Shown here in pieces: positions 1 to 64,000 of a stretch of 64,000 bases of DNA. Source of the stretch: Candidatus Woesearchaeota archaeon. GTDB lineage: Archaea; Nanobdellota; Nanobdellia; SCGC-AAA011-G17; GW2011-AR18. Under the pieces are notes generated by a model. That model did no database searches. It was given only the letters and a program-made list of their open reading frames with translations, and was not told where the DNA came from. How positions within the stretch are numbered: the first letter of the stretch is position 1; each line of letters opens with the position of its first letter. The DNA is taken from the NCBI GenBank assembly GCA_964344975.1, contig CAYFPK010000001.1:15485-79484 (forward strand). Reading direction: 5' to 3'. Position numbers and translations under genes: made by a program.

Positions 1-328
1 AAATAACACTAGAGAGGCTAGAAAAAACCAACATAGAAAAATACCCTAGCAATACGCTTGTTGATTACTACGATATTATACACAAACTACTAGAGGCAAC
101 AACACTCCAAGAAGGAACAAAGATAAAAGGAGAGGGTGCACACAAAGAACTCATAGACTACTGCGCAAAAAAGATACCACTAACAGAACAAACTCGCCAA
201 TTCTTACAGAGATTACGAGATTACCGAAACAGGATAGCCTATGAAGGTTTTATGGTTCGAGCAGAATTTATTAAAACAAACAACAAAGAGATCAAGAAGA
301 TTATCAAAGAGATACTAGAAAAATGGTA
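1..328 (+). CDS. HEPN-domain protein, C-terminal part (the gene starts upstream of the window)
   Basis: Open frame from the window edge to TAA at 326-328. The C-terminus reads ...FLQRLRDYRNRIAYEGF..., an R-x-N-R-x-x-[HY] HEPN-like motif. The same motif type recurs in ORF 9270..9698 (RKIRNKINYYG). Confidence 0.45.
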
Positions 329-387
329 ACAAAGAGAACCATATGGTTTCCAAAAAGTTCAAATAGTCTTAAAAGGAAAAGAAAATA

Positions 388-1386
388 ATGAAAAAAATAC
401 AACAAACTGCAATCGTGGCAAGCGCAATTATCGCAGCAGCGCTAGTCTTCATTCTCCTAGGACAAGGAGCAAGTACAGGATTCGCAGTAGTAGACACACA
501 AGCACAACAAGCTTTACAGCAAATAGAACAAGATATTACAGAATTAGAGCAAGTAGGGCTAAGCACAGCATACGTAACAGACCTCTATGAAGAAGCACAA
601 AGAGCGTTCCAAGGAGAAGATCTACAATCACTACAAATACGGGCAAAGTTTCTCAACAAGACAGACCCACAAACCGCGCAAGAACTCTTTACGCTTGCAG
701 AAGAGTTAGCAAAAGGAGACAGTAAAGTTGGAGAAGACTACAACAAAGTTTTAGAGATCCAACAAGAGGTACGAGCACATAAAGAGCAAGCCTTAGCTCT
801 TTTTGACGAACTCCACCTTGCAAAGGCACAGATTGAGGCAGTAAACGATTCACAAGTAAACTTAAGCAACGTTTGGGACATCTACCTCACAGAAGAAGAA
901 AACTTTTACGGCGACCGGTTTGAGAACATTTCAGCCAACCTAGCAACAATTGAGGAAGAAATAATTCAAGCGCAACTAGAAGCCACACGTCTGCGAGTAT
1001 TGTACAAAGCCTCACAACGAACATTAAAGGCATTCATAGCAAGAAATTGGGCATTTATACTCTTAAGTCTTATAATTTTAGCAGCAGCAGCAGCAATCAT
1101 GAATAATGAATATATTATTAAAAAGCTAAAGAAAAAACAAAAAGAGAATCAACAAGAAGAGCGCATTCTACAAGAGCTACGCAAAAAAACACAAGAGGAG
1201 TACTACGGTAAAGGAACATTATCACGGAGAACCTATGAAGCAAGAAAAAAGAAGTACAAAGAACGTCAGCTACAAATAAAAGAGCAAGCACCAGTCATTG
1301 CAAGCAAGCTAGAAAAGAGAAGAACAAGTAGAAAATGGTACGCAAAAATAACAAAAAGCTTTATTAAACGAGAAAAAAAGAGCTAA
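388..1386 (+). CDS. hypothetical membrane-anchored coiled-coil protein
   Basis: N-terminal hydrophobic segment (IVASAIIAAALVFILLG), a long Q/E-rich coiled-coil region, a second TM (NWAFILLSLIILAAAAAIM) and a lysine-rich C-terminal tail. I recognise no catalytic motifs. Confidence 0.45.
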   Translation: MKKIQQTAIVASAIIAAALVFILLGQGASTGFAVVDTQAQQALQQIEQDITELEQVGLSTAYVTDLYEEAQRAFQGEDLQSLQIRAKFLNKTDPQTAQELFTLAEELAKGDSKVGEDYNKVLEIQQEVRAHKEQALALFDELHLAKAQIEAVNDSQVNLSNVWDIYLTEEENFYGDRFENISANLATIEEEIIQAQLEATRLRVLYKASQRTLKAFIARNWAFILLSLIILAAAAAIMNNEYIIKKLKKKQKENQQEERILQELRKKTQEEYYGKGTLSRRTYEARKKKYKERQLQIKEQAPVIASKLEKRRTSRKWYAKITKSFIKREKKS

Positions 1387-1389
1387 CAA

Positions 1390-2250
1390 ATGGTAAACAT
1401 CGCAGACATAACAAGCGAGATAAAAAAAGACCTCAAAAAGGGTGGAAAACTTGCCAAAGAACGCAAAAAACTAGTAAAAGCAGTCAACAAAGATAAAAAG
1501 AAAGGCAAAAAGTCGCGAGAATACATGTACACAGGCATTGAAGGATTCGATGCCCTTTTACACGACGGCATTCCAAAAAACGCAAGCATTGTAGTTGCAG
1601 GCGGTGCAGGTTCTGGCAAAACCATCATGTGCCTACAAATTATAAAAAATGCAATTGATGAGGGAAAACGCTGTTACTACATGAGTTTTGAAGAATCTCC
1701 AAAACACCTCAAAGAACATATGGAAGACTTTGGCTGGGACATAAAAAAAATAGAAAAAACAAAAAGGTTTTTAGTAGAACGAAAAAACCCGTATGAAATT
1801 ACTCGCTCTGTTGAAGCAATGCTTGAGGAAGCTAAGGGAGATCTGTTAATTAAGGTAGACCCATTTATTTTGCCAAAAAGTTTTAAACCAGACATTGTAG
1901 TCATTGATTCCCTAACAGCGATAGCATCTGCATTTGTCGGTAAAGAAGACTCATACAGGATTTACATTGAGCAATTATTTAGGTTCTTAGAAAAGATGGA
2001 TGCCACTTCATTTTTAATTTCAGAAACTGAACAAGTACCAAAAATATTTAGCACCACAGGCGTTGAAGAATTCTTAGCTGACGGAGTGGTAGTATTGTAT
2101 AGCCTCAAGAGAGGAAACATCAGAGAAAACGCAATTGAGGTTCTAAAACTACGTGGCGCCAAACATGAAAAAAAGATTGTGGCCATGCAAATCACTGAAG
2201 ACGGTGTCGTAATTTATCCTGAGCAGGAAGTCTTTGGCGGTATAGAATAA
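1390..2250 (+). CDS. KaiC/RadA-like RecA-superfamily ATPase
   Basis: Walker A VVAGGAGSGKT and Walker B-like hhhhD (PDIVVIDSLTAI). GIEGFDALLHDGIP is typical of archaeal KaiC-domain proteins. Lys-rich N-terminal extension. It could be FlaH-like, but no archaellum genes are nearby. Confidence 0.6.
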   Translation: MVNIADITSEIKKDLKKGGKLAKERKKLVKAVNKDKKKGKKSREYMYTGIEGFDALLHDGIPKNASIVVAGGAGSGKTIMCLQIIKNAIDEGKRCYYMSFEESPKHLKEHMEDFGWDIKKIEKTKRFLVERKNPYEITRSVEAMLEEAKGDLLIKVDPFILPKSFKPDIVVIDSLTAIASAFVGKEDSYRIYIEQLFRFLEKMDATSFLISETEQVPKIFSTTGVEEFLADGVVVLYSLKRGNIRENAIEVLKLRGAKHEKKIVAMQITEDGVVIYPEQEVFGGIE

Positions 2251-2400
2251 TTAAGATCTTCCTCTAAACAATAGTTTTCGCAAAATTTGCGAAAAAATCT
2301 CCAAAAATGCTTTAAAGAAAATAGAACCAGTCTCATCATGGAAGTATACAAAGAGCTTAGAAAAGAAAAACTTAAATACATACACATACATACACAGACC

Positions 2401-2631
2401 ATGGGAACAAAGACCATCTCAATCACAGAAGAAGCATATAGAATTTTACAATCCAAAAAAGAAAAAGAAGAAAGTTTCAGTAAAGTGATAGTTAGACTTT
2501 CAGGAAAGAAAAATCTAGCTTCTTTTTTTGGAGCATTAAGCGAAAAATCAGCTAAAGACCTCAAAAAAGAGGTAGAACTTGCAAGAAAAAGACATAAAAA
2601 AAGACACCTCAAAAGGATAAAAGAGCAATGA
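2401..2631 (+). CDS. VapB-type antitoxin (COG1753-like); longest-ORF start is 2287
   Basis: MGTKTISITEEAYRILQSKKEKEESFSKVI matches the small archaeal antitoxins paired with PIN toxins. Its stop overlaps the start of the PIN gene (ATGA at 2628-2631). The internal ATG at 2401 is the likelier start. Confidence 0.5.
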   Translation: MGTKTISITEEAYRILQSKKEKEESFSKVIVRLSGKKNLASFFGALSEKSAKDLKKEVELARKRHKKRHLKRIKEQ

Positions 2632-3023
2632 TTCTAGACACCTCATTTTTGATAGACCTTCTAAGAGGCAAGGATCAAAAAGTAAAACAAAAAGCAGAAG
2701 AATTAGATAGAGTCTTTACAACAAGAGAAGTCTCAGCCATAACAGTCATGGAGCTCTGGAGAGGCGCATGTAAAGCAGCAAAAACAAAAAAAGAAAAAGA
2801 AAAGGTAGATACCCTTTTACAATCTTTAGTAATTCATAATTTTAACCAAACAACAGCAAAATATGCTGCAGAAATAGAAGTAGACCTAGAAAAAAGAGGA
2901 GAAATGATTGATCTAGAAGATATCATGATAGCAGCAACAGCAAGAGCAACAAACAAAAAAATTCTAACAAGAAATAACAAACATTTCAAAAGAATACAAA
3001 ATATAACCATAGAAACATACTAA
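2628..3023 (+). CDS. vapC: PIN-domain toxin VapC
   Basis: MILDTSFLIDLL start with the conserved N-terminal Asp. ...ITVMEL... and ...IAATARATNKKILTRNNKHF are characteristic PIN acidic-residue positions. Start overlaps the antitoxin stop. Confidence 0.7.
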   Translation: MILDTSFLIDLLRGKDQKVKQKAEELDRVFTTREVSAITVMELWRGACKAAKTKKEKEKVDTLLQSLVIHNFNQTTAKYAAEIEVDLEKRGEMIDLEDIMIAATARATNKKILTRNNKHFKRIQNITIETY

Positions 3024-3026
3024 GTC

Positions 3027-3130
3027 TTTGGCGGCATTGTGCAAAACATTAACACGGCAGAATGTCTAGCACAAGCCATAAACAAAAACTACGAGTCGCT
3101 TAGGGTTGTAAGAAATTGGTTTAATTACTG
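3027..3130 (+). pseudogene. remnant of a geranylgeranyl reductase C-terminal region, paralogous to 13346..13440
   Basis: 3030..3085 is about 93% identical at nucleotide level to 13346..13401 of the intact reductase gene (ggcggcattgtgcaaaacattaac[a/g]cggcagaatgtctagcaca...). It translates to GGIVQNINTAECLAQAINKNYESL... versus GGIVQNINAAECLAQAIDQNKSYETL.... No start codon; ends in a poly-G tract. Confidence 0.55.
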
Positions 3131-3140
3131 GGGGGGGGGG
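3131..3140. repeat. G10 homopolymer tract
   Basis: Ten consecutive G on a plus strand that is otherwise markedly G-poor. It lies between the reductase remnant and the compositionally atypical Cache-HAMP gene block. Confidence 0.8.
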
Positions 3141-3182
3141 TCAATAATCTTTAAATAAGTAATTAATAATAATTCTTTAATA

Positions 3183-4349
3183 ATGAAACTAAGATTCCAA
3201 TTATTGATATTGCTATTGGTTGTATCCATTATTCACATTATTTCTTTCACTTATCTTTCTTACACTGATACGGTTGATATATTGTTAGATGACAGTATCG
3301 AGGATCTAGAACGAGGTGTTTTTTCTAAGACCAAGGATGTAAACTTTTTTCTTTCTGGTGCTCAAGATGAGGTTTTGTTTCTAAGCCAATCTCCAATTCT
3401 TAATAAATTGGTTAATTCCAAAGACGAAAGTGATAAAGAATCACTAAAAGCAGATTTGGAGAAAGAATTTCTTTCGTTTCTAAAGAATAAGGATAAATAC
3501 CTTCAAGTAAGATATATTGATGAAGATGGTCAGGAAACCGTACGTATTGATAGAGGTGGTGGAACACCACTTATTGTTGATGAAGGATTACAAAATAAAG
3601 GAGATAGGTACTATTTCACCGATTCAATTAGTCTTAAAGAAGGAGAGATTTTTATCTCCCCACTAGACCTTAATATAGAAGAAGGAGTTATAGAAAACAG
3701 AGGAACGGAGGAAGAACCAGCCTATGTTCCTGTTATAAGATATGCAACTCCCATTTTTGATAAAGCAGGGAAAAACAGAGGAATTGTCATCACTAATCTT
3801 CATGCAGATGAGATGTTAAGTAATTTACAAAAAGGAGTTGTTGGGGACTTATTTTTGTTGAATAAGGAAGGATTCTACTTAACCCATCCCGATTATTATA
3901 AACAGTGGGGGTTTATGTTTGATAACGATGAGAAATTACAAAAAGATCATCCAGTAATAGCAGACAAATTACTTACCTCCAGCAACTTTTTTGAGTCCGG
4001 AAAACTCGTTGTTGTTGAAAACATTGAAGTAAACGAAGAAACATCTTGGGTTTTAGCAAATATAATCTCCAAAGATATTATTATAAATCCTGTGAAAAAA
4101 TCTGCTACCAAACTAATATGGATTGCAACAGTGCTAGCTGTTCTGATAACTATACTATCTCTTTATCTATCCCACACATTAACAAAACCAATAGAACTGA
4201 TAGCAAAGTTAAGTAGAGGAGAAAAAGGAGTTGATATTAAGAAGTTTAAGAAGAAGAATGATGAAATTGGTGATATGGCAAGAGCATTTAGCAGGATGAG
4301 CGCTAGTATCAAGTTTTTATCACAAGATGAAAAGAGTAAGAAAAAATGA
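3183..4349 (+). CDS. Cache-like sensor / TM / HAMP protein with no methyl-accepting signalling domain
   Basis: N-terminal TM (LLILLLVVSIIHIISFTYL), a ~270 aa extracytoplasmic domain with a Cache-like pattern, a second TM (IWIATVLAVLITILSLYL), then a HAMP-like segment (TKPIELIAKLSRGEKGVDIKKF...IGDMARAFSRMSASIKFL). The ORF stops right after HAMP. TATA-like ctttaaataa at 3149-3158, 24 nt upstream of the ATG. Coding strand is T-rich, unlike other plus-strand genes. Confidence 0.5.
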   Translation: MKLRFQLLILLLVVSIIHIISFTYLSYTDTVDILLDDSIEDLERGVFSKTKDVNFFLSGAQDEVLFLSQSPILNKLVNSKDESDKESLKADLEKEFLSFLKNKDKYLQVRYIDEDGQETVRIDRGGGTPLIVDEGLQNKGDRYYFTDSISLKEGEIFISPLDLNIEEGVIENRGTEEEPAYVPVIRYATPIFDKAGKNRGIVITNLHADEMLSNLQKGVVGDLFLLNKEGFYLTHPDYYKQWGFMFDNDEKLQKDHPVIADKLLTSSNFFESGKLVVVENIEVNEETSWVLANIISKDIIINPVKKSATKLIWIATVLAVLITILSLYLSHTLTKPIELIAKLSRGEKGVDIKKFKKKNDEIGDMARAFSRMSASIKFLSQDEKSKKK

Positions 4350-4570
4350 CACTAAAAGATGAGATGATGAAAGTTGCAGTTGAATACATGGGACCAGCTG
4401 CAGAAAGGTTTATGAAAAGGCAGGTTAAGAGTCATTTAAACAAAACACTAACCACTATTTCTAAAGAAGATCTCCCTGAATTGGCGAAATGGATAGAAAT
4501 TTCTGCGGGTTTGCTTATAGATAAAGAAGAGGCAAAACAATTCAAACAAGAAATTAAAGCATTAGCATAG
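4346..4570 (+). CDS. hypothetical 74 aa protein
   Basis: Start overlaps the previous stop (ATGA at 4346-4349). No recognisable motif. Confidence 0.35.
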   Translation: MTLKDEMMKVAVEYMGPAAERFMKRQVKSHLNKTLTTISKEDLPELAKWIEISAGLLIDKEEAKQFKQEIKALA

Positions 4571-4748
4571 ATTTGTACCATCTGCGGATACGCCCCACCG
4601 ATTATACTTCTTTCAGTTAAGTATTCTCATTGATGTTCCAAGAAGGAAGGAGAATACTTTGCATTTAAAATACCTCCTTCAAACGAGCCGCACAAAAGCC
4701 AAAAAGCTTAAATAAGAAAAAAAACAGAAAAGAAAAAGAGGTGAAACC

Positions 4749-5048
4749 ATGACAATTATGGAAATTCTTCCAAACACAATAGCAGCACTAGCATCATTAA
4801 TAGCAAGCGTGCTTTTGATAAAATTAGCCCTAGCAATGAAAGGAGGCTCACTAAGCAGTGTAATGAATTATACCGTCATAGGAATCATCCTAGCAGTATG
4901 TCTACACGCGTTTTTTGAGTTAGCAGCACAAACAGGCCTAGTAAACGAAGCCATAGTATTCCCTGTTATGGGAACGTTACTAACAGTAGGGTCTTTAAGC
5001 TTCATAGTGGCAGGGTACAAAGGACTAAGAGTGTTTAAGGAAAAATGA
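4749..5048 (+). CDS. small membrane protein (2-3 TM)
   Basis: Three hydrophobic helices. SD-like aagaggtga 6 nt upstream of the ATG. Confidence 0.45.
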   Translation: MTIMEILPNTIAALASLIASVLLIKLALAMKGGSLSSVMNYTVIGIILAVCLHAFFELAAQTGLVNEAIVFPVMGTLLTVGSLSFIVAGYKGLRVFKEK

Positions 5049-5329
5049 CAAAAAAAGGGTACGAGGAGATCACACAAACCATTCTCAGTGAAAAGAGAGA
5101 AACGTTTGGAAATCTAGCGATAAAAGTAGCAAAAAGTGTAGATGGGCTACAAGTTAGCGAGCAGGGAAACCTCCAAGCAATCTCAGGCAATCCTAAAACC
5201 GTCTTAAACAAGTTACTAGATAGATTTGAGGAAATAGCAGGAAAACCATCCTCTACCGGCGCAAGATTAGCAATTGCAAAGATAAAAGCCAAGTACCCAA
5301 AACTAGACTTACCCAGAAGGTTGGCATAG
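5045..5329 (+). CDS. hypothetical protein
   Basis: ATGA overlap with the preceding gene at 5045-5048. No recognisable motif. Confidence 0.35.
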   Translation: MTKKGYEEITQTILSEKRETFGNLAIKVAKSVDGLQVSEQGNLQAISGNPKTVLNKLLDRFEEIAGKPSSTGARLAIAKIKAKYPKLDLPRRLA

Positions 5330-5569
5330 TTATTTCAACTTACGTAATTCTTTTTTCTTTTCTTTAAGAATTTTTGAAGCTTCATCAATTTGATTTTCAA
5401 GAACAGAGATATAATACTTCAAGTACTTCTTACGACTCATGGCTTCAACTGCATCCACGTCACACTCTAAAGCCCGATGTCGAGAAGAAGAAACAGACTT
5501 CTTACGAGAAACCTTCTTTTTCACCTTCGTACGTTTTTGAGCAGCTTTTTTCTTCCGCTTCAATACCAT
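5330..5569 (-). CDS. small basic coiled-coil protein
   Basis: 79 aa, Lys/Arg-rich N-terminus followed by a coiled-coil. No motif. Confidence 0.3.
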   Translation of the reverse strand: MVLKRKKKAAQKRTKVKKKVSRKKSVSSSRHRALECDVDAVEAMSRKKYLKYYISVLENQIDEASKILKEKKKELRKLK

Positions 5570-5600
5570 AAGGCAAAAAGGAGCTCAGGGCTATTTAAAG

Positions 5601-6134
5601 CTATTTATATTCAACAACAGAATCAACGAAAAGCCCAATTTCCTTAAGCAAACCTTTCTCAGTATCTCCTTGCAAGGCGGTAAAGACAACAGTCATATCT
5701 TGTTTTTTAAGTTTGTTCACCAGACTATGCACAAACTTACTCACGGCATCTTTTTGATTGTATATCAAAAGTGTAGACAAAGAATCAAAAATCAACCCTT
5801 TAAACTTCCCAGTTTTTAGTGCCTTGGTAATCACAATGGAGAGCTCAGTAAGAGCACCAGACGACTGCACAAACAAACAATTCTCCGCATCCTCTCGTGC
5901 TTGACCAGCTGATTTTGAAATCCCATCAATAAACAGAAATTTGTTCAAATCAATGTTAGATTTTTTAAAATCGCGACAAAGAGAATCATAGAGTTTATTC
6001 AAACTAACATACAATAGCGGCTCACAGGAAGAACAGAGCTGTTTTGAGATGGCAAGAATTTCTTTAGTATAAGCTTTATTAGAAACAACCAAAACAACAA
6101 TCTCTTCTTTAGCAACTACATCTTTCAAATTCAT
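5601..6134 (-). CDS. RecA/KaiC-like fold protein with degenerate P-loop
   Basis: Alternating beta-strand/helix pattern (VVLVVSN..., GLIFDSLSTLL, MTVVFTALQGD) but no GxxGxGK[ST]. Start ATGA-coupled to the CheC-like gene upstream on the same strand. Confidence 0.4.
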   Translation of the reverse strand: MNLKDVVAKEEIVVLVVSNKAYTKEILAISKQLCSSCEPLLYVSLNKLYDSLCRDFKKSNIDLNKFLFIDGISKSAGQAREDAENCLFVQSSGALTELSIVITKALKTGKFKGLIFDSLSTLLIYNQKDAVSKFVHSLVNKLKKQDMTVVFTALQGDTEKGLLKEIGLFVDSVVEYK

Positions 6135-6754
6135 TGTAATTTATGCTTTATAGCCTCAACAACTTTAGTTAACGATTCAATAGCAATAAGTAAAATAAAC
6201 TCACCCTCTACCTTCTGTCCAGGAACAGAAAAATGAGTCTTAAGCAAAATGGAATACTTTTCCTCAATACCAAGCAGTGCTAAATCAGCAAGAGATTCAC
6301 CAAACGTTGAGACAATACGTTCTTCAGAAGAGTTAATAGAAAGTTCCAAAAATTCAGTAAGAGAATGTACATAATTTTTAGTTAGCACATTACCCACCTC
6401 TTTTAAACGAATTTGATCCTCAGCACTCAGTACCTTTGTTGTTCCAGGTTTACGACCATTGACAAGATCTACCAAAAACAAGGCATTTTCGGTAGTATAG
6501 ACGATCAAAACGGTACCAGCAACATCACCGGTCAAAGAGGAATAGGTACCCACCACCATTTGCTGAGGACCACCAAGAACAGTAGGCAAATCCTTAACAG
6601 GCAACAAATAAATTTCAGGGGTAATAAGATTCACTTGTTGATCCAGCAAACGAGCAAGAGCCCCAGAAGCCTTACCCGCCCCAATGTTGGAAACTTCTTT
6701 TAAAGCATCTTGAAACTTATCCAGTTTAAAGCCTTTCAAAGCGAACCACCTCAC
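6131..6754 (-). CDS. cheC: CheC-family (CheC/CheX/FliY-like) chemotaxis phosphatase
   Basis: Two internally repeated segments carrying CheC signatures: ALKEVSNIGAGKASGALARLL and EDQIRLKEVGNVLTKNYVHSL (E...N motifs). Confidence 0.55.
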   Translation of the reverse strand: MRWFALKGFKLDKFQDALKEVSNIGAGKASGALARLLDQQVNLITPEIYLLPVKDLPTVLGGPQQMVVGTYSSLTGDVAGTVLIVYTTENALFLVDLVNGRKPGTTKVLSAEDQIRLKEVGNVLTKNYVHSLTEFLELSINSSEERIVSTFGESLADLALLGIEEKYSILLKTHFSVPGQKVEGEFILLIAIESLTKVVEAIKHKLQ

Positions 6755-6817
6755 TAAACATGATAAAACCTAAGGTGAAGTTCTCCTATTAAAGATTTAC
6801 GATTAAAAAAAAGAGGA

Positions 6818-7900
6818 ATGTTACCACTCAAAAAAACAACAAATAAACTAAGCAATATACTTAAAAAGACAAAACAAGAAGAACCACTCATGATTAAGGT
6901 ACTCATTGTTGACGATTCTATGTTCATGCGCAAAATGATTGCCGACATTTTGGAAGAAGATCATAGAATAAAAGTTATAGCAACAGCAAAAAATGGTTTT
7001 GAAGCGTTAGACAAGATCCAACAGTTAAAGCCTGATGTAGTTACACTTGACCTTGAAATGCCAAAAATATCTGGCCTTGACACATTATACGAAATAATGC
7101 GTACCAACCCCACGCCAACAGTCATAATTTCTGCATATTCTCCGATGGGATCAAAAGAAGCAATCCTTGCACTACAATACGGAGCAATTGACATAGTAGA
7201 AAAACCATCAGGCCCCATTTCTATGAACATCAGCACGATCAAAGAACAAATACTTGCCGCAGTAAAAGCTGCAGCAAACGCTAACCCACAGCAAGTGCAT
7301 AAATTTATCAAAAAAAAGATAGCAAGAAAAATAAAAGTAAAAAAAGAGATAATTCTCATTGCAGCATCGTCAGGGGGCCCACCAGCCATTGAAAGCATTT
7401 TAAAAACGTTTCCCAAACGATTTCCAATCCCCATCGTGATACTGCAACACATGCCAAGACATTTCACAAAAGCCTTTGCCGAACGCCTCAACCGTGTCTG
7501 CCATATAGCAGTAAAAGAAGCAGAGGACAACGAAAAACTCTGCAACGGCCAAGTATATATAGCCCCTGGTGGCAAGGATTTAACATTTGAAAAAAAAGTT
7601 ACCTCGGTCCGGATAAGGTTAACAGAGGCAAAGCAGCAGCTGACACCGAATATTGATACAACATTCAATTCAGCAGCACAAATATACAGAGAAAAAGTAC
7701 TTGCAATCATCCTCACTGGCATGGGTAGTGATGGAGCCCAAGGTGCACTACAACTAAAGAACAAAGGAGCACAAATACTCGCTCAAGATAAAAAAACAAG
7801 CACGGTGTTCGGTATGCCACAAGCAGTCGTCGCGTTAAACGCAGCTGACGAAGTAGTTTCTTTGCCAAACATGCCAGAAACAATGAATAAGTATTTATAA
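6818..7900 (+). CDS. cheB: chemotaxis response regulator protein-glutamate methylesterase CheB (receiver + methylesterase)
   Basis: Receiver domain (KVLIVDDSMFMRKMI...VVTLDLEMPKISGL). C-terminal methylesterase with the catalytic Ser in the AASSGGP context, plus ...HMPRHFTKAFAERL... and ...GMGSDGAQG.... The alternative ATG at 6890 (MIKVLIVDD) is a likelier true start. Confidence 0.75.
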   Translation: MLPLKKTTNKLSNILKKTKQEEPLMIKVLIVDDSMFMRKMIADILEEDHRIKVIATAKNGFEALDKIQQLKPDVVTLDLEMPKISGLDTLYEIMRTNPTPTVIISAYSPMGSKEAILALQYGAIDIVEKPSGPISMNISTIKEQILAAVKAAANANPQQVHKFIKKKIARKIKVKKEIILIAASSGGPPAIESILKTFPKRFPIPIVILQHMPRHFTKAFAERLNRVCHIAVKEAEDNEKLCNGQVYIAPGGKDLTFEKKVTSVRIRLTEAKQQLTPNIDTTFNSAAQIYREKVLAIILTGMGSDGAQGALQLKNKGAQILAQDKKTSTVFGMPQAVVALNAADEVVSLPNMPETMNKYL

Positions 7901-7922
7901 GAGAAAAGGAAGAAAAAGAAAG

Positions 7923-8609
7923 ATGGAAATAGCAAAACTGTACAAAAAAGAGTGTGCAAATTGTCTGCAAGTCATCAAGGTCACAGTAACAAAAATAAAG
8001 AACAAAAAAGGCAACAAGCAAACATTCGCGAACTTACGCAGAGCAGCACATACCTTAAAGAGTAGTTCTCTACAAATGCAATATTATAGCATGGGGTACC
8101 TCGCGCAACAGTTAGAGGATATCGCAAGATTATTGGCAGAAAAAAAGATAAAACCAACAAAAAAGATAGTTGCATTTCTCCACGATTTTTCAACAACGAT
8201 TGGGAAAGTAGAAAAAGCAATTCAAAGCAAAAAAACCCCTCAGATCAAGCCAGAACTCATCAAAAATTTAGACAGTATCCTTGGAAAAGCCCAAGAAAAG
8301 GGCTTCACAAAGGTTAAAAAGTTAAAAGAAACAGACGATTTAGAAAAAATTTACAAAGAAGAAACCAAAAAAGCAATTAACATGTTACTAACAGACATAG
8401 AAAGAGTAAAAAGAGAAAGCGACCTAGACCTCTTCATAGAAACAACCAACAAAGATTTAAAAAAAGAGATAGAAAGAATCGACGCAAAGATAAATTTAAA
8501 GATTGGCAAATACAACAAAGAAAACTTGGTAATAAAGGAAATAGAAAAAAACCATATTATCCTAAAAGGAGTAGATATATTTTATGAAAAAAATAAATTT
8601 TTTGACTAA
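7923..8609 (+). CDS. stand-alone HPt (CheA-P1-like histidine phosphotransfer) domain protein
   Basis: LRRAAHTLKSSSLQMQYYSMGYLAQQLEDIARLL matches the HPt/CheA-P1 phospho-histidine helix (aHtlKGss...G...lE). The rest is a K/E-rich coiled-coil. No kinase catalytic domain. Confidence 0.55.
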   Translation: MEIAKLYKKECANCLQVIKVTVTKIKNKKGNKQTFANLRRAAHTLKSSSLQMQYYSMGYLAQQLEDIARLLAEKKIKPTKKIVAFLHDFSTTIGKVEKAIQSKKTPQIKPELIKNLDSILGKAQEKGFTKVKKLKETDDLEKIYKEETKKAINMLLTDIERVKRESDLDLFIETTNKDLKKEIERIDAKINLKIGKYNKENLVIKEIEKNHIILKGVDIFYEKNKFFD

Positions 8610-8742
8610 AATCTATGCAAAATGCTCCAACAACACTAGACAAAATAAAGGCCTTAGAAAAAGTACCAAAAAACAGCTACAAGAGACCAAAGCGAAAACT
8701 ATTTAAACAAGTGTCCAATAAAATAGACAAAGAAACAAAAAA

Positions 8743-9273
8743 ATGGACAGCATAGCAAAACACTTCTACAAAGAACCTCAAAGAGAGTTCCACATAAGAG
8801 AATTAGCAAAAATAACAAAGAAATCCCCTTCAACAGTAGCAAAATACCTTCAAAAATGGGCAAAAGAAGGACTGTTAAAAGAAAAAAAGCAATACAACCA
8901 CAAGATATACAGAGCAAACACAGAAAGCGAAATATTCAAAGAAAAAAAAAGACACAATAATCTGCTCAACATAAGAAAATCAAACCTAATAGAGCACCTC
9001 AACAAGACATACAATCATCCCGAAGCAATCATCCTTTTTGGTTCATACGCAAAAGCAGAAAATACACAAAGAAGTGACATAGATTTACTTATAATCACAG
9101 AAAAGAAGAATAAAGAAGACCTTAAAAAGTTCGAAAAAAAACTAGAACACAACATACAAGTATTTACAAAAACAAAAAAGGAAATAGAAAAAACGAAAAA
9201 AGAAAATAAAGAGTTACTAAACAACTGGGTAAACGGTATAACCTTAAGTGGTCATTGGGAGTTATTTGAATGA
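8743..9273 (+). CDS. nucleotidyltransferase (MNT-type) with N-terminal wHTH
   Basis: GS-x9-DxD nucleotidyltransferase motif (ILFGSYAKAENTQRSDIDLLIIT). Confidence 0.6.
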   Translation: MDSIAKHFYKEPQREFHIRELAKITKKSPSTVAKYLQKWAKEGLLKEKKQYNHKIYRANTESEIFKEKKRHNNLLNIRKSNLIEHLNKTYNHPEAIILFGSYAKAENTQRSDIDLLIITEKKNKEDLKKFEKKLEHNIQVFTKTKKEIEKTKKENKELLNNWVNGITLSGHWELFE

Positions 9274-9698
9274 GATTCAAAAATTTTATAGAGAGTGGTC
9301 AAGTCAGAAAAGGACAAAAAGATATATCTCTAGCAAAATCACTTGTAAAAACTGCAAAACAAGATTTAGTATATTTACAAACAGTAAAAATAGATAAGGA
9401 ATCTGCAAGAAAAACAGTTACAAATTACTATGACACTTTACGAAGTTTACTCGAGGCAGAAACTGCCCTGAAAGGATACAAGGTATATTCCCATGAAGCC
9501 TTTACGTATTATCTAAAAGAGAAAGGAGAAGAAAATTTTGCAATAAAATTTGACAGGTTTAGAAAAATTAGAAACAAAATAAATTATTATGGCCAAGAAA
9601 TATCACCAGAGGAAGCAGAAGAATATTGTAAAAAAATCCAGAAATTTATTAAAGAAAAGATAGGACAAATAAACCTAGAAAGAAAAAATGCCCGTTAA
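9270..9698 (+). CDS. HEPN-domain protein (partner of the preceding nucleotidyltransferase)
   Basis: ATGA overlap with the upstream nucleotidyltransferase. Helical, with RFRKIRNKINYYG, a HEPN R-x4-6-H-like motif. Confidence 0.5.
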   Translation: MRFKNFIESGQVRKGQKDISLAKSLVKTAKQDLVYLQTVKIDKESARKTVTNYYDTLRSLLEAETALKGYKVYSHEAFTYYLKEKGEENFAIKFDRFRKIRNKINYYGQEISPEEAEEYCKKIQKFIKEKIGQINLERKNAR

Positions 9699-10587
9699 CC
9701 CAGGAATAGATTTCCAACTAGCCGAAGAAGAGTACAAAAACGCTTCAACGACCTTAGACAAGATTAAAGGCCTAGAAAAGATGTATAGGACTTGTCCCAA
9801 ACATAAAGGTTCAGAAAAATTATTACAGCAAATAAAAACAAAACTCACTAAACTCAAAGCCCAAGTTGAAAAACAAAGACAAACCAAAAAAGGCGGCGGA
9901 CATTCTATAACCGTTAAACGTGAAGGCGCAGCGCAAGTAATTTTTATGGGCACAACTAATGTAGGAAAAAGTACATTATTACAAGAACTCACTAACGCAA
10001 AACCAGACATTGCAGAGTACGAATTCACAACAACCATGCCAGAGGTGGGCAGCATGAACTACCACGGAATTCAAATCCAGTTAATAGAACTACCAGCGAT
10101 TCATGAAGGCTACGCAGATAAAGGCAACGGGCCGGCGTTTATGGCCATTGCAAGAAACGCAAAACTCATAGTAATAATCTTAGATGGAGAAAAACCATTA
10201 GCAAAACAATTAAGATTAATAAAAAAAGAATGCGACAACAGCTTTCTCAACATTGACAAAGCAATCATTACGATAACAAAAAAGTTCAAACGACCAAAAA
10301 CTAAACTACAGTTAGTTAAACCAAAACACCTCAAAGAAGCTATTTGGAAAAACCTCAACTTCATATACGTATTCACTAAACAACCACAAAAAGATAAAGA
10401 CTGGCCACCGGTACATCTCAAAAAAGGAAGTACAATTAAAGACTTAGCAAGTATAGTCCATAAAGATTTTCTAAAAAAATTCAAATTTGCAAAAGTGTGG
10501 GGCAAAAGCGTCAAACACAACGGCACCAATGCAGGACTCGACCATGTGTTAAAGCAAGGTGACGTGATAGAACTACACCTCAAATAA
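9688..10587 (+). CDS. DRG-family (Obg-like) GTPase with C-terminal TGS domain
   Basis: N-terminal KKGGGHSITVKREGAAQV then G1 GTTNVGKST, G2 FTT, and ELPAI. C-terminal TGS-like GDVIELH. The pattern matches developmentally regulated GTP-binding proteins. Confidence 0.7.
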   Translation: MPVNPGIDFQLAEEEYKNASTTLDKIKGLEKMYRTCPKHKGSEKLLQQIKTKLTKLKAQVEKQRQTKKGGGHSITVKREGAAQVIFMGTTNVGKSTLLQELTNAKPDIAEYEFTTTMPEVGSMNYHGIQIQLIELPAIHEGYADKGNGPAFMAIARNAKLIVIILDGEKPLAKQLRLIKKECDNSFLNIDKAIITITKKFKRPKTKLQLVKPKHLKEAIWKNLNFIYVFTKQPQKDKDWPPVHLKKGSTIKDLASIVHKDFLKKFKFAKVWGKSVKHNGTNAGLDHVLKQGDVIELHLK

Positions 10588-10629
10588 TGTTGTATAATAC
10601 AACAAAAAATAAAAGGAGGAAGGAAGGCG

Positions 10630-11025
10630 TTGTACAGCACAACCAAAAAGCTTAAATATATGGATAACGTTGTAGGATATAACATGAACGAAAAAGAAGA
10701 AATTTTAAGAGAAAACATGGAAGAATACACGCAATCCGCAAATAAAGCGTACAAAGAAGAAAAGTACAATACCGCAGTAACCCTCTTCTTTAAAGCAATA
10801 GCAGCAGCAAGTGACCTATACATTCTCAAAAAAGAAGGCAGAGCCCCATCATCACACCAACAAAGATTCAGAATAGCACAAGAAAAACACCCCAAAATAT
10901 ACAACATACTAGATAAAGATTTTTCTTTCTATCAAGACAGTTATAGTAAAAGAATGAATAAAGAAGCAGCAGAGGTACTAAAAGAAGATGCTCAAGAAAT
11001 TACAAAAGCAATTAAACAGCTATAA
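10630..11025 (+). CDS. HEPN-domain protein
   Basis: All-helical small protein immediately upstream of, and overlapping, a nucleotidyltransferase gene. Conserved H/R region SSHQQRFRI. Confidence 0.45.
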   Translation: MYSTTKKLKYMDNVVGYNMNEKEEILRENMEEYTQSANKAYKEEKYNTAVTLFFKAIAAASDLYILKKEGRAPSSHQQRFRIAQEKHPKIYNILDKDFSFYQDSYSKRMNKEAAEVLKEDAQEITKAIKQL

Positions 11026-11545
11026 AAAAGATGAATCAATCTTTGATATAGTCATATACGGATCTGCTACAAAAGGAGAGAAAAAGCCAAACGACATTGA
11101 CATAGTTATAATTTGCAACGAGGGAACACTCAGACAAAGACTAGAGAAGGCACAAGAAATAAAAAGAAAGATAGAAACAAACAAAAAGATAGATATAAAA
11201 ACAATACTTTGGCAAGAATTATTTCAAAAAGAGTTTTTCGCACGAGCAGGAATCTTTACTGCCGGTATAAGTTGCTTTGAGAATAAACCTTTCGCGAATA
11301 AGATTGGTTGCACAGCAGCAACAATATTCACCTATAACCTAAAAAATAAAACACATACAGAAAAAATAAAGTTTAACTATATACTAAGAGGCAGAAATAC
11401 AATAGGAATGATAAAAAGATTAAAGGGTACACATGTGGCACCAGGAGTAATCCAAATACCTACAGAAAACCAGAAAGAATTCGAAGAAGTACTTAAAAAA
11501 AATAAAATCCAATACAAAAAAAAGAATCACCTTATAGAAATGTGA
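10988..11545 (+). CDS. nucleotidyltransferase-domain protein
   Basis: IVIYGSATKGEKKPNDIDIVII gives the GS...DxD signature. Confidence 0.6.
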   Translation: MLKKLQKQLNSYKKDESIFDIVIYGSATKGEKKPNDIDIVIICNEGTLRQRLEKAQEIKRKIETNKKIDIKTILWQELFQKEFFARAGIFTAGISCFENKPFANKIGCTAATIFTYNLKNKTHTEKIKFNYILRGRNTIGMIKRLKGTHVAPGVIQIPTENQKEFEEVLKKNKIQYKKKNHLIEM

Positions 11546-11578
11546 AAAAAGGTAATAGAGTTACATTTAAAATAAAGC

Positions 11579-11851
11579 CTATTCTCGTGGGGGCAAGCCC
11601 AAAAATTGACAAATATCCTTCTTTTTTCGAGGATTCAAAGAAACATGCCACTCACCTGTTTTTTTTGCACGAAGTAAAAACTCTTTACGTAATAATTCCT
11701 TAATAGCCTTCTGCACAACTTTCTCTCCTCGAAGATGCATAGGCAGACTCTTCACAAGGTTCTTCTCCTCAGTGTGAGAAGCACCCCATTTAGGAGGCCT
11801 CATAGACATTAACTTACGAAGAATTTTTTCTTGAATAGCTCGCTTTTCCAC
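11579..11851 (-). CDS. hypothetical small basic protein, possibly DNA/RNA-binding
   Basis: 90 aa, basic, no clear motif. Confidence 0.3.
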   Translation of the reverse strand: MEKRAIQEKILRKLMSMRPPKWGASHTEEKNLVKSLPMHLRGEKVVQKAIKELLRKEFLLRAKKTGEWHVSLNPRKKKDICQFLGLPPRE

Positions 11852-11956
11852 AGAGCAAAAAAGAACAACGACTTCTTAAGTCTTTCCAAACAAAAAGGTA
11901 TATCAACATACCAAAAAGAAAAGTTTAAATAGAGGTAGTCAGTACTTACTATCGAT

Positions 11957-12283
11957 ATGAAAACAACAACAGTATTTACCCAAGCACTAGGCAACTCACC
12001 AGTAATCCGAATATTAGATTTTCTCATAGAAGGCAGAGATTTAGATTATTCATTAACAGACATAGCAGAAAATGCGCACGTAAGCTGGAGCACATTACAC
12101 AGGGTATGGAACAATCTAATACAAACAAAGATGGTGAAACCAACACGAGAAATAGGAAGAGCAAAGTTATTCAAACTCAACCAAGAAAATCCAGCAGTAA
12201 AAAAGCTAATCATACTCTACGATACACTACTCTATCAAGCCACTCAAGAAAACATGGAAGAGATGACAATACAAGTAAAATGA
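11957..12283 (+). CDS. winged-helix transcriptional regulator
   Basis: VIRILDFLIEGRDLDYSLTDIAENAHVSWSTLHRVWNNL is a wHTH pattern. Confidence 0.5.
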   Translation: MKTTTVFTQALGNSPVIRILDFLIEGRDLDYSLTDIAENAHVSWSTLHRVWNNLIQTKMVKPTREIGRAKLFKLNQENPAVKKLIILYDTLLYQATQENMEEMTIQVK

Positions 12284-12537
12284 AAGCAGACAAATTTTGG
12301 GAAAAGGTATTGGCCATGGGAAGAATTCTTTCAGAGAAAGAAGCAGAAGAAACGCACAAAACATTATACGAGATGAAAAATGAAAAAGAGTCATTTTCAC
12401 AAGCCGTGCTACGACTAACAAGAAAAAAGAAAAGTGTCATGTCTCTGGAGGGTATAGTAAAAAACAATCCTGCATTCACCAAAGGATTAAAAAAAGCCGT
12501 TAAAGAGCGAGACAAAGGGATCCTACGGACATACTAA
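12280..12537 (+). CDS. hypothetical 85 aa protein, translationally coupled to the wHTH regulator
   Basis: ATGA overlap at 12280-12283. The longer 12106..12537 ORF in the track overlaps the regulator gene and is probably an artefact. Confidence 0.35.
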   Translation: MKADKFWEKVLAMGRILSEKEAEETHKTLYEMKNEKESFSQAVLRLTRKKKSVMSLEGIVKNNPAFTKGLKKAVKERDKGILRTY

Positions 12538-12577
12538 AACAGCAACACTTTTCAAACAAACCAACCTCACAAAACCC

Positions 12578-13645
12578 ATGAAAACAAGCATAATTGGCGC
12601 AGGACCTGCAGCAAACTGGTGTGCATACAATTTAGCAAAAAAAGGCCACGAAGTGCACGTCTACGAAGAACACAAAGAAATAGGCACACCGGTACAATGT
12701 ACAGGAATACTAACCCACGCAATAAAAGACTTAATACCGCTAAAAAAAGAAGTGATTGTTAACGAATGTAAAACAGTCAAAGTCTTTGCACCAAACAAAA
12801 AATGTATAGAATTTAACCTGAAAAAACCAGATATTATAGTTTGCAGAACAAAACTGGACCAACACCTAGCAGAGCTAGCACAAAAGCAAGGCGCAGAGTA
12901 TCATCTCAACCACAGGTTCATAAAAAATAACAAAAAAGAACTCACCTTCAACAATACAACGACCAAAACAGACATTGTAATCGGCGCCGACGGTCCAAAT
13001 TCAACAGTAGCAAAACAAAACGGTTTCAAAAAAAACGACTTTTTAACAGGCATGCAAGTAACAGCAAAAATAGAGATGGATCCAAACACGTACGAAGTAC
13101 ATTTAGGCTACGGTACATTCGGTTGGGTCGTCCCAGAATCAGAAACGGTTGCAAGAATAGGTATTGTCACAAAAGAGCACCCAAAACAAAGCTTTGACGA
13201 ATTTTTAAAAATGCGCGCAAAAAATAAAAAGATTCTAGCTAACCAATCAGGCCCAATTCCATTATTCAACATGTACAAAAAGACACATAAAGAGTTCATT
13301 TATTTATTAGGCGACGCAGCAGGCATGGTCAAAGCATCCACCCACGGCGGCATTGTGCAAAACATTAACGCGGCAGAATGTCTAGCACAGGCTATAGACC
13401 AAAACAAGAGTTACGAAACACTATGGAGAAAAAGAATCGGAAAAGATTTGTACATCCACAAAAAGATCTACCAAGTCATGCAAAACTTCAGCAAAGAGGA
13501 CCACAACGAACTACTAAACTTACTAACAAAACAAAAAACAAAAGAAATCATAGAAAACCATAACAGAGACTACATTACAAAATTCATAACCAAAGCAATA
13601 ATCTCGCAGCCAAAGTTACTAAAATTTCTCACAAAATTAGCATAA
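12578..13645 (+). CDS. geranylgeranyl reductase family FAD-dependent oxidoreductase (archaeal lipid saturation)
   Basis: N-terminal FAD-binding IIGAGPAANWCAYNLAKKGHEVHVYEE, VIGADGPNSTVAK, and overall length and order typical of archaeal geranylgeranyl reductases. Confidence 0.75.
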   Translation: MKTSIIGAGPAANWCAYNLAKKGHEVHVYEEHKEIGTPVQCTGILTHAIKDLIPLKKEVIVNECKTVKVFAPNKKCIEFNLKKPDIIVCRTKLDQHLAELAQKQGAEYHLNHRFIKNNKKELTFNNTTTKTDIVIGADGPNSTVAKQNGFKKNDFLTGMQVTAKIEMDPNTYEVHLGYGTFGWVVPESETVARIGIVTKEHPKQSFDEFLKMRAKNKKILANQSGPIPLFNMYKKTHKEFIYLLGDAAGMVKASTHGGIVQNINAAECLAQAIDQNKSYETLWRKRIGKDLYIHKKIYQVMQNFSKEDHNELLNLLTKQKTKEIIENHNRDYITKFITKAIISQPKLLKFLTKLA

Positions 13646-13668
13646 TATACGGAAAAACACCCAAAAGA
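13613..13668. repeat. direct repeat copy A: reductase 3' terminus plus downstream promoter region; second copy at 14512..14568
   Basis: About 88% identity over ~56 bp with 14512..14568. Both copies encode the same peptide KLLKFLTKLA* but with synonymous differences (tta/ctg, aca/acc, tta/cta). Confidence 0.6.
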
Positions 13669-13669
13669 C

Positions 13670-13677
13670 TTATATAA
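13670..13677 (+). promoter_or_regulatory. TATA box (ttatataa) for the leaderless DUF3368/UPF0175 cassette
   Basis: 21 nt upstream of ATG 13699. Same geometry as other promoters in the window. Confidence 0.45.
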
Positions 13678-13698
13678 CATTGTGCACATTGTAATACA

Positions 13699-14184
13699 AT
13701 GATAATTAAGGATAGCATGGTATTAATTCACCTTGCAAAATTAGCCTTACTAGAAGAAAGTTGTAACCTCTTCAAGAAAGTGAGCATCCCAAAAGAAGTA
13801 CACAAAGAGATAAAAAAAGGAAAACAAAGAGGCTACGCTGACGCACAAGTAACCCTTGATCTAATCGAAGAAGGGAAAATAAAAGTAAAGAAAGTAACAA
13901 AAAAAGACCTAATAAGAAGGGCATACCAATACAACATTCAAGGCGGAGAAGCCGAAGCAGTAGCCCTCTACTGGCAAGAAAATGCAAAAGCAATCGCAAC
14001 AGATGATGACAATGTAAGAAAAAAGAGAAGAATTTTAAATTTAACAATCATAGGAACACCAGCAATCATAGCAAAACTAAAAGAAGAAAAGAAAATAAGT
14101 AAACAAAGATTCAAACAAAGCATACATGAATTAAGAAAAATAGGATGGTTTAGTCAAGGAGTACTAGATCAATTAGATGAATAG
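13699..14184 (+). CDS. PIN-like toxin of the DUF3368 family
   Basis: N-terminal Asp (IIKDSMVLIHL), GEAEAVALY and ATDDDNVRKK motifs characteristic of DUF3368 PIN-like proteins. Confidence 0.55.
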   Translation: MIIKDSMVLIHLAKLALLEESCNLFKKVSIPKEVHKEIKKGKQRGYADAQVTLDLIEEGKIKVKKVTKKDLIRRAYQYNIQGGEAEAVALYWQENAKAIATDDDNVRKKRRILNLTIIGTPAIIAKLKEEKKISKQRFKQSIHELRKIGWFSQGVLDQLDE

Positions 14185-14189
14185 ATAAC

Positions 14190-14501
14190 ATGGCCGAAGC
14201 AATAGGAATAAGACTTGAGGTAGACTTTTTAAAAAAAGTTGAACGTTTATGCAAAAAGGAAGTAGAAGATAGGAGCAGTACCCTTCGAAAATTATTGGAA
14301 AAAGGATACAGACAAAAGATAAAAGAAAATGCAACAGAAACATACAAAAAGGGATTAATAACAATTTCTAAAGCCGCACAAGAAGCAGAAATAACAGTAT
14401 GGGAAATGCAAGAGCACCTCATAAACCAAGGAGTAGTTTCAAGTTACAATAAAGAAGATCTCAAAAGAGAAAAAGAGATACTTGATAAAATCGCAAAGTA
14501 A
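14190..14501 (+). CDS. UPF0175-family antitoxin (partner of DUF3368)
   Basis: ITISKAAQEAEITVWEMQEHLINQGV matches the UPF0175 HTH core. Adjacent to the DUF3368 gene. Confidence 0.5.
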   Translation: MAEAIGIRLEVDFLKKVERLCKKEVEDRSSTLRKLLEKGYRQKIKENATETYKKGLITISKAAQEAEITVWEMQEHLINQGVVSSYNKEDLKREKEILDKIAK

Positions 14502-14511
14502 GAAAAGAGTG

Positions 14512-14568
14512 AAACTGCTTAAATTTCTCACCAAACTAGCATAATATACGAAAAAACAACCAAAAAGT
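14512..14568. repeat. direct repeat copy B (diverged reductase 3'-end remnant plus promoter)
   Basis: See copy A. Encodes KLLKFLTKLA* out of frame with the neighbouring genes. Confidence 0.6.
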
Positions 14569-14575
14569 ATATAAA
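14568..14575 (+). promoter_or_regulatory. TATA box (tatataaa) for the AbrB-antitoxin/VapC cassette
   Basis: 23 nt upstream of ATG 14599. Confidence 0.45.
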
Positions 14576-14598
14576 GATGTTTAAACATATGTATAAAC

Positions 14599-14796
14599 AT
14601 GGAAGCAAGAGTAACAAAATGGGGAAATTCAATGGGAGTCCTCTTATCAAAAAGGAAACTAGAAGAGTTAGGTATTAAAAAAGGAGATAAAATCGAAATC
14701 AACATAATCAGCAAAAAAAGAATAGATGGGTTCGGAATTTGTAAAGGGGCAAAGCCATTTAAAAGAGAAAAAGACGAACACGAAGATTTATGGTAA
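14599..14796 (+). CDS. AbrB/MazE/SpoVT-type antitoxin
   Basis: VTKWGNSMGVLLSKRKLEELGIKKGDKIEI is the swapped-hairpin AbrB-type motif (K-x-GNS). Confidence 0.6.
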   Translation: MEARVTKWGNSMGVLLSKRKLEELGIKKGDKIEINIISKKRIDGFGICKGAKPFKREKDEHEDLW

Positions 14797-14797
14797 A

Positions 14798-15184
14798 ATG
14801 GAATACATATTAGATAGCTATGCCTGGATTGAATATTTTAATGGGACAGAAGAGGGAAAAATAGTGAATAAACTCTTTAAAGATCCAAAAAAGAGATTCT
14901 ACACAGTAATTTGTTGTCTTGCTGAAATACAAGGTTGGGCTTTGAAAAATAAAGGAAATTTTGAAAACCTTTTCAGACTAATAAAAAGCAATTCGACAAT
15001 AATACAACTTACAGAGCAAGATTGGATTCAAGCAGCAAAAGAAAAGCACGAGCAAAGAAAAGCCTACAAAGATTTTGGATTAATAGATGCAACACTCATC
15101 ACAATACAAAAACAGATAAAGGCAAAAATAGTTTCAGGTGACAAACATTTCAAAGAGCAAAAAGGAGTGATCTTTCTGGCATGA
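14798..15184 (+). CDS. vapC: PIN-domain toxin VapC (longest ORF starts at 14726)
   Basis: MEYILDSYAWIEYF start immediately after the antitoxin TAA (14794-14796). GLIDATLITIQ...GDKHF are PIN acidic positions. Confidence 0.65.
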   Translation: MEYILDSYAWIEYFNGTEEGKIVNKLFKDPKKRFYTVICCLAEIQGWALKNKGNFENLFRLIKSNSTIIQLTEQDWIQAAKEKHEQRKAYKDFGLIDATLITIQKQIKAKIVSGDKHFKEQKGVIFLA

Positions 15185-15281
15185 ATGAGAAAAAAGAAAA
15201 ACTGGGTTGGCTTATATTAGTAGAAAAAAATCTTGCAAAGGATTGGTTAAGCAAGGAAGAGGAAAAAGCATGGAAAGACCT

Positions 15282-16331
15282 TTAACCTAATCTATACCGC
15301 AACACACAAACAACCCCACCAAGCCCGTCAAGCTGCGCACCAGAATCAGAAGCACCAGAAACAATATGTACAGCACCAGATGATTTTTCACAATTTTCTA
15401 AAACAGCATCAAGTTCAGCGTATCGCTCATCTTCACGCAAAGAAGCAATAAACGTATCAGTAACTAACAAAACCTTAACAGCGCCCAAAGACACAGCAGA
15501 GCTAACATCAACAAGACCATAACACACCAAACCAGGATCAGTACGCAACACAGACAAAAATTCAGTAACTAAAGCAACATCTTGTTGCAAGCGAGCAAAA
15601 GATAATGCACGTTGCACTTCACTGCGACGCAACAACTCTTGTAAACCAACTTTTCCGGTGTGATGACAGGTAGCAAGAACAACTTTAAAGTTAACAGAAC
15701 CAAGCCGTTTATAGATTTCATCCTTCCAAAACGCCGGACTACCAATAACAACAGTAGACAAACCGTACCGGTCAACATACGAGGAGATCTCAGCAACCAC
15801 ATCAGCATAAAAGTCACCAGAAGACATATGCCCCGCTCTCTTTTTAGCAACATTACCAGAAATTTCACCCAAAAAAGCAAGACCATAGCCTTGCAACAAA
15901 CCAAAGGAAGCTACTTCCCGATCAAGAGCAACTAAAAGTACAGTTGACTTAGCAGAAGAACACGCATCATCTAAATGTTTTTTTTGAAAAGCAAGCAATT
16001 TAGATTTAGTAACAAAAAAAGTATCACCTACAGCAAAACGAAACGTATGGTAACTCCCTGATGCAACCTCATCAGACCCATCGACAACAGTACCAACAAC
16101 TTCTAACACATCTTGAGCAAAAGTAACTCGCTCAACATTAACAGATAACGAAAACACTTTACGCACCACACGCGACTTAGCATCAGCATCACCTAAACGT
16201 ACTTTACGCTCATCCTTGGCAATAACAACATCCCCAGCGGATAAAAAATGACTTAAGTGCCACAAATCATCAAGGGTAGCAACACGTAAACGAAACTCCT
16301 TTTTTTTCAGATCGCAAAAGACTAAATCCAT
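15282..16331 (-). CDS. pelA: Pelota/Dom34 ribosome-rescue factor (longest ORF extends to 16382)
   Basis: MDLVFCDLKKKEFRLRVATLDDLWHLSHFL matches the Pelota N-terminus (DLKKGEIKL..EDLDDLWHL). eRF1-like central and C-terminal domains follow. Confidence 0.75.
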   Translation of the reverse strand: MDLVFCDLKKKEFRLRVATLDDLWHLSHFLSAGDVVIAKDERKVRLGDADAKSRVVRKVFSLSVNVERVTFAQDVLEVVGTVVDGSDEVASGSYHTFRFAVGDTFFVTKSKLLAFQKKHLDDACSSAKSTVLLVALDREVASFGLLQGYGLAFLGEISGNVAKKRAGHMSSGDFYADVVAEISSYVDRYGLSTVVIGSPAFWKDEIYKRLGSVNFKVVLATCHHTGKVGLQELLRRSEVQRALSFARLQQDVALVTEFLSVLRTDPGLVCYGLVDVSSAVSLGAVKVLLVTDTFIASLREDERYAELDAVLENCEKSSGAVHIVSGASDSGAQLDGLGGVVCVLRYRLG

Positions 16332-16353
16332 AACACAACCAAGTACATAACCT

Positions 16354-16361
16354 TTATAAAG
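16354..16361. promoter_or_regulatory. palindromic TATA box (tttataaa) shared by divergent leaderless genes pelA and 16383
   Basis: 22 nt from the Pelota ATG (16331, minus) and 21 nt from ATG 16383 (plus). The intergenic region is only 51 bp. Confidence 0.5.
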
Positions 16362-16382
16362 CATACGAGCTAAAATCAACAC

Positions 16383-17561
16383 ATGTTCAACAAAAGAGGT
16401 GCAGGTGAAGGCAAAGCGATAGCCTCCCTAATTATGGTCATTGCATTAGCAATCGCCTTATACGTAATTTTAATCCCCCCTGAAGAACGTCAAGCACTTT
16501 TAGAAGGGGACATCACAGACGAAATAAAAGACACAGTAAAAAGCCTAGAACTCCTCTCAGAAGCACCTGGACAACTTTCACCTAGGCAAGAGACAGGCAC
16601 TGTTCATAGCATTAACGCAATCAACTTATTCATTAAAACCGAACCAGAGATAATCAGACTCGCAGACCATTTGCAAGTAAAAAGATCTTTAGTAACAAAA
16701 TCATCCCCCACGTTAAGATTCGACGCAAACAACTTAAACAATTTAAACAAGGCAAGCCTGTACTTCACCACACAAGAACCGCAAGGCACATTAAAACTTA
16801 AAATTAACGGTGAACAGTTTTACAGTAAAGAGCTTACAGGTGGCGTAAAAGTTATTGACATACCAACCATATACATACAAGAAACAAACCAGATACAGCT
16901 CACTGCATCATCCCCAGGACTGGCATTTTGGAGAACAAACGAATTTAACTTACAAGACGTGGGAGTTCGGTTAGAATACGAAAGAATTAACGCAAAAGAA
17001 ACACGCACGTTCCAAATTGCGCAGCAAGAGTTAGAATCATTAACAGAGGCAGACCTCAAGTATACCATGGTCTGTAATGCGCCGCTACAACAAAATACAG
17101 CAAACTTAAGAATTATCCTCAACGACTTAGAAATTATTGACAGCCAAATAAGATGTGTAAGCACAGAGCAAATAATTGAACTAGAAAAAAATCACTTAAG
17201 ACAGGGCCAAAACGAGGTAACTTTCATCATTGATGACGGTGAGTTCGCATTCAACCAGCTCAAGTTAGAAACAAAGTCTGATGAGATAACCCATCCCACC
17301 TACTTCTTCACTGTAAGTAGCAAAGAAATGCAAAGAATAGAGGAGCTTAACAAAGAGGCAATCCTAGAAATTTTCTTAGAGGATAACAACAAAGCAAAAA
17401 ACGCACGGCTAAACATTAACGACGAAACTATTTTCATGACCACACAAGAAAGCAAGTTCACCTACGATATAACAGACCTGCTAGATACAGGTACAAACTT
17501 CATCCGCATCCAACCAACAACGACATTCACGATGGTAGGATTGAAACTCACAATAGAATGA
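16383..17561 (+). CDS. N-terminally anchored extracytoplasmic protein
   Basis: Short basic N-terminus (MFNKRGAGEGK) followed by a hydrophobic helix (AIASLIMVIALAIALYVILI), then a ~350 aa hydrophilic beta-rich domain. No known motif. Confidence 0.45.
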   Translation: MFNKRGAGEGKAIASLIMVIALAIALYVILIPPEERQALLEGDITDEIKDTVKSLELLSEAPGQLSPRQETGTVHSINAINLFIKTEPEIIRLADHLQVKRSLVTKSSPTLRFDANNLNNLNKASLYFTTQEPQGTLKLKINGEQFYSKELTGGVKVIDIPTIYIQETNQIQLTASSPGLAFWRTNEFNLQDVGVRLEYERINAKETRTFQIAQQELESLTEADLKYTMVCNAPLQQNTANLRIILNDLEIIDSQIRCVSTEQIIELEKNHLRQGQNEVTFIIDDGEFAFNQLKLETKSDEITHPTYFFTVSSKEMQRIEELNKEAILEIFLEDNNKAKNARLNINDETIFMTTQESKFTYDITDLLDTGTNFIRIQPTTTFTMVGLKLTIE

Positions 17562-18958
17562 AACTTCTCCAAAACAAAAAAGGACAAAGTGCAACAGGGG
17601 CACTGAGTACACCAATGCGTACAGCCGAAGGTGAAGGCCTCATACCCACACCGATAAGGAAATTCTTCCAATTTCTAACAAAGATCATTCTCGGCACAGG
17701 AAAATACGCCATCGGCGTAGTACTCATCGCATCATTTATATGGGGCATATTTTACATGTACGGCATACAACAAACAGGTCTAACAGGAACCGCAATCGAC
17801 CATGGGGCCGTCGCAGCAAAAGAGCAAGTACCAAAAGTAATAGAAGCAATAGGCTTACAAAACGCATATCAAACATTTTTCAACCCTGAAGCGTTAGTAA
17901 TAGGCTATGGTTTTGAATCAGATATCGAAGAAAACGAAAACAATGAAAAGCTAGGTGTAAGAATAACAGACCTACGACCTACGAACAAATTCTTTGAAGG
18001 CGACAGTATTGCTTTAGACGGAACAATTAAAGCGCAAAGCATCCGAGAGCCATTAACGATCCAAGTGTACTGTGAACTTGAAGACTTCAACAACGAGCAA
18101 AAAATTCCTGCACAAATAGCAAGCGCAGAAGCACAAGGGAATCAAATAACCTTATACCCAGGAACAGAAGAAACCATCCTGGCAAGTTGTTTATTTGAAA
18201 ACGCAGCAGAGTTTAGAGAGAACGAAGATGATAAAGTAATTACATCTCGTCAAGCAACTATGTCAGTAACCTACGACTTTCAAACGTTAGCCATGCACAA
18301 AACCTATTTTTTAAACCAAAAAGAAAGTAACGCACTCAAAAAACGTGGCCAAGATCCGTTTGACACCTACCAAATACAAGACCCGCAACTCAACTACGAC
18401 AACACGATAAGGTCCCGTGCAACAGCAGGCCCACTCAAGGTAGCCATTGGTACGGTACAAAGTCAACCGTTCACCCAAAACCAACCTGCAGCGTTCGCCG
18501 TAACCATAGCAAACAACCCGCAATACGGCGGCAACGTAAAAACGCTGCAACAAATCACGCTACACACACCACCAAACACCATCCTGGAAAGCGACCCTGA
18601 ATACGGATCACAAGCATTGATCGATCAGTGTGCCTTTGAAACAACCGGTGAAGTGGACCAGGAAGGATTCAAAGTGTACAGCGTCAAAGACAGTGAACTT
18701 GACCAAGTAAACCAAGACTGTAAAGATATCACCTTAGCAACAGCACACTTAACCACAGAACAATGCATCAAGTTTTACAAAGGCGAGATGAATTTTAGAT
18801 GTAAATTTAAAGCAACCGAAGTCCCTGAAGAAGGTTTATTCTACGACATCATCCGTGCAGATGCAGAATATATTTATGAGACAAAGAAAAGTAAAGTAAT
18901 AACGATTCTCAGACTTCCAGAATCCGGCGTCACGCAGAGAGGTGCAGCTTTTGCATAA
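17558..18958 (+). CDS. membrane-anchored extracytoplasmic protein
   Basis: ATGA-coupled to the upstream gene. TM at about residues 45-67 (YAIGVVLIASFIWGIFYMYG), then a ~400 aa domain with Cys pairs. Confidence 0.45.
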   Translation: MKLLQNKKGQSATGALSTPMRTAEGEGLIPTPIRKFFQFLTKIILGTGKYAIGVVLIASFIWGIFYMYGIQQTGLTGTAIDHGAVAAKEQVPKVIEAIGLQNAYQTFFNPEALVIGYGFESDIEENENNEKLGVRITDLRPTNKFFEGDSIALDGTIKAQSIREPLTIQVYCELEDFNNEQKIPAQIASAEAQGNQITLYPGTEETILASCLFENAAEFRENEDDKVITSRQATMSVTYDFQTLAMHKTYFLNQKESNALKKRGQDPFDTYQIQDPQLNYDNTIRSRATAGPLKVAIGTVQSQPFTQNQPAAFAVTIANNPQYGGNVKTLQQITLHTPPNTILESDPEYGSQALIDQCAFETTGEVDQEGFKVYSVKDSELDQVNQDCKDITLATAHLTTEQCIKFYKGEMNFRCKFKATEVPEEGLFYDIIRADAEYIYETKKSKVITILRLPESGVTQRGAAFA

Positions 18959-18989
18959 CATTTTTAAAAACAAAAAACAACAACCAAGT

Positions 18990-19853
18990 ATGAAAATCTA
19001 CCTGCTCTTGACACTAGTCTTTCTCACCGCATGTACAGGCGCACAGACAAGCTCCGGGCAAGACATCAAAATAGAATTCACAGAAATTCCAACAAGCGAT
19101 TTGTATAACAACGACATTTTCAACGTGGGCATACAAATAACTAACAATGGTAACAGTCCAGTGCAAGGACAAGTATGTACAAGAGACTCTGTAAGCAATT
19201 ATTACGAAGGTATCCCCGACGGTATCTGCGAAGGGGTAAGTTTGCAAGCAGCAGAACGATTCCAAGACGCAAGAGAACCTGAAGTACACCAAACAAATTT
19301 TGGACCATTCAAATACACAAAACTAGATCCAAACCATAAACTGACATCAACAATCACCGCCGTGTTTAGGTACGACGTGCAAACAAGCGCAGCAACAGAG
19401 ATGTGCGTAAAACACCCAGCAGCAGACACAACCGACATCCCGTGCCAAAAAGAAGAAAATATACAACCAAGCCAGCAAAGCGAAACACCTCTGCAAGTAA
19501 CCAACATTAAAAAAACAACACGTAGAGTCGGCCAAGACGAAATTAATGTGGTTCTAGATATCACAGTAGAAGTCACTGAAGATGGCACAGTCATTTCAGA
19601 CATAAACAACCCGCTCGGCCAAGACATCCCAGAAGTAGAATACGAAGTAATCTATGACAACCAAAACATCGTATGTAGTAACGCACCGACAGGTACCATT
19701 GAGTGGAGAAAAGATAGAAACAAAAAAATGTTACACTGTCAACAACAAATGGCACTTAATCAAGAATTTCTTAACGCTCCACTAGAAGTAAAGTTAGCCT
19801 ACGCATTTGAGAAAAGAATTTCATCAGGTTCAATTGATTTAGTCACCACATAA
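18990..19853 (+). CDS. putative lipoprotein (longest ORF starts 18942)
   Basis: MKIYLLLTLVFLTAC|TGAQ is a lipobox-like signal. tttttaaaaa TATA-like element 22 nt upstream of ATG 18990. Confidence 0.45.
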   Translation: MKIYLLLTLVFLTACTGAQTSSGQDIKIEFTEIPTSDLYNNDIFNVGIQITNNGNSPVQGQVCTRDSVSNYYEGIPDGICEGVSLQAAERFQDAREPEVHQTNFGPFKYTKLDPNHKLTSTITAVFRYDVQTSAATEMCVKHPAADTTDIPCQKEENIQPSQQSETPLQVTNIKKTTRRVGQDEINVVLDITVEVTEDGTVISDINNPLGQDIPEVEYEVIYDNQNIVCSNAPTGTIEWRKDRNKKMLHCQQQMALNQEFLNAPLEVKLAYAFEKRISSGSIDLVTT

Positions 19854-19899
19854 TTCTAAAAAAACGAAAGGTATTTGCGAAAAAAAGTAACAAACACAT

Positions 19900-20130
19900 A
19901 TGAACAAAGAACATAAAGTTCTAATAATGAAAAAAGAGACAATAAAAACGCTTGCAAATGTTACAACGGCATTCACAACATGTATTGGCATAGGGTTAGC
20001 AAATGCATACTACATCAAAGAAATAAAAGAAATAAGTAACTACAGTATGACAATAATTGGAATAATTTATATATTAGCAATAATAGGTATTATTGCAATA
20101 ACAATAAGGGAAATACACGATGGACTTTAG
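19900..20130 (+). CDS. small hydrophobic protein
   Basis: 76 aa with two hydrophobic segments. Weak call. Confidence 0.25.
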   Translation: MNKEHKVLIMKKETIKTLANVTTAFTTCIGIGLANAYYIKEIKEISNYSMTIIGIIYILAIIGIIAITIREIHDGL

Positions 20131-20264
20131 AAAAATAAAAGCAGAAATTAAGAGATACTGGTTATATGTCGCAGTTGCGACTCTTGTTTTCCTTTTATTT
20201 TATCTAAGCTTACGGTAGAGAGATAAAAACCTTTAAAAACAAGCAAATACAAAAAACCACTAGA

Positions 20265-21209
20265 ATGAAAAGAGGCCTCATAATTCTCAGCATAGCAATG
20301 ATACTCCTTATAGCTGGCTGTCAAGGAAAAACAGAGACCACAACAGGCTTTGGCGCATTTTTAGGCGGCACAGACGGACTTATATTCAGCTTCGTGCAAG
20401 ACGAACCACCACTAACGGTACTCGACGATAACAACGAACCATTTTTCATTACCTTAGAGCTAGAAAACGCAGGAGAGTATCCTCTCCAAGAAAACGAAAT
20501 CCTCACAACATTATCCGGCATATCCTACGACGCGTTTGATATAGAAAAGGCGTCACTAACAAACGCAAACGCATTAGAAAAAGGGTACCTTAACAAACAA
20601 ACCGGCGAAATCGTGCAAGGTGGCGTTGATCAAATCACCTACGAGGCAGTCTACAAAGACGACTTAGAATACGACTTACCATTCACGATTGCAGCAAACG
20701 TGTGTTACCAATACCAGACCCAAGCAGTCGCACAAACCTGTTTATCAAAGCAACCGACACGACGCAGCCAACCGACTGACGTATGTATCATCACTGAAGA
20801 AAAGATTGTAGGCAACTCCGGCGGACCACTGCAAGTAACGTCATTTAGTGAGCGAACATCTGGCCAAAACGAAGTGACAATAACTTTCAAGGTAGAAAAT
20901 GTAAACCTGGGTGAAAGTTACCCACAAGATTATTTAGCACAAAAAGATGACTGTATCGCTGATGATAAGCTAAGAAACCAAGTGCACATCGCTGTAGCAA
21001 GCCCACAATCAATCCAAATTAACTGTCCAAAGTTAGGCGGCACAGCAGGCAACGTACGTTTAATCAACGGCCAAACAACTGTAACCTGTCGCATGGGCAC
21101 AGCAAACTTAGCTGAAGCAACACCATTCGCCGGCGCAATGGACATCAAGTTAGATTACGTCTACAAAGACTACATTACAACTGAACTTATCGTTGAAAAC
21201 GCTCTTTAG
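20265..21209 (+). CDS. putative lipoprotein
   Basis: [19 protein letters not shown]|QGK lipobox signal. tttaaaaa TATA-like element about 27 nt upstream. Confidence 0.5.
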
Positions 21210-22170
21210 AAAACTATTTTTAAGCACCTGTATACTCCTTCTGCTAAGTGGATGTACAATAAGTAACGAGACTATGGGAGAAAAAACAGCGATATTTGCA
21301 GGCGGCTGCTTTTGGTGCGTTGAAGCTGCCTTTGAAAAGGTAGACGGTGTTACAAAAGTCATTGCAGGCTACTCTGGAGGTACAGAGCAAAACCCTACAT
21401 ACAAAGATAACAAAGACCACAAAGAAGTAGTACAAATCCATTACGATCCAAAAAAAGTAAGCTACAAAGAGTTAGTTGACATATTCTGGAAACAAATTAA
21501 TCCAACAGACGACACAGGGCAATTTAGCGATAAAGGTCCACAATACACCACAGCGATTTATTACACAACACAAGAAGAAAAACACATAGCAGAACAATCA
21601 AAAGAGCAAGTCAGCAGCCGTTACGATAAACCTATGGTAACACCAATCCTTCCAGCAACAACCTTTTACAAAGCTGAAGAATACCATCAAGATTATTATA
21701 AAAAAAATCCAATACGATACAAAACATACAGATATTTCTCCGGCCGCGACCAATACTTAAAAAAAATCTGGGAGAAGCAAGAGCTCACAGAATTACAGTA
21801 TAAAGTCATAAAAGAGGACGGCACAGAACCAGCGTTTGACAACGAATACTGGGACAACAAAGAAGAAGGGATCTATGTGGACAGAATTTCTGGTACACCT
21901 TTATTCTCTTCTAAAGATAAATTTGACTCAGGCACCGGCTGGCCAAGCTTCACCAAACCAATTGATGAAGACAACATTATAGAGAAAAAAGATTACAAAC
22001 TCATCATCCCACGAACAGAGGTACGAAGCACCTCAGGCCACTTAGGCCACGTGTTTAACGACGGACCGACAGGGAAGAGATATTGTATAAACTCAGCAAG
22101 TCTAAGGTTTATTGCAAAGCAGGATCTAAAAGAACAAGGGTATGAAGAATACGAAAAAGAATTTAGCTAA
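21193..22170 (+). CDS. msrAB: bifunctional peptide methionine sulfoxide reductase MsrA-MsrB with lipoprotein signal
   Basis: Signal LLLLSGC, MsrA active site [11 protein letters not shown], and MsrB zinc/active-site region GTGWPSF...[19 protein letters not shown] with a CxxC-type pair. Confidence 0.8.
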
Positions 22171-22940
22171 CCGATATATGGCGCAAGCTCTTCAAACAAC
22201 TCTCGACCTTTTTCAGCTTGATATTCAGTTAGCTGAGAAATCTTTTCAGAAATTTCCTTCTCCACTTGCGCAACATCAGAATCTAACTGCTTTAAACGCA
22301 GCCTAAAATTAAATTGTTGTTTTAAAAGCGATAGAATCTTTCGCGCTCCACCTAAACCTAAGTAGGTCGGATCAGCAAACGTTTCAGCAAGCACACAGAC
22401 ACCCTTCACGTTATAATGCAGCGCAAGACCAACTAACAACCCAGAAACTCCAATGATCGGCCCGGTTGCAACTGAACCGTAGGTAACTAAAGAGCTAGGT
22501 AAAGATTTTAATGTTTTAACATCAGTAGCAACAGCAAACAGTTGAGGATCAACAGGAACATCATCTAGCGCATACCCACCAAGCGTAACGATTAACGAAC
22601 CACCTAGTGAAGAAAACAATGCCAACAATTCATGAGAAACTGAGTACGAGGCAGCTGAATCACTAGGTTGCACATCACCAGATAAAAATAAATAATCTAC
22701 ACCTTTCACTTTTTTATGAAAGATTTCCCATACAGGCACACTGGCAACCCCTTTTTCTGAGACAAACGCACAATTGGCAAACGAACAAGAAGTAATAGTA
22801 TACAACTTGGTCGCCTTTAAATCATCAATAACAAAATCTACAGCAATCTTACCAACATTGCCAGCACCAGGCAAACCTTCTATTAAAATCGGTTTAGAAA
22901 GCTTAACTTTCTTATGCGTAAAAAGGCGCCAATCGTTCAT
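22167..22940 (-). CDS. PAC2-family protein (proteasome assembly chaperone-like, COG1938)
   Basis: [25 protein letters not shown] is the PAC2 family signature. It holds the conserved archaeal position after Nop10. Confidence 0.65.
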
Positions 22941-22964
22941 AACAACATTAAGTAAGAGCTGCTT

Positions 22965-23117
22965 TTAAAGATACCGACGCTTATACGCACGCCGGTACTT
23001 ACCGTACGCATCACCGACAGACCATTTAGCAGGCTTACAACTCACCGCCTTGCCACAACAAGAAGTCAAAACATACGAAGAACATTTCTGACACTGTAAA
23101 ATTTCAACTTGTGCCAC
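22965..23117 (-). CDS. nop10: H/ACA ribonucleoprotein subunit Nop10 (50 aa; not in the ORF track)
   Basis: Minus-strand translation: (V/M)AQVEILQCQKCSSYVLTSCCGKAVSCKPAKWSVGDAYGKYRRAYKRRYL*. Zn-ribbon plus the PxxFSPxDxYGxYRR-like tail of archaeal Nop10. Apparent GTG start at 23117, so the start is uncertain. Confidence 0.6.
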   Translation of the reverse strand: MAQVEILQCQKCSSYVLTSCCGKAVSCKPAKWSVGDAYGKYRRAYKRRYL

Positions 23118-23877
23118 GAACAAACTCCACGCTACCAGAAAAAGAATCAGTCACATAGTCAACAACATCTAACAAAGCTGCTTCACCAGTTTTATAATCA
23201 GACGCAACTAAACTCACTTTATATTTTGGCGCGCTGACATACGTGATAGAGCAATCAAACTTTTTAGCTGCAGCAACTAAAACTGAACGAATTTGCGCAA
23301 CACCGTCCGGTGCAAGAGAATGTAAATGTAAATGGCCAACTAAGGTGACTGAAGGCGCAGAGATTTTAGAAGTAATAATAGTGTACACATCATCAAGCTG
23401 TTTACCACTAAGACCAACAGAAGTTAACACTTCTTTACCATCAACAACAACAGCTTCAAAAAATGGCGTTAAACGTCCATATTCAGCAAGCGCAGCAGAG
23501 CCAAACAACTTGTACACAGAAGGTAAATCTTTACCTAACTTTTTCCCGATAAACCCAAGTAATTTTTCAGCCTTATCATCTTGCTTAACTTCATGCAACT
23601 TTTTGACACGTAAGCCAGTACCAACACGACGTAAAGATAAATCAATGTGCCCTTTTTTCTGATCAATTTTAAGCACTTTACACACGACACGTTTATCTTC
23701 TTTAACATAATCGCGAATGTTACGAATACGCCCAGGCGCAATTTCAGAAATATGAATAAGACCGTCTAAACGTTCAAACTCTTCAAGACGTGCAAAGACC
23801 GCATGCGGCAACACTTTGGTAACACGACACAACACAAGTTCACTCACATCAGGATATCCCTTGCGTTTATAATGCAT
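23104..23877 (-). CDS. eif2a: translation initiation factor 2 alpha subunit (aIF2-alpha)
   Basis: S1 domain (GYPDVSELVLCRVTKVLPHAVFARLEE...GLIHISEIAPGRIRNIRDYV), then helical and alpha-beta domains. Confidence 0.8.
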   Translation of the reverse strand: MHYKRKGYPDVSELVLCRVTKVLPHAVFARLEEFERLDGLIHISEIAPGRIRNIRDYVKEDKRVVCKVLKIDQKKGHIDLSLRRVGTGLRVKKLHEVKQDDKAEKLLGFIGKKLGKDLPSVYKLFGSAALAEYGRLTPFFEAVVVDGKEVLTSVGLSGKQLDDVYTIITSKISAPSVTLVGHLHLHSLAPDGVAQIRSVLVAAAKKFDCSITYVSAPKYKVSLVASDYKTGEAALLDVVDYVTDSFSGSVEFVRGTS

Positions 23878-23880
23878 TTT

Positions 23881-24051
23881 TTACAACACCTTGCCAAGAA
23901 TTTTTGCTTTACCGCCACGGGGTACAGCTAAAGGCTCACCACACACAAGACAAGCAACTGATGTTGAAGCATGAGAAAAAAGCGTTTGCTCATTTTTACA
24001 CTTCGCACAGCCAACTTTGATAAAATCACTGGTTGTTCGTTTAACACGCAT
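23881..24051 (-). CDS. rps27e: ribosomal protein S27e (56 aa; not in the ORF track)
   Basis: Minus-strand translation: MRVKRTTSDFIKVGCAKCKNEQTLFSHASTSVACLVCGEPLAVPRGGKAKILGKVL*. C4 zinc ribbon of eS27. Confidence 0.7.
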   Translation of the reverse strand: MRVKRTTSDFIKVGCAKCKNEQTLFSHASTSVACLVCGEPLAVPRGGKAKILGKVL

Positions 24052-24053
24052 CG

Positions 24054-24380
24054 TTATACCATCTCCACCTTTTTCGCGCGAATACCGCGCCTTTGCTGTG
24101 TCGCTTTTTTACAGACACTGCAACGGTATCGTGACGTTGTTTTTTTAGAAATTTTAGCACCGGTTCGTTTAAAGCCAGAAATAGCTTTTTTAGAAAATCG
24201 TCCTTGCGACCCAAAACCGGTATGTTTACCTCGCGCTTGGGTACGCTGTTTGGACCCCCGTGACAGCGGTCCACGCTTACCAGCACTCTTATACTGGTCC
24301 ACTTTTTGCTCTGTGGACTTGTTACACTTCGGGCAAAACCGTTTCATAGTTTTAGGAATTTTCATCACTGGTGGGCACAC
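24054..24380 (-). CDS. rpl44e: ribosomal protein L44e
   Basis: MKIPKTMKRFCPKCNKSTEQKV...RYRCSVCKKA is the eL42/L44e zinc-ribbon pattern. Confidence 0.8.
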   Translation of the reverse strand: MCPPVMKIPKTMKRFCPKCNKSTEQKVDQYKSAGKRGPLSRGSKQRTQARGKHTGFGSQGRFSKKAISGFKRTGAKISKKTTSRYRCSVCKKATQQRRGIRAKKVEMV

Positions 24381-24517
24381 AAAAGCACTATTAAAGCTTT
24401 TGGAACAAAACAGGATAAATCAAAAGCGAAAATCTGGACAAATCAGCGAGTGTAGAGCCAAATAACAAGATATTTAAGGATGCAGACCTAGTAAGAGAGT
24501 ACTGTCTAGGGACGAAA

Positions 24518-25273
24518 ATGGAAAGAGGACTTGAATATCTGTTGGCTGGCGCATTAGCGTTGACAGCCTGTGTTGATCCAGTAAATGACGACGATAGCTA
24601 CAATGATGATGATGTCGTCAATGACGATGATATGGTAAACGATGACGATATCACAGCAAACGACGACGATGTTAGTAACGATGATGATACCACACCGACA
24701 AATAATGCACCCTACGCTGAAATTGCATCCCCTGAGACTGGGTCAGAAGTAATCCAAGGCATCGAAGTATTTTTTGATGCGTGTACGTCCTACGATAAAG
24801 ACGGCGATAGTTTAAGCTACCACTGGTTTTTCGGTGACAGCAACACGTTGACCTTACAAGATGATTGTCTAGCAAGCCACGTCTATACAGCAGAACCTGG
24901 TTTGAAAGAAGTCGTGCTGCGTGTAGAAGATGAACATGGCGCCTACGATGAAGATACAATTGAACTCACCTTAAATGAGGACGTAAAAGAAAATCAACCA
25001 CCAGTGGCGATTGCGGGTGGACCGTATGAAGTTGATTTAAGTGTTTCACCATATCTAGTAGTAGATTTTTCAGAAGGTGGTACAGGGTCCTACGATCCTG
25101 ACGGAGAAATAGTTAATTATCATGTAAATTGGGGAAATAATGGAACAAATACCAATTCATCTGGTTCAATGGTACATCAATATCCAGCAATTGGAGAGTA
25201 TACTCTCACGCTAACAGTTGAAGACAACCAAGGAAGTGAAGATACAAACACTACAACAGTCACAGTATACTAA
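24518..25273 (+). CDS. lipoprotein with an NDDD tandem-repeat linker and two PKD-like domains
   Basis: Signal/lipobox LAGALALTAC. Then (V/M)NDDD repeated about 6 times (15-nt tandem repeats at ~24583..24690). Two PKD-like modules (SYDKDGDSLSYHWFFGDS...LRVEDEHG and SYDPDGEIVNYHVNWGNN...LTVEDNQG). The coding strand is G/T-rich, unlike other plus-strand genes. Confidence 0.6.
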   Translation: MERGLEYLLAGALALTACVDPVNDDDSYNDDDVVNDDDMVNDDDITANDDDVSNDDDTTPTNNAPYAEIASPETGSEVIQGIEVFFDACTSYDKDGDSLSYHWFFGDSNTLTLQDDCLASHVYTAEPGLKEVVLRVEDEHGAYDEDTIELTLNEDVKENQPPVAIAGGPYEVDLSVSPYLVVDFSEGGTGSYDPDGEIVNYHVNWGNNGTNTNSSGSMVHQYPAIGEYTLTLTVEDNQGSEDTNTTTVTVY

Positions 25274-25929
25274 TAATCAATAAAGACTTCTACATCATCA
25301 CCATCATACGAAAAAGACCCAGTAGCACTGGGATCTTCCGCCAAATTTTCTCTCAAAAAACCCGCAGGAACCTCTACCCCTTCAATTTGAATTTCAAGAA
25401 GATCCCAACTAGTATCTTCAAGATCAAGTGCAACTTGATTCGATTCATCATCATAATTTACCAAAGGAACCTCAACAGATTCTTCTAAGATTTGTCCCCC
25501 CACATCAAGTGCAATTGTTCCCACTGAACCAGTAGAAAGAGAAGCAACAGTTAATTGGACAACTTCTTCACCCGTTAAAGATTCTCCAGATAAAGTAATA
25601 GTCTTCCCATTAGATAAAAAATTCTGAATATAAATCACACCAGTATTCGGATCTTGATAAATTTGATAGAAGCCATAGTTAGGATCAACGGTACCTGAAT
25701 ACGCTGAAAATGTCGTCCCAAAGTTATCTAACTCTACAGCAACATCAGTCCCATCATAAATAGCCTTGTTAATCACCACATCTTGCTCATACGCAAAATT
25801 ATCATTCAACTCTTCAAAATTCTCAATCTCCACCATCGACCATGCAGAATTATACGTAGCAGTCATCAAAAACAGAAAAAAGATTATCACAATCGCAAAT
25901 ACTAAAAAGAATTGACCTTTTTTATGCAT
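25270..25929 (-). CDS. secreted/membrane-anchored protein (longest ORF extends to 26010)
   Basis: MHKKGQFFLVFAIVIIFFLFLMTATYNSAWS looks like a signal anchor. A tatataaa element lies ~23 nt upstream of ATG 25929 (on the minus strand). Confidence 0.4.
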   Translation of the reverse strand: MHKKGQFFLVFAIVIIFFLFLMTATYNSAWSMVEIENFEELNDNFAYEQDVVINKAIYDGTDVAVELDNFGTTFSAYSGTVDPNYGFYQIYQDPNTGVIYIQNFLSNGKTITLSGESLTGEEVVQLTVASLSTGSVGTIALDVGGQILEESVEVPLVNYDDESNQVALDLEDTSWDLLEIQIEGVEVPAGFLRENLAEDPSATGSFSYDGDDVEVFIDY

Positions 25930-25951
25930 ACACAAACTAAGAAATAACAAT

Positions 25952-26680
25952 TTATATACATTCCGAAAATGCAACAACAGGGTTATGATCCGAAACAGAC
26001 GAAGAGACACATTCTACATCCTTCAAAAGAAACTTTTTCTTATGAACAAGGATATAATCTAAAGTAACGGGCTCAGAATCATGAGAATGATTCGTTGGAT
26101 AAAAAGAAAAATATGGTTTAAGTTGATAAGAGATATGATAATCCTCCCCAGCAAGGTCAATCAAATCTGAAACAATGCTTAGATTAAAATCACCAGCAAT
26201 AATCGGCGTAAGACCCCGCTCTGCACACCAGGCAAGAGTCTGTCGTAGATGTTGTCTTGCTCCAGCATCAGTATTCTCAAAATGAACATTAAGTACATCA
26301 AGATCCCCCTTTGGTGTTACAATTTTCAAATACAAGAAGCCAAATTTTTTTTGTTTCTCACAAGCTGGTAAAAAAACCATTTCTTTTTTGAGAAGAGGAA
26401 ATTTACAAAGAAAGCCCAGGCCAAAAAACATTTCTTTCAAAAGAGGCTTTCCATGCCAGTGAGTCATTTTCATCATTTTAGAAAAAGCACATGCAGGGTA
26501 GTCAAGATGTTCATTAATTTCTGTCACTTGATCAGAAAAAGTACGCTCAGAGTCAAAAGCAACCTCCTGCAAAAAAACAAGATCAGCGTCTTGCTCTTCA
26601 AGAAAAGAAAGTAACTCTTCTTTACGTTTCTCCCACTCATAATATCTCCACACATTGAGGGTTAAAATTTTAAGTTGCAT
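25952..26680 (-). CDS. endonuclease/exonuclease/phosphatase (EEP) family protein
   Basis: LKILTLNVW..., ...DLVFLQEV..., ...IIAGDFN..., ...SDHNPV are EEP catalytic motifs. Confidence 0.6.
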   Translation of the reverse strand: MQLKILTLNVWRYYEWEKRKEELLSFLEEQDADLVFLQEVAFDSERTFSDQVTEINEHLDYPACAFSKMMKMTHWHGKPLLKEMFFGLGFLCKFPLLKKEMVFLPACEKQKKFGFLYLKIVTPKGDLDVLNVHFENTDAGARQHLRQTLAWCAERGLTPIIAGDFNLSIVSDLIDLAGEDYHISYQLKPYFSFYPTNHSHDSEPVTLDYILVHKKKFLLKDVECVSSSVSDHNPVVAFSECI

Positions 26681-26817
26681 TTAGCCAAATTCCTCATAGA
26701 TTATTTTTTCCCTAACACTTTCATCTTTATAGACTTTCCCCTAAACTCCTTCAGACAACTTAACAAAGTGTTTTTTCCAGATAAAAGGAAGAGTATGCGT
26801 GACAAGGAAAAAATAGT

Positions 26818-27513
26818 TTAAACTAAATGTTGAACAACATGACAAACAATAGCAAACGAATTGTGAGCTACTGTTGATTTAAACGTATTATAATCTGCTA
26901 CAGCAGAACCATCAGCCTTATCAGAAACTGTACGGATAACAACATGAGGTACCTCATTCATAACACAAACTTGCGCAACAGCGGCACCTTCCATTTCGAT
27001 ACAATCTCCCGCAAGTTCCTCAGTTAAATAAGTATGTTGTTCTTTATCAGCTTGAGTAAAAAACTGATCACCAGTCAAAATTCTTCCTACAGCAATTTTA
27101 TGATTTTCTAAAGGCGCTTTTGCCGCCAATGCAACAAGAGCTTTCTCCGCTTCAAAGAACCTGTAATCCGTATATGAAATCTGGCCACGTTTAAAACCAA
27201 GAGGTTGTGCATCAAAGTCATGATGAACAGTATCTTGCCCAACGATAACATCACCAATATCTAAGTCTTTGTTTAGCGAACCACCAACACCAGTGAAAAG
27301 AATTTGAGTAGTGTGAAAACGATCAATAAGGTGTTGACAGATCATCGCTGCAAAGACTTTTCCTACACCAGATTTAACTAATACAACTTCTTTATCATAG
27401 AGTTGACCTTCATAAAAAGTAAAGATTTTCCATTCAGTCTTCTGAAGGTTTTCAATCTTATCAAGGTACATGGCAATTTCATCATCCATGGCCCCTATAA
27501 TACCCAGTTTCAT
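26818..27513 (-). CDS. mtnN: 5'-methylthioadenosine/S-adenosylhomocysteine nucleosidase (MtnN/Pfs)
   Basis: MKLGIIGAMDDEI..., ...VKSGVGKVFAAM..., ...IEMEGAAVAQVC... are Pfs-family signatures. Confidence 0.7.
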   Translation of the reverse strand: MKLGIIGAMDDEIAMYLDKIENLQKTEWKIFTFYEGQLYDKEVVLVKSGVGKVFAAMICQHLIDRFHTTQILFTGVGGSLNKDLDIGDVIVGQDTVHHDFDAQPLGFKRGQISYTDYRFFEAEKALVALAAKAPLENHKIAVGRILTGDQFFTQADKEQHTYLTEELAGDCIEMEGAAVAQVCVMNEVPHVVIRTVSDKADGSAVADYNTFKSTVAHNSFAIVCHVVQHLV

Positions 27514-27594
27514 GACATTGGTGAGCGCAAAAGGTTTATAAGTTCGAAGGATAGGAAAGCAGACACTATAAAAAGATTATATACGTTTGCAAAC

Positions 27595-28197
27595 CTAAAC
27601 CGCAACAGCACGCCCACGTTTAATCAACACGTCAGTTAATTCTTTGGGCAAACTAGCAATGTCAGACGCAACAAACGGCCCATACACCGATTCATCCACA
27701 CCGACAAACGCAGGCACAGCGTGCAAAAACCGAATCAACACAACTTCAGAAGAGCTAGCCACAGCACCACCATACGACACAGCAGGTAAACTACACTGTA
27801 ACAAATTACCCAACACGCCATGACGGTACGCATCAAACAAACTAACTAAATGCTCATACAACTCCCGCTCTTCCTTTAAGAGCAACCGCACGCCAGGCAA
27901 AGCGGTTTCTTGACGAGAACTAAGTAAAGCCAACTGCAAAATTTTATGCTCACGTTTCTCATACAAATCCCGCAAGATTTTATGCACCTGTTCAAGCTGC
28001 CGACGCGTTTTAGCAACTGACGACGAGGCAAAGATACTCTCCTTTTTCTCTTGGGATGCTAAAATAGCTTTTTTCTCAGAAACGTACCGCACAATTTGTG
28101 CGTACAAAAGGGGATCTAGCGGCTGAATCTCCGGCTTCGTCTTCTCCAAACGAAGTAACTCGTACAAACGATCATACGTGATAACGGCATCAGTCAT
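27595..28197 (-). CDS. possible GINS-like (Sld5/Psf1 A-domain) replication protein; longest ORF extends to 28221
   Basis: MTDAVITYDRLYELLRLEKTKPEIQPLDPLLYAQIVRYV...KILRDL...LKEERELYEHLVSLFDAYR resembles the helical A-domain of archaeal GINS subunits. Pattern-level recognition only. Confidence 0.35.
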   Translation of the reverse strand: MTDAVITYDRLYELLRLEKTKPEIQPLDPLLYAQIVRYVSEKKAILASQEKKESIFASSSVAKTRRQLEQVHKILRDLYEKREHKILQLALLSSRQETALPGVRLLLKEERELYEHLVSLFDAYRHGVLGNLLQCSLPAVSYGGAVASSSEVVLIRFLHAVPAFVGVDESVYGPFVASDIASLPKELTDVLIKRGRAVAV

Positions 28198-28255
28198 ACA
28201 CACTAAAGAACAAAGATACATTTAACTATTTCGCGACAGCAAAGCACAGATTAAA

Positions 28256-28510
28256 CTATTCAGAACAATTTTCATACAAATCTGAAGTTGTAGCAACATA
28301 CACCATATCACCACCAGAAAAGTAAGGGTTCCATACAGCCAAAGTAGCAACATCACCACCTAAAAAAGAAGCAACATCAGAAAGCTCATCACCAACAAAA
28401 CTTTGATAACACGCAACAGGAGGCGGATCCTCAGCATCTTCTGAAAGTACACCAGCAGTAAGACCACCTGCTACAACAGAGTACAATATTAATCGTCGAA
28501 GTGGGATCAC
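28256..28510 (-). CDS. small hypothetical protein with hydrophobic N-terminus
   Basis: 84 aa. N-terminal RRLILYSVVAGGLTAGV signal-like segment. Confidence 0.3.
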   Translation of the reverse strand: MIPLRRLILYSVVAGGLTAGVLSEDAEDPPPVACYQSFVGDELSDVASFLGGDVATLAVWNPYFSGGDMVYVATTSDLYENCSE

Positions 28511-28542
28511 AGATAAAAAGTAAAACTCAAAGTTAAAAAAGG

Positions 28543-29769
28543 TTACTCGAATCCAACTTTCTGCAAAACATCACGACCAAGCATTTCACCTAACGATCCA
28601 TCAACACAAGTCAACTCAGAAAAAGAATCAAGACCATCCGCACGAGTCCCGTTATAAAACAACACAGGCACTAAGTCAGCAGAATGCGCACGTAAAGAAC
28701 ACGGTGTCGCATGATCCCCGGTAACGACTAAAGATAAATCAGTTTTACGTTTCCACAACCATTTGAAAAACTTCTTATCTAGTAACTCAAGCAACTCTTG
28801 TTTTAAAGCAAAATCCCCATCATGCCCAGCAACATCAATCGGTTTAAAGTGTATATAGTAAGAATCAAAATACGCTTTTTTTAGATGCGTTTTAGCAGCA
28901 GCAATTTCAGCCAACAATTGTTTACGTGCACGTTTAGCCAAATCAGCAACTAAAGCAGGGTACTCGATAGTGAGCACCCGCATACCGGCACACCGCGCAA
29001 GACCTTTCTCAAGAGGCATACCCACAACCGCCGCCCAATCCTTTTTTTTAGCAAACGTAGGCAAAGCAACACCCGCATCGCGCGGTAATACAACATTCGC
29101 CGGCAACAATTTTCTATCCAACCGCCCAAGATTTACCGAATGATCTTTAAGCACACGATAGGACTCTTTGACAAACGCATTCACAGCTGCTGCAGCAAGC
29201 TGCGATTTACTCGACGAATCAAGCGGCCGCGCTTGAAAGACTTTAGTAGATTTAGCAGACGAAGAAACACTAAACGTTCCTTCACGTCTATACGCTGGAT
29301 CCACGTTAGAAATCTGATCAGAAAAATTCCCTTTAATCACTAAAACCCCCCGATGTTCGGTGGTGGACACAAACGAAAAAGGGTAATCTAGTTTAACAGA
29401 AGCATTCAACACCTCAGCAAGCTTATGCGCTTCAGGCGTAGAAAGGCTTCGACCAGCACGTCGATCAACTAATTTACCATCTAAAAGCGTACCAAAGTTA
29501 CAACGCAACACCAAATCACCAGTATCAAAGGCAACCCGTGCACCAAACGCTTCTAAAGGCCCACGCCCGGTGTAAGACGTATACGGATCATACCCAAGTA
29601 AGGCGGTAACAGCAACATCACTTTCAGGAGCAAGACCTGCCCCGACAGGATAGTGATACCCTTGGCAACCATGCGATGCAAAGAGATCTAAAAAGGGCGT
29701 AGCAGCAGCAGATAAAGGAGTTGTATCACCAACATCAGCTAAACCATCAATGATAACTAAGACACGCAT
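28543..29769 (-). CDS. apgM: 2,3-bisphosphoglycerate-independent phosphoglycerate mutase, archaeal type (ApgM)
   Basis: MRVLVIIDGLADVG..., ...VVTGDHATPCS..., metal-binding His/Asp pattern of the archaeal iPGM family. Confidence 0.75.
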   Translation of the reverse strand: MRVLVIIDGLADVGDTTPLSAAATPFLDLFASHGCQGYHYPVGAGLAPESDVAVTALLGYDPYTSYTGRGPLEAFGARVAFDTGDLVLRCNFGTLLDGKLVDRRAGRSLSTPEAHKLAEVLNASVKLDYPFSFVSTTEHRGVLVIKGNFSDQISNVDPAYRREGTFSVSSSAKSTKVFQARPLDSSSKSQLAAAAVNAFVKESYRVLKDHSVNLGRLDRKLLPANVVLPRDAGVALPTFAKKKDWAAVVGMPLEKGLARCAGMRVLTIEYPALVADLAKRARKQLLAEIAAAKTHLKKAYFDSYYIHFKPIDVAGHDGDFALKQELLELLDKKFFKWLWKRKTDLSLVVTGDHATPCSLRAHSADLVPVLFYNGTRADGLDSFSELTCVDGSLGEMLGRDVLQKVGFE

Positions 29770-29793
29770 ACAAGCAAAAGAAACAACGATATT

Positions 29794-30207
29794 TTAAAGG
29801 TTATCGAAACTAGAACAGGCATCATAACAAGGGAAGAGTTCTACAACTTCAGCATCACCATGCTCACGAGCAGAATATTTCGCAACAACGCGTTTAGCCA
29901 AAGGCAAGCAACGATCATCAGAAACAAGAACCGGGACAGACCCTTCATGTGCAGCAAGTGCCTCAACGCAAGCCGGTGAAAAAAGAAGGTCATCAACAAC
30001 AGCACCAAGTTTACGCATATCCCACGTGGAGCCTGCATATACGTGAGGCGTACGACCGGGAGTTACTAAACGAATAAAGGGTACAGGTTTAGGCCAAGGA
30101 CCACGTTCAGTGGTCAAATGCAGGTAAAGAGAAGAGGTAGGAGGAGTTTGCGTTACAGAAAGGCCAGAATCAAGAAGGGCACGTCGTTGAGCTATTTTCA
30201 CATCCAT
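29794..30207 (-). CDS. hypothetical protein
   Basis: 137 aa, no recognisable motif. Confidence 0.3.
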   Translation of the reverse strand: MDVKIAQRRALLDSGLSVTQTPPTSSLYLHLTTERGPWPKPVPFIRLVTPGRTPHVYAGSTWDMRKLGAVVDDLLFSPACVEALAAHEGSVPVLVSDDRCLPLAKRVVAKYSAREHGDAEVVELFPCYDACSSFDNL

Positions 30208-30257
30208 ACCAGTGAGAACACCTAAAAGTATATAAAAATGTCCTGCAAAAAAGCCCC

Positions 30258-31205
30258 ATGATCATAAAAGAGCAACCAGAAGACTTCATTGTTAATGAGA
30301 AAATAGAGCTTAAAATAGAGAAAGGCCCGTATACCTACCTCAAAATCACCAAAATCAACAGAAATACGCTGGATATAGTCAAATTCTTAGAAAACAAGTT
30401 CAGAACCAAAGTCGGTTTTGCCGGGACAAAAGACAAAAAAGCGGTAACCAGCCAAGTTCTTTCACTCAAGAACGTCCAACCAGAACAGCTCAAACATCTA
30501 AAAATTGACCAAACCACGTTAGAAGTTTTGGGTACAGGAAAAACACCTATCTCGTTAGGAGACCACAAGGGCAACGAATTTATCATCATGGTAAAAGACA
30601 TAGATAAAAAAGCGCAAGAATACACCCAAGTAGAAAACTATTTTGACGAGCAAAGATTCAGTACACATAATGTAAGCATAGGCCGAGCGTTAATAAAAAA
30701 AGAGCTAGAAAAAGCGTGTAAATTAATCCAAGATAAAAAAATGAACGAATACCTACAAAAAAGACCTAAAGATTTCATCGGCGCCTTGCAGACCTTACAC
30801 AAAAAACAACTACAGTTTTATCTGCACGCGTATCAAAGTTATTTGTTCAATGAAGCACTCAAAAGTTACGTGCAGCAGCAAACAGAAAACACAGTAGAAG
30901 TATCCTACAGCAAAGGAACATTTAGTTTTACAAAAAAACAGATTAAAGAGACAGAGCTACCTTTAGCAACTTTTGACATGCCAGAATGTACATACTACAA
31001 TGACATCTTCAAAAAAGAGGAGCTAACACAAAGAGACTTTGCAACAAGACACTTACCGCAACTCATCAGCACGACAACAACCAGGCCAACACATGTAGAG
31101 GTAGAAAACCTCAAGATAGACTACAAGAAAGGCCAAGCCAAATGTGCATTTTTCTTAAAGAAAGGCAGCTACGCCACAATTGTTATAAAAAAGCTCTTTG
31201 CATAA
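30258..31205 (+). CDS. truD: tRNA pseudouridine synthase TruD/Pus7 family
   Basis: N-terminal EQPEDFIVNE and GFAGTKDKKAVTSQ contain the TruD catalytic Asp motif (GxKD). Confidence 0.7.
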   Translation: MIIKEQPEDFIVNEKIELKIEKGPYTYLKITKINRNTLDIVKFLENKFRTKVGFAGTKDKKAVTSQVLSLKNVQPEQLKHLKIDQTTLEVLGTGKTPISLGDHKGNEFIIMVKDIDKKAQEYTQVENYFDEQRFSTHNVSIGRALIKKELEKACKLIQDKKMNEYLQKRPKDFIGALQTLHKKQLQFYLHAYQSYLFNEALKSYVQQQTENTVEVSYSKGTFSFTKKQIKETELPLATFDMPECTYYNDIFKKEELTQRDFATRHLPQLISTTTTRPTHVEVENLKIDYKKGQAKCAFFLKKGSYATIVIKKLFA

Positions 31206-31243
31206 CAAGTATATTTATTAAGATAAAGGATAGGAAAAAACAC

Positions 31244-31687
31244 ATGGGTTTACCAATATACACAGAGATAAAAAGACAAATAGAATCTGGATTATTAGTA
31301 AAGACAGAAGGGTGTTCAAAAGAAGGGTTAGAATTTTGTATAAGAGGTTTTACATCCTCAGATCCAATCCCAACACTAACAATTGTAAGAAGAAACATAG
31401 TATATGGCAGAGGGTTTCAAACAATGATGTTAGATCTAGGAAGAGAGTTAGCAACACCAGTAGAATATTTTGAAAAAATAACCACTTACAAAAAGGGAGA
31501 TCTTGAACATGCAACAAGAGAGCCATTAAAAGCAGAGATTAGATTTTGGCAATATGGAAACAGTGATTTAGGAACTGTAAGTATCAAAATGGATCTCCTA
31601 ACGCAGAGAGGAGAATTCATAAGAGCCCCCCACCTAAATATTATCGCAGGGATTGAATCAAGCATAGCAAATTACACACAAGAATAA
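31244..31687 (+). CDS. hypothetical protein (longest ORF starts 31142)
   Basis: ATG at 31244 (MGLPIYTEI...) preceded by AT-rich TATA-like sequence. No motif. Confidence 0.35.
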   Translation: MGLPIYTEIKRQIESGLLVKTEGCSKEGLEFCIRGFTSSDPIPTLTIVRRNIVYGRGFQTMMLDLGRELATPVEYFEKITTYKKGDLEHATREPLKAEIRFWQYGNSDLGTVSIKMDLLTQRGEFIRAPHLNIIAGIESSIANYTQE

Positions 31688-31836
31688 GATGAACAAGGAA
31701 GAACTAAACCTAATTGAGAAATTAATCAAAGTAAGCGACAAAAGAGACCTTTACAAAACCGAAGAAGAGCTCTTTAGAGCATTAATTAAAGAAACAGAAT
31801 AACAAGCCTTTTAAAACCAAAGACCACACCATTCCC

Positions 31837-32973
31837 ATGTTCAAATTCATCAAAGATAAGCTCAAAGACGCTGTAGACAAGATTTCTGAAAAGATAGCTG
31901 AGGAAGCACCAGAAGAGGTTGCAGAGGAAAAAAAGGTTGAAGAAAAACCAAAAGAAAAGAAGAAAAAAGAACCTAAAAAAGAAAAGCCTAAGAAAAAACC
32001 TAAAGTAGAAGAATCTGTAAAAGAAGAGCCAACTGAAGAAAAAGGGTTCTTTACAAAAGTAAAAGAAAAATTAACTAAAGAAGAACCAGAAGAAAAAGAA
32101 TCTATTCTAACAAAACTTAAAACAAAGGTAACAACAAAAAAGGTAACCCAAGACCTATTCCAAGAAATATTTTGGGAATTAGAATTGGTACTGTTAGAAA
32201 GCAATGTTGCCATAGAAGTCATTGAAAAAATAAAAGAAGATTTACAAAAAAACATAGTAGACAAGCAAATTAAAAGAGCAGAGATAGAACAAACAATCCA
32301 AGATACCTTAAGAGAATCAATTGACGAAATTCTCACACAAGAACCTATTGACTTACTCAAACAAGCAAAAACAAAAAAACCGTACGTGATTTGCTTCGTC
32401 GGCATAAACGGCACAGGTAAAACAACAAGCATAGGTAAAGTCGCACAATACCTCAAAGACAACAACCTTTCAAGCATAATGATCGCAGCAGACACATTTA
32501 GAGCAGCAGCAATCGAACAGTTAGAAGAGTGGGGAAAACGGACAAAAACAAAAGTGATTAAACATGATTACGGCTCAGACGCAGCGGCAGTAGCGTTTGA
32601 CGGGATAAAACATGCAAAAGCAAAAGACATTGACGTAGTACTCATAGACACCGCAGGAAGATTGCACTCCAACACAGACTTAATGAACGAGCTACATAAG
32701 ATAATAAAAATTGCAACACCAGATTTAAAAATATTCGTTGGTGAGGCAACCACAGGAAATGATTGTGTTGAACAAATTAAAGAGTTCAACGAAAAGGTAA
32801 ATATAGACGGCATAATCCTAACTAAACTTGACGTAGACGAGAAAGGCGGCGCAGCATTATCAACAAGTTATGTGACAAAAAAACCAATCATCTTTGTAGG
32901 GACAGGACAAAACGCAAAAGATTTACAACCGTTTGACAAAAAAACAATGATAAAAAATTTAGGGTTTGACTAA
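31837..32973 (+). CDS. ftsY: signal recognition particle receptor FtsY
   Basis: Charged K/E-rich A-domain, then NG domain with G1 FVGINGTGKTTS, DTAGR, and TKLD motifs. Confidence 0.8.
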   Translation: MFKFIKDKLKDAVDKISEKIAEEAPEEVAEEKKVEEKPKEKKKKEPKKEKPKKKPKVEESVKEEPTEEKGFFTKVKEKLTKEEPEEKESILTKLKTKVTTKKVTQDLFQEIFWELELVLLESNVAIEVIEKIKEDLQKNIVDKQIKRAEIEQTIQDTLRESIDEILTQEPIDLLKQAKTKKPYVICFVGINGTGKTTSIGKVAQYLKDNNLSSIMIAADTFRAAAIEQLEEWGKRTKTKVIKHDYGSDAAAVAFDGIKHAKAKDIDVVLIDTAGRLHSNTDLMNELHKIIKIATPDLKIFVGEATTGNDCVEQIKEFNEKVNIDGIILTKLDVDEKGGAALSTSYVTKKPIIFVGTGQNAKDLQPFDKKTMIKNLGFD

Positions 32974-34316
32974 TGGTACTTGAAAAGCTAGGCTCATCAC
33001 TCAAAAACACAGTAGACAAAGTAACAAGAGCCATGTTCGTCGATGATAGAGTCATCAACGAACTCGTAAAAGACATACAAAGGGCACTCTTACAAGCTGA
33101 TGTGAATGTACAACTCGTCTTCACACTCTCAAACGACATTAAAGAACGATACAAAAAAGAACCTACTCCAAAAGCAGTCACACAAAAAGAACACCTCATA
33201 AAAATAGTATATGAAGAACTGGTAAAATTCTTAGGTGGCGAGGAGACAAAACGGCCAAAGATTGAAAAAAAACCACACAAGATTATGTTGGTAGGGCTTT
33301 TAGGTAATGGTAAGACAACCACAGCAGCAAAGCTTGCAAAGTATTATTACACAAGAGGAAAAAAGGTAGCCTGTATCCAAACAGACACTTACAGGCCTGC
33401 GGCATTTACCCAACTAGAAACTCAAACAAAAAAATTCAATATCAAAACCTTTGGAGATCCAGAAAACAAAGACGCAATAGACATCTACACTACATATGAA
33501 AAAGAACTAGAAAATTACGATATAGTCATCATTGATACAGCAGGAAGAGATGCACTCGCACAAGAGTTAATCAAAGAAATAGAGAGTTTACACAAACGAG
33601 CACAACCTGACGAAACATTCCTCGTCTTAGCAGCAGACTTAGGCCAGACAGCACAAATGCAAGCAGAACAGTTCCACAAAAGTTGCCACATTACAGGCAT
33701 TATAGCAACAAAAATGGACGGTACAGCAAAAGCAGGTGGCGCAATTACTGCATGTGCAGCAACCGACGCACCACTTACATTCATCGGCATAGGTGAAAAG
33801 ATTGACGACTTAGAAGAATTCAACGCAAAAAGGTTCGTCGGAAAAATGCTTGGCATGGGCGATTTAGAATCTTTATTAGAAAAAGCACGTTTAGCAATAT
33901 CAGAAGATGAAGCTGAAGATTTATCAAAAAAATTCCTGAAAGGAGAATTTAATTTTCTAGATTTATATGAGCAAATGGAAGCAGTAAAAAAAATGGGGCC
34001 ACTCAGTAAAGTCTTAGAAATGATCCCAGGCATGAGTAAAGCACAAATCCCAAAAGAAGCACTCACAGGTCAAGAAGACAAAATGAAAAAGTGGAAATTT
34101 GCCCTGCAGAGTATGACCAAAAAAGAGCTAGAAGAACCAGAGACCTTAAACAATGAAAGAATTAAAAGAATAGCAACAGGTTCAGGCACAGATGAAAAAA
34201 CAGTAAGAGAATTATTAAAACAATACAAGCAAGCAAAAAAAATGATGAAGTTAATGAAAGGCAAAGATCCAGAGAAAATGATGAAAAAATTCAAAGGCAA
34301 AATGCCAGGGCTGTAA
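32973..34316 (+). CDS. srp54: signal recognition particle protein SRP54
   Basis: N-domain, G-domain (GLLGNGKTTTAAKLA, DTAGR, TKMDG) and Met-rich M-domain (KMMKKFKGKMPGL). Start overlaps the FtsY stop by 1 nt. Confidence 0.85.
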   Translation: MVLEKLGSSLKNTVDKVTRAMFVDDRVINELVKDIQRALLQADVNVQLVFTLSNDIKERYKKEPTPKAVTQKEHLIKIVYEELVKFLGGEETKRPKIEKKPHKIMLVGLLGNGKTTTAAKLAKYYYTRGKKVACIQTDTYRPAAFTQLETQTKKFNIKTFGDPENKDAIDIYTTYEKELENYDIVIIDTAGRDALAQELIKEIESLHKRAQPDETFLVLAADLGQTAQMQAEQFHKSCHITGIIATKMDGTAKAGGAITACAATDAPLTFIGIGEKIDDLEEFNAKRFVGKMLGMGDLESLLEKARLAISEDEAEDLSKKFLKGEFNFLDLYEQMEAVKKMGPLSKVLEMIPGMSKAQIPKEALTGQEDKMKKWKFALQSMTKKELEEPETLNNERIKRIATGSGTDEKTVRELLKQYKQAKKMMKLMKGKDPEKMMKKFKGKMPGL

Positions 34317-34363
34317 CCTCACCCAGAAAGCTTTATAAGCTCCCCACACCCTCCAAAGGCACC

Positions 34364-34657
34364 ATGATGCGTATAGGCGGCTTTAGACGAAAAACAAGAC
34401 ACAAGTTAAGCAAAAACATCAGAAAAAAAGGTAAAGTAAGCTTAACCCAGTTTTTCCAGAAACTACAGCAAGGCGACAAAGTACTCCTAAAGGCAGAACC
34501 TGCGATCCAAACAGGCATGTACTTTCCTCGCTTCCACGGCAAAACAGGCACGGTAGTAGGCAAAATAGGCAAATGTTACCAAGTCTTAATCCAAGACAAA
34601 AACAAACAAAAGCTCCAAACGATTCACCCGGTACACTTACGAAAATGGCAGAACTAG
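34364..34657 (+). CDS. rpl21e: ribosomal protein L21e
   Basis: GFRRKTRHKLSK...GDKV...FHGKTGTVVGK..YQV is the eL21 pattern. Confidence 0.75.
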   Translation: MMRIGGFRRKTRHKLSKNIRKKGKVSLTQFFQKLQQGDKVLLKAEPAIQTGMYFPRFHGKTGTVVGKIGKCYQVLIQDKNKQKLQTIHPVHLRKWQN

Positions 34658-34986
34658 AAATAATAAACAAAACAGCGTTAAGCATGAGTGAGGTAAAGAT
34701 GAGACTAGAAACATTCAAAGAAAAAAAAGAGCTCAATTACAGATCAAACAAAGTGCTTGACCACATCCAACAGTTCCCCACGATTAAACAAGAGGCAATC
34801 AAGGCAGTTACTGAAGAGCTAGCTAGCCTAGGCATCACCCGACTCAAAGAAAAGCAAATCACTAAGCTCATTGATACCCTGCCAACGACTGAAGAACAGG
34901 TAAAAGCAACCTTAGCAGGAGAAAACATCACCGTCAAAGCAGATGACTTAAAACGCATCGCTGAAGCAATCATAAAAACACAATGA
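34645..34986 (+). CDS. rpoF: RNA polymerase subunit Rpo4/F (longest ORF starts 34573)
   Basis: MAELEIINKTALSMSEVKMRLE...; canonical archaeal position between L21e and the DUF655 gene. Overlaps the L21e stop by 13 nt. Confidence 0.55.
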   Translation: MAELEIINKTALSMSEVKMRLETFKEKKELNYRSNKVLDHIQQFPTIKQEAIKAVTEELASLGITRLKEKQITKLIDTLPTTEEQVKATLAGENITVKADDLKRIAEAIIKTQ

Positions 34987-34998
34987 TAGGAAAGACCC

Positions 34999-35562
34999 AT
35001 GATAACAAAAAAAGAACAATTTGCCATAATTCTAGACTTTTTGCCACATGGGTATCCCTTCGATAAAAGACCAATCCACAGAAAAACAGCAGTAGCACAA
35101 GCTATAGGTAAAGAAACATTAGTATTGTTAGAACTAATCCCAAAAAAAGATGTCTTCTTACAACCACACCAAGAGGTGTACATTGGCTCAGAAAAACGTG
35201 AAGAGATCCACCACATCCAAAATAGAATACTACCAAAAAAACTCACCACCACAGCAAAAGCCGAGTTAGTACACGTGCTAGAAAAAATTATCAATGACAA
35301 CGAGCAAAAGTTTGTAGAATTTTTTAGCAAGGCAGGCCCTATTAACATGCGCAGACATCAAGTAGAACTTTTACCAGGTATAGGAAAAAGACATATGCGA
35401 GAAATTCTAGATGTACGAAGAGATGGAGATTTCACCAGTTTTGAAAATATAAAAGAGCGCGTAAAATTGATGCCAGACCCGCAAAAGGCTATTCTTAGAC
35501 GAATTCTTTTAGAGCTTGAAGGCAACGAGAAATACAACTTATTTGTCAAAGCCCAGAGCTGA
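34999..35562 (+). CDS. DUF655/COG1491 predicted RNA-binding protein (conserved archaeal rpoF neighbour)
   Basis: EQFAIILDFLPHGYPFDKRP... followed by a helix-hairpin-helix-like C-terminus. Confidence 0.6.
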   Translation: MITKKEQFAIILDFLPHGYPFDKRPIHRKTAVAQAIGKETLVLLELIPKKDVFLQPHQEVYIGSEKREEIHHIQNRILPKKLTTTAKAELVHVLEKIINDNEQKFVEFFSKAGPINMRRHQVELLPGIGKRHMREILDVRRDGDFTSFENIKERVKLMPDPQKAILRRILLELEGNEKYNLFVKAQS

Positions 35563-35605
35563 AGAAAGCTTTATAAAAGACCCAAAAATCGCAAATATAT
35601 ATAAA

Positions 35606-36049
35606 ATGGCTGAATTAGAACACTTTGTACGCATCGCAAACACTGACCTACTGGGCAAAAAACAGATGGCACAAGCCCTAACAAAAATTAAAGGCATTGG
35701 CCAAAATTATGCATTTACACTGTGTAAAGCACTCAAATTAGACCCAAAAAAGCTGATGGGCTACGCAACTAAAGAAGAGGTAGAAAAATTTGAAAAAGCG
35801 ATTCAAGAAAGTCCGCTACCCACCTGGATGCAAAACCGAAGAAAAGATATGACAACAGGAAAAGATGTACACCTAACCGGTGCAGACCTCAAAATAAAAG
35901 TTGATAATGAGAAGAAAGTCCAAAAACGACTCAAAAGTTATCGGGGAACAAGATATTCTGCAAATCTCCCGGTACGTGGGCAAAAGACAAAAAGTAATTT
36001 TAGACGATCTAAAGGAAAAGCCGTTGGTGTAAAACGGAAGAAAAAATAA
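35606..36049 (+). CDS. rps13: ribosomal protein S13 (longest ORF starts 35516)
   Basis: MAELEHFVRIANTDLLGKKQMAQALTKIKGIGQNYAFTLCKAL is the uS13 N-terminus. Basic C-terminal tail. Confidence 0.75.
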   Translation: MAELEHFVRIANTDLLGKKQMAQALTKIKGIGQNYAFTLCKALKLDPKKLMGYATKEEVEKFEKAIQESPLPTWMQNRRKDMTTGKDVHLTGADLKIKVDNEKKVQKRLKSYRGTRYSANLPVRGQKTKSNFRRSKGKAVGVKRKKK

Positions 36050-36050
36050 A

Positions 36051-36653
36051 ATGGGCGACCCGAGAAAACAAAAAAAGAAATATGCAACGCCACGTCACCC
36101 ATGGATTAAAACAAGAATTGAGCAAGAAAAAAAATTAGTTGAAGAATACGGCTTAAAAAACAAAAAAGAAATTTACAGAGCAAACACCGAGTTAAAGCGA
36201 TACACCAATGCAACAAAAGCATTAACAAAGTTAGGCGAAGATAAACAGGCTCAAAAAGAAGCGCAAGAAATTGTTACAAGGCTCAAAAGATACAACATCC
36301 TACAAGAAGATCAGGGCACAGAAGACATTCTCGGATTAAGCACAACCAATTTTTTAGATCGAAGATTACAAACCATTGTTGCACGAAGGGGCCTAGCATT
36401 AACCATGAAACAAGCACGACAGTTAATTACACACGGCCACATTAGAGTTAATGGAAGAAAAATTAGCGCACCGAGTTATTTAGTAAAAAAAGACGACGAA
36501 ATTACTTTCACAGAGAAATCATCTTTTGCAAACGACGAGCAACCTGAACGTGCAAAAAAGATTCAGACAGATAAAAAAGAAATTGAACAGGCAGCAAAAG
36601 AGGTCACAGAACAGGTAACAGAAGAACCACCCAAAGAGAAGGTACAAGCATAA
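36051..36653 (+). CDS. rps4: ribosomal protein S4
   Basis: [11 protein letters not shown]... and an S4 RNA-binding domain ([32 protein letters not shown]). Confidence 0.8.
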
Positions 36654-37144
36654 TGGTAGAGCAAGCAAAAAAGGCAGAAGAAAAAAAGCCAGCTAAAGTT
36701 GAGACTAAAAAAGCTACAGAGAAAAAACATGAACAAAGACCCCATAAAAAAAGACAAGAAACACGTTGGGCAGTAGCACACATTTACGCATCATACAATA
36801 ACACCATTATTCATATCACAGATGTTACAGGAACTGAAACCTTAGCAAAAGCATCTGGCGGGATGGTCGTTAAAGCACACCGTATGGAAAGCTCCCCTGG
36901 GGCAGCTATGGCTGCAGCAAAGCTAGCAGCAGAACAAGCAAGAGAAAAAGGCATCAACGGCCTACACATTAAAATCAGAGCACCAGGCGGCCACAATGGA
37001 CCAATGAACGCAGGCCCTGGCGCAAACGCTGCAGTACGAACACTTTCACGTTTAGGTTTTAGAATTGGCGTTTTAGAAGATGTGACACCAGTACCGCACG
37101 ATTCTTGCCGTAAACGTGGCGGCAAACGCGGAAGAAGAGTTTAA
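36653..37144 (+). CDS. rps11: ribosomal protein S11
   Basis: [25 protein letters not shown]...GGM..K..R...SPGAAMAAA is the uS11 core. Lys-rich N-terminal extension. Start overlaps the S4 stop. Confidence 0.8.
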
Positions 37145-37467
37145 TCACGATAAAAGTCTTCTATAAATGTTGCTGGATCAAAACCAGCAGGTGCTAAAGT
37201 TACAGAAATATACGCTAAAGTAGCAGCTACATCTGAACAGGTAGCTTCTGGTGCAAGGTCAAGACAATAGCGAGCCAACTGCAAATCTGAAGGATACGCC
37301 CGATCACCTTTTCTTTCTAAAACATCAGCATGTAACCGTTCAGCCAAATGGATAATTTCATCTAGAGAAAGCCGAGCAAAAACAGTTTCACGGTCAGCCC
37401 GCTCATCAAAAAACAAGAGAGCTTCAGCATCATCATATTGCCAAGGCATAAAATTGCTAAAGAACAA
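37141..37467 (-). CDS. hypothetical protein
   Basis: 108 aa, no motif. Convergent with S11 (4-nt overlap). Confidence 0.3.
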
Positions 37468-37484
37468 AAAGGTAATAAAGTTAC

Positions 37485-38348
37485 CTAAAACAAAAGCGGT
37501 GTTATATATACTTCAACAAACGCGCCAACAACAAGCAAAGATACAGCAATAAACATTAAGCTTAACGCATCAACAAAGACTTTTTTAAACATGCCATCTT
37601 TAAGCCCCTTTTGCATAACAACTAAAGATAAGATACCGCCAGCCAATCCACCGATAAAATAAGAAACAATTTCAAAAACGCCATGCAGCATAAAGCGCAT
37701 AATACTCATCGAATATAAGTGAAAGTAGGAAGCAAGAGAAGACCAGCCAAAACTCAACGCATAATATTCAAGCCCACGACGAAAGTATGTCCCGACAGCT
37801 GCAGAAATAACTGAGGCGTTCCACACTAAAATAAACAAAGCTCCAGCGCCAAAAAAGAAGGCAAAAAACAAACAAAAGACAAACACCTTAATATTGTTCA
37901 ATAAAATAGCAAAAAACGTATCGACAGACCCAGAAACAGCAATGTTACCGGTAAAGGTAACGTGCGAGTTGATAGCAGAAATGGTATCAAGTTGCGACAT
38001 AAAAAGAGCAGAGACCAGATCACTAGGCAAAACTAAGTACCACAAAGAAAAAGCAACCACATAGCCCATAAAAAGTAACGTAAGAAATGATAATGCAACG
38101 CTATGCTTTTGCAACAGAGTAAGCTCAGACAACCCCGTTAAATCTAAAGCTTCCTGTTCTCGTAGAGTAGAATACATTAAAGGAATCGAGATCACCACAG
38201 TCAAAAACACCATAACTAAGGAAGCTTGCGGGCGAAAAATCCACAAACTAAACAATACAGCAAATGAAGCAAACAACCCACCCATCAAAAAAGTCCGCAA
38301 AGGATGATGAATAGCATTTTTCGGATTAACTAAAGATTCAAGAACCAT
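37485..38348 (-). CDS. polytopic membrane protein of the SpoIIM/DUF95-like type
   Basis: Six to seven predicted TM helices. This family often accompanies vWA/BatA-like membrane proteins. Confidence 0.45.
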   Translation of the reverse strand: MVLESLVNPKNAIHHPLRTFLMGGLFASFAVLFSLWIFRPQASLVMVFLTVVISIPLMYSTLREQEALDLTGLSELTLLQKHSVALSFLTLLFMGYVVAFSLWYLVLPSDLVSALFMSQLDTISAINSHVTFTGNIAVSGSVDTFFAILLNNIKVFVFCLFFAFFFGAGALFILVWNASVISAAVGTYFRRGLEYYALSFGWSSLASYFHLYSMSIMRFMLHGVFEIVSYFIGGLAGGILSLVVMQKGLKDGMFKKVFVDALSLMFIAVSLLVVGAFVEVYITPLLF

Positions 38349-38382
38349 ACAAATAATAATTTAAAAACATCCTTTAAAAAGG

Positions 38383-40770
38383 TTATCGTAGCCTATTTCT
38401 AAACGATCGACGAATAAATATCTCAATCAAATAGACAATTAACGCAAGCAACAAAAACGGCCACGCGTAATAGGTTCGCTCATACACCGCCTTCTGAGAA
38501 GCAGAACGCAAGAACACTTCAATACCATCAACATCAGCAGGATCAAACATATGCCCACCAGTACCTTCAACAATACGAGATAAATCCTTGTTAAAGCCGA
38601 CACGCTTATACTCCGTTGGCCCATTGATAGCATACGTCGCACCTAAAAGCGTATGAAACCCAACATCTTCAGCGACAAGCACACCTTCATATAAATTATC
38701 AGCAAACTTGACAAAAGAAACAGAGTCAGAGACAGGCTGCGAAGAAGACTTCACACGAACGGTGATGGTATCACCAACAGCAGCATCACTGATATCAACA
38801 AAATATTCATTCTTTCGTTCAGGATCGCCAATAGCCCAATTCACCATACGAGTAAGAACCTGCGAATTACCACGACTCAAAATTTCAGGCGCATACGCGG
38901 TCCCATCATCTAAGGTAAAGCTAGCAACACGACCAAGTCCGTACCGCCAAACCGTTAATGCAGGATCCCCTTGTGACGTAGTCAGAAGTAAATGCGCAGC
39001 AGCCTTAGGCACAACGGTGTTAAAACCATACACAGCAGCAGAAATGTCACCTAAATCTTGCGTGATAAAATGATGTTCATTTAAAACAGTTAAATGTTGC
39101 ACCGCAGCACCAGAATCGTCCGGGTCACCAAACAATAATTTAATACGCTCCTTCTCTGCAGCCTTAAAATACGCACCATGCCCATAATCCGCGATACGTT
39201 GCATCACATCATCGTTGGTCCGCCCACCAACACCGATGGTGTAAATACGCACACCCGCATCAGCAGCCCGAGCAGCGGCACGCAGAGCTTCATCATACCC
39301 CTGCGTTTTCCCATCAGAAATTAAAATAATATTTTTATCACCAGAAACCGAAGAAAGCATCTCCACACCAGCCATGATACCGACATCAATTTTTGTACCA
39401 CCCAAATCACTCAACGCAGCAACATCATCAACTAAGTCCACTTGCTCAAGTAACATCTTCATTTCAGCGATAGTGTACGGCACCGTATTAAAGGCAATAA
39501 AACCCACACGGTTGAGCACACCAATGTCACTTAACACCCCTAAAGCAATTGCTTTTTCCACATCAACTGCTTTATCACCAGCAACTAAAGAACCGGTACT
39601 ACCTGAGATATCCATAACAACAACAATGTTAATGTCACCTTGCTTTTTTCCGGCCTGCGCAACATACACAGGCAACACCTGCTCAAAGACAGAACCTTTG
39701 TAATCGCTTGCATCATACGCCTGTGGTCCACCAAAAACAACTAAACCGTTACCATCAGCAACAAAGCTAGACACTGAAGACACTGAAGGGTCAACTAAAG
39801 CAGCAGGCGTGTTTGAGACAACTAAAGCGGTGTATGGATCTAAAGCATCTAAAGATTCAAGCTCAACTAAATCATAGATAGGAGAAAAGAGTTCAACCAA
39901 AGGTGACGTGCCAAGGCTATACAAGCCAACCTTCGGCTTGGGTACAACTTTCACGGTTTTGTAAAAGACATTATTCGATGCAAAAGTATCTTGTACGGGT
40001 AGAGTCGCAACAATTTCGTGATACCCGCTTGAAAACGTTGCAGAAAACTGCCACCCAGAATCAACAGCACGTAAAGCAACAGGCATACCATCTAAGGTAA
40101 CAGTAGGTGCAGCGACACCACGATCAAGACTTTCATCGACAAAAATACCAAACGTGTTTTCCACATTCGCGGTAGTTTTCCCGGGACCAACGACACGCAC
40201 AGCAGCATCATACTCATCAGCAACAAGTTGCACAGCAGAAATGGTCGCGTTTAAAGAGGTAGCATACGTGGCAATATCTTCAAGAGACGAACCACTAGTG
40301 GTATACCCATCACTAACAAGTAAAAGGTTATCATGCTCACGCAAATGTGACAAAACACCATCACCTAAATCCGATACCGTGGCAAACCCAACAGGATTAT
40401 ATTCAACCCGTACACGTTCCGTTAAAGCGTCACGCAAAGTTGGCGCAACGTTTGCATCAAAAAGGGTAAACGAATCTGACGCATCAGCCAAAATATGTAC
40501 ACGCGGATCACCAGAAACCGTATGCGTATCATAGGTGTACGGCAAAGAAAGTGCAATAAGCAGTAAAAAGAAAATTAAGCTACGAGAGAACAAAAAGAAA
40601 ACACGTAACCGTGAACGATATTTTGCTAAACGTTCTGAAGTAAACGTTTTATGTTTAGCTTCATCTTGCAAATAAAAATATAAAAAGATAAAGAGCGGAA
40701 CAATGGCAAGCATAAACAGGGGCTTTTCAAAAAACTGATACAAGACCGTTAACAAATCAGCAAGAACCAC
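38383..40770 (-). CDS. membrane-anchored von Willebrand factor A (vWA) domain protein, BatB-like
   Basis: N-terminal double TM, vWA MIDAS motif (VVVMDISGSTGSL), C-terminal TM (WPFLLLALIVYLIEIFI). 795 aa. Confidence 0.6.
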   Translation of the reverse strand: MVLADLLTVLYQFFEKPLFMLAIVPLFIFLYFYLQDEAKHKTFTSERLAKYRSRLRVFFLFSRSLIFFLLLIALSLPYTYDTHTVSGDPRVHILADASDSFTLFDANVAPTLRDALTERVRVEYNPVGFATVSDLGDGVLSHLREHDNLLLVSDGYTTSGSSLEDIATYATSLNATISAVQLVADEYDAAVRVVGPGKTTANVENTFGIFVDESLDRGVAAPTVTLDGMPVALRAVDSGWQFSATFSSGYHEIVATLPVQDTFASNNVFYKTVKVVPKPKVGLYSLGTSPLVELFSPIYDLVELESLDALDPYTALVVSNTPAALVDPSVSSVSSFVADGNGLVVFGGPQAYDASDYKGSVFEQVLPVYVAQAGKKQGDINIVVVMDISGSTGSLVAGDKAVDVEKAIALGVLSDIGVLNRVGFIAFNTVPYTIAEMKMLLEQVDLVDDVAALSDLGGTKIDVGIMAGVEMLSSVSGDKNIILISDGKTQGYDEALRAAARAADAGVRIYTIGVGGRTNDDVMQRIADYGHGAYFKAAEKERIKLLFGDPDDSGAAVQHLTVLNEHHFITQDLGDISAAVYGFNTVVPKAAAHLLLTTSQGDPALTVWRYGLGRVASFTLDDGTAYAPEILSRGNSQVLTRMVNWAIGDPERKNEYFVDISDAAVGDTITVRVKSSSQPVSDSVSFVKFADNLYEGVLVAEDVGFHTLLGATYAINGPTEYKRVGFNKDLSRIVEGTGGHMFDPADVDGIEVFLRSASQKAVYERTYYAWPFLLLALIVYLIEIFIRRSFRNRLR

Positions 40771-42546
40771 CTAAAACGCCCCCCGTCGTCGTAAAAAGAA
40801 AAGTTCAGCAAGTAGCAACACAAAAGCACACAGAGCAAGTAAAAACAAAAACGGTTGACGTACAGATTTTCGCACAACTGAAAATTCATATTGCGCTGAA
40901 GAAACAGCATCAGCCGCAGGCGTAGCAACAAGATGCGATTCACGCTCATCAGCTAAGTTTACAGCAACCTTGTGCCCACCGACGGTAAAGATACCAACTT
41001 TATCAAGTAACGTCAAATCAAGCAACCCCTGCGCACCAGGCGCAGACACAGAATCACCGGTACGCAAATTTACAGCAGACAACTCCGGCCACCCGCCAAG
41101 ATATTTTACCACACGTGACCAAAAGATCGGATACGAAGGAGAGAGCATAAAGTCACTTGAAGCAGCAGAAATACCAGAGTACAACACTTGGCCACCTGCA
41201 ATATCAGACAACACGATGATAGGCGTAGCATCAGCAGTTGCAAGCACAACAGCATCACCACCAAGAGTAGTGTTCACATAACTGGTTACAGCACCAAACT
41301 CAACATCTTGTGTTAAACGGTTCCCGCTATGTACAGAAACAACTCCATGTCCAGAGGTAGGACCAAAATCTACAGGAAGATATGTATCAAATCCAGCAAC
41401 ATTTCCTGAAAAAATAATACCGCCTCCATCAGTAGCAATACTTTCTAAGATTTCATCAACAGTACCATGCAAAACATCATCTAAAGTAATGTCAGCAAAC
41501 ACATACACATCATACCCAGAGGTAGGAACAATCGGCGGCTCAGCCACACGCACAGAAACAACACCGGACGCTTCAAGAGCAGCACGCATGTACCGCGCAT
41601 CCCCTGAAGTCACCAAAAGGACATCTAAAAAATCTTTATCAGGTACTGAAACAAACGCTTCATTGTCAACAGTAAAATCATCAGCAACATCTAAAGCAAT
41701 TTTCGTCACACCAGGTAAAGTAGAAAAGAGGTAGGGCTCAACCGCACCAGCAGATAAAGACAATTTAGTTTGTTCTACATCATTAACAAGGATAGGCACT
41801 TGTACAGGCGCATCCAAATAATTCTTTACATAGATAGACGTGGTACGCTCATCAACAGCAACATCTACAATACCTATGTTAGCCAAATCAGACTCAGCGT
41901 AAGAGATAAAGTCAACAACAATCTCGCGAGATTCTAAAAGACCTTTAGCAACATCAGGGTGCATACCTTTCGTTGAAATAAAATCACTAAGCACATACAC
42001 GCGTCCAGGCTCACCAGCTAACAACTCCCCCGCAAGAAGCACCGCATCACCGATAGCAGATTCAGTATCTGTTGCCTGTACAGAACGCAACAACCGTTGC
42101 GCAGCACCACGATCTGCATCTTCTAGTGCAAGCAACGGCGTCGACCCGGCTAAAATAATAGTTGTGGAATCAGAAACCAAAGATAAAGCACGCTCTTGCA
42201 TAGAGGCAAAGATCTCTTCACCAGAAACTTCTGCTTGCGTACTTGCAGACACATCAAGCACAATCACGGTATGATCAGCGGCAACATCCCGAGGTACATC
42301 CATCCACGGATCCGTGATAGCAAGGGCAAGTAAAATAAAAATAAGAAACTGTAGCCAAAAAAGAGGATCTGAGACAAATTTACGAAAAAACGTTTGATGA
42401 TGCGCTTTGTGAATATCCTTCATAAAAAACATAAGCGAAGGTACCTTTAGCTTTTCCGGACGCGGTTTAATTAAATATAAAATAATTAAAGGAATCAAAA
42501 ACAAAAAAGCAGCAAACCCTGCTGCATGTAACACCCCAAAAGCCAT
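40771..42546 (-). CDS. membrane-anchored vWA domain protein, BatA-like
   Basis: N-terminal double TM (AAFLFLIPLIILYLI...), MIDAS-like VIVLDVSASTQ, C-terminal TM. Directly abuts the downstream vWA gene (zero intergenic). Confidence 0.6.
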   Translation of the reverse strand: MAFGVLHAAGFAAFLFLIPLIILYLIKPRPEKLKVPSLMFFMKDIHKAHHQTFFRKFVSDPLFWLQFLIFILLALAITDPWMDVPRDVAADHTVIVLDVSASTQAEVSGEEIFASMQERALSLVSDSTTIILAGSTPLLALEDADRGAAQRLLRSVQATDTESAIGDAVLLAGELLAGEPGRVYVLSDFISTKGMHPDVAKGLLESREIVVDFISYAESDLANIGIVDVAVDERTTSIYVKNYLDAPVQVPILVNDVEQTKLSLSAGAVEPYLFSTLPGVTKIALDVADDFTVDNEAFVSVPDKDFLDVLLVTSGDARYMRAALEASGVVSVRVAEPPIVPTSGYDVYVFADITLDDVLHGTVDEILESIATDGGGIIFSGNVAGFDTYLPVDFGPTSGHGVVSVHSGNRLTQDVEFGAVTSYVNTTLGGDAVVLATADATPIIVLSDIAGGQVLYSGISAASSDFMLSPSYPIFWSRVVKYLGGWPELSAVNLRTGDSVSAPGAQGLLDLTLLDKVGIFTVGGHKVAVNLADERESHLVATPAADAVSSAQYEFSVVRKSVRQPFLFLLALCAFVLLLAELFFLRRRGAF

Positions 42547-42594
42547 AGAAGGTTTCTACAAAATCTGCTTTAAAAGACTTTTGCTAAAGGTAAA

Positions 42595-42718
42595 CGCCGC
42601 GGGCAGGATTTGAACCTACATATCCGTGAGGAAACCGGCTCTCTCGAACTCCGTTGGGAGTAGAAAGCTAAGCTTTCGTATTCAAGGCCGGCGCAATACC
42701 AGATTATGCGACCGCGGC
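42595..42718 (-). tRNA. tRNA-Ser (anticodon UGA) with a ~40-nt intron at the canonical 37/38 position
   Basis: Manual fold of the minus strand: acceptor GCCGCGG/CCGCGGC, D-arm, anticodon stem CCGGC/GCCGG with loop CUUGAA[intron]A (anticodon UGA), 15-nt variable arm with UCC/GGA stem (type II tRNA), T-arm GUAGG-UUCAAAU-CCUGC, discriminator G. Intron about 42641..42680. Needs confirmation with tRNAscan-SE / BHB-motif search. Confidence 0.6.
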
Positions 42719-42772
42719 ACAAGTAATGAAAAAAGAACCCAGCTTAAAAAAGTAACGAAAAAAAGAAAAAAA

Positions 42773-43150
42773 TTATTTTTTCCAGGCGTACTTGCCAGGA
42801 CCAAAGCTTGCCAAAGTTAAAGCCATCGCTACAATAAGCAAATCCCTCTCAAGACCAGCAACCACACCTTGTGGCAACTGTACAAAGACAATTGCAACAA
42901 CAATAATCGCAGCCAAGATAAGATTCGCCCACATATGCCAAAGACCAACTAAGATGGCTAAAGCACACAGCACTTCAACAACACCAACGATAGGACCTAA
43001 AAATGCAGGAAAGCCCATCGCAGCAAACTTGTCCATCGCCATGGAAGGGTTCAGCGCTTTAGGTACACCGTGCCATAAAAAAATAAAAACAAGCACAAGG
43101 CGGCTTAAAAGCAAACCGCCATCTTTGTACTTCGCAAGATCCACGTTCAT
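42773..43150 (-). CDS. DoxX-family membrane protein
   Basis: Four TM helices; LVFIFLWHGVPKAL is the DoxX pattern. ATGA overlap with the upstream DsbA-like gene. Confidence 0.55.
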   Translation of the reverse strand: MNVDLAKYKDGGLLLSRLVLVFIFLWHGVPKALNPSMAMDKFAAMGFPAFLGPIVGVVEVLCALAILVGLWHMWANLILAAIIVVAIVFVQLPQGVVAGLERDLLIVAMALTLASFGPGKYAWKK

Positions 43151-43875
43151 AGCTCCGCCTCGATGATTTGTTGGAACACAGCAAACGGTTGCGCACCACT
43201 AACCAGCTTTCCATTTACTAAGAAACCCGGCGTACCTTGTACACCACCAGCCTGACCAGCTTGCATGTCAGCTAAGATCCGAGGTTCATGTTTACCTGAT
43301 TCTACACAGGAATCAAAGTCAGCTCTGTTCAAACCAAGTTCGTCAGCCCAAATGCCAAAGGAAAACGCATTCATACCAGACTGCTGCTCAAAAATTTTGT
43401 CATGATACTCCCAAAACTTCCCCTGCTCACCTGCACACTCAGCGGCAACCGCCGCAGGCATTGCTAATTGGTGAAAACTTAGTGGAAAGTGGTGGAATTC
43501 TAAACGAACTTTCCCCGTATCTATATACTGCGTCTTAATTTGTTGATACGCATCACTGTAAAACCGTCCACAGAACGGACACTCAAAATCCGACCATTCC
43601 TGGATTAATACAGGCGCATCCTCTGAACCAATTGCGTGCGCGTCACCATCAGCAACAACACTAGGCCCAGAAGGTCTATTCTCTGCGTGCAAAAATGCAA
43701 AGCCCTGCGTTGCAATAGATGCAACAAGCAACACTAAAAGCACGACAGTTGCCGCTTGCCACTTCTTTTCGGCAAGCTCTTGAAAAAACGTATTTTCTGC
43801 CATATAATATATCAACTCCCTATATATTTTTGATAGAAGCACAAAGGAAGTACCCATTAAATAAGGTTGTGGCAA
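43147..43875 (-). CDS. DsbA-like thioredoxin-fold thiol:disulfide oxidoreductase, membrane-anchored
   Basis: N-terminal TM (ATVVLLVLLVASIATQGFAF) and CxxC active site in the DsbA context (WSDFECPFCGRFY). Confidence 0.65.
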   Translation of the reverse strand: MPQPYLMGTSFVLLSKIYRELIYYMAENTFFQELAEKKWQAATVVLLVLLVASIATQGFAFLHAENRPSGPSVVADGDAHAIGSEDAPVLIQEWSDFECPFCGRFYSDAYQQIKTQYIDTGKVRLEFHHFPLSFHQLAMPAAVAAECAGEQGKFWEYHDKIFEQQSGMNAFSFGIWADELGLNRADFDSCVESGKHEPRILADMQAGQAGGVQGTPGFLVNGKLVSGAQPFAVFQQIIEAEL

Positions 43876-43945
43876 AAACCATCAAAAAAAAAGAGGAGAA
43901 AAGAAGAAAAAAAGAAGAAAAAAAGCTTCTTAACGTTCACAAAGC

Positions 43946-44494
43946 CTAAATTTCCTTTTTCAAAAATAAGGCATACGACTTTCCTTTAGGCGTGCGAGCA
44001 ATAAGACCTTTCTTTTCAAAAGAACTAACAATTTGACTGACCTTCGCCTTTGAAAGATCACAACGCACACCAACCATATGTTGTGTAATCCCCTCTGCAG
44101 CAACTATAGTTGAAAGCACCTTACGCTCCGAAGGGTCTAACACTAAAGACAAGGTATCTAAACGTATTTTACGAACATCCATTCGTTGAGCAGCATCCAA
44201 ACGAGAAAGAATATCATCAGAACCCCGGTGAAAAAGAAGAAGATAAAAAGAGAAGCTTAAAAGAGCAACCACAAGCCCCACAGCAATGTGAGAAAGATTC
44301 AAACTTTGACTAATTTGGATACAATCTGCAGAAATACTACACCCTAAAGACATACTTTGCGATTGCAACTGTGCAACAACAAAATAAAGAAAAAGAGCAA
44401 AGAAGAGGCTAAAACCAAGTAAAATGAGACCTAACTTTTTACGTTCCACAAATAAAACAGTAAAAGGCAGCTTTAAATAAATTGCGAAAAGCAA
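43946..44494 (-). CDS. membrane-anchored winged-helix regulator (start uncertain)
   Basis: Two N-terminal TM segments, then a C-terminal wHTH (LDPSERKVLSTIVAAEGITQHMVGVRCDLSKAKVSQIVSSFEKKGLI). Only 6 bp separate this start from the divergent topA start, so one of the two starts may be wrong. Confidence 0.4.
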   Translation of the reverse strand: MLFAIYLKLPFTVLFVERKKLGLILLGFSLFFALFLYFVVAQLQSQSMSLGCSISADCIQISQSLNLSHIAVGLVVALLSFSFYLLLFHRGSDDILSRLDAAQRMDVRKIRLDTLSLVLDPSERKVLSTIVAAEGITQHMVGVRCDLSKAKVSQIVSSFEKKGLIARTPKGKSYALFLKKEI

Positions 44495-44500
44495 AAGATC

Positions 44501-46687
44501 ATGTCCTACGAATTAATCATTGCCGAAAAACCATCTGCAGCAAAAAAAATCGCAGAAAGCCTAGCAGACAAAAAACCTAAAGCAACAAAGGTTGGCAAAG
44601 TAAAATATTACAAAATTACACACGAAAAAAAAGATATTATTGTCTGCTCTGCAGTAGGACACTTGTTTGGATTAAAAGAAAAAGACAAGAAAGGTTGGAC
44701 ATACCCCACATTTTCCTACGAATGGCAACCCACATTCATCATAGATAAAAAGGCAGGCTACACAAAAGAATACTATGATGTGTTAGTAAAGCTAGTAAAA
44801 GATGCAAAAAAGTTCACGGTCGCAACAGACTACGACGCTGAGGGCGAAGTAATAGGCTACAACATCATCAAATACATAGCTAAGAAAAAAGACGCAAAGA
44901 GAATGAAATTCTCAACCATGACCAAAGATGAGTTAAGAGAAAGTTATCAAAAGGCACAAAAACACCTAGATCACGCACAAGCACAGGCGGGTTTAACAAG
45001 ACACCAGCTAGACTGGTTATGGGGCATTAACCTTTCTCGCGCACTTACACTTTCCATAAAAAACGCAACAAACAGATTCAAGATACTTTCTACAGGCCGT
45101 GTGCAAGGCCCCGCACTCCACTTACTAGCTGAAAAAGAAAAAGAGATTCAAAAATTCAAGCCAACACTGTACTGGGAGTTACCCACAACAGGTGTAGTAA
45201 GAAAAACAGCAATTGAAGCTGAACATAAAAAAGGGAAATTTACAGATAAAAAACAGGCACAAAAGATCTACAAAAAGGTGCAAGGAAAAAATGGTGAGGT
45301 AACCCAGATCAAAGCCACGAATAAAAAGATTCCACCCCCCCACCCGTTCGATTTAACTAGCCTACAGATCGAAGCCTATAGAGTTGGCGGCATCACACCA
45401 AAGAAAACGCTAGAATACGCCCAGAGCCTATACAGCGATGGATATATTTCTTATCCAAGAACATCATCACAAAAGTTACCCGCTTCTATTAACTACAAAA
45501 AGATTCTCAAAAAGCTAGCAAAACAGTTCCCTAAAGAAGCAGAGTTTGTGTTAAACACAAAACTACAACCCAACGAAGGAAAAAAACAAGACGCAGCCCA
45601 CCCGGCAATATACCCGACAGGCAACGTGCCCGCAAAAAAAGTGCAAGGCCAAGAAAAGAAAGTATACGAGCTAATCGTAAGAAGATTTTTTGCAACATTT
45701 GGGCAAGCGGCAACACGGCAAACAATTACAATAACAATAGACATCGCAAAAGAACCTTTTATTACAAAAGGAACCAGAACAATAGAGCAAGGGTGGTACG
45801 ATTTATACTCTAAAAAATTCACCAAGGCAACTGAAGAAGAACTGCCCAAGGTAGAAAAAGGCGACAAAGTAACAAAAATAAAGGTAAAGTTGGAAGAAAA
45901 AGAAACGCAACCTCCAAGAAGATACTCTGAAGCATCGATCATTAAAGCGCTTGAAAAAGAAAATTTGGGAACAAAATCTACGCGCGCAAATGTGATCCAA
46001 AACCTCTACGATCGAAGTTACATTGAAGGAAAATCAATTAAAGTAACAGACCTAGGCATGACCACAGTAAAAACGCTCAACAAATACTGCCCAGAGATTT
46101 TAGACGAAGAATTAACAAGAGATTTCGAAGTGGACATGGAAAAAATTATTGAAGAAAAAAGAAAACCCGAGAACATTCTTAAAAACGCAGAAAAGTTTTT
46201 GAAAAAAACATTAAAGAACTTTAAAGAACATGAAACCAAAATTGGCAAGGTATTAGGAAAATCTCACCAAGAGACACAAGAAAAACAAAGTTATCTAGGC
46301 CCATGCCCAGTGTGTAAAAAGGCAGACTTACAGATTAGAAGAGGGCGTTTTGGTTTTTTTGCTGCATGCAAAGGCTATCCTAAATGTGAAACAACCGCAT
46401 CGTTACCTAAAGCAAAAATTGAAAGTTTACATAAAGCGTGCGAAAGTTGCAAATGGCCAATGGTAAAAATAATTAAAGCAAAATCACGACCGTTTGACAC
46501 ATGTTTAAATTTAAAGTGTAAAACAAAAGAAGTAGACAAAAAGATAGCTAAACAAAAAAAGTTCTGTCCAAAATGTGAATCACAGTTGGTGTTAAGAAAA
46601 ACATTAAATGGCGCATTCTGGGCCTGCCCAGGCTTTCCTAAATGTAGACACATTGAGGCAATTGATAAGCCTAAAGCAAAAGCGTAA
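44501..46687 (+). CDS. topA: type IA DNA topoisomerase (topoisomerase I/III family) with C-terminal zinc ribbons
   Basis: Toprim (LIIAEKPSAAKKIA, ...DYDAEGE...), active-site Tyr region (GYISYPRTSSQ), and three C4 zinc-ribbon repeats (CPVCKK...CKGYPKC, CESCKW..., CPKCES...CPGFPKC). Confidence 0.8.
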   Translation: MSYELIIAEKPSAAKKIAESLADKKPKATKVGKVKYYKITHEKKDIIVCSAVGHLFGLKEKDKKGWTYPTFSYEWQPTFIIDKKAGYTKEYYDVLVKLVKDAKKFTVATDYDAEGEVIGYNIIKYIAKKKDAKRMKFSTMTKDELRESYQKAQKHLDHAQAQAGLTRHQLDWLWGINLSRALTLSIKNATNRFKILSTGRVQGPALHLLAEKEKEIQKFKPTLYWELPTTGVVRKTAIEAEHKKGKFTDKKQAQKIYKKVQGKNGEVTQIKATNKKIPPPHPFDLTSLQIEAYRVGGITPKKTLEYAQSLYSDGYISYPRTSSQKLPASINYKKILKKLAKQFPKEAEFVLNTKLQPNEGKKQDAAHPAIYPTGNVPAKKVQGQEKKVYELIVRRFFATFGQAATRQTITITIDIAKEPFITKGTRTIEQGWYDLYSKKFTKATEEELPKVEKGDKVTKIKVKLEEKETQPPRRYSEASIIKALEKENLGTKSTRANVIQNLYDRSYIEGKSIKVTDLGMTTVKTLNKYCPEILDEELTRDFEVDMEKIIEEKRKPENILKNAEKFLKKTLKNFKEHETKIGKVLGKSHQETQEKQSYLGPCPVCKKADLQIRRGRFGFFAACKGYPKCETTASLPKAKIESLHKACESCKWPMVKIIKAKSRPFDTCLNLKCKTKEVDKKIAKQKKFCPKCESQLVLRKTLNGAFWACPGFPKCRHIEAIDKPKAKA

Positions 46688-47300
46688 TTCCTTCTTGCAC
46701 AATTTCCATGGGACATTTCTTCCCATCAGGCTCTTCTAAAGCAAACTCACGAGGGTTTGTAGAGAGTAAAATAATATAACGACAAAATGTACGAAGAAGA
46801 TTTCCACCAACATTTTTCACGCCCCCAGTGGCAAAGTCAGCATAGACTTGGTTGATTAACAACACAGGAATAGATTGTTGGTTTAAACGAGACAAATGTT
46901 GTAATTGAGCAATCATAGATTGATTAGCAGCATCAGCATCTTCACGTAAAGCCATTCTATACAAATGACCGATGGTATCAACAACAACCAACGAAACATT
47001 GGTCGGCAAAGACAAAATTATTTTTTCTTGCTCCAAAAAACTACGACAGGGCAAAACAAAGAGGTTAGATAAATAAGAATCACATTCAGGGTCCAATTGG
47101 CGTAACCGGTCAAGAGAAAACCCTTCTTCGGTATCAATATAGATAACTTTACGGCCATACTTAGCTGCAATCAACGCAGCATGCATACCCAAAGTGGTTT
47201 TGCCTGAAGCAGGCTCACCGTAAATCATGGTTAAGACAGAATCAGGGTACCCACCAATAAAACGATCAACCGTATCTGACCCAGAACTAATTTTTGGCAT
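46671..47300 (-). CDS. radB: RadB-like RecA-family ATPase
   Basis: Walker A GEPASGKTT, Walker B VVVDTIGHLYR. Short (~209 aa) RadA paralog typical of archaeal RadB. Confidence 0.6.
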   Translation of the reverse strand: MPKISSGSDTVDRFIGGYPDSVLTMIYGEPASGKTTLGMHAALIAAKYGRKVIYIDTEEGFSLDRLRQLDPECDSYLSNLFVLPCRSFLEQEKIILSLPTNVSLVVVDTIGHLYRMALREDADAANQSMIAQLQHLSRLNQQSIPVLLINQVYADFATGGVKNVGGNLLRTFCRYIILLSTNPREFALEEPDGKKCPMEIVQEGITLLL

Positions 47301-47379
47301 ACAACATCATAAGAAGAGGTATATAAATAGACATCGAAAAAGACAGATTTAAAAGTTTTACGCAACTCCAAAGCAGATT

Positions 47380-47664
47380 ATGAACGATAAAGCGCGTGGA
47401 CTCGAAGATGTGTCGTTAGACGAAGCAGCAGAAATAGTAAAAGGACTTCTAGAGAGAAGAACCCGCGATTTAGCAGAAGCTGAAGCAGAAATAGCAGCAT
47501 TCAAAGAAAAAATAAACGGCTCAAAACCTTCACTAACCTTCACAGAGCCAATGATAAGCGCTATCGCCGAATATCGAATAAGAGTAGAGCAAGAAGAAGA
47601 AACCTGCCGACCCCTACTTGAAAAGTACGATAAGTACGTAGAAAGCCAGACCTACGGGAAATAA
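47380..47664 (+). CDS. hypothetical helical protein
   Basis: 94 aa, coiled-coil character. Confidence 0.3.
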   Translation: MNDKARGLEDVSLDEAAEIVKGLLERRTRDLAEAEAEIAAFKEKINGSKPSLTFTEPMISAIAEYRIRVEQEEETCRPLLEKYDKYVESQTYGK

Positions 47665-47705
47665 AAAGGCTTATATACAAGTATACACACAAAGATGTAT
47701 ACACA

Positions 47706-48056
47706 ATGGAAGATATATTCAGCGCAACCATACTTTGTACCGAATGTAACCAGCCAACACAACGAAAAATAGAACAAAAAGACGGCTTTGAGTTACGCTC
47801 AGCACAGTGTAAGCGTTGTAACAAAGTATTCTATCATCCAGTAGACCTCCAGAGATTCCAAAAATTCAAAAATCTCAAAGAAAAGGAATTTACCGTCAAA
47901 CTCCGGATGGTAGGCAACTCCCATTGTATATCTATTCCAAAAGAAGTACTTTTATTTAGACAATTAGAACAACAACTAGATCAGTTAGTCAACCTTTCAT
48001 TACAAGGCCCAGATCAAATGATCATAACCTTTAAAAAAATCCAAAAACGGTGGTAA
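47706..48056 (+). CDS. Zn-ribbon plus AbrB/SpoVT-like small protein, immediately upstream of Cdc48
   Basis: CTECNQ...CKRCNK zinc ribbon. C-terminal RMVGNSHCISIPKEV resembles the AbrB/MazE swapped-hairpin motif. Stops 4 nt before the Cdc48 ATG. Confidence 0.4.
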   Translation: MEDIFSATILCTECNQPTQRKIEQKDGFELRSAQCKRCNKVFYHPVDLQRFQKFKNLKEKEFTVKLRMVGNSHCISIPKEVLLFRQLEQQLDQLVNLSLQGPDQMIITFKKIQKRW

Positions 48057-48059
48057 GAA

Positions 48060-50348
48060 ATGAAACCTGAAGAGAACAGAGACGTAAAACTAAAAGTGCT
48101 TGAGGCACTCCAAGAAGAAGCGTATAAAGGTATTGTGAGAATAGACTCACAAACCATGCGCGGCATTAACGTACGCCCAGGTGACATTGTTGAAATTGAA
48201 GGTAAAAGAAAAACAGTCGGTGTAGTTGACAGAGCTTACCCAACCGACGTTGGCCGTGCAGTCATTCGCATGGACGGAATTCTCAGACGTAACGCACGAA
48301 CATCTTTAGGTGAAGACGTAAAGGTGCGAAAAGCTGATGTAAAAGAAGCAACAAAAATTACCTTAGCGCCAGCACAACAAGGTGTAACTATTCAGGCAGA
48401 TCCATTACTATTCAAAAGAGGATTACTCGCAAGAGCCGTGATGGTCGGCGACCAGTTAGCTTTAGGTGGAACACGCAGACGTAAGCGAACCATGGTAGGT
48501 TCCCCGTTTGAAGACATGTTCGACATTTTTGAAGATTTTAACAGCGGGTTCGGGTTTGGTTCATTAAAATTCATCGTGGTAAAATCAGAACCAAAAGGTC
48601 CTGTCATTATCACAGAAAATACAACTATTAACATTAATCCAAAAGCAACTGAAGTAACTGAAGAACATGCAATCGATGTAACCTATGAAGACATCGGTGG
48701 GTTAACTGAAGAGGTTAAAAAAATAAGAGAGATGGTAGAGTTACCATTAAAACATCCTGAAATTTTTGAAAGATTAGGTGTACAACCACCACGAGGAGTT
48801 TTATTACACGGCCCACCAGGTACAGGTAAAACATTGCTAGCAAAAGCTGTAGCTAATGAAACAAACGCACATTTCATCCATTTAGACGCACCGGCAATTA
48901 TGAGTAAATTTGTCGGTGAAGCAGAAAAGAAAATTCGAGAAATTTTCGAAGACGCAGAAAAAAACGCACCAGCAATCATTTTCTTAGACGAAATTGACGC
49001 GGTGGCAACCAAACGTGAAGAAAGTTACGGTGAAGTGGAAAAACGAGTAGTAGCACAACTCTTAGCAACCATGGACGGATTAAGGTCACGAGGAAGAGTG
49101 GTAGTCATTGCGGCAACCAACAGACCAAACTCAATTGATCCTGCATTAAGACGCCCAGGACGTTTTGACAGGGAAGTAGAAATTGGCGCACCAAAAAAAG
49201 AAGGACGATTACAAATTTTAAAAATCCATACAAGAAATATGCCGTTAGATAAAAGTGTAGACTTAGAAGAAATTGCACGCGTAACACACGGCTTTGTCGG
49301 TGCAGACTTAGAAGCATTATGTAAAGAAGCGGCAATGGTGGTATTAAGAAAAGTTTTACCAGAGTTGCAAATGCAAAAAGATGAACCAATCCCAAAAGAA
49401 ATTTTAGAAAGGCTAAGAATTACGTACGGTGACTTTAGAGAAAGCCTCAAACTAGTAAGACCATCAGCCATGCGTGAAGTGTTAGTTGAAGCACCCAACG
49501 TAAACTGGAGTGACGTGGGTGGACTAGAAAACATCAAACAAGAACTTAAAGAAGCAGTAGAATGGCCACTCAAAAAGCCACACATTTTCAGACGCCTAGG
49601 GATCAGACCGCCAAGAGGAATCATTTTATACGGCCCACCGGGAACAGGTAAAACCCTTTTAGCAAAAGCGGTAGCAAACGAATCTGAAGCAAACTTCATT
49701 TTAGTTAAAGGTCCTGAACTCTTATCAAAGTTTGTCGGCGAATCAGAAAAAGGCATTAGAAAAATTTTCAAAAAAGCAAGACAAACAGCACCAACGATCA
49801 TTTTCTTTGACGAAATTGACGCAATAGCACCGCAACGTGGACGTAACATGGACACAAACGTAACAGAACGCGTAGTCAACCAACTGCTAACAGAGATTGA
49901 CGGCCTAGAAGAATTAAATGATGTAGTAGTTATCGGTGCGACAAACAGACCAGATATTATGGATCCCGCATTATTAAGACCAGGACGTTTCGACAGAGTA
50001 ATTTTAGCACCAGTACCAGATAAAGAGTCAAGACAAAAGATTCTACAAATTCATTCAGCAAAAATGCCACTAGCAGAAAGTGTGAACATCCAAACCTTAG
50101 CTGAAAAAACGCAAGGGTACGTCGGTGCAGATATTGAAGGGCTATGTCGTGAAGCAGCAATGATCGCATTACGTGACAACGAAAGCACAGAAATTGTTGA
50201 GATGCAACATTTCCAAAAAGCATTAGAAAAAGTACACCCATCTGTTCGCGAAGAAGATATGAAAAAGTACGAAGAAATCGAAGAAAGTTACTTAAGAACA
50301 GCTCGCGCACAAGCAATGTCTAAAGCACAAACAAACTATTTTGGTTGA
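48060..50348 (+). CDS. cdc48: Cdc48/VCP-like AAA+ ATPase (two AAA domains)
   Basis: N-domain, D1 ([15 protein letters not shown]...DEIDA) and D2 ([15 protein letters not shown]...[11 protein letters not shown]) with second-region-of-homology motifs. Confidence 0.9.
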
Positions 50349-50593
50349 TAAAAAGAGTACCCTTCTCGATAAGCAGCTAAATGAAAAAGCGCAAAACGAT
50401 CCTCAGATTCTAAACAAACGATGGCACGTGCAAGCCCATCAATCATATCAGTAACTGCAACAGATCCATCATTCGAAAAGATATAAGAATCACGTAATGC
50501 CATAAGACCATCTACCGAAACATCCAAAAAGGCATCAGCAACACCACAAGCAAAAGGACTTCGTTCCATAAAAAAAACAACACACAAAAACAT
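50336..50593 (-). CDS. hypothetical small protein
   Basis: 85 aa, convergent with Cdc48. Weak call. Confidence 0.25.
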   Translation of the reverse strand: MFLCVVFFMERSPFACGVADAFLDVSVDGLMALRDSYIFSNDGSVAVTDMIDGLARAIVCLESEDRFALFHLAAYREGYSFYQPK

Positions 50594-50600
50594 ATAAAGC

Positions 50601-51500
50601 TTACAGATGTTTAAACGGTGTCGTGATCACATGTCCGGTTTTCGTCACAAAAAATGAATTCTCATGCTGCGTAACTAACTGACCATCACGATCAGGTAAC
50701 TGTGCGTAGCCATAAATCACCCGGGCACGGTCAAGCATCATAAGACCTCGCGTAGCTTTTTGCACACCAAACTCATTAGCAATCGCTAATTTAGAAAAAG
50801 GCAGAGTCTTAAACTCAGCCAAAATAAAATTCAACACATCACGAGCAACTCTATCACGTACAGGCGCTTTACGATCAAACCGATAGATAGTAGAATGTGC
50901 TCCTTCTTTAACAAAACCACTGCCTGCAGTAACAAAAGGCTCAATAGCAATCATCTGTCCTGCTTTAAGCTGCGTCTCATCACCGTTATCATAATTAGGA
51001 ATAGTCATACCAGCGTGAACCTTCCAACGAGCAACCCCATGCCCAGATAAATTACGCACTGGATTAAACCCTGCATCTTTAGCAACATCATGTACAGCAG
51101 CACCAATTTCACGCACAGCGGTTCCAGGTTTCACAAGTTTAGTCGCCGCTTGTAAACAATGCAAAGAAGCATCAAGAATATCACTAGACCCACCACCAAC
51201 CAGAACAGTTCGCGCATTGTCAGCGATGTAGCCATCAACATGCACACCAACATCAATTTTGACTAAATCACCTTTGGCAAACACTTTAGGATCATTTGGT
51301 GCAGGCGTATAATGTGCAGCCATATCATTGACAGACAAACCAACAGGAAAAGCTAAACGTCCACCTTTACTACGAACAAACGCTTCAACCTTGTTGGCAA
51401 CATCCAAAAGTAAAACGCCCTCTTTAATCAAATGAGCACCATAATACAGAGCTTCAGACGCAATCACGCCAGGTTTTTGCCATAAAGCTAAATCATCCAT
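50601..51500 (-). CDS. map: methionine aminopeptidase, type 2 (archaeal); longest ORF extends to 51638
   Basis: Pita-bread fold motifs (...GLSVNDMAAHYTP..., ...KIDVGVHVDGYIADNARTV..., metal ligands D/D/H/E/E). Start chosen at ATG 51500 (MDDLALWQ...) because of promoter geometry and the overlap with fen1. Confidence 0.75.
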   Translation of the reverse strand: MDDLALWQKPGVIASEALYYGAHLIKEGVLLLDVANKVEAFVRSKGGRLAFPVGLSVNDMAAHYTPAPNDPKVFAKGDLVKIDVGVHVDGYIADNARTVLVGGGSSDILDASLHCLQAATKLVKPGTAVREIGAAVHDVAKDAGFNPVRNLSGHGVARWKVHAGMTIPNYDNGDETQLKAGQMIAIEPFVTAGSGFVKEGAHSTIYRFDRKAPVRDRVARDVLNFILAEFKTLPFSKLAIANEFGVQKATRGLMMLDRARVIYGYAQLPDRDGQLVTQHENSFFVTKTGHVITTPFKHL

Positions 51501-51521
51501 AAAGCAGGGAACCAAAACCAT

Positions 51522-51529
51522 TTTATAAA
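51522..51529. promoter_or_regulatory. palindromic TATA box (tttataaa) shared by divergent leaderless map and fen1
   Basis: 21 nt from ATG 51500 (minus) and 20 nt from ATG 51550 (plus). Confidence 0.5.
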
Positions 51530-51549
51530 GCTTTATTAGAGCAAAAACC

Positions 51550-52557
51550 ATGGGCATCAACTTAGCAAGTATCATTCCAAAAGAAGAAATCAAGTTTGAA
51601 GATCTTAAAGGCAAAAAGGTAGCAGTAGACTTCTCCAATATGGCCTATCAATTCCTAGCAAGCATTAGGCAACCAGACGGCACTCCTTTACAAAACAGCC
51701 AAGGAAAAACAACATCACATTTGCAAGGAATATTGTCACGAGTGAGCAATTTAACAGAAAAAGAAATTAAACTTGCTTTTGTCTTTGACGGCAAACCGCC
51801 ATTACTTAAAGTAAAAGAACTTGAAGCACGTGCACACAGAAAAGTGCTCGCAAAACAAAAGTATGACACAGCAATGCAAGAAGATAATGTAGACGACGCA
51901 TACAAGTACAGTAAGCAAACCATCAGATTAACAAAAGAGATGAAAGAAGAATCGCAAGAACTCCTAGAAGCTATGGGGTTTCCCTGTATACAAGCCCCCC
52001 AAGAAGCTGAAGCACAAACAGCATACATGACCAAAAAAAATGATGTCTTCGCAGCAGCATCTTCTGATTACGACAGTTTACTGTTTGGCTGTCCAAGAAG
52101 TATTCGAAACTTAACACTGGCACAAAAAAGAAGACTACGGGGTGGAAAATATGTATACACGTTTTTAGAACTCATGAAACTTGAAAAAATAAAAAAAGAA
52201 CTAGTCATTAACCAAGAACAACTAATAGCAATTGGGATATTAACAGGGACAGATTTTAACAGAGGCGGCATAAAAGGGATTGGCCCAAAAAAAGCAATAA
52301 AGTTAGTTAAAGAGAAAAAAACGATAAAAAACATCTTCAAAGATCTTGAGTGCGACTTTGATCCAGAAGAAATTTACAACATTTTCACCAAAATGCCCAT
52401 TGAAGAAAAATACAAACTAGTATGGAAACAACCAAACGAAAAAAGGTTGTTAAATTTATTGGTAGACAAAAATGAGTTTAACCAAGCAAGAGTCGAAGGG
52501 TACATAAAAAGACTCAGCAAAAGAGAAAAAACCCAAAAAGGGTTAAGCGACTTTTAA
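51550..52557 (+). CDS. fen1: flap endonuclease FEN-1
   Basis: MGINLASIIPKEEIKFEDLKGKKVAVDFSNMAYQFL is the XPG-N start, followed by XPG-I (GTDFN...GIGPKKA) and an H3TH motif. Confidence 0.85.
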   Translation: MGINLASIIPKEEIKFEDLKGKKVAVDFSNMAYQFLASIRQPDGTPLQNSQGKTTSHLQGILSRVSNLTEKEIKLAFVFDGKPPLLKVKELEARAHRKVLAKQKYDTAMQEDNVDDAYKYSKQTIRLTKEMKEESQELLEAMGFPCIQAPQEAEAQTAYMTKKNDVFAAASSDYDSLLFGCPRSIRNLTLAQKRRLRGGKYVYTFLELMKLEKIKKELVINQEQLIAIGILTGTDFNRGGIKGIGPKKAIKLVKEKKTIKNIFKDLECDFDPEEIYNIFTKMPIEEKYKLVWKQPNEKRLLNLLVDKNEFNQARVEGYIKRLSKREKTQKGLSDF

Positions 52558-55502
52558 AGCGTTTCAACTTCTTCTGTATCAACATCTTCTAACTCAGAAA
52601 AACTACGTTCACCTTCACCAACTTCAACAGTGTCTTCTTCTAAAGAAAGTTCAGGTAAACGCTCATCAGTTACATCCAACCAATCATCTGGTTTTTGCAA
52701 CTGCATGGCATATCGATCAAGAAATTCATGGCGCAGATAATAAAGACTAGTAGCATCTTTATCTGTACTACCAGTAAAGTTTTGAATAGTTTTTAGAGCA
52801 AGCCCATATTTAGCCATTGAAAAAACATGTACAAACGAATCCATAAGCGTCTTAAAACGTGGAGTCAACAAAGAATCAAGGTCAAGACCATACATGACAG
52901 AAAGATCAACAAATGAGGAAAGATGCTCAAAAGCCTCAACAACGGCACTTTCTACTGAAGAGATTTGTAAAAGAACAGTATCCACTGCACGATGTTGTTC
53001 ATCAGTAAGTGCAACACCATCTGTATAGCGCTTAAGCAGACGTCGCAACTTCAAAAACAAAACCTTTTCCTCATCCAAAAGATGTGCAGCATCTAAGATA
53101 GGCGCTGGAGATGTAGAAAGGCGCACATCAAACGGCAAAGAAAGAGCAAGTTCTGCACCAGAAGAATCAAAACCTCTCGCAATAAACGAAAGGACAAGTT
53201 CATCTGAAGGTTTGTAATGCAATTCTAAACCTTCACCAACTTTTTCAACAAAATGCTCCGAATCTGTAGTCCACCATTCCACACGAGCAACATTTTTCGG
53301 AACACCAGTAACATACAAATAGATTTCATCTAAAAGCGAAGCATAAGGTTTACCAGCAACAACCAATTCGGGCAAAGTCACAGCAATAGGACTAACAGAA
53401 AAAAGTAATCGAGTAAAAACTTTTTCACCTAATGAATCTTGCCCCCGGACAAGAAGCTCTTTACGACCAGGCACATGCGGCGTATACAAAAAATCAGCAC
53501 CAACAGTCAGATTTTGAGGAAAAGAAAAGTCACTTGTACGAGAAGCAACATCATAAATATCAACAGAAACAAGGTTTTCCACAAGAGGTCGAGAAGAGCT
53601 AACAGAAAAAACAACAGATTCATCAACAGCTAAACTTGCAGGAAAATTATGTACAACCAAATCAGCAACAGGCGCAGCGCCAACAGTAACCGCCCCCACA
53701 GCAGAACCTAGAAAAGCACCAGACACATGGTACGCCTCAGCACGTAACGTGACCTGTTGACCAGTTAAAGAATCAGCAAATTGATAGACAGCAACAAGAT
53801 CTCCTGCAACAGCAGCATCCTCTGGCAAAGCAGCAACTTCTCCTGAAGCATCAACATACGACCATGTAACAAACGCAGGTGCAGGCCCAGATTTCACTAA
53901 AAGGTGTACAGACAACTCCTCTCCTGCAGCAACAGCATCCTCAGAAACAAGATGATAGATAGGAAGTTCATCAACGGCAGTTAGAATTTGACGCGCAATC
54001 ATAAAATACTGTCCAGCATAACGAACATAGACATACAACGTGTACCTTCCTTCATCATGCAAGCGAAAAGAAACAGGAGAAGAAACTTGCACAGGGCCAA
54101 CAGCATCAGCCACAGCAAACTTTGAAGCAACAAGTTCATCAAAAGTAGACGAGCTCACTGCATAGTAAACATCATACAACGCCGTCGTGTCCACTGCATA
54201 AGAGACATCTGTGTTACAAGCAACAACAGCAGGCCCTTCTATGGTAACAGCAATATCTGCAGGGTGACGTAAAACTGTAATAGGAAACGAAAGTTCATCA
54301 ACAATACCATCCAAGGTATGCAATCGTGCAACTAAACGGTTTGCAGCTAAAGCTTCACCACCCAAAACAAGATCTACAACTATGCCGGCAACATCTTGCG
54401 CAACAACATCATCTAAATCAATAAAGTGTCCAGAAATTTCATATCCCCACAAAACATGCTGTACAGCAAAAGGATCGCCAAAAAAATCTACTGACCAACG
54501 TGAAGGTGAACCAACAAACAAAATGTTAGACCCATCATCCGGCGTTACAGAGAGTAAGAAAGGTACAAAAACAAGCGGCAATTCAATAGCAGAGTCATAA
54601 AGTGGGTGTGTTGCATCAACACAGGGAACTAAACGCACAGAGGTATAATCAACAAGTGCAGAGCGAGAAAAAGTAACAGCACCGTCTCCAACAGGGTAAG
54701 TCATTGCAGAACTCGTAAAGGATCCATCACTAGACAAAAAATCTACGCGAATAAAAGCAACATCAGAATCCGCAAAGGACTGATAAGCTAAAGTAACTTC
54801 TTCACGGTCAACACGCAACTCCTGCTCATCAACAAACAGATGAAACCGCCGCTCATAAGAAAAATCGCGAGAAACTGAAGCTAAAACCACATCACCACGA
54901 GAAAGAACTTCAACAACAATTTGTCCAGAACTTCCAACAACAGCAGTAGGTTTCCAAACTAAAACAACGTCACGCTGTGGGCGATCTAAAGGCAAAAGTT
55001 GCATAAGGGTACGTTTATTAGCAACGACCTGATACAAAGCAACAGAGGCAACATCTTTAAGCGAACCTGCTAAATGAATAGGGATAGAGATTTGATCACG
55101 ACTCATAATCTGGTAGGTTTCATCTGTAGCTGCAAAGGAAGCATCAATAGTAACAACTAAAGGCGCAGAAACAGTAGGCGCAGAAACAGGCTGCGGTTCC
55201 TCACGAGGAAAGTGTAAAGCAATGGGAGTAATTTTAACTAAAGATGCATCAGATTTTTTTTTAGCAATTAAAAAAAGAGTTGCATCATCATACTGGTTAT
55301 AAAAGTCAGTAACATCACAAGCTAAAGCAGGAAGCACATCAGAACCAAATCGATGCGGCTCAAGTTTATCTTCAGTAATAGCAATAGCTTTGTCCAAGTC
55401 AGCATCAACATCAAAACGATCAAGGTCCCCGGGCAAAACCAAATAAAAAAAATCAAGGTCAGAATGTAAACGTATAGAACGGTAATATATTTTAGGATTC
55501 AT
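52554..55502 (-). CDS. giant uncharacterized protein D (982 aa), last gene of a four-gene coupled operon
   Basis: No recognisable domain, signal peptide or TM. Predicted beta-rich, repetitive V/A/S/D-rich segments. Acidic C-terminal tail (...EDTVEVGEGERSFSELEDVDTEEVETL). ATG overlaps the stop of gene C (ATGA at 55499-55502). Confidence 0.55.
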   Translation of the reverse strand: MNPKIYYRSIRLHSDLDFFYLVLPGDLDRFDVDADLDKAIAITEDKLEPHRFGSDVLPALACDVTDFYNQYDDATLFLIAKKKSDASLVKITPIALHFPREEPQPVSAPTVSAPLVVTIDASFAATDETYQIMSRDQISIPIHLAGSLKDVASVALYQVVANKRTLMQLLPLDRPQRDVVLVWKPTAVVGSSGQIVVEVLSRGDVVLASVSRDFSYERRFHLFVDEQELRVDREEVTLAYQSFADSDVAFIRVDFLSSDGSFTSSAMTYPVGDGAVTFSRSALVDYTSVRLVPCVDATHPLYDSAIELPLVFVPFLLSVTPDDGSNILFVGSPSRWSVDFFGDPFAVQHVLWGYEISGHFIDLDDVVAQDVAGIVVDLVLGGEALAANRLVARLHTLDGIVDELSFPITVLRHPADIAVTIEGPAVVACNTDVSYAVDTTALYDVYYAVSSSTFDELVASKFAVADAVGPVQVSSPVSFRLHDEGRYTLYVYVRYAGQYFMIARQILTAVDELPIYHLVSEDAVAAGEELSVHLLVKSGPAPAFVTWSYVDASGEVAALPEDAAVAGDLVAVYQFADSLTGQQVTLRAEAYHVSGAFLGSAVGAVTVGAAPVADLVVHNFPASLAVDESVVFSVSSSRPLVENLVSVDIYDVASRTSDFSFPQNLTVGADFLYTPHVPGRKELLVRGQDSLGEKVFTRLLFSVSPIAVTLPELVVAGKPYASLLDEIYLYVTGVPKNVARVEWWTTDSEHFVEKVGEGLELHYKPSDELVLSFIARGFDSSGAELALSLPFDVRLSTSPAPILDAAHLLDEEKVLFLKLRRLLKRYTDGVALTDEQHRAVDTVLLQISSVESAVVEAFEHLSSFVDLSVMYGLDLDSLLTPRFKTLMDSFVHVFSMAKYGLALKTIQNFTGSTDKDATSLYYLRHEFLDRYAMQLQKPDDWLDVTDERLPELSLEEDTVEVGEGERSFSELEDVDTEEVETL

Positions 55503-56878
55503 CTAAACCAATCATCCTCCGAATCACCAGAAAAGTTTACATCTTCTTTGCCCGCAAAAATATCGGCATACGGATCCGCAGAGACTGCAGGTTCAGGTGA
55601 AAGTTCAGCAGGAGCAGTTGCAACTTCAGGCTCAGCTGCAAGCTCACTTTCACCAACTTTTACCTTAGGCTCATCAGTAATAGTAAACGTGTAACTGCGA
55701 TGTGCAAGATCTTTTCGTTCCCCAGAAGAAGAGATTCGTGAAAGGTAAACATCCAAAGTGACCTCTGAAAACTCAGCAAAGAGATCGAAATGATCAAAAA
55801 GCGAAGGGTTCTCATTATCAAAAAGAGACAAAACATCGCCTGTTGCAGAACTTTTCCAACTAAATTGTAAGTCTGGAGCAAGTACTGCCCGCTCAACATC
55901 CGTAAGACCTTGTATGGAGAAATAAAGCCAAGCATCAGCAAGATCAGATCGGGCAACAGTATATTGCATATGTTTACGCAAACCTTTACGAACCATACGA
56001 CCATCAACATGACGCATAGAGCTTAAAGAAAAGTCCAGCTTTAGTTTCGGCGCTGCAAACCTAAGCGAATATTGTTCAAAGAAAAGTTCATCAGAATGAT
56101 CAACATACTCTTTTTTATCTTTAGGTAAAACAACAAGATAAAGCTTGGGTGAATCAATAGAACTAAAATGCACATCAAGACCTGTCTTAGCAAAAGAGCG
56201 CTGCAGATCAGAAGAAGAGACATAGTAAAGAACATCATCACGTGAACGTGTACAAGCAACATAAGAGGATGAATGGCTAGTAGAGCTTTGAATACGAACA
56301 AAAACAGAGTAATCTTTAGGTTTAGCTTTAACAAACTTAAAGGCAATGCGAAAATCTTCAGGGTTTGTAACAGTAAAAGATACAGCTTTACGCCAGTTAG
56401 GCTCAGCAGAAACATTCTTAGAATATTTTTTAATAAAATTCAAGCCAAACCCATCAGGCAAGGTTGGTTTTTCTTGAGCAGGAGACTTTAAAGAAGAAAG
56501 TTCTTCATCATCAAGAATTTTTTCTCGAGCAGGTGCATGAGTAGACTCATCTATAAGTTCCTCAGGTTTTTCAGGACGCGTAGCAGCAACATAAAAATAA
56601 TCATAAAAAGCCCGACCACTCTCTTTATCTTGCAGTAACACACACACTGTCGCCATAGGGTAGTCCTTAAATGCTAGAGCAGAACAAGTAGAGGCATCAA
56701 AGTCAAAAATATAAACAGTTTTCCGAATTCTATAAGCAAAAAAAGAGGGATACTTTTTTTCTGCAAAAATTTTAGGAATTCTTGAAGCAACAAGAAATCC
56801 AGGGTAAATACAATAAGAGACAGAATCAGGAGCAACAACATCCTTAGGAATAGCCAAACGGATATATCGCCAGCTCAT
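55499..56878 (-). CDS. uncharacterized protein C (459 aa) of the coupled operon
   Basis: No motif. Acidic and aromatic C-terminus (...NFSGDSEDDWFR). ATGA overlaps at both ends (56875-56878 and 55499-55502). Confidence 0.55.
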   Translation of the reverse strand: MSWRYIRLAIPKDVVAPDSVSYCIYPGFLVASRIPKIFAEKKYPSFFAYRIRKTVYIFDFDASTCSALAFKDYPMATVCVLLQDKESGRAFYDYFYVAATRPEKPEELIDESTHAPAREKILDDEELSSLKSPAQEKPTLPDGFGLNFIKKYSKNVSAEPNWRKAVSFTVTNPEDFRIAFKFVKAKPKDYSVFVRIQSSTSHSSSYVACTRSRDDVLYYVSSSDLQRSFAKTGLDVHFSSIDSPKLYLVVLPKDKKEYVDHSDELFFEQYSLRFAAPKLKLDFSLSSMRHVDGRMVRKGLRKHMQYTVARSDLADAWLYFSIQGLTDVERAVLAPDLQFSWKSSATGDVLSLFDNENPSLFDHFDLFAEFSEVTLDVYLSRISSSGERKDLAHRSYTFTITDEPKVKVGESELAAEPEVATAPAELSPEPAVSADPYADIFAGKEDVNFSGDSEDDWFR

Positions 56879-58686
56879 TTTTTCTCGTCCTCCAACAAAT
56901 ATGCAATATCAGCTGACTCAGGCTCATCTAAAAATACAAAACGGTTTTCATCAACACCTAAAACCGCAAAATCTTCAGCACGACCAACAGGCGGAGAATC
57001 AATAGATTCGCGATCAGCTTCAGACTCATCAACAACTGGCGGTTCAACTTCCTCTTCAGGAATTAAAGAAGAAAAGTCAGGACTCTTGGAAAAATCAAAT
57101 CTAAAAAAAGCAGAGTTCTCATCACAAGAATAACGAATCGACTTAGGCATCGCTCCCGACTTCGTTGCAATAGGACCTAAAGCAATAGGGGTTTGAAAAC
57201 GGTCAGGCCTTCTTTCAGGGCCAGAGGTACCTTTAGCAAAGGGCAAACGCCAAAAAGAGATTGTTTTTCCCTCAAAAGCAGGATAAAAACTAAGACGAGT
57301 AGAACGGTATGAAGAAAAAAGATCAGTAACAAACCGAGAGGTAAAAAGAAACCTTCCATCTTCAGAAAAAGGTTCTCCTGAGTAGGAATTTCCAGCATAA
57401 AGATTGCAGGAAAAACCAACAGGAAAATCAGAAAGATTCGCAATAGTTGCAACAACGGGTTGTGAAGAGTACGGTTTATTTAATAGGACATAGTAATAAT
57501 AAATTTTTGGATCAGGACCACTAAGAAGTCTATCCAATAAAGAATCTCTCGGAGCAAGTGTTTTCACAACTGGATAGTTCAGCAAGATTTTCATCACAGG
57601 CATCTTCGGCATAGGGTCAGTTAACACCAAATAGTTCCAACCAACAATATCACCATGAGTTTTCTCACGGCCACTCACCACAACACAAAGTAACGTAAAC
57701 GTTTTAGGGTAAGGTTTTTTAAGCCGTTCACGATAATTACAATCCCACTCCAAAGAAGTTCCAAGACCCACAGGTTTACGTTTACCACGATACACTTTTG
57801 CAACATCCTTAAGCGTCAACGCCTTTTTGCCACGCACAACATACCACAAGACTGTCGCTTTCAAAGGTACATCACGCGCAGCAACCTCTAAAGTTGTATC
57901 GGTTAAAGGCAACAGCCCCTTGTGCAAATCAGAACCCACAAACGCAGCAGTATCAACAGGAGACATAATATGCACACGGGAAACTCCACGGGAAACTTCT
58001 TCTCCAGGTACTTCTTCAGTTGGAGGTTCAGGCGTAGAAAGAGGAAGTAACGGGTCAAATCTAAACAAGAACTCAGAGGTAGTCAAAAGATGTTTATCAG
58101 AGTAACGAAGAAGTGAAGCATCTAAGCGAACAACATCTGCACCATCTCCAAGTTCATCACAGATAAAATGGCTCAGCACAAGTAAAAAAGAACCATCTTC
58201 TTGAGCAACCAAAGTATGTGCAGCAAGAACAGCGCTGGTAAAAAGAAATGCACGGCCATCTTCAGTAACAAGAGAAACCTCCAATTCATAGTCTTGAAGC
58301 CGTTCCCCAGAAAGTTTAAAGGCAATCTTGGCATCATCCACACGAGTTCCATCAAAAAGCAGTACATCTTTGCGAAAACCAAAGGCACCTTCCTTGGCAA
58401 AACGCAGGTGAGCACAAAAGTTAGGATCAATATCAACTCCAAGAGATTCAGCAATCTCCTCTTCATCCACAATTTCAACAGGCACTTCTACAGGCACGTG
58501 AAACGAAAACAACACAGGCGCAGTAACAGCAATTTGTTCACCACCCACATCATAAAGTTCAGCAGAAATCTCATACTCTCCAGAAGATACCATCTTACTT
58601 AAAGCAACAAACTCAGAGGTAAAATCATAGGTAAAGTCATCACCCGCAGCAGGTTCCAAGATAAATCCTTTCTTAAACTTCTTCAT
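56875..58686 (-). CDS. uncharacterized protein B (~603 aa) of the coupled operon; longest ORF extends to 58746
   Basis: ATG at 58686 (MKKFKKGFILEPAAGDD...) overlaps the TGA of gene A (ATGA at 58683-58686). No motif. Acidic C-terminus. Confidence 0.55.
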   Translation of the reverse strand: MKKFKKGFILEPAAGDDFTYDFTSEFVALSKMVSSGEYEISAELYDVGGEQIAVTAPVLFSFHVPVEVPVEIVDEEEIAESLGVDIDPNFCAHLRFAKEGAFGFRKDVLLFDGTRVDDAKIAFKLSGERLQDYELEVSLVTEDGRAFLFTSAVLAAHTLVAQEDGSFLLVLSHFICDELGDGADVVRLDASLLRYSDKHLLTTSEFLFRFDPLLPLSTPEPPTEEVPGEEVSRGVSRVHIMSPVDTAAFVGSDLHKGLLPLTDTTLEVAARDVPLKATVLWYVVRGKKALTLKDVAKVYRGKRKPVGLGTSLEWDCNYRERLKKPYPKTFTLLCVVVSGREKTHGDIVGWNYLVLTDPMPKMPVMKILLNYPVVKTLAPRDSLLDRLLSGPDPKIYYYYVLLNKPYSSQPVVATIANLSDFPVGFSCNLYAGNSYSGEPFSEDGRFLFTSRFVTDLFSSYRSTRLSFYPAFEGKTISFWRLPFAKGTSGPERRPDRFQTPIALGPIATKSGAMPKSIRYSCDENSAFFRFDFSKSPDFSSLIPEEEVEPPVVDESEADRESIDSPPVGRAEDFAVLGVDENRFVFLDEPESADIAYLLEDEKK

Positions 58687-60908
58687 GGACGTTTTCCCCC
58701 AAAAGGCCACCAACCCTTTTTTTTCTTGGCAGGTCGCACATGCCACACAATGCGATCAACACGGTCAGCCACTTCACCAGGCTCTAAGCGAGCAACAACG
58801 GGACCTCCAGCAGTTACTTCAGCAGGCATATCCAAATGAACAACAGGCAAAGGTGTAGCTTCATCAGAGGTTTCTGCAAGTATAGACAAAAAATAATCCT
58901 CTGAAGACAAAATGGAGCGATCGTACTCAACATCCGCATCAGGCGCAAAGACTTTGAAAAAGAAAAGATAAGGTTTCCCAAAAGCAGGCGGATATTCAGA
59001 AGAAAAATGGCGGCGAAGTTGAGAAAGATCAAAAAGATAGGATCCATCATCCTCCATAAACATACCGGGAAAAAGAGTGGTACCATCCTGAGATCTAAAG
59101 AGAAGTGAAAGTTGATAAGGTATAAAATCCTTTTTTTGCAACTGTAGTCCAAGATGTAGTGGTACAGATGAATGAAAATCAGCAAAAGAGATTCTAAATT
59201 CATAAGGGGTACGCCAAGAAGGTGTAGAAATACCCGAGGATTTATTTTTCAAAAAGCGAAATTTAAAATCCTTTGGTAGAGTAGGAGGTCCATCCGCTTC
59301 AGGCTCTTCAGGACTAACTCCTTCACCTACAACTTCAACAAAAATAAGGTCATAATTAACACGCTCACCAGCATCATCATAACCTGCAACAGCAACCGTG
59401 TAAAGGTTCGAATCAAGCGGAGGAGTAGAAAAAGTAGTTAAGACTCCTCTTGCAGAGGGTCTAACAGAAATATGATCAAAAGAAACATATCCTGGTACAA
59501 TACTCCAACCAGAAGAAACAACTGAAGAACCAAATAGTGCACTAAAAGTCAACTCAGTATTTGCCGGAACTTGCACAAAGTTTTTATCTTTTCTAACTTT
59601 TATTTTAAACTCTTTCCAATCAGATCGCGCAGCAACAATCCTCACAGAAGTAGCTCGAGCAGCTTCACCCAGTTCAGCATCTTCATCTTTGCCTCGCCGC
59701 CACTTTCGCTTTAAACGTTCCCACCAATTAAGACCTTCATCCTCAGGCTTAACCTCTTCAGGTTCAGGAAGAATAGGAGCAACAGTATCATTAACAATTT
59801 GAACACCATGCACACCTGATGACGCTTTTGCGCCAGTCTCAGTATCGGTACAGGTTACTTCTAAACCAAGGTTCATGCGTTGCCCAGGCCGCAACCCATA
59901 ACGTGCAAGATCTAAGGTAATCGAATCTAAGTTCGGACCAGCAAAACGTTGTGGATAATTTTTCACACGCCACTTAAACTGATAAATACGGCCAGGTTCT
60001 CCACCTTGCACATGAGCAATGAGACGCAACGTAGGACTAGCTGAAATTCGTACAGGGTCAATGGCAGGCTCATGATGAAGTATAACAGTAAATGAAGCAC
60101 GTGGCGTTGATCTAAAAAGCCCACCGAATTTTTTAAACGGCCAAAGAGCAAGACCACCAAGTCCTTTTGCAGCACCCCAGCCAAGACCACCAACACCTTT
60201 AGCAGCGCCCCAACCTTTATCGCCAGTCCACTTAGCAGCTCCCCAACCTTTATCGCCAGTCCACTTAGCAGCACCAACACCTTTATCTTTTCCAGAAGAA
60301 GAAAGGCGACCAAGACCGTGCCAAAAACCTTCCTTAGCACCATCTTCACCAGCACCATACGCAGCAACACGATCTTTAGTACCACGTAAGATATGAATTA
60401 ATAATAGCAACCCTAAGAGTAAAGCTACAGGAAGCAAAAATTCTGCAGGGATAGGTATCCAATAAAACAACTGCGGGTACCACAGATAGCCAACAAGTAA
60501 AGCAGCAAGTAAAATGCCAATAAGGTACATCCCCGACCCATGCGTTTTATCTTTAACCAAGTGATACAAAAACCCAACAGCAATGATACCTAAGAAAACT
60601 AACACAAACGGACCAATGCTAAAAAGTGAAAACCCTTGATAAATTTCCCAGGTAACAAGTGCAAGTGAACATACTAGCCCAAGTGCAAAAGCAAGGTTCT
60701 TTGAAGTTTTACCATCACCACCCACTAACGGTTTGAGGGCAACATCAAAAAGTAAAGACAAAACAAGAAAGGCAACAAAAAAATCGAGCCAACCGTAATA
60801 ATCATAATACAAATCTAGAGGAGTAAAAACAACAGCAGAAACTAAAGGTAAACAAAGTAGCAACAGAGCAAAAACTAGCAAAAACCTACCTCTTTTTAGC
60901 ACAAACAT
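58683..60908 (-). CDS. polytopic membrane protein A (~741 aa; longest ORF extends to 61121) with W/G-rich tandem repeats, first gene of the coupled operon
   Basis: From ATG 60908: MFVLKRGRFLLVFALLLLCLPLVSAVVF..., about 8 TM helices in the first ~230 aa. Then GKDKGVGAAKWTGDKGWGAAKWTGDKGWGAAKGVGGLGWGAAKGLGG (exact 33-bp tandem duplication at 60208..60273). Then a ~450 aa hydrophilic beta-rich domain. Basic C-terminus. Start at 60908 is preferred because 61121 would overlap the divergent Trm5-like gene by 158 nt. Confidence 0.5.
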   Translation of the reverse strand: MFVLKRGRFLLVFALLLLCLPLVSAVVFTPLDLYYDYYGWLDFFVAFLVLSLLFDVALKPLVGGDGKTSKNLAFALGLVCSLALVTWEIYQGFSLFSIGPFVLVFLGIIAVGFLYHLVKDKTHGSGMYLIGILLAALLVGYLWYPQLFYWIPIPAEFLLPVALLLGLLLLIHILRGTKDRVAAYGAGEDGAKEGFWHGLGRLSSSGKDKGVGAAKWTGDKGWGAAKWTGDKGWGAAKGVGGLGWGAAKGLGGLALWPFKKFGGLFRSTPRASFTVILHHEPAIDPVRISASPTLRLIAHVQGGEPGRIYQFKWRVKNYPQRFAGPNLDSITLDLARYGLRPGQRMNLGLEVTCTDTETGAKASSGVHGVQIVNDTVAPILPEPEEVKPEDEGLNWWERLKRKWRRGKDEDAELGEAARATSVRIVAARSDWKEFKIKVRKDKNFVQVPANTELTFSALFGSSVVSSGWSIVPGYVSFDHISVRPSARGVLTTFSTPPLDSNLYTVAVAGYDDAGERVNYDLIFVEVVGEGVSPEEPEADGPPTLPKDFKFRFLKNKSSGISTPSWRTPYEFRISFADFHSSVPLHLGLQLQKKDFIPYQLSLLFRSQDGTTLFPGMFMEDDGSYLFDLSQLRRHFSSEYPPAFGKPYLFFFKVFAPDADVEYDRSILSSEDYFLSILAETSDEATPLPVVHLDMPAEVTAGGPVVARLEPGEVADRVDRIVWHVRPAKKKKGWWPFGGKRP
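60150..60290. repeat. 33-bp tandem repeats inside membrane protein A (encodes the KGWGAAKWTGD units)
   Basis: Unit ccccaacctttatcgccagtccacttagcagc(t) occurs as two exact adjacent copies (60208..60273), flanked by degenerate copies. Confidence 0.7.
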
Positions 60909-60934
60909 GTCTAAATGCAAAATCGGCGAAATGG

Positions 60935-60943
60935 TTATATAAA
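60935..60943. promoter_or_regulatory. palindromic TATA box (ttatataaa) between divergent membrane protein A and the Trm5-like gene
   Basis: 20 nt upstream of ATG 60964 (plus) and 26 nt upstream of ATG 60908 (minus). Confidence 0.45.
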
Positions 60944-60963
60944 GCTTGTGATAACATAAACAG

Positions 60964-61944
60964 ATGAAAGCAGCTAAAATCCCACTAAGCAAGGCACAAG
61001 AAGAAAAAAAACGCCTTTTTGACAAAGGGGTAATAAACAAAGAATATAAAGCAAAAAGAGACAAAAAATTTTTGTACATTCCTCTCATAAAAGAAATAAA
61101 AGGCATTAAAATGGTCAACAAAGTGTTTGAAAAAAAACAACGTATAACAGCAAAAACAATATTAAAAAAAGTGTTAACAAAAGAACAATTAAAACTCCTC
61201 CCATCTGCCTACGATGTGATAGGTAGCATCTTAATTTTCGAACTTAAAAGTGAGTTAACAAAAAAGGAAAAGGTTATTGCACAAGCATATTTGCAAGCAA
61301 ACAAAAATGTAGAGACCGTAGCAAAAAAGCAAGGCATCCACCACGGCGTGTACAGAACACAAAACATCAAAATTTTAGCAGGAAAAAACACGAAGGTAAC
61401 CACACATAAAGAGAACGGGATTCAAATTGAACTCAACGTAGAAAAGGTCTATTTTTCACCGAGAACAGCAACAGAAAGGCTAAGAATAGCAAAATTGACA
61501 AAAAAAGGTGAAGAAATTTTAGTACCATTTGCTGGCTGTGCCCCATTTCCATTAGTGATGAAAAAGCAAAACCCGACCGTAAAAATAACAGCAATTGAAC
61601 TCAATCCAACAGCATGTAGATACGCTAAAAAAAATTGTAAAAAAACAGACATAGAAGTCATCTGCGGTGATGTGAAAAAAGCAATCCCAAAAAAGACTTA
61701 CGACCGAATCATCATGCCCTTACCTAAATCCGCTGAAGAGTTCTTGCCCACGATAAAAAAACATGTCAAAAAAGGCACAAATATCCACGTGTACGCATTT
61801 AATCTAGAGCAAACCGCACAAGACATCAAAAAGCGCCTAGAAAAGGAGCATACATGGCTTAAAGTGCAAAAAACCGTCAAATGCGGCGACTATGGCCCAA
61901 ACATCCACAGGTACTGTTTTGACTGTAAAGCGAAAGGTATTTAA
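60964..61944 (+). CDS. Trm5/Taw2(TYW2)-family tRNA methyltransferase
   Basis: SAM-binding motifs (ILVPFAGCAPFPL, ...DRIIMPLP...) typical of the Trm5/Tyw2 class I methyltransferase family. N-terminal D1-like domain. Confidence 0.6.
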   Translation: MKAAKIPLSKAQEEKKRLFDKGVINKEYKAKRDKKFLYIPLIKEIKGIKMVNKVFEKKQRITAKTILKKVLTKEQLKLLPSAYDVIGSILIFELKSELTKKEKVIAQAYLQANKNVETVAKKQGIHHGVYRTQNIKILAGKNTKVTTHKENGIQIELNVEKVYFSPRTATERLRIAKLTKKGEEILVPFAGCAPFPLVMKKQNPTVKITAIELNPTACRYAKKNCKKTDIEVICGDVKKAIPKKTYDRIIMPLPKSAEEFLPTIKKHVKKGTNIHVYAFNLEQTAQDIKKRLEKEHTWLKVQKTVKCGDYGPNIHRYCFDCKAKGI

Positions 61945-61971
61945 AGAAACTACTACTAACAAAGAGTAACA

Positions 61972-62358
61972 ATGCCTTTAACAGATATCACTCAAGGACT
62001 TTTAGGAACCGCAATGATTGCTAGCGCAATTACAGCAGCAGTATTCGCATATCAAGGCTGTAATAGAAGTGAAGCCGAAGAGCTAGGCATCACAGTATGT
62101 CCAAACGGCATTTATTTAGCAAACGGTCACTGGGATCCACAATCCGACTATTTTGAAGTACGAGACGTAGGTATCGACATCAATGGTAACCCGGTTGAGC
62201 AAGGAACATACCAATTTCCAAAAGACAACGTCTTAGTTGGTCTTGACCTTGAACGTTGTGAATTTCGAAGTGCTGAAGATATGTACGAAGGACACTTAAC
62301 ACCGTTCGTTTTACAAGCACAACCAGACGGTTCATTGCAAAAAATAACAAGACCTTAA
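61972..62358 (+). CDS. small N-terminally anchored protein with a Cys pair
   Basis: 128 aa. Hydrophobic N-terminus (LLGTAMIASAITAAVFAY), then a hydrophilic domain with 3 Cys. Confidence 0.35.
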   Translation: MPLTDITQGLLGTAMIASAITAAVFAYQGCNRSEAEELGITVCPNGIYLANGHWDPQSDYFEVRDVGIDINGNPVEQGTYQFPKDNVLVGLDLERCEFRSAEDMYEGHLTPFVLQAQPDGSLQKITRP

Positions 62359-62448
62359 AAACTAAAACAACTTCTAATCATCGAGGGATGATTTAGTGAA
62401 CACCCGCGGATCCTTTCAGGAGATGACGGACGGTAGTAGCTGATGACC

Positions 62449-64000
62449 TCACAATCCTAATTTTTCAAAGGCAGAACCTTTTGCTTTAACAGCAACAGGA
62501 GCATCAGCACCATGCCACGTTTTTCGAGGATGAATTTGCAGTGGATACATTTTCTCAGCAGTATCATCTAAGACCAAAGCAGCCCCTTTCATACGCGGCA
62601 ACATATCAAAATATTTCTGAATCTGCCCTGGCAAATATGAATGCATCATCGCATTCAAAGCAGCAATGTCACGTTTAGAAGTTAAACGGTGTGACAACAC
62701 TATGTCAGTTTGCGTAATAACATCGGTATGAATCTCACCGGGCTGTTGAGTCGCTAAAACTAAACTCACACCAGGCTGACGCCCTTCACGAAGCACCTGT
62801 ACTAACGCATCCGTTGCAGGCGTCACCGCATCTTTAGGTAAAAACTCATGGGCTTCATCGACAAGCAACCAGACCAAAGGCATCTGCGAACCTACAGCCC
62901 CCATTTGTGAAGAAAAATACGAATGACCACGTTGCACATCATCAAGTTCTTCAACTTTACGATGCGCCATACGCTGTTGCATTAACTTACGAGTTAAAAG
63001 CCCAACGACCAAACTTTTTATGTTCCAATCAGCATAACAACTCACATCAAGAATACTCACCTTACCGCCAGCAACAATCTCAACTAAAGGCGTAGCATCA
63101 ACAGAAAAAATTCCCCAAGACGCAGCTGCAGAAAATCTGTTTTCACAGGCTAAACGCAGCGAAGCAGTTAATCGCGTGTCAGCACGAACAGCGGCAAGTA
63201 AATCACTTAAATCATACACATCTTTTCGAGAAGAAACGCTTCGTACAACACGATCAAGCGCAATACCCAAATCAGAGAACAGCGTTACACCAAACACCCC
63301 ACACCAGTCGGAGCTAGATAGTTCACTTGGTAAAATCGTAAAAGGCGCATCAACAGGAATCCCTGCCTCTTTTTGTGAAGTAAACGCACCTGCAGGGGTA
63401 TACAACGTCACATCAAGACCCTGCGCACGTAACCCCCACTCATCAAGCAAATCTTCTTGTTTGACGTTAGGATACTTCATGGTCCAAAACACCCCCATGG
63501 TATCAAAAATTAACACGGCAATTTTTTCTTTAATCTCAGCATCTAGAGAAGAGATTTCTTCAGCTATTGCAGCTAAGGTGTAAGAATTATGAACAATAAT
63601 ATCATTTGCAACAAAGTTATGAGTCTCAGGAACACAAAAATCATAAACCTCAAATTCACCGTCAAGATATTCTAAAGAGACAATCTCATCCCAAAAAATG
63701 TCTGATTGAGCAAGCTGTGCGATCGCAGGTTGGTTATCAGCAAGAGCAATTTGTAGCAACGTTTGCCTATGTGGTGCATAGCGAATTCTTTCACGCATGG
63801 CCTTGGGGTGCGCATAACCCATAGCACGTCCAACTGCAGCCCAATTAGCAGGCCTATACAAATCCCAAATACCTTTCGGAATAGTGTCAATATTTGAATT
63901 AGAAGCAATTTTAGCTAAATCAGCCAGACAACGTTGAGCTTTCTGCTTTTTGGCACCATAAAACCCGATTTCTTCAATAAACTTCTCACGACTTTCGGAC
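62449..64000 (-). CDS. HerA/FtsK-superfamily (DUF87-like) P-loop ATPase interrupted by an intein; 5' end lies beyond the window edge
   Basis: The reading frame is open from 64000 with no stop. Residues ...DIFWDEIVSLEYLDGEFEVYDFCVPETHNFVANDIIVHN|S are the canonical intein C-terminal splicing block (HNFxANxIxVHN followed by +1 Ser), placing the intein/C-extein junction near 63586. The C-extein carries Walker B and downstream motifs (LVWLLVDEAHEFLP, ...LVLATQQPGEI...). Upstream in-window sequence (KFIEEIGFYGAKKQ...) is consistent with a homing-endonuclease region. Confidence 0.6.
   Translation of the reverse strand, partial: SESREKFIEEIGFYGAKKQKAQRCLADLAKIASNSNIDTIPKGIWDLYRPANWAAVGRAMGYAHPKAMRERIRYAPHRQTLLQIALADNQPAIAQLAQSDIFWDEIVSLEYLDGEFEVYDFCVPETHNFVANDIIVHNSYTLAAIAEEISSLDAEIKEKIAVLIFDTMGVFWTMKYPNVKQEDLLDEWGLRAQGLDVTLYTPAGAFTSQKEAGIPVDAPFTILPSELSSSDWCGVFGVTLFSDLGIALDRVVRSVSSRKDVYDLSDLLAAVRADTRLTASLRLACENRFSAAASWGIFSVDATPLVEIVAGGKVSILDVSCYADWNIKSLVVGLLTRKLMQQRMAHRKVEELDDVQRGHSYFSSQMGAVGSQMPLVWLLVDEAHEFLPKDAVTPATDALVQVLREGRQPGVSLVLATQQPGEIHTDVITQTDIVLSHRLTSKRDIAALNAMMHSYLPGQIQKYFDMLPRMKGAALVLDDTAEKMYPLQIHPRKTWHGADAPVAVKAKGSAFEKLGL

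Follow-up and report, generated by a model that had tools for sequence, protein, structure and literature searches.

Divergent transcription from a single shared TATA box is an established feature of several model archaea. In Thermococcus kodakarensis, divergent start sites lie mostly 52 bp apart around a shared TTATAAA element, and a similar arrangement was found in Haloferax volcanii (Warman et al., bioRxiv 10.1101/2020.01.31.928960). In Pyrococcus furiosus, in vitro transcription from a single box yielded both transcripts of a BRE-TATA-BRE arrangement with start sites 49-50 bp apart, a bidirectionality that was put down to TBP and the TATA element both being symmetric (Gruenberger et al., 2019, PMC6640164). 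Leaderless mRNAs have been reported at frequencies of 72% in H. volcanii and 69% in S. solfataricus (Babski et al., 2016, PMC4983044). A search of the available literature found no start-site or promoter study specific to DPANN archaea or to Nanoarchaeum.

The DNA analyzed here (the window) is a stretch of 64 kb from a Woesearchaeota contig whose source is metagenome PRJEB17505; all coordinates refer to this window. Its FEN1 homologues assign the organism to the Woesearchaeota/Nanoarchaeia (DPANN). Four divergent gene pairs within it, named here for pelota, TruD, methionine aminopeptidase (MAP)/FEN1, and Trm5, are separated by ATG-to-ATG spacers of 51, 50, 49, and 55 bp, respectively, as read directly from the sequence (Table 1). 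Each spacer contains a single G/C-bounded A/T tract of 8-11 bp located 19-27 nt from both start codons, and one tract of this size leaves room for one TBP. The gaps between box and ATG are 21/22, 21/21, 21/20, and 26/20 nt over the four pairs. The initial annotation of this DNA had described three pairs, all with the same geometry. All three do have one central box, although the Trm5 pair is less symmetric than the others; its box is where it had been placed, but the 26 nt on the minus side and 20 nt on the plus side fall short of the symmetry implied. The MAP/FEN1 box and its gaps of 21 and 20 nt matched the sequence exactly, while the pelota box, itself correctly recognized, had been placed one base off, at 16354-16361 rather than 16353-16360. 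The fourth pair, upstream of TruD, was absent from that description and was found by a scan of all upstream regions in the window. A lower limit of 28 bp previously given for these spacers arises only if MAP is started at ATG 51521; with the supported starts the range is 49-55 bp.

Table 1. Features of the four divergent pairs and of the comparison sites, in window coordinates.
Feature	Position	Strand	Remarks
Proposed bidirectional core promoter, 51-bp spacer	16332..16382	.	Between pelota (-) and 392-aa protein (+)
Proposed shared TATA box, perfect 10-bp palindrome CTTTATAAAG	16352..16361	.	TTTATAAA inside, at 16353-16360
Pelota (pelA), 349 aa	15282..16331	-	Pfam eRF1_1/2/3; start ATG 16331, not longest-ORF GTG 16382
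392-aa protein, N-terminal transmembrane segment	16383..17561	+	Conserved divergent partner of pelota
50-bp spacer, fourth pair	30208..30257	.	TATATAAA at 30229-30236, 21/21 nt from ATGs
137-aa protein, no known family	29794..30207	-	ORF list and coding score
tRNA pseudouridine synthase TruD	30258..31205	+	Pfam PF01142, E=1.2e-60, match from residue 2
49-bp spacer, MAP (-) / FEN1 (+)	51501..51549	.	TTTATAAA at 51522-51529, 21/20 nt
Methionine aminopeptidase (M24, type 2), 299 aa	50601..51500	-	Pfam; start ATG 51500
Flap endonuclease FEN1, 335 aa	51550..52557	+	Pfam XPG_N, XPG_I
55-bp spacer, membrane protein (-) / Trm5 (+)	60909..60963	.	TTATATAAA at 60935-60943, 26/20 nt
741-aa secreted/membrane protein	58683..60908	-	Start ATG 60908; N-terminus MFVLKRGRFLLVFALLLLCLPLVSA, predicted signal peptide
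tRNA (m1G37) methyltransferase Trm5	60964..61944	+	Pfam Trm5_N, TYW2_N_2, TRM5-TYW2_MTfase
Contrast case, 79-bp divergent spacer	47301..47379	.	RadA-like (-), with its own TATA box TATATAAA at 47320 / 94-aa ORF (+), with its own TATA box ATTTAAAAG at ~47345
One-direction TATA box TTATATAA	13670..13677	+	21 nt upstream of ATG 13699 (weak PIN-like match)
One-direction TATA box TATATAAA	14568..14575	+	23 nt upstream of ATG 14599
Alternative starts, pelota	16382 (GTG) or 16364 (ATG)		
Alternative starts, MAP	51521 (ATG) or 51638 (TTG)		
Alternative starts, membrane protein	61121 (TTG) or 61106 (ATG)		

Like those of T. kodakarensis and H. volcanii, the spacers of the window have a quasi-palindromic TATA midway between the two genes, and the published distance of 52 bp compares with A-to-A distances of 52, 51, 50, and 56 bp over the four pairs when the ATGs are taken as a proxy for start sites. 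In those two species, however, start sites were determined by experiment and the partner transcript is in many cases non-coding, whereas here the starts are deduced from the ATGs and both products are protein-coding and apparently leaderless. The secondary 36-bp class of Warman et al. was not seen here; relatives of this genome instead show distances of 43-44 and 75-80 bp. P. furiosus likewise has a symmetric TATA (with a TTTAAA core) and a BRE on each side, the one on the antisense side being weaker, and BRE strength is unequal in the window as well. But its mRNAs have leaders, and its second transcript, which arises at head-to-tail genes, is for the most part taken to be antisense RNA without function. 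In the window, by contrast, the second transcript would be an mRNA that encodes a conserved housekeeping or secreted protein, with a spacer apparently reduced to the promoter. As in H. volcanii and S. solfataricus, the start codon follows immediately on the promoter, so that the TATA-to-ATG distance is fixed, here at 21-23 nt; the haloarchaeal TATA consensus differs (TTWT), and leaderlessness in this lineage is predicted from sequence. The shared-TATA mechanism is already published for Thermococcus, Pyrococcus, and Haloferax, with distances of 49-52 bp, and no new mechanism is revealed here. What is new is the lineage, the pairing of two coding, apparently leaderless genes, and a spacer that would consist of the promoter only. 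The initial annotation had put the shared-TATA architecture forward as its own inference, although the mechanism was already in print.

A TATA box 21-23 nt before the ATG is the general promoter geometry both in the window and in related loci. Symmetric A/T 8-mers peak at this distance upstream of ATGs that open ORFs of at least 100 codons, with 26 observed in the window versus 2.7 expected from non-ORF ATGs, and the same peak was found in 22 related loci (286 versus 70 expected). Transcription in archaea starts about 22-27 nt downstream of the TATA box, which agrees with the 52-bp distance of Warman et al. A box at a fixed 21-23 nt before the ATG has the spacing expected of a leaderless mRNA, whose start would fall 0-5 nt from the ATG. 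De novo motif discovery in 62 upstream regions, from which the eight test genes of the four pairs had been left out, returned GAAAGC-TTTTAAAA at 18-24 nt from the ATG, a motif that reads as an archaeal BRE followed by a TATA box at the position that leaderless transcription calls for. In the four pairs, a pyrimidine, the usual initiator context, directly precedes the ATG in seven of the eight genes. Inspection by eye of the eight 20-26-nt segments between TATA and ATG found no GGAGG/GGTGA-like motif. Two further boxes, reported in the initial annotation at the toxin-antitoxin (TA) cassettes, serve one direction each and were found at the distances claimed for them (Table 1). The ATG at 14599 opens a short ORF, which is followed by a PIN gene at 14726-15184.

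The occurrence of such boxes at the center of all four spacers is beyond chance. Symmetric A/T 8-mers cover 1.4% of intergenic positions in the window, so that the chance of all four short spacers holding one in their 7 central positions is ~9e-5, and two of the three copies of TTTATAAA in the 64 kb lie inside these spacers. The full pelota palindrome, CTTTATAAAG, has one copy only in the window; the TTTATAAA within it is 21 nt from the minus ATG (16331) and 22 nt from the plus ATG (16383). The tracts of two other spacers are slightly longer than the box itself, namely TATATAAAAAT at 30229-30239 (11 bp) upstream of TruD and ATTTTATAAA at 51520-51529 (10 bp) between MAP and FEN1. The spacers are not known RNA genes, as an Rfam search of the 64-kb window returned a single intron-containing tRNA and nothing within the spacers; ARAGORN reported no tRNA in the window.

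Evidence for promoter function in both orientations comes from the flanks of the boxes. A promoter matrix was built from 19 well-placed unidirectional sites belonging to other genes only, since the mixing parameter of the ZOOPS model hit its ceiling. This matrix includes a few doubtful sites and deals poorly with variable BRE-TATA register, which lowers some scores, such as the 5.6 bits obtained for FEN1; as background, 0.25% of window positions reach 6 bits. In the pelota spacer the plus direction scored 11.8 bits (CATAACCTTTATAAAG) and the minus direction 7.6 bits (CGTATGCTTTATAAAG). The Trm5 spacer gave 12.4 bits on the minus strand (ACAAGCTTTATATAAC) and 6.7 bits on the plus strand (GAAATGGTTATATAAA), and the MAP/FEN1 spacer gave 8.9 bits on the minus strand (TAAAGCTTTATAAAAT). 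In three pairs, then, neither orientation falls below 5.6 bits. The exception is the TruD spacer, with 8.6 bits in the plus direction (TAAAAGTATATAAAAA) and below 5 bits in the minus direction; judged by this score, the minus-direction BRE of the 30207/30258 pair is weak, which counts against a shared box there. When the comparison was extended to the clade, 15 shared boxes were found to be A-rich at positions -8 to -3 on both flanks, with 3.8 and 3.0 A, versus 2.9 A on the upstream flank and 2.2 A on the reverse-complemented downstream flank of 183 unidirectional control promoters (pooled Mann-Whitney p=5.6e-6; weaker side alone p=0.018). The A-rich flanks on both sides of shared boxes constitute the BRE-TATA-BRE pattern.

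It is likely that the four ~50-bp spacers are bidirectional BRE-TATA-BRE core promoters from which both mRNAs are made leaderless. The pseudo-symmetric TBP would bind the quasi-palindromic 8-bp TATA midway between the divergent genes, TFB would read an A-rich BRE-like element on either flank, and the choice of flank would set the direction of RNA polymerase. Transcription would then start ~22-27 nt from the box, on the A of each ATG or a few bases from it, so that both mRNAs would be leaderless. We infer binding of TBP and TFB in both orientations, real start sites at these positions, and leaderless translation; the geometry, the start codons, the spacing rule, the BRE-like flanks on both sides, and the recurrence with partial conservation in relatives are direct observations. 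Since the TATA is fixed at 21-23 nt from the ATG, a shared box would force an ATG-to-ATG spacer of ~52 bp, and this would be the shortest spacer giving both leaderless genes a properly placed, uncrossed TATA. A streamlined DPANN genome would in this way use a shared box for about half of its close divergent pairs. The proposal of the initial annotation, a single symmetric TATA for two leaderless genes, has held up at the level of sequence, where every prediction that was tested came out as expected. A departure in spacing, which counts against the model, is on the minus side of the Trm5 spacer, where the gap is 26-27 nt rather than 21-23 nt; the membrane-protein mRNA may carry a 4-5-nt leader or may start less efficiently.

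Three other explanations have to be considered, one of which concerns the start codons themselves. If the longest-ORF or automatic starts were correct, the genes would overlap or nearly abut, and the symmetry would be an artefact of choosing convenient ATGs. In-frame codons are indeed present upstream (Table 1), and the public automatic gene call starts MAP at ATG 51521, giving a protein of 306 aa. This explanation is nonetheless very improbable, since the chosen starts, which the initial annotation had moved to 16331, 51500, and 60908, are all backed by homologue N-termini or by a signal peptide, independently of the promoter model. The pelota methionine at 16331, which is number 18 in the longest ORF, coincides in the alignment with the first residue of three archaeal pelotas of known structure (PDB 3j15, 2qi2, and 3obw), and independently called homologues have 349-352 aa. 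The MAP N-terminus, MDDLALWQKPG, aligns with MDTEKLMKAG of P. furiosus MAP; in the PDB alignment, residue 54 of the long-ORF version falls on residue 7 of the P. furiosus chain, which puts the methionine at 51500 one residue before its M1. MAP homologues in a related locus (L007) and in the sister genome (L084) start at the equivalent methionine, and that of L007 leaves no room for a longer N-terminus, as a stop codon lies in frame 18 nt before that ATG. The public MAP call is probably 7 codons too long. For the 741-aa protein, the predicted signal peptide begins exactly at the 60908 start, where homologues in L006 and L007 begin as well. The long versions of MAP and of the membrane protein would moreover overlap their partners by 88-158 nt. 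The starts on the opposite side of the spacers also find support in homologues: M1 and G2 of FEN1 are invariant in 26 homologues, residue 6 of Trm5 falls on residue 6 of the solved homologue PDB 5wt1, and the N-terminus of the 392-aa protein, MFNKRGAGEGKAIASL, is conserved in its counterparts in L087, L088, and L089. Neither this protein nor the 137-aa protein at 29794..30207 had a Pfam match.

The other two explanations accept the starts and concern what binds between them. In one, the central TATA is unidirectional and drives the gene with the stronger BRE, while its partner is expressed from another promoter, for example one inside the coding region of the neighbor, with a 5' leader, or by low-level read-through, and the ~50-bp spacing reflects mere compaction. 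The inequality of BRE strength in every one of the pairs speaks for this, as does the weaker antisense-side BRE of P. furiosus (PMC6640164). In three pairs, however, even the weaker side outscores 99.7% of window positions, and across the clade more A is found on the weaker flank of shared boxes than on the non-promoter flank of unidirectional promoters, the comparison for which p=0.018 was obtained. No other TATA is found at a usable distance in the first ~40 nt of the partner genes. A shared box predicts that spacers should peak sharply at 51-52 bp, as they do, and not form a smear of short lengths; and pelota, MAP, and a large secreted protein are unlikely to be without a promoter. A unidirectional box is unlikely. 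Slightly less likely again is the presence of two TBP sites in shifted registers of the same A/T tract, one for each direction, in a compressed and crossed layout. The longer tracts at 30229-30239 and 51520-51529 do permit two to four registers, and relatives with 43-46-bp spacers have A/T tracts of 16-18 bp into which two adjacent boxes fit. But the tracts at 16353-16360 and 60935-60943 are only 8-9 bp long and bounded by G/C, and two sites overlapping by at least 7 of 8 bp are in effect one site. Two such registers would also differ little in function from a shared box.

The shared-box architecture recurs in relatives, with a spacer peak at 51-52 bp. The related set consists of 22 Woesearchaeota loci (334.6 kb), the closest having ~50-56% FEN1 identity; the window's own genome and the sister genome are outside this set. 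Of the 68 divergent ORF junctions in these loci, 10 contain a symmetric A/T 8-mer that lies 22±3 nt from the ATG on either side, compared with 0-3 in each of the non-overlapping gap bins, and one clear case reads CAT-N22-ATTTAAAT-N22-ATG. Two of the pairs seen in the window have kept the architecture in relatives. The homologous membrane-protein/Trm5 pair has spacers of 52 bp in L007 and 51 bp in L006, with the core T.TATAAA.CTT kept and the flanks diverged. In the sister genome, whose FEN1 is 77% identical, the MAP/FEN1 spacer is 51 bp long and has a different central palindrome, TTATTAATAA, while the flanking blocks AACCAAAAC and ATAAAGCTT are 100% conserved between the two genomes. The sister-genome spacer that corresponds to 47300/47380 is masked by Ns. 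In L007 the MAP/FEN1 spacer has 46 bp and its A/T tract 18 bp, dimensions at odds with one shared box, and this counts against the model.

The pelota pair has a different history, which also counts against the model. Relatives of this pair came from a protein search, as a pelota search of the metagenome contigs gave one N-terminally truncated locus. The gene pair is kept in three relatives, and in none of the three is the box shared. Two of them, with pelotas 58% and 40% identical to that of the window, have spacers of 79 bp in which either gene has a separate TATA box of its own at ~20-24 nt. In the third (38% identical) the spacer is 44 bp, and its two boxes abut and are crossed, each at the correct distance from the far gene only. 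Sharing is therefore one layout among several that can replace one another, all set by the constant TATA-to-ATG distance, and not a regulatory device under constraint; at the pelota locus it is not deeply conserved.

A survey of divergent intergenic regions was carried out on the window plus 25 loci (~420 kb of Woesearchaeota) for divergent pairs with an own-strand TATA 20-24 nt upstream of each ATG. Among the 33 pairs found, 16 have spacers of 49-54 bp and share a single box. The remainder have spacers of 43-44 bp (3 pairs), 60 bp (1 pair), 75-80 bp (5 pairs), and over 90 bp (8 pairs). In relatives with 43-46-bp spacers, the A/T tracts of 16-18 bp would accommodate two adjacent boxes that each serve the far gene. 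These classes raise the possibility, with the odds tilted slightly against it, that the fixed TATA-to-ATG distance quantizes divergent spacers in Woesearchaeota and perhaps in other DPANN archaea, leaving a few allowed lengths between which lineages switch pair by pair, with sharing as a compaction device. The states would tentatively be ~43-46 bp with crossed abutting boxes, ~52 bp with one shared box, and at least 75 bp with two full BRE+TATA promoters back to back. Spacers of 55-74 bp would, on this tentative scheme, be almost absent. The pelota pair, with its spacer of 51 bp in the window, 79 bp in two of the relatives, and 44 bp in the third, might then be an example of switching. If quantization is real, a shared TATA would systematically compact about half of close divergent coding pairs, unlike the antisense noise of Thermococcales.

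These observations have a practical side, in that automatic callers mis-start genes at such loci. A rule for annotating starts in Woesearchaeota and related DPANN archaea would be to seek an ATG 21-23 nt downstream of a TATA box. The observations would also carry the shared-TATA promoter beyond the model Euryarchaeota, into an uncultivated lineage with reduced genomes where both transcripts are predicted to be conserved protein-coding mRNAs. They bear as well on the limits to the compression of intergenic DNA in archaea and on whether paired genes compete for one TBP site. Sharing is one arrangement among others within the window itself. According to the gene map, its nine divergent junctions comprise the four with a shared box, two with clearly separate boxes (47300/47380, 79 bp, and 44353/44501, 147 bp), and three that are ambiguous. 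For one of the ambiguous junctions, 6739?/6818, the spacer would be 78 bp, provided that the gene does start at 6739, with a tentatively assigned TTG.

Among relatives of the Woesearchaeota archaeon studied here, the divergent pairs include a class whose 43-46-bp spacers hold A/T tracts of 16-18 bp. Judged from sequence, such tracts would fit two abutting TATA boxes. Each of these boxes lies at the correct distance of 20-24 nt from the far gene only, so that the pairs can be described as 'crossed' divergent promoters. This class is absent from the window, and the 36-bp class that has been described in T. kodakarensis is a different one.

In many Woesearchaeota loci Trm5 lies downstream of FEN1, within a few kb, and in many the methionine aminopeptidase gene (MAP) lies upstream of FEN1 by 0-4 kb (L007, L006, L004, L008, L011-L016, L019-L021 and others); the MAP-FEN1-Trm5 neighbourhood is thus loosely syntenic across the clade. 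For MAP itself, the public automatic call places the start at the minus-strand ATG 51519-51521, which adjoins the TATA box, and gives 306 aa. Comparison with homologues points to the ATG at 51500 as the probable start, with a predicted product of 299 aa. Over-extension of the same type is seen in the longest-ORF calls of pelota and of the 741-aa secreted or membrane protein starting at 60908.

A further divergent pair comprises a MarR-family gene and a topoisomerase gene at 44501, with separate promoters. The MarR-family gene is preceded, at a distance of about 27 nt, by a TATA-like box of its own, TTTATTTT. The stretch from this box to the ATG contains an inverted repeat, TTGCAACTGTGCAA, which is a plausible candidate for an autoregulatory operator of the gene.

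Coordinates of features in the window and in related loci
Feature	Location	Strand	Remarks
MarR-family gene	43946-44353	minus	
MarR-family/topoisomerase divergent spacer	44354-44500		
tRNA gene	42595-42718	minus	124 nt; Rfam, 44.2 bits
Public automatic gene call of MAP	L001 7664-8584		
43-46-bp divergent spacers	L006 9967-10011; L019 16287-16331; L089 2956-3001; L007 8735-8782		

The tRNA gene found with Rfam, which was not detected by ARAGORN, presumably contains an intron. Elsewhere, a run of ten Gs, unusual for a genome of 36-40% GC, occurs in intergenic DNA at 3190-3210, upstream of gene 3183-4349, and immediately precedes the TATA-like CTTTAAATAA of that gene.

The window (1-64000) also shows an extreme, strand-wide compositional asymmetry that is independent of gene orientation. 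Its plus strand has 39.4% A and 21.5% T, with C exceeding G, and the skew does not switch at any point of the 64 kb. Third codon positions are 48% A and 19% T in plus-strand genes and, read on the coding strand, 20% A and 51% T in minus-strand genes. AT skew is likewise positive in the sister-genome locus L084 (+0.23); it lies within ±0.19 in 20 other Woesearchaeota loci.

Follow-up and report, generated by a model that had tools for sequence, protein, structure and literature searches.

A DoxX gene occupies the membrane partner slot beside dsbA in a Woesearchaeota archaeon

In many organisms without DsbB and VKOR, the route by which DsbA is re-oxidised is unexplained. We report here that, in a 64 kb window from a Candidatus Woesearchaeota archaeon (the whole stretch of DNA that we analysed), a gene for a four-TM DoxX protein occupies exactly the position that a DsbA partner holds in related loci, replacing gene for gene a member of an unannotated membrane protein family that we call X163. 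Its reading as an extracytoplasmic disulfide locus is supported. A functional redox link between DsbA and DoxX is plausible but rests on one lineage, and we propose it tentatively. The literature searched on DsbA together with DoxX, on DPANN archaea and on woesearchaeal disulfide systems does not describe this arrangement, nor does it deal with DsbA re-oxidation in DPANN archaea.

Genes of the locus and their junctions

An ORF check of the window confirmed three minus-strand ORFs at unchanged coordinates, encoding a winged-helix (wHTH) regulator, DsbA and DoxX. The second gene (43147..43803, minus strand) encodes a DsbA-family thiol:disulfide oxidoreductase of 218 residues, which matches Pfam Thioredoxin_4 (1e-33, 117 bits for a cut-off of 23.2, profile positions 4-165 of 165) and DSBA (1e-17, 65 bits for a cut-off of 25.6). 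In an alignment of 38 DsbA homologues three features never vary: the active site C75-P76-F77-C78, the cis-Pro loop G190-T191-P192 and a second Cys pair, C123/C166. The full open frame spans 43147-43875. Translation most likely begins with the ATG at 43803 and the TTG at 43875 is improbable, because public assemblies make the same call (the 218-residue gene is present in three of them) and the N-terminus 'MAE' is conserved. A charged N-terminus is followed by a single hydrophobic TM segment, conserved in the homologues and retained as a linker TM in natural X163-DsbA fusions; with this anchor, DsbA is predicted to face the outside of the cell. Among proteins of solved structure, the oxidases MdbA (4pwp, 4e-24) and BdbD (3eu3, 4.5e-16) are nearest to it, and this closeness suggests that it acts as an oxidase.

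The third gene (42773..43150, minus strand) encodes the DoxX protein, of 125 residues. DoxX proteins are widespread and their function is mostly obscure; the family includes RclC, HvfX and MhqP. The window's protein matches Pfam DoxX (PF07681; 7.6e-12, 46.1 bits for a cut-off of 23.6) and DoxX_2 (1.3e-8, 35.3 bits for a cut-off of 26.3), its sequence shows four hydrophobic segments, and the AF2 model consists of four TM helices with a pLDDT of 95. The DoxD profile gave no match to it at E <= 0.01 and its neighbours are DsbA and a tRNA, so that neither profile nor context is that of a TQO DoxD/DoxA pair. In an alignment of 32 homologues, H27, K31, E59 and E101-R102-D103 are invariant; K31 lies at the end of TM1, E59 is part of TM2, and TM4 has the E-R-D motif at its outer end. 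The initial annotation had called for a search for conserved Cys or quinone-binding residues in this protein. No Cys is conserved in any column of the 32 homologues, C62 being unique to the window's protein among them; candidates of the second kind do exist, as the invariant K31 and E59 match the Lys/Glu pair of MauE.

The junction of dsbA and doxX, GAGCTATGAACG, is an ATGA stop/start overlap of 4 nt, and an SD-like GAGGCGGAG, read from the sequence, is located within dsbA, 5-13 nt upstream of the doxX ATG. The overlap together with this motif points to translational coupling of doxX to dsbA. In its third-position composition (T 0.42, A 0.16) doxX resembles dsbA far more than it does a non-native gene, and neither integrase nor repeats flank it; a fresh horizontal insertion is therefore unlikely.

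The regulator is encoded by an ORF at 43946-44494, which holds two TM segments and a C-terminal wHTH (Pfam DUF7343 1.3e-7, MarR_2 1.7e-7, and HTH_24). Homology places its probable start at the GTG at 44449, giving a protein of 167 residues (43946..44449, minus strand) in which a short basic N-terminus, TM1, a loop with G-C-x5-C, TM2 and the wHTH follow one another. Four other loci (L051, L062, L124, L141) encode an orthologue immediately upstream of dsbA, and these orthologues share both the start and the pair of Cys in the loop. The loop is predicted to be extracytoplasmic and the wHTH cytoplasmic, and the C-x5-C pair might serve in redox sensing. In the spacer between this gene and dsbA (43804..43945, minus strand), read directly from the sequence, a long T/C-rich run follows the regulator stop and a TATA-like AAAATATATA element lies about 20-30 nt upstream of the dsbA ATG. 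These putative terminator and promoter elements suggest that dsbA-doxX forms its own transcription unit. A sigma-70 promoter/terminator scan was set aside, since its model is bacterial and the host is an archaeon. Altogether, the initial annotation had read the locus as a TM-anchored DsbA with a CPFC active site overlapping a four-TM DoxX by ATGA, with a two-TM, C-terminally winged-helix protein just upstream on the same strand; ORFs, Pfam and sequence agree with it on each of these points, and the cis-Pro loop that it had wanted checked is in place.

The slot downstream of dsbA in related loci

The nearest DsbA homologue (57% identity) comes from a locus found in three samples (L051-L053), where the order is topoisomerase <-> wHTH - DsbA - X163 - tRNA-Ser - BatA/VWA. 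The window has identical synteny, with DoxX in the X163 position, and homology resumes at the promoter region of the tRNA. This tRNA (42595..42718, minus strand; Rfam tRNA, 44 bits) is of class II and Ser-like, with the anticodon UGA by alignment and an intron of about 42 nt, and it marks the downstream limit of the swapped slot. ARAGORN found no tRNA in the window, and this intron-containing gene adjoining doxX was detected by Rfam instead. The orthologous tRNA of L051 and L052 has no intron; the tRNA and its upstream region align with the window.

In relatives, the place that directly follows dsbA serves as a slot for a membrane partner, filled most often by X163 and otherwise by VKOR or MauE. 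Among 80 sampled DsbA loci, X163-like proteins adjoin DsbA in 11 (L055, L056 and L141 are further places where they do so), VKOR in 4 and MauE in 1, where it lies between two DsbA genes (L084). No membrane partner is adjacent in 65 of the 80, and 34 of those 65 have room on both sides. A co-directional triad of the two-TM wHTH gene with its C-x5-C loop, dsbA and a gene for a small polytopic membrane protein occurs in the window and in L051, L062, L124 and L141; the third gene is X163-like in all four of the latter, and it is doxX in the window only.

In X163 an intramembrane C-P-x-C is invariant and a Cys at the C-terminus nearly so. Clustering at 50% identity divides the family into about 1,500 clusters, and neither Pfam nor NCBIfam has a model for it. 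In three proteins (P0241, P0278, P0279) it is fused to a DsbA domain; with these natural fusions, X163 is a candidate for a further DsbB analogue. Its structure prediction reached a pLDDT of 59 and was left out of the fold search. Homology between X163 and DoxX was ruled out (hhalign probability 0.7%), and the swap is therefore non-orthologous rather than the outcome of divergence.

Conserved linkage of DsbA and DoxX in relatives, whose absence the initial annotation had named beforehand as counting against a joint module, was not found: no DsbA lies within 5 kb of the DoxX-subfamily genes at 45 loci, and the window's subfamily is present at none of the 80 DsbA loci. Unrelated gene contexts surround the three closest DoxX homologues (73, 67 and 61% identity), the closest of which adjoins a multicopper oxidase. 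An Fe/Mn SOD is encoded 2.5 kb from the 67%-identical homologue (L005). Other members are next to NDH-2 in six cyanobacterial loci and next to a secreted thioredoxin in two Bacteroidota loci, and the subfamily as a whole is distributed patchily over Woesearchaeota, Gemmatimonadota, Cyanobacteria, Bacteroidota and Halobacteria. DoxX-like genes are also found beside VKOR, X163 or MauE without substituting for them (L062, L054, L140, L049), and in one such locus (L049) a related woesearchaeal DoxX overlaps the VKOR gene by 4 nt. A DoxX-like gene is present in 3 of the 11 X163-positive DsbA loci. Near DsbA, DoxX-clan genes amount to 5 ORFs in 403 kb, at 4 of the 80 loci, a count without a proper background, so that we claim no enrichment.

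Searches of the window's ORFs by HMM or phmmer found no VKOR, MauE, X163 or cupredoxin in the 64 kb. For VKOR, neither Pfam nor an HMM trained on three VKORs from related loci gave a match, and a Pfam scan of selected ORFs returned nothing that qualifies as DsbB; the earlier statement that the window lacks a DsbB or VKOR homologue thus holds at this scope. The Pfam scans covered about 45 window ORFs, the first 15 kb and some short ORFs excepted. Among the five strongest other ORFs with at least three TM segments they recognised SpoIIM alone, the remaining TM-rich ORFs, mostly antisense shadow, being left aside. The lipoprotein MsrAB and the Cys-containing secreted proteins that had been noticed nearby are indeed there: an MsrA-MsrB fusion with the lipobox LLSGC (21193-22170), 21 kb from dsbA-doxX, and two lipoprotein ORFs (18942-19853 and 20265-21209) with six further Cys each. 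These Cys-rich lipoproteins and MsrAB are likely substrates of DsbA.

Possible roles of DoxX at the locus

We propose that the three genes represent, in this organism, a locus that Woesearchaeota-like DPANN archaea have conserved, in which a membrane-tethered DsbA would make disulfides in secreted proteins and lipoproteins, and the small polytopic membrane protein encoded immediately downstream would take electrons from it. In relatives this electron-taking protein would bear Cys residues, as X163 (CPxC), VKOR or MauE. Here a Cys-less, MauE-related DoxX, presumably coupled in translation to dsbA, would replace the Cys-bearing partner and couple the re-oxidation of DsbA to an electron acceptor in the membrane. 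The likeliest acceptor is a quinone, which would be held in a predicted pocket lined by K31, E59 and the outer E-R-D motif. DoxX might present the quinone directly to the CPFC of DsbA, or else cooperate with a Cys-bearing oxidase whose gene lies beyond the window. That DoxX ties DsbA re-oxidation to a membrane acceptor is the best explanation that we can offer for the locus as a whole, and we hold it as a serious possibility short of a probable one. Besides the exact replacement and the MauE homology with its invariant K31 and E59, it draws on the coupling of doxX to dsbA, on the dsbA-like composition of doxX, on the NDH-2 and thioredoxin genes beside other subfamily members, on the DoxX that overlaps VKOR in L049 and on the likely substrates nearby; the dispensable DoxX/TDOR pair of lasso-peptide clusters (PMC9266682) weighs against it. 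A stricter form, in which the Cys-free DoxX fully replaces a DsbB-type enzyme and the CPFC reacts directly with a quinone or another membrane acceptor at K31/E59/E-R-D, seems unlikely to us. If it were true, disulfides would be made de novo without a redox-active Cys in the membrane protein, DoxX would represent a mechanistically new class of DsbA re-oxidant, and the DoxX family would gain a defined biochemical activity. The DsbA-DoxX disulfide module imagined at the outset is therefore only partly sustained: the disulfide locus, the partner slot and the homology to MauE speak for it, whereas the linkage is not conserved, DoxX has neither a conserved Cys nor a CXC, and elsewhere DoxX proteins stand beside Cys-bearing partners.

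The two genes may also be neighbours without any exchange of electrons between their products. X163 would then have been lost and an autonomous DoxX would have moved in, co-transcribed with dsbA and serving a stand-alone quinone or electrophile/oxidative-stress role, while DsbA would be re-oxidised otherwise or by small-molecule oxidants. This would suit a subfamily that is nearly always alone, in variable contexts, and that lacks a conserved Cys; its patchy distribution suggests a self-sufficient mobile function, and the 65 DsbA loci without an adjacent membrane partner are in keeping with it too. Yet DoxX stands exactly where other loci encode DsbA partners that are proven as such or fused to DsbA, the 4-nt overlap with its internal SD exceeds loose co-location, and the composition of doxX is near that of dsbA, and we consider mere adjacency possible but doubtful. 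As a non-catalytic scaffold or assembly factor, DoxX would dock DsbA or its clients, as M. tuberculosis DoxX does for SseA/SodA or the DoxX-fold NACHO for receptor subunits; however, DsbA is already anchored by a TM segment of its own, neither a rhodanese nor a SOD gene adjoins doxX at the locus, and the invariant H27, K31, E59 and E-R-D, in or at the edge of the bilayer, suggest ligand binding or catalysis more than docking, which makes this role improbable.

It is more improbable still that the pair is a copper module, in which DoxX and a DsbA-like protein, of the kind known from the Scs systems of copper tolerance, would shield thiols of the envelope from copper or help to mature cuproproteins. 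In related loci, cupredoxin domains are fused to DsbA (L059), to X163 (P0167) and to HMA-DsbD_2 proteins encoded next to DsbA (L066, L135); in L054, L140 and L062 a cupredoxin-DoxX gene pair comes after a DsbA gene, and the closest DoxX homologue has its multicopper oxidase neighbour; but the DoxX proteins paired with cupredoxins are of another subfamily, the window has no cupredoxin homologue, and no HMA or copper-oxidase domain was found among the roughly 45 ORFs scanned with Pfam. The best NCBIfam match of the window's DoxX is to HvfX, of a Cu-binding RiPP operon, yet at 24 bits it is far below the cut-off of 80. Least of all do we expect a reductive pathway, in which electrons would pass from quinol through DoxX to the DsbA-like protein, and the latter would serve as reductant of MsrAB or as an isomerase. 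MsrAB does need an external reductant, and one sampled DsbA locus (L125) has a DsbD_2 neighbour; against this, the window's DsbA is closest to oxidases, the same slot elsewhere holds VKOR or MauE, both oxidases, and the reduction of a thioredoxin-fold CXXC by a quinol is thermodynamically uphill.

The locus is a clean natural experiment, in which a Cys-bearing partner has been swapped for a Cys-less, MauE-like DoxX in otherwise identical synteny. If these two proteins are equivalent in function, DoxX proteins could connect the oxidation of thiols with quinones and need no Cys relay; if they are not, the locus is still evidence that a dedicated partner of DsbA can be lost.

Comparison with known systems

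The M. tuberculosis DoxX-SseA-SodA complex likewise ties a DoxX protein to extracytoplasmic or thiol redox homeostasis, but there DoxX is joined by a superoxide dismutase and a rhodanese-type sulfurtransferase instead of DsbA, and such genes are missing from the window's locus. To our knowledge, NACHO/TMEM35A has no redox role; it is a eukaryotic ER chaperone for ion-channel assembly (PDB 9h9e), with 14-16% identity. X163 shares with DoxX its position in the syntenic L051, its nature as a small polytopic membrane protein and its co-directionality with dsbA, and differs by its separate ancestry and its Cys residues. As for the established pairs DsbA-DsbB of E. coli, actinobacterial MdbA-VKOR and BdbD-BdbC of B. 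subtilis, they resemble the window's pair in that a membrane-tethered DsbA oxidase with CPxC and cis-Pro is found beside a small four-helix membrane protein; VKOR, moreover, fills the same slot in 4 of the 80 related loci. A similar gene arrangement is that of SviE/SviF, MslE/MslF and AboE/AboF of class I lasso-peptide clusters, where DoxX is encoded beside a CXXC thiol-disulfide oxidoreductase; those are bacterial biosynthetic clusters (PMC6409603, PMC9266682). Such pairs of DoxX and DsbA-like proteins were proposed to make disulfides together (PMC6409603, PMC9266682), and deletions showed that a DoxX/TDOR pair is dispensable for disulfide formation (PMC9266682).

In E. coli, MauE was shown to take the place of DsbB; a CXC in its periplasmic TM3-TM4 loop is essential by mutagenesis, and a conserved Lys in TM1 and Glu in TM2 are predicted to hold the quinone head (bioRxiv 10.64898/2026.03.05.709764). 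Even after MauE (2026), DsbA re-oxidation is without explanation in about 20% of bacterial species (bioRxiv 10.64898/2026.03.05.709764). DoxX belongs to the same Pfam clan and is a full-length MauE homologue (hhalign probability 95%, E 3e-8), although it scores 23.0 bits with Pfam MauE, below the gathering cut-off of 27. Its K31 and E59 align with a K and an E of the L084 MauE and are, judging from the text of the preprint, the probable equivalents of the Lys/Glu pair described there. In contrast, the 17-residue TM3-TM4 loop that carries the CXC in MauE is missing from DoxX, which has a shorter loop without Cys. If DsbA and DoxX do cooperate, their chemistry would thus differ from that of every known DsbA partner.

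Gene order and the upstream regulator

Three co-directional genes occupy the minus strand at 42773-44494. The distal one encodes a Pfam DoxX-family protein of 125 residues (42773-43150), and the middle one a Pfam DsbA-family protein of 218 residues. The dsbA start most likely lies at the ATG at 43803, in view of the public assembly calls and of the 'MAE' N-terminus common to the closest homologues. The third, upstream gene encodes 167 residues from a GTG at 44449 (43946-44449), a start chosen by orthologue comparison. The initial annotation had described an overlap of dsbA and doxX, and the stop of the former does run into the start of the latter (GCT ATG A); likewise, the upstream protein, described as two transmembrane (TM) segments with a C-terminal winged helix, matches the Pfam families DUF7343 and MarR_2. 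An intron-containing tRNA gene (42595-42718, minus strand; Rfam) and then BatA/VWA genes lie downstream of doxX, and a divergent topoisomerase gene flanks the trio upstream. An SD-like GAGGCGGAG stands 5-13 nt upstream of the doxX start. Moreover, the regulator stop is followed by a T-rich run, and the dsbA ATG is preceded at 20-30 nt by a TATA-like AAAATATATA, which suggests that dsbA-doxX is probably a transcription unit of its own.

Orthologues of the regulator are found directly upstream of dsbA in four comparison loci (L051:3072-3575, L062:2445-2948, L124:1541-2053 and L141:2859-3353). They share two TM segments, a G-C-x5-C motif in a predicted extracytoplasmic loop and a cytoplasmic winged helix, and the loop Cys pair is kept in five lineages at 35-66% identity. 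The protein may be a one-component redox-sensing regulator, plausibly one that monitors the thiol-disulfide status of the envelope and controls the locus. In loci L055 and L056, a two-TM winged-helix gene is oriented divergently and lacks the Cys pair.

The surrounding DNA is an archaeal chromosome, encoding eRF1, eIF2-alpha, GINS, Cdc48, FEN1, RadB, SRP54/FtsY and Trm5, and most of the named DsbA and DoxX homologues belong to Woesearchaeota or to other DPANN archaea. The tRNA, detected by Rfam and overlooked by ARAGORN, is class II and Ser-like, with anticodon UGA by alignment and an intron of about 42 nt; its orthologues in L051 and L052 are intron-less. The plus strand (1-64000) is extremely asymmetric in composition (A 25220, T 13770, C 13475, G 11535). 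Third codon positions are 48% A and 19% T in plus-strand genes versus 52% T and 19% A in minus-strand genes, and the asymmetry therefore tracks the DNA strand and not the direction of transcription. It alters amino-acid usage (Lys 11.3% versus 4.9%; Val 5.6% versus 10.2%), and the skew does not change sign over the 64 kb. The syntenic relative (L051, L052) has the same skew in the same orientation (AT skew -0.33); those of other Woesearchaeal loci are weaker. On the minus strand at 52554-63861, four successive large ORFs (982, 459, 623 and 812 aa, the last with about seven TM segments) match nothing in Pfam and are followed by a Zot/HerA-like ATPase with an intein splicing domain; this run may encode a surface or secretion apparatus.

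The partner slot downstream of dsbA

The middle protein matches Thioredoxin_4 (1e-33) and DSBA (1e-17) in Pfam, and its nearest solved structures are the Gram-positive oxidases MdbA (4pwp, 4e-24) and BdbD (3eu3). Its family is very large (6,116 matches at E <= 1e-3). The CPFC motif (C75-C78), a second Cys pair (C123/C166) and the cis-Pro loop (G190-T191-P192) are invariant in an alignment of 38 homologues, and the last of these upholds the earlier DsbA-like assignment.

The closest DsbA homologue (57% identity) comes from three samples (L051-L053) whose gene order is that of the window: a topoisomerase gene divergent from winged helix, DsbA, a third protein, tRNA and BatA/VWA. The two lineages can be aligned over the tRNA and the stretch immediately upstream, and the difference between them is confined to the ORF that separates the dsbA stop from the tRNA promoter. 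The L051 version of this ORF encodes a polytopic protein of 163 residues with no match in Pfam or NCBIfam, which we call X163; it is not homologous to DoxX, and no homologue of it was found in the window. In the X163 family a C-P-x-C within a hydrophobic segment is invariant, and a Cys at the C-terminus nearly so. Its genes stand immediately 3' of dsbA in many DPANN-like contigs (L051:4427-4918, L062:3845-4357), among them independent contexts (L055:5001-5849, L056:5001-5507, L141:4735-5220). Among 80 sampled DsbA loci the partner was X163 in 11, VKOR in 4, MauE in 1 and DsbD_2 in 1; an adjacent partner was absent in 65, of which 34 had room on both sides. A profile search retrieved 1,534 X163 clusters at 50% identity, including three of X163-TM-DsbA fusions (P0241, P0278, P0279) and one X163-cupredoxin fusion (P0167). 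The synteny, the occupancy by X163, VKOR or MauE and the fusions thus identify the position 3' of dsbA as a genuine partner slot; in this lineage X163 was its ancestral occupant, and a non-orthologous DoxX has taken its place. At third codon positions doxX resembles dsbA in composition, and the swap is therefore not recent. We consider X163 a candidate for a further DsbB-like, or metal-handling, partner family.

DoxX-like genes of subfamilies other than that of the window occur in several Dsb neighbourhoods. In L049 (Woesearchaeota isolate RIFOXYD1_FULL_32_9; 5001-5791) a related DoxX gene and a VKOR gene share 4 nt and are translationally coupled, and a second DoxX gene is convergent. L062 has a DoxD-like gene on one flank of its winged helix-DsbA-X163 triad and, on the other, a convergent operon for cupredoxin, DoxX-like, VKOR-like and thioredoxin-like proteins; in both L054 and L140 two adjacent DsbA genes stand between MauE on one side and cupredoxin, then DoxX, on the other. 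A DoxX-clan gene was present in 3 of 11 X163-positive loci against 0 of 68 other non-MauE loci, counts from which, for want of a background frequency, we claim no enrichment. These DoxX-like genes accompany Cys-bearing partners and do not replace them, a pattern that speaks for an accessory part in electron transfer no less than for a DsbB-like role. Cupredoxin domains themselves recur in Dsb neighbourhoods, as a DsbA-cupredoxin fusion (L059:2-1345), as HMA-DsbD_2-cupredoxin fusions adjoining DsbA (L066:1662-3407, L135:5207-6685) and as conserved cupredoxin-DoxX gene pairs 3' of DsbA genes (L054:6036-6846, L140:6047-6866, L062:5226-6133); this is a hint of an electron-accepting copper protein, or of copper handling.

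DoxX as a relative of MauE

The 125-residue protein matches DoxX (7.6e-12) and DoxX_2 (1.3e-8) in Pfam, and its MauE score of 23 bits is below the threshold of 27. The four TM segments assigned to it initially agree with four hydrophobic segments and a confident four-helix AF2 model (pLDDT 95). With its homologues (32 in the alignment) it forms a tight subfamily in which H27, K31, F42, G46, P48, G52, G56, E59, A86, V90 and E101-R102-D103 are invariant. The proposed look for conserved Cys or quinone-binding residues yielded only putative residues of the second kind: no Cys is conserved among the 32. The sole Cys, C62 (codon 42965-42967), lies in TM2 one helical turn from E59 and is confined to the window protein, the 31 others having Ala, Gly or Ser. 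Profile comparison with the MauE of a related locus gave 95% probability over the full length and aligned K31 and E59 with a MauE Lys and Glu. A 2026 preprint showed that MauE can stand in for DsbB in E. coli and cannot do without its CXC, and describes a predicted quinone site bordered by a conserved Lys on TM1 and a conserved Glu on TM2 (bioRxiv 10.64898/2026.03.05.709764). Between its TM3 and TM4, MauE has a further loop of 17 residues (ADCGCFGAFKFGDTPTQ) that is missing from DoxX. The aligned residues and the absent CXC loop mark the window DoxX as a MauE relative that retains a putative quinone pocket and lacks the thiol relay.

A conserved DsbA-DoxX linkage in relatives, the lack of which was part of the refuting condition set by the initial reading, did not emerge. 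Of 45 loci carrying the subfamily (42 species-representative loci and three metagenomic contigs), none had a DsbA-like ORF within 5 kb of doxX; copies of the window's own contig alone have one. The subfamily was found at none of the 80 metagenomic DsbA loci. Its recurrent neighbours are different: in six cyanobacterial loci it lies downstream of an RskA anti-sigma factor and NDH-2 (cyanobacterial set L017, L035-L040, L045), some with a sigma-70-type ECF sigma factor, and in two Bacteroidota loci (L012, L013) upstream of a secreted WCGSC thioredoxin and an ECF sigma factor.

Possible roles and known systems

The best-supported account, which we advance tentatively, has DoxX connecting the re-oxidation of DsbA to an acceptor in the membrane, most likely a quinone. 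The quinone would be held on the outer face at the putative K31/E59/E-R-D pocket, and DsbA would be re-oxidized via DoxX either directly or through a Cys-bearing oxidase whose gene lies beyond the window. Against this account, the pair is known from one lineage only and DoxX has no conserved Cys. It is somewhat less probable, and on balance doubtful, that X163 was lost and that DsbA and DoxX are co-located without exchanging electrons. We regard as unlikely a non-catalytic scaffold, comparable to the M. tuberculosis DoxX complex or NACHO.

A copper-related role of the module draws on the cupredoxin and HMA fusions and on the multicopper-oxidase neighbours of relatives, and seems to us more improbable still. 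At 16383-22170 (plus strand), a series of exported proteins unmatched in Pfam precedes an MsrA-MsrB fusion that is itself a lipoprotein; two of the series are lipoproteins, each with six additional Cys. The proteins of this stretch are likely clients of the envelope thiol-redox system. An extracellular MsrAB implies a reductant pathway somewhere in the genome, and we consider it very improbable that the DsbA-DoxX module is that reductive route.

The literature searched contained no description of DPANN Dsb systems or of the X163 family, which is not proof of novelty. DoxX together with a DsbA-like oxidoreductase is known from class I lasso-peptide clusters, as SviE/SviF and relatives (PMC6409603, PMC9266682), where the pair is dispensable (PMC9266682). 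The known kind of system is DsbA with DsbB, VKOR or MauE. The DoxX arrangement falls outside all three by their defining tests because it has no Cys pair; nevertheless, homology between the window DoxX and MauE is retained.

Follow-up and report, generated by a model that had tools for sequence, protein, structure and literature searches.

Operon architecture and putative promoter

The window analysed here is a 64,000-nucleotide stretch of Candidatus Woesearchaeota DNA. Four consecutive minus-strand genes lie in it between a tRNA-modification gene (Trm5/TYW2) and fen1:

58683-60908, minus strand: gene 1 (P0002), 741 aa from ATG; ORF read, deposited model identical
56875-58686, minus strand: gene 2 (P0003), 603 aa from ATG; ORF read and deposited model
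55499-56878, minus strand: gene 3 (P0004), 459 aa; ORF read and deposited model
52554-55502, minus strand: gene 4 (P0001), 982 aa; ORF read and deposited model
52554-52557, no strand assigned: TTAA in which the convergent stops of gene 4 and fen1 overlap; sequence read
60935-60943, no strand assigned: palindromic TATA box TTTATATAA, within the 55-nt spacer to the Trm5/TYW2 gene
60935-60950, no strand assigned: putative promoter element, comprising the TATA box and a BRE-like part; sequence read

All four ORFs were recovered at the sizes originally predicted (741, 603, 459 and 982 aa) and correspond to deposited proteins on an 86,116-bp contig, and the exact ATGA overlaps at 58683-58686, 56875-56878 and 55499-55502 are all present. 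The ORFs are far beyond chance length: given a per-codon stop probability of 0.054, log10 P(open) lies between -11 and -24. At 459-982 aa the proteins are large and not "giant", as they had been called. Overlaps of the ATGA type are frequent in the genome, occurring in 5 of 34 same-strand neighbour pairs, so that three in succession point to operon packing and are no oddity. As predicted, the operon ends convergent with fen1, the stops of gene 4 and fen1 overlapping, and this convergence is retained in three related loci (L007, L008 and L011). The four genes are a genuine, co-oriented and tightly coupled operon and are probably co-transcribed; they would form a single transcription unit with translation coupled through the ATGA overlaps.

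The palindromic TATA box expected between the operon and the tRNA-modification gene was found upstream of gene 1, at 26 nt from its start codon and at 20 nt from that of Trm5, with a BRE-like purine-rich AAG on the Trm5 side of TTTATATAA. The arrangement (A)AAG-N-TTTATATAA recurs at the corresponding position ahead of the gene 1 homologue in L004, L005, L007, L008, L010 and L012, and the motif is conserved in seven loci. A promoter role is suggested for this conserved BRE/TATA element, from which transcription would start approximately 26 nt upstream of gene 1, probably yielding a leaderless mRNA.

The richness in V, A, S and D attributed to the operon proteins is present; it is, however, common to every minus-strand gene in the window, and not specific to the operon, because it arises from an extreme strand compositional bias. 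In the window, V+A+S+D+F make up 29-45% of the products of minus-strand genes (median near 37%) and 17-39% of those of plus-strand genes (median near 25%). At third codon positions the four genes have skews equal to those of resident minus-strand genes, and so are not a recent import.

Membrane domain, repeat and topology of gene 1

The features that distinguish gene 1, together with the part of gene 3 related to it, are as follows:

60834-60908, minus strand: signal-peptide-like N-terminus, gene 1 residues 1-25 (MFVLKRGR, hydrophobic core, P21, VSA25); alignment and hydropathy
60387-60833, minus strand: five-helix transmembrane (TM) domain, gene 1 residues 26-174; alignment A3, hydropathy, AlphaFold helices
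60149-60287, minus strand: tandem array with a 33-nt unit, coding for the basic 11-aa G/W/K repeat KGWGAAKWTGD; Tandem Repeats Finder
58896-59414, minus strand: gene-3-like module, gene 1 residues ~499-671; BLASTP and hhalign
56003-56665, minus strand: gene 3 core, residues 72-292, related by homology to the module in gene 1; hhalign

Gene 1 has six hydrophobic segments, namely a signal-peptide-like first segment and five TM helices, rather than the approximately eight TM helices claimed. The original prediction that signal peptides are absent holds for genes 2-4 but not for gene 1, whose N-terminus combines KRGR, a hydrophobic core (hydropathy peak 2.97) and a family-conserved P21...A25, with K5, R6, P21 and A25 invariant in the eight-member alignment A3. 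AlphaFold places helices at residues 30-62, 66-90, 99-120, 125-143 and 155-184 (pLDDT 57), and the motifs YGWxDF, VTWE and (F/Y)P(E/Q) are conserved on the predicted outer face of the domain. Since K+R across the eight family members total 100 in predicted inside segments versus 8 outside, the 560-aa C-terminal part of gene 1 is placed in the cytoplasm, a predicted location derived from the positive-inside rule and hydropathy. In the relatives, long K/R/E-rich or Gly-rich linkers come straight after the last helix.

The tandem KGWGAAKWTGD repeats reported after the TM helices were confirmed as an array of period 33 located just after the last helix, with 1.9 + 2.7 copies (~4.6 in total) and 87-91% matches. 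Copy number and sequence of the repeat differ in a second haplotype of the locus (see below), and a related G/W/K region containing WP[LF]KK[LF]G occurs in L012. The tail of gene 1 carries a charge of +6. By sequence comparison, the module at residues ~499-671 is homologous to gene 3: BLASTP gave E 1e-4, the gene 3 profile against gene 1 gave an hhalign probability of 77% (E 2e-5, 134 columns), profile against profile gave 79% over 168 columns, and the motif PTLPxxFxxxFxKxxSxxxxxPxWR is common to both. In the second haplotype, gene 1 lacks most of this module through a 360-nt indel (~58930-59311).

Soluble acidic proteins encoded by genes 2-4

One polytopic membrane protein followed by three soluble acidic proteins, the pattern first proposed, was upheld. 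Net charges are -27 for gene 2, -11 for gene 3 and -75 for gene 4, and the acidic tails noted for these proteins (...YLLEDEKK, ...SGDSEDDWFR and ...DVDTEEVETL, respectively) have net charges of -7, -8 and -15 within the C-terminal 40 aa. Genes 2-4 have neither a hydrophobic N-terminus nor a twin-arginine motif, and no Sec, Tat or pilin-type signal was found in them; the one weak internal hydrophobic peak among the three is in gene 4. Sequon enrichment is absent from the four operon proteins (z <= 1, versus 4.0 for a neighbouring S-layer-like control). From these sequences, genes 2-4 are probably intracellular. AlphaFold confidence is low, with pLDDT 31 for gene 2 and 57 for the TM domain of gene 1.

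Gene 2 contains a conserved central domain:

57637-58017, minus strand: gene 2 residues ~224-350, common to P0011; an island of conservation between haplotypes

Its pattern is SPVD...LPL.D...VLWY.V..KK...WDC.YR...TFTL.CV, and it is the only part of gene 2 common to P0011, a Rifle-aquifer protein. Between haplotypes the domain retains 80-95% nucleotide identity, with dN/dS of 0.24-0.38 over most of its length.

Homologues and synteny of the locus

The term ORFan, applied to all four genes, proved too strong for genes 1-3, for which relatives were found, and stands for gene 4, for which none was; "lineage-restricted" is a better description. The N-terminal domain of gene 1 belongs to a small uncharacterised Woesearchaeota family found at the same Trm5-FEN1 position in related contigs. 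We define it here, from sequence and position, as a new "YGWxDF" membrane-anchor family, of which gene 1 alone of the four is a member (BLASTP E 3e-9 to 4e-37). The TM domain matches the 809-aa syntenic protein of L004 with a pairwise E of 3e-9 and the proteins of L004, L007, L011 and L012 with hhalign probabilities of 96-99%, and P0008 at 52% identity. Family-invariant residues are K5, R6, P21, A25, Y34, G39, W40, D42, F43, L95 and P145 (alignment A3). Gene 1 also occupies the family position, divergent from Trm5/TYW2 and upstream of convergent FEN1, with the AAAG-TTTATATAA element conserved, within a conserved gene order of HerA-Trm5-(family gene)-...-FEN1-MetAP-CDC48.

Among 1.84 billion representatives, the only relatives were P0009 (58%) and P0011 (42% over residues 224-349) for gene 2, and P0010 (56%) for gene 3. 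For gene 4, a word-indexed search of a large protein collection gave no homologue; since this kind of search also overlooked genuine homologues of gene 1 at ~30%, remote relatives of gene 4 may exist. Its positional analogue in L011 is a protein of 1532 aa with PKD-like repeats and no signal peptide. Cargo at the Trm5-FEN1 site varies, L011 having this single 1532-aa protein, L004 having glycosyltransferases, and L007 and L008 having nothing further; L015, a third lineage, keeps a gene-1-like followed by a gene-2-like gene. The suggestion of a small-genome archaeon agrees with the DPANN/Woesearchaeota-like character of the genome, the closest genome match being RIFCSPLOWO2_01_FULL_28_39 (FEN1 58% identical). 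The block is also conserved in a relative, a ~57%-identical version of it keeping the order of genes 1-2-3-4 and the overlapping starts and stops.

Searches against characterised families

In line with the original prediction, no Walker A or other simple catalytic motif was recognised, and there was no significant homology to characterised families in Pfam, NCBIfam, PHROGs, PADLOC, PDB sequences or phage records. Pfam gave no family at E <= 1 save a 12-bit MSP match in gene 3 (cutoff 25.9), and PADLOC-DB 2.0 (5027 models) gave no family for genes 1-4, P0009 or P0010 and one 12-bit match for P0011. No viral match was obtained in IMG/VR pattern scans, in tblastn against 50,697 phage records or in PHROGs, and the operon borders hold no integrase, att-like or long direct repeats, or tRNA.

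Comparison with two further classes of known protein was negative. The best score to a VirB2/TrbC-like conjugative pilin (NCBIfam NF045849, Pfam PF18895) was 22.5 bits against a cutoff of 40; the match covered only the TM-loop-TM hairpin of four of eight relatives, and the window protein gave none. For a secreted adhesin or S-layer protein built of PKD, Big or CARDB Ig-like repeats, no Pfam-significant Ig-like repeat domain was detected, genes 2-4 lack an export signal, the C-terminal part of gene 1 is predicted to be inside, and sequon z-scores are <= 1.

Haplotypes and population variation

Two regions of the operon are polymorphic:

55391-60365, no strand assigned: haplotype "bubble", in which a second, deeply diverged version (L013, L014) stands against the window version (L002, L003)
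54837-55047, minus strand: gene 4 polymorphic patch, codons 152-222, ~25% diverged in ERZ930068

The presence in the same metagenome samples of two haplotypes of the C-terminal part of gene 1, gene 2 and gene 3, all covered by the bubble, is a new result. L002/L003 and L013/L014 coexist in ERZ930065 and ERZ930061, their flanks being 98-100% identical and their interiors having 30-55% nucleotide identity with mosaic conserved islands. With near-identical flanks, diverged alleles and cargo that differs in L004, L007, L011 and L012, the locus is a hypervariable population-level island. In the sister lineage (L007 versus L008) the family gene is not unusually variable. Values of dN/dS are 0.7-1.3 in variable stretches and 0.08-0.4 in conserved islands, and because of the latter the genes are taken to be under selection. 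A dN/dS near 1 in poorly alignable stretches is also expected from relaxed constraint.

The patch in gene 4 comprises 53 clustered differences of all substitution types, about 27 synonymous and 21 non-synonymous by single-change count, with an estimated dN/dS of about 0.26; outside it, the rest of the 5.5 kb aligned in ERZ930068 differs at one other site. No donor or second copy of the patch was found in the window. A diversity-generating retroelement target was rejected on the grounds that all substitution types occur, many changes are synonymous at third positions and a second copy is lacking.

Proposed function and alternative explanations

As a whole, the operon is best explained as encoding a membrane-tethered scaffold or tether on the inner face of the membrane, a tentative reading that we hold at a little under even confidence. 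Gene 1 would serve as the membrane anchor, with short, aromatic, conserved outer loops and a long cytoplasmic C-terminal part, in which the basic G/W/K repeat would lie next to the inner leaflet and be followed by non-enzymatic modules, one of them homologous to gene 3. The products of genes 2-4, presumably cytoplasmic, strongly acidic and non-enzymatic, may dock on gene 1 both by charge complementarity, the basic linker and tail facing acidic partners, and by like-with-like contact of the gene-3-type module. The outcome would be a membrane-tethered inner-face assembly that is neither enzyme nor transporter. The locus may be accessory, a site of insertion that lies between Trm5 and FEN1 and evolves fast, at which at least two ancient or imported haplotypes would be held in this species; conserved islands are probably assembly interfaces, and variable stretches may be exposed surfaces under relaxed or diversifying selection. 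Population variation as strong as this is met more typically in conflict genes or in genes for exposed surfaces than in an internal scaffold, and the low-confidence AlphaFold models offer no fold in favour of a scaffold role.

A cell-surface, attachment or transport apparatus had been favoured originally, with a cytoskeleton-like assembly as the alternative; the latter fits better. Were gene 1 the base of a surface, attachment or host-interaction apparatus, its C-terminal part and genes 2-4 would lie outside, possibly by way of an unrecognised export route. Strain-level hypervariability and mosaicism are indeed typical of exposed structures, equivalents in relatives contain PKD-like repeat units (Pfam PKD E 0.067), the L004 island holds glycosyltransferases near an S-layer-like protein, and large ORFan membrane proteins have been proposed as host-interaction factors elsewhere (bioRxiv 10.1101/2025.05.02.651781). 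A surface adhesin is nevertheless disfavoured because the C-terminal part of gene 1 is predicted to be cytoplasmic (K+R 100 versus 8, with highly charged K/R/E linkers after the last helix in relatives) and because genes 2-4 carry no signal peptide of any class and no sequon enrichment (z <= 1 versus 4 in the control); matches to PKD, Big and CARDB domains also stay below the Pfam threshold in all of the proteins, and we regard a surface location as unlikely. Somewhat more unlikely is a conflict system at the membrane, serving either in defence against viruses or as a target or decoy for viruses or mobile elements, with variable parts that would be the surfaces for recognition in an arms race. 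Two deeply diverged coexisting haplotypes with dN/dS of 0.7-1.3 in variable stretches, the separate recombinant patch in gene 4, and site cargo that differs among relatives, as in defence islands, would suit such a system; yet none of the 5027 PADLOC models matches, no nuclease, ATPase or other effector motif is present, no defence genes are adjacent in the window, and a dN/dS near 1 is also given by relaxed constraint.

Archaeal viruses commonly have ORFan content, large non-enzymatic proteins and tightly packed genes, and these same properties, with a locus that varies among relatives, would suit an operon left by, or forming a module of, an integrated archaeal virus or other mobile element and coding for structural proteins without database relatives. 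We consider this very improbable, as viral collections (IMG/VR, 50,697 phage records, PHROGs) gave no match, the borders lack an integrase, att-like repeats and tRNA, gene 1 belongs to a chromosomal family fixed beside Trm5 with its own conserved promoter element, and the strand-skew signature is that of resident genes. It is equally hard to credit that the ORFs are functionless and drifting, open by chance or under weak selection. While dN/dS is close to 1 over long stretches, homologues do not extend beyond a narrow lineage and AlphaFold gives no confident fold, both haplotypes have ORFs of 459-982 codons open at a stop probability of 0.054 per codon and retain the gene order and the overlaps, the promoter element is conserved, and dN/dS is 0.08-0.4 in conserved islands and, by estimate, about 0.26 in the gene 4 patch.

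A bolder form of the scaffold reading, which we hold to be rather doubtful, is that the operon encodes an intracellular membrane-tethered assembly of a kind previously unknown in DPANN, with ancient balanced haplotypes acting as a specificity determinant read from inside. If true, a conserved membrane module with a small outer face would be joined to a large cytoplasmic platform of non-enzymatic nature, whose variable parts would confer specificity for a host contact site, self/non-self or virus interaction.

Comparison with known systems

The closest known proteins are the relatives of gene 1, which include the 809-aa protein of Candidatus Woesearchaeota RIFCSPLOWO2_01_FULL_28_39 (contig JAGWAD010000011.1), P0008 from the Rifle aquifer metagenome, and further members on JGI contigs Ga0209541, Ga0209542, Ga0233437, Ga0233429 and Ga0208375. 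Gene 1 and these relatives are alike in having a signal-peptide-like segment and a 5-TM domain with YGWxDF (27-52% identity), a position divergent from Trm5 and upstream of FEN1 with a conserved BRE/TATA, and a low-complexity linker that leads from the last helix into variable modules. Their C-terminal parts, in contrast, are unrelated in sequence and length (whole proteins of 219-809 aa versus 741 aa), and genes 2 and 3 occur only in this lineage, its second haplotype and, partly, L015. Similarity to PKD/Ig-like archaeal surface proteins (PF00801 and kin) is seen in proteins of L011 (1532 aa), L004 (809 aa) and L007 (688 aa), which have ~95-aa repeat units with a Y-x-W motif, and a profile built from these units gives a weak match (4.8 bits) to the first of the cytoplasmic modules of gene 1. 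However, no protein reaches the Pfam threshold for PKD (best E 0.067, in L011), the window proteins give no match, and genes 2-4, without signal peptides, are predicted to be cytoplasmic.

Hypervariable "metagenomic islands" or balanced loci are known from O-antigen/capsule genes and the envelope-gene islands of Haloquadratum. The present locus resembles them in its conserved flanks, coexisting deeply diverged alleles, mosaic recombination tracts and site cargo that varies among relatives; such islands usually encode glycosyltransferases, transporters and secreted surface proteins, whereas the products here include no enzymes and carry no export signals. By description, the operon is also similar to the large ORFan membrane-associated proteins of Candidatus Sukunaarchaeum (four adjacent same-strand genes) and of the Nanohaloarchaeota (SPEARE), a part in host interaction having been proposed for such proteins of reduced archaea (bioRxiv 10.1101/2025.05.02.651781). 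Shared traits are adjacent same-strand genes for large homologue-less proteins, a small-genome archaeon and a proposed membrane role, and structure prediction was uninformative there too (bioRxiv 10.1101/2025.05.02.651781). Those proteins, however, are 1,000-5,000 aa long, alpha-helical and each membrane-spanning or surface-located, whereas here only gene 1 spans the membrane, genes 2-4 being soluble with a predicted intracellular location.

Operon organization and sequence features

Four long open reading frames on the minus strand make up the operon, and their products exactly match deposited proteins on an 86,116-bp contig:

58683-60908, minus strand: gene 1, long ORF, 741 aa counted from the ATG at 60908
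56875-58686, minus strand: gene 2, long ORF, 603 aa counted from the ATG
55499-56878, minus strand: gene 3, long ORF, 459 aa
52554-55502, minus strand: gene 4, long ORF, 982 aa

As originally predicted, consecutive genes are joined by ATGA overlaps at all three junctions (58683-58686, 56875-56878, and 55499-55502). ATGA overlap is a common device in this genome, occurring at 5 of the 34 same-strand neighbour pairs of the window, three of these five being in the operon; we consequently take the overlaps to indicate operon packing rather than an oddity, and they likely bring about translational coupling. The divergent upstream gene, thought to share the operon's promoter and to encode a tRNA-modification enzyme, is a Trm5/TYW2 methyltransferase gene, and at the other end the stops of gene 4 and the convergent fen1 gene overlap.

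The W/G/K repeats described for gene 1 correspond to an 11-aa unit in a 33-nt tandem array at 60149-60287, and the acidic tails of the other products are borne out by the net charge of their last 40 residues (-7, -8, and -15 for genes 2, 3, and 4), the C-terminal end of gene 1 being basic (+6). The count of approximately eight transmembrane (TM) helices in gene 1 had to be revised, as hydropathy and AlphaFold helices give six hydrophobic segments. The first of these resembles a signal peptide: it starts K/R-rich, has a hydrophobic core, and includes P21 and A25, which are invariant in 8 homologues. No catalytic motif was found in genes 1-4 using Pfam, NCBIfam, and a motif scan, no internal repeats were detectable within them using hhalign, and no paralogues of the operon genes occur elsewhere in the window. 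Paralogue comparison in the window also found the operon to be unrelated to two adjacent large BatA/VWA-type genes (VWA; BatA N-terminal domain, DUF7407, DUF7408) at 38383-42546 (minus strand) and to the gene for a SpoIIM-like membrane protein (37485-38348) that follows them. Nearby, a tRNA at 42595-42718 (minus strand; Rfam, 44 bits) probably contains an intron, given that the match to a 71-position model spans 124 nt; ARAGORN returned no tRNA anywhere in the window.

Strand compositional bias

The plus strand of the window is A- and C-rich, with extreme strand asymmetry over 1-64000. Third-codon AT skew runs from approximately +0.3 to +0.6 across almost all genes of the plus strand and from -0.2 to -0.5 in each gene of the minus strand, and GC3 skew is opposite in sign to AT skew, by strand. 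Amino-acid usage is K/N/I/E-rich on the plus strand versus V/A/S/D/F-rich on the minus strand, with V+A+S+D+F accounting for 29-45% of residues in all minus-strand genes (eRF1, phosphoglycerate mutase, and HerA included) and mostly 17-29% in plus-strand genes. V/A/S/D richness, proposed as a trait of the operon, is instead a window-wide strand effect seen in every minus-strand gene. The four operon genes share the third-position skew of resident genes, which argues against recent import. Composition was rejected as the cause of missing homologues, as equally biased minus-strand genes obtain normal Pfam matches.

Relatives display the same strand effect in weaker form, and in two related metagenome loci (L007 and L011) the A-rich strand is the one that bears the gene 1 homologue, unlike in the window. 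The replication orientation thus seems flipped relative to those lineages, which would speed protein divergence. A literature search found no paper on PRJEB17505 or on strand asymmetry in Woesearchaeota. A strand bias that rewrites amino-acid composition, and that is seemingly flipped relative to related lineages, is of interest for homology detection.

Homology of the operon proteins

Scans of the four proteins against Pfam, NCBIfam, and PHROGs gave nothing significant, and PDB sequence searches returned only noise (E > 0.2). In a word-indexed search of 5.8 billion proteins, genes 4 and 1 each returned the query alone, by a method that also missed true homologues of gene 1 at ~30% identity. 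Genes 2 and 3, searched as one concatenated query with full HMMER against 1.84 billion representatives, yielded only three relatives: P0009 (58% identity to gene 2), P0010 (56% to gene 3), and P0011 from Rifle (42% over gene 2 residues 224-349). With these and the gene 1 family described below, genes 1-3 are lineage-restricted rather than orphans; the ORFan label stands for gene 4, for which the word-indexed search, blind to some ~30% homologues, gave no relative. Within the operon, the gene 3 core (residues 72-292) is homologous to a module of gene 1 (residues ~499-671; hhalign probability 77-79%, E 2e-5). An AlphaFold2 model of gene 2 built on a 3-sequence alignment had a pLDDT of 30.8, too low for use. 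Judged by sequence, the operon's protein families are new.

A gene 1 family at a fixed chromosomal site

A scan for FEN1 identified a contig (L004) of Candidatus Woesearchaeota RIFCSPLOWO2_01_FULL_28_39, the FEN1 of which is 58% identical. Divergent from Trm5 on this contig is a gene for an 809-aa protein that shares homology with residues 19-176 of gene 1 (28% identity, E 3e-9; hhalign probability 96%). Since synteny thus revealed a gene 1 homologue that the word-indexed search had missed, negatives from that search are weak. P0008 (52% identity; Rifle aquifer), encoded near Trm5, came from a profile search, and a metagenome scan added seven loci, giving family members of 408, 471, 688, and 809 aa and two copies cut by contig ends. 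The gene order HerA - Trm5 - [family gene] - ... - FEN1 - MetAP - CDC48 is kept in all loci with enough flank, with the element AAAG-N-TTTATATAA placed 20-26 nt ahead of the ATG of the family gene. Conservation is confined to the N-terminal membrane domain, which is followed by nothing (219 aa), by K/R/E-rich or Gly-rich linkers and ~95-aa Y-x-W repeat units, or by a coiled coil. A VirB2 pilin-like identity of the TM domain was rejected, the match being sub-threshold and to a TM hairpin. By homology and synteny, gene 1 belongs to a definable but undescribed family. In the homologues of L007 and L011, ~60-120 almost pure K/R/E residues directly follow the last TM helix (residues ~200-310; e.g. 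EKERKRLEKEREKERRREKEKKRKEE) and resemble a single-alpha-helix (ER/K) spacer; the window protein has its G/W/K 11-mer repeat there.

The cargo downstream of the family gene varies, with none in L007 and L008, one 1532-aa protein lacking a signal peptide in L011, and glycosyltransferases in L004. The 1532-aa protein (L011 1698-6296, plus strand) overlaps the stop of the 471-aa gene 1 homologue and converges on FEN1. Its sequence includes four or more ~95-aa repeat units that carry a [SQ]Y[VIR]W motif, and its Pfam PKD match is marginal (E 0.067). It is a positional analogue of genes 2-4, which have no detectable homology to it or to the C-terminal parts of other relatives. On L004 (4703-7327, plus strand, and 10932-15517), an 874-aa protein with a signal peptide and a C-terminal TM helix is inserted between CDC48 and MetAP, and two GT4 glycosyltransferase genes lie between the gene 1 homologue and FEN1. 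The 874-aa protein looks S-layer-like from its sequence, with 33 sequons observed versus 18 expected (z = 4).

On the far side of Trm5, the HerA/Zot-like ATPase gene (62449-63861, minus strand, continuing upstream of the listed ORF start) carries an intein, its C-terminal splicing block ...VANDIIVHNS (Pfam Intein_splicing, E 1e-10) preceding the ATPase part. The HerA homologue of L007 (975 aa) has an intein in its P-loop (GKRG|C...), and that of another related locus, L010 (437 aa), has none. Between Trm5 and the HerA-like gene is a 128-aa ORF (61972-62358, plus strand) with a hydrophobic N-terminal segment and no Pfam match; the short gene at the matching position in L007 and L008 (82 aa) is the least conserved, at 37% identity versus 85-95% for its neighbours.

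One handle offered by the locus is this definable membrane-anchor family, at a fixed chromosomal site that has a conserved promoter and downstream cargo changing between lineages.

Population variation at the locus

P0009 and P0010 are encoded on contigs L013 and L014 of samples ERZ930061 and ERZ930065, both of which also yielded contigs of the window type (L003, L002). This second haplotype has the order gene 1-like, gene 2-like, gene 3-like, and then the first 37 codons of gene 4, with junctions ATGA, TGATG, and ATGA; contigs of both haplotypes end at one base, window 55391. The two haplotypes are 98-100% identical in nucleotide sequence over 55391-55520 and 100% identical over 60281-60340, with identity falling inward to 30-55%, and a 360-nt indel leaves the second-haplotype gene 1 without most of the gene-3-like module. 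Such a pattern is that of two alleles of a single locus within one population, or of recent recombination with a diverged lineage.

Islands conserved between haplotypes lie at the N-terminus and in the central domain of gene 2, and in a short stretch and at the C-terminus of gene 3. Values of dN/dS are 0.08-0.4 in most conserved islands and 0.7-1.3 in the variable stretches, where unreliable alignment means that dN/dS cannot separate diversifying from relaxed selection. The best-conserved islands (58470-58770 and 55391-55640) straddle two of the three junctions, gene 1 end/gene 2 start and gene 3 end/gene 4 start; across the gene 2/gene 3 junction identity is 50-65%, without such conservation. 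The junction-straddling islands may reflect constraints from coupling, terminal interaction motifs, or recombination breakpoints.

In a third sample, 53 of the 54 differences in gene 4 fall within codons 152-222, comprise all substitution types, and include many synonymous changes; the patch, of which the window holds no donor copy, is a recombination tract. Origin by a DGR was rejected, since the changes are not adenine-specific and the window holds no template copy. In a sister lineage (L007 versus L008), variation in the family gene does not exceed that of its flanks. The pair of deeply diverged haplotypes within one population marks constrained segments, likely interfaces, versus segments free to vary, and even if the proteins form no assembly the locus is a clear case of balanced polymorphism in an uncultivated archaeon.

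Predicted location and function

Over 8 family members, K+R total 100 in the predicted cytoplasmic segments (N-terminus, loops after TM1 and TM3, and start of the C-terminal part) versus 8 in the three predicted outer loops, such that the 560-aa C-terminal part of gene 1 should be cytoplasmic. Family-conserved residues cluster at the outer helix ends (YGWxDF, VTWE, and FP(E/Q)..YW). Neither a hydrophobic N-terminal segment nor a twin-arginine motif occurs in genes 2-4. The S-layer-like L004 protein, used as a control, is enriched in N-glycosylation sequons (z = 4.0). No such enrichment is seen for genes 2-4, for the C-terminal part of gene 1, or for the relatives of 809, 688, and 1532 aa (z of about 1 or below), the small 471-aa L011 protein being a borderline exception (4 observed, z = 2.6). 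Topology, export signals, and sequons are indirect evidence, but all point to an intracellular location. A surface apparatus, as the original prediction had considered, would place large partners outside the cell and is unlikely. Large non-enzymatic proteins inside the cell, not on its surface, would redirect the interpretation of such genes.

As none of the four proteins contains a catalytic motif, we tentatively favour a scaffold or tether on the inner membrane face, at somewhat less than even chances. The conserved promoter would give a leaderless polycistronic transcript with coupled translation, and gene 1 would be embedded in the membrane, exposing a small conserved face on the outside and extending a long arm into the cytoplasm, the arm starting with the basic 11-residue G/W/K repeat beside the inner leaflet. 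A period of eleven residues with Trp and Lys is frequent in interfacial amphipathic segments, and the repeat may be one of these. The acidic partners (net -27, -11, and -75 for genes 2, 3, and 4) could dock via their acidic tails and the shared gene-3-type module. Such a scaffold might organize a contact site, link something to the membrane, or act as a target or sensor in virus conflicts. A defence or conflict system proper is quite unlikely; coexisting haplotypes would suit it, and a PADLOC scan gave nothing significant. A viral module is very improbable: IMG/VR scans and tblastn against phage records gave no match, and the gene 1 family occupies a fixed chromosomal site next to Trm5. Equally improbable are drifting ORFs, with which the variable stretches might agree; at the stop probability of this strand (0.054 per codon), frames of this length would be open by chance with a probability of 10^-11 to 10^-24. 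That the operon represents a new type of intracellular, membrane-tethered specificity platform has a rather low probability. A real assembly would be a candidate archaeal sub-membrane scaffold without known counterpart.

Comparison with known systems

DPANN archaea rely on other cells, and approximately a third or more of their genes are without assigned function; hypothetical operons are frequent in their genomes, and large lineage-specific proteins are the ones commonly suspected of a role in host contact. With hypervariable population-level islands, the operon locus shares conserved flanks. Clusters of large ORFan proteins in genome-reduced archaea, among them the SPEARE proteins and those encoded by four adjacent genes in Candidatus Sukunaarchaeum, have been proposed to act in host association (bioRxiv 10.1101/2025.05.02.651781), and the operon resembles these in kind. 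It differs from both in that one membrane anchor is combined with soluble partners of predicted intracellular location, and in that enzymes and export signals are lacking. A fixed variable site, an inside-cell prediction, and coexisting haplotypes together make the operon testable and more informative than most DPANN hypothetical operons.
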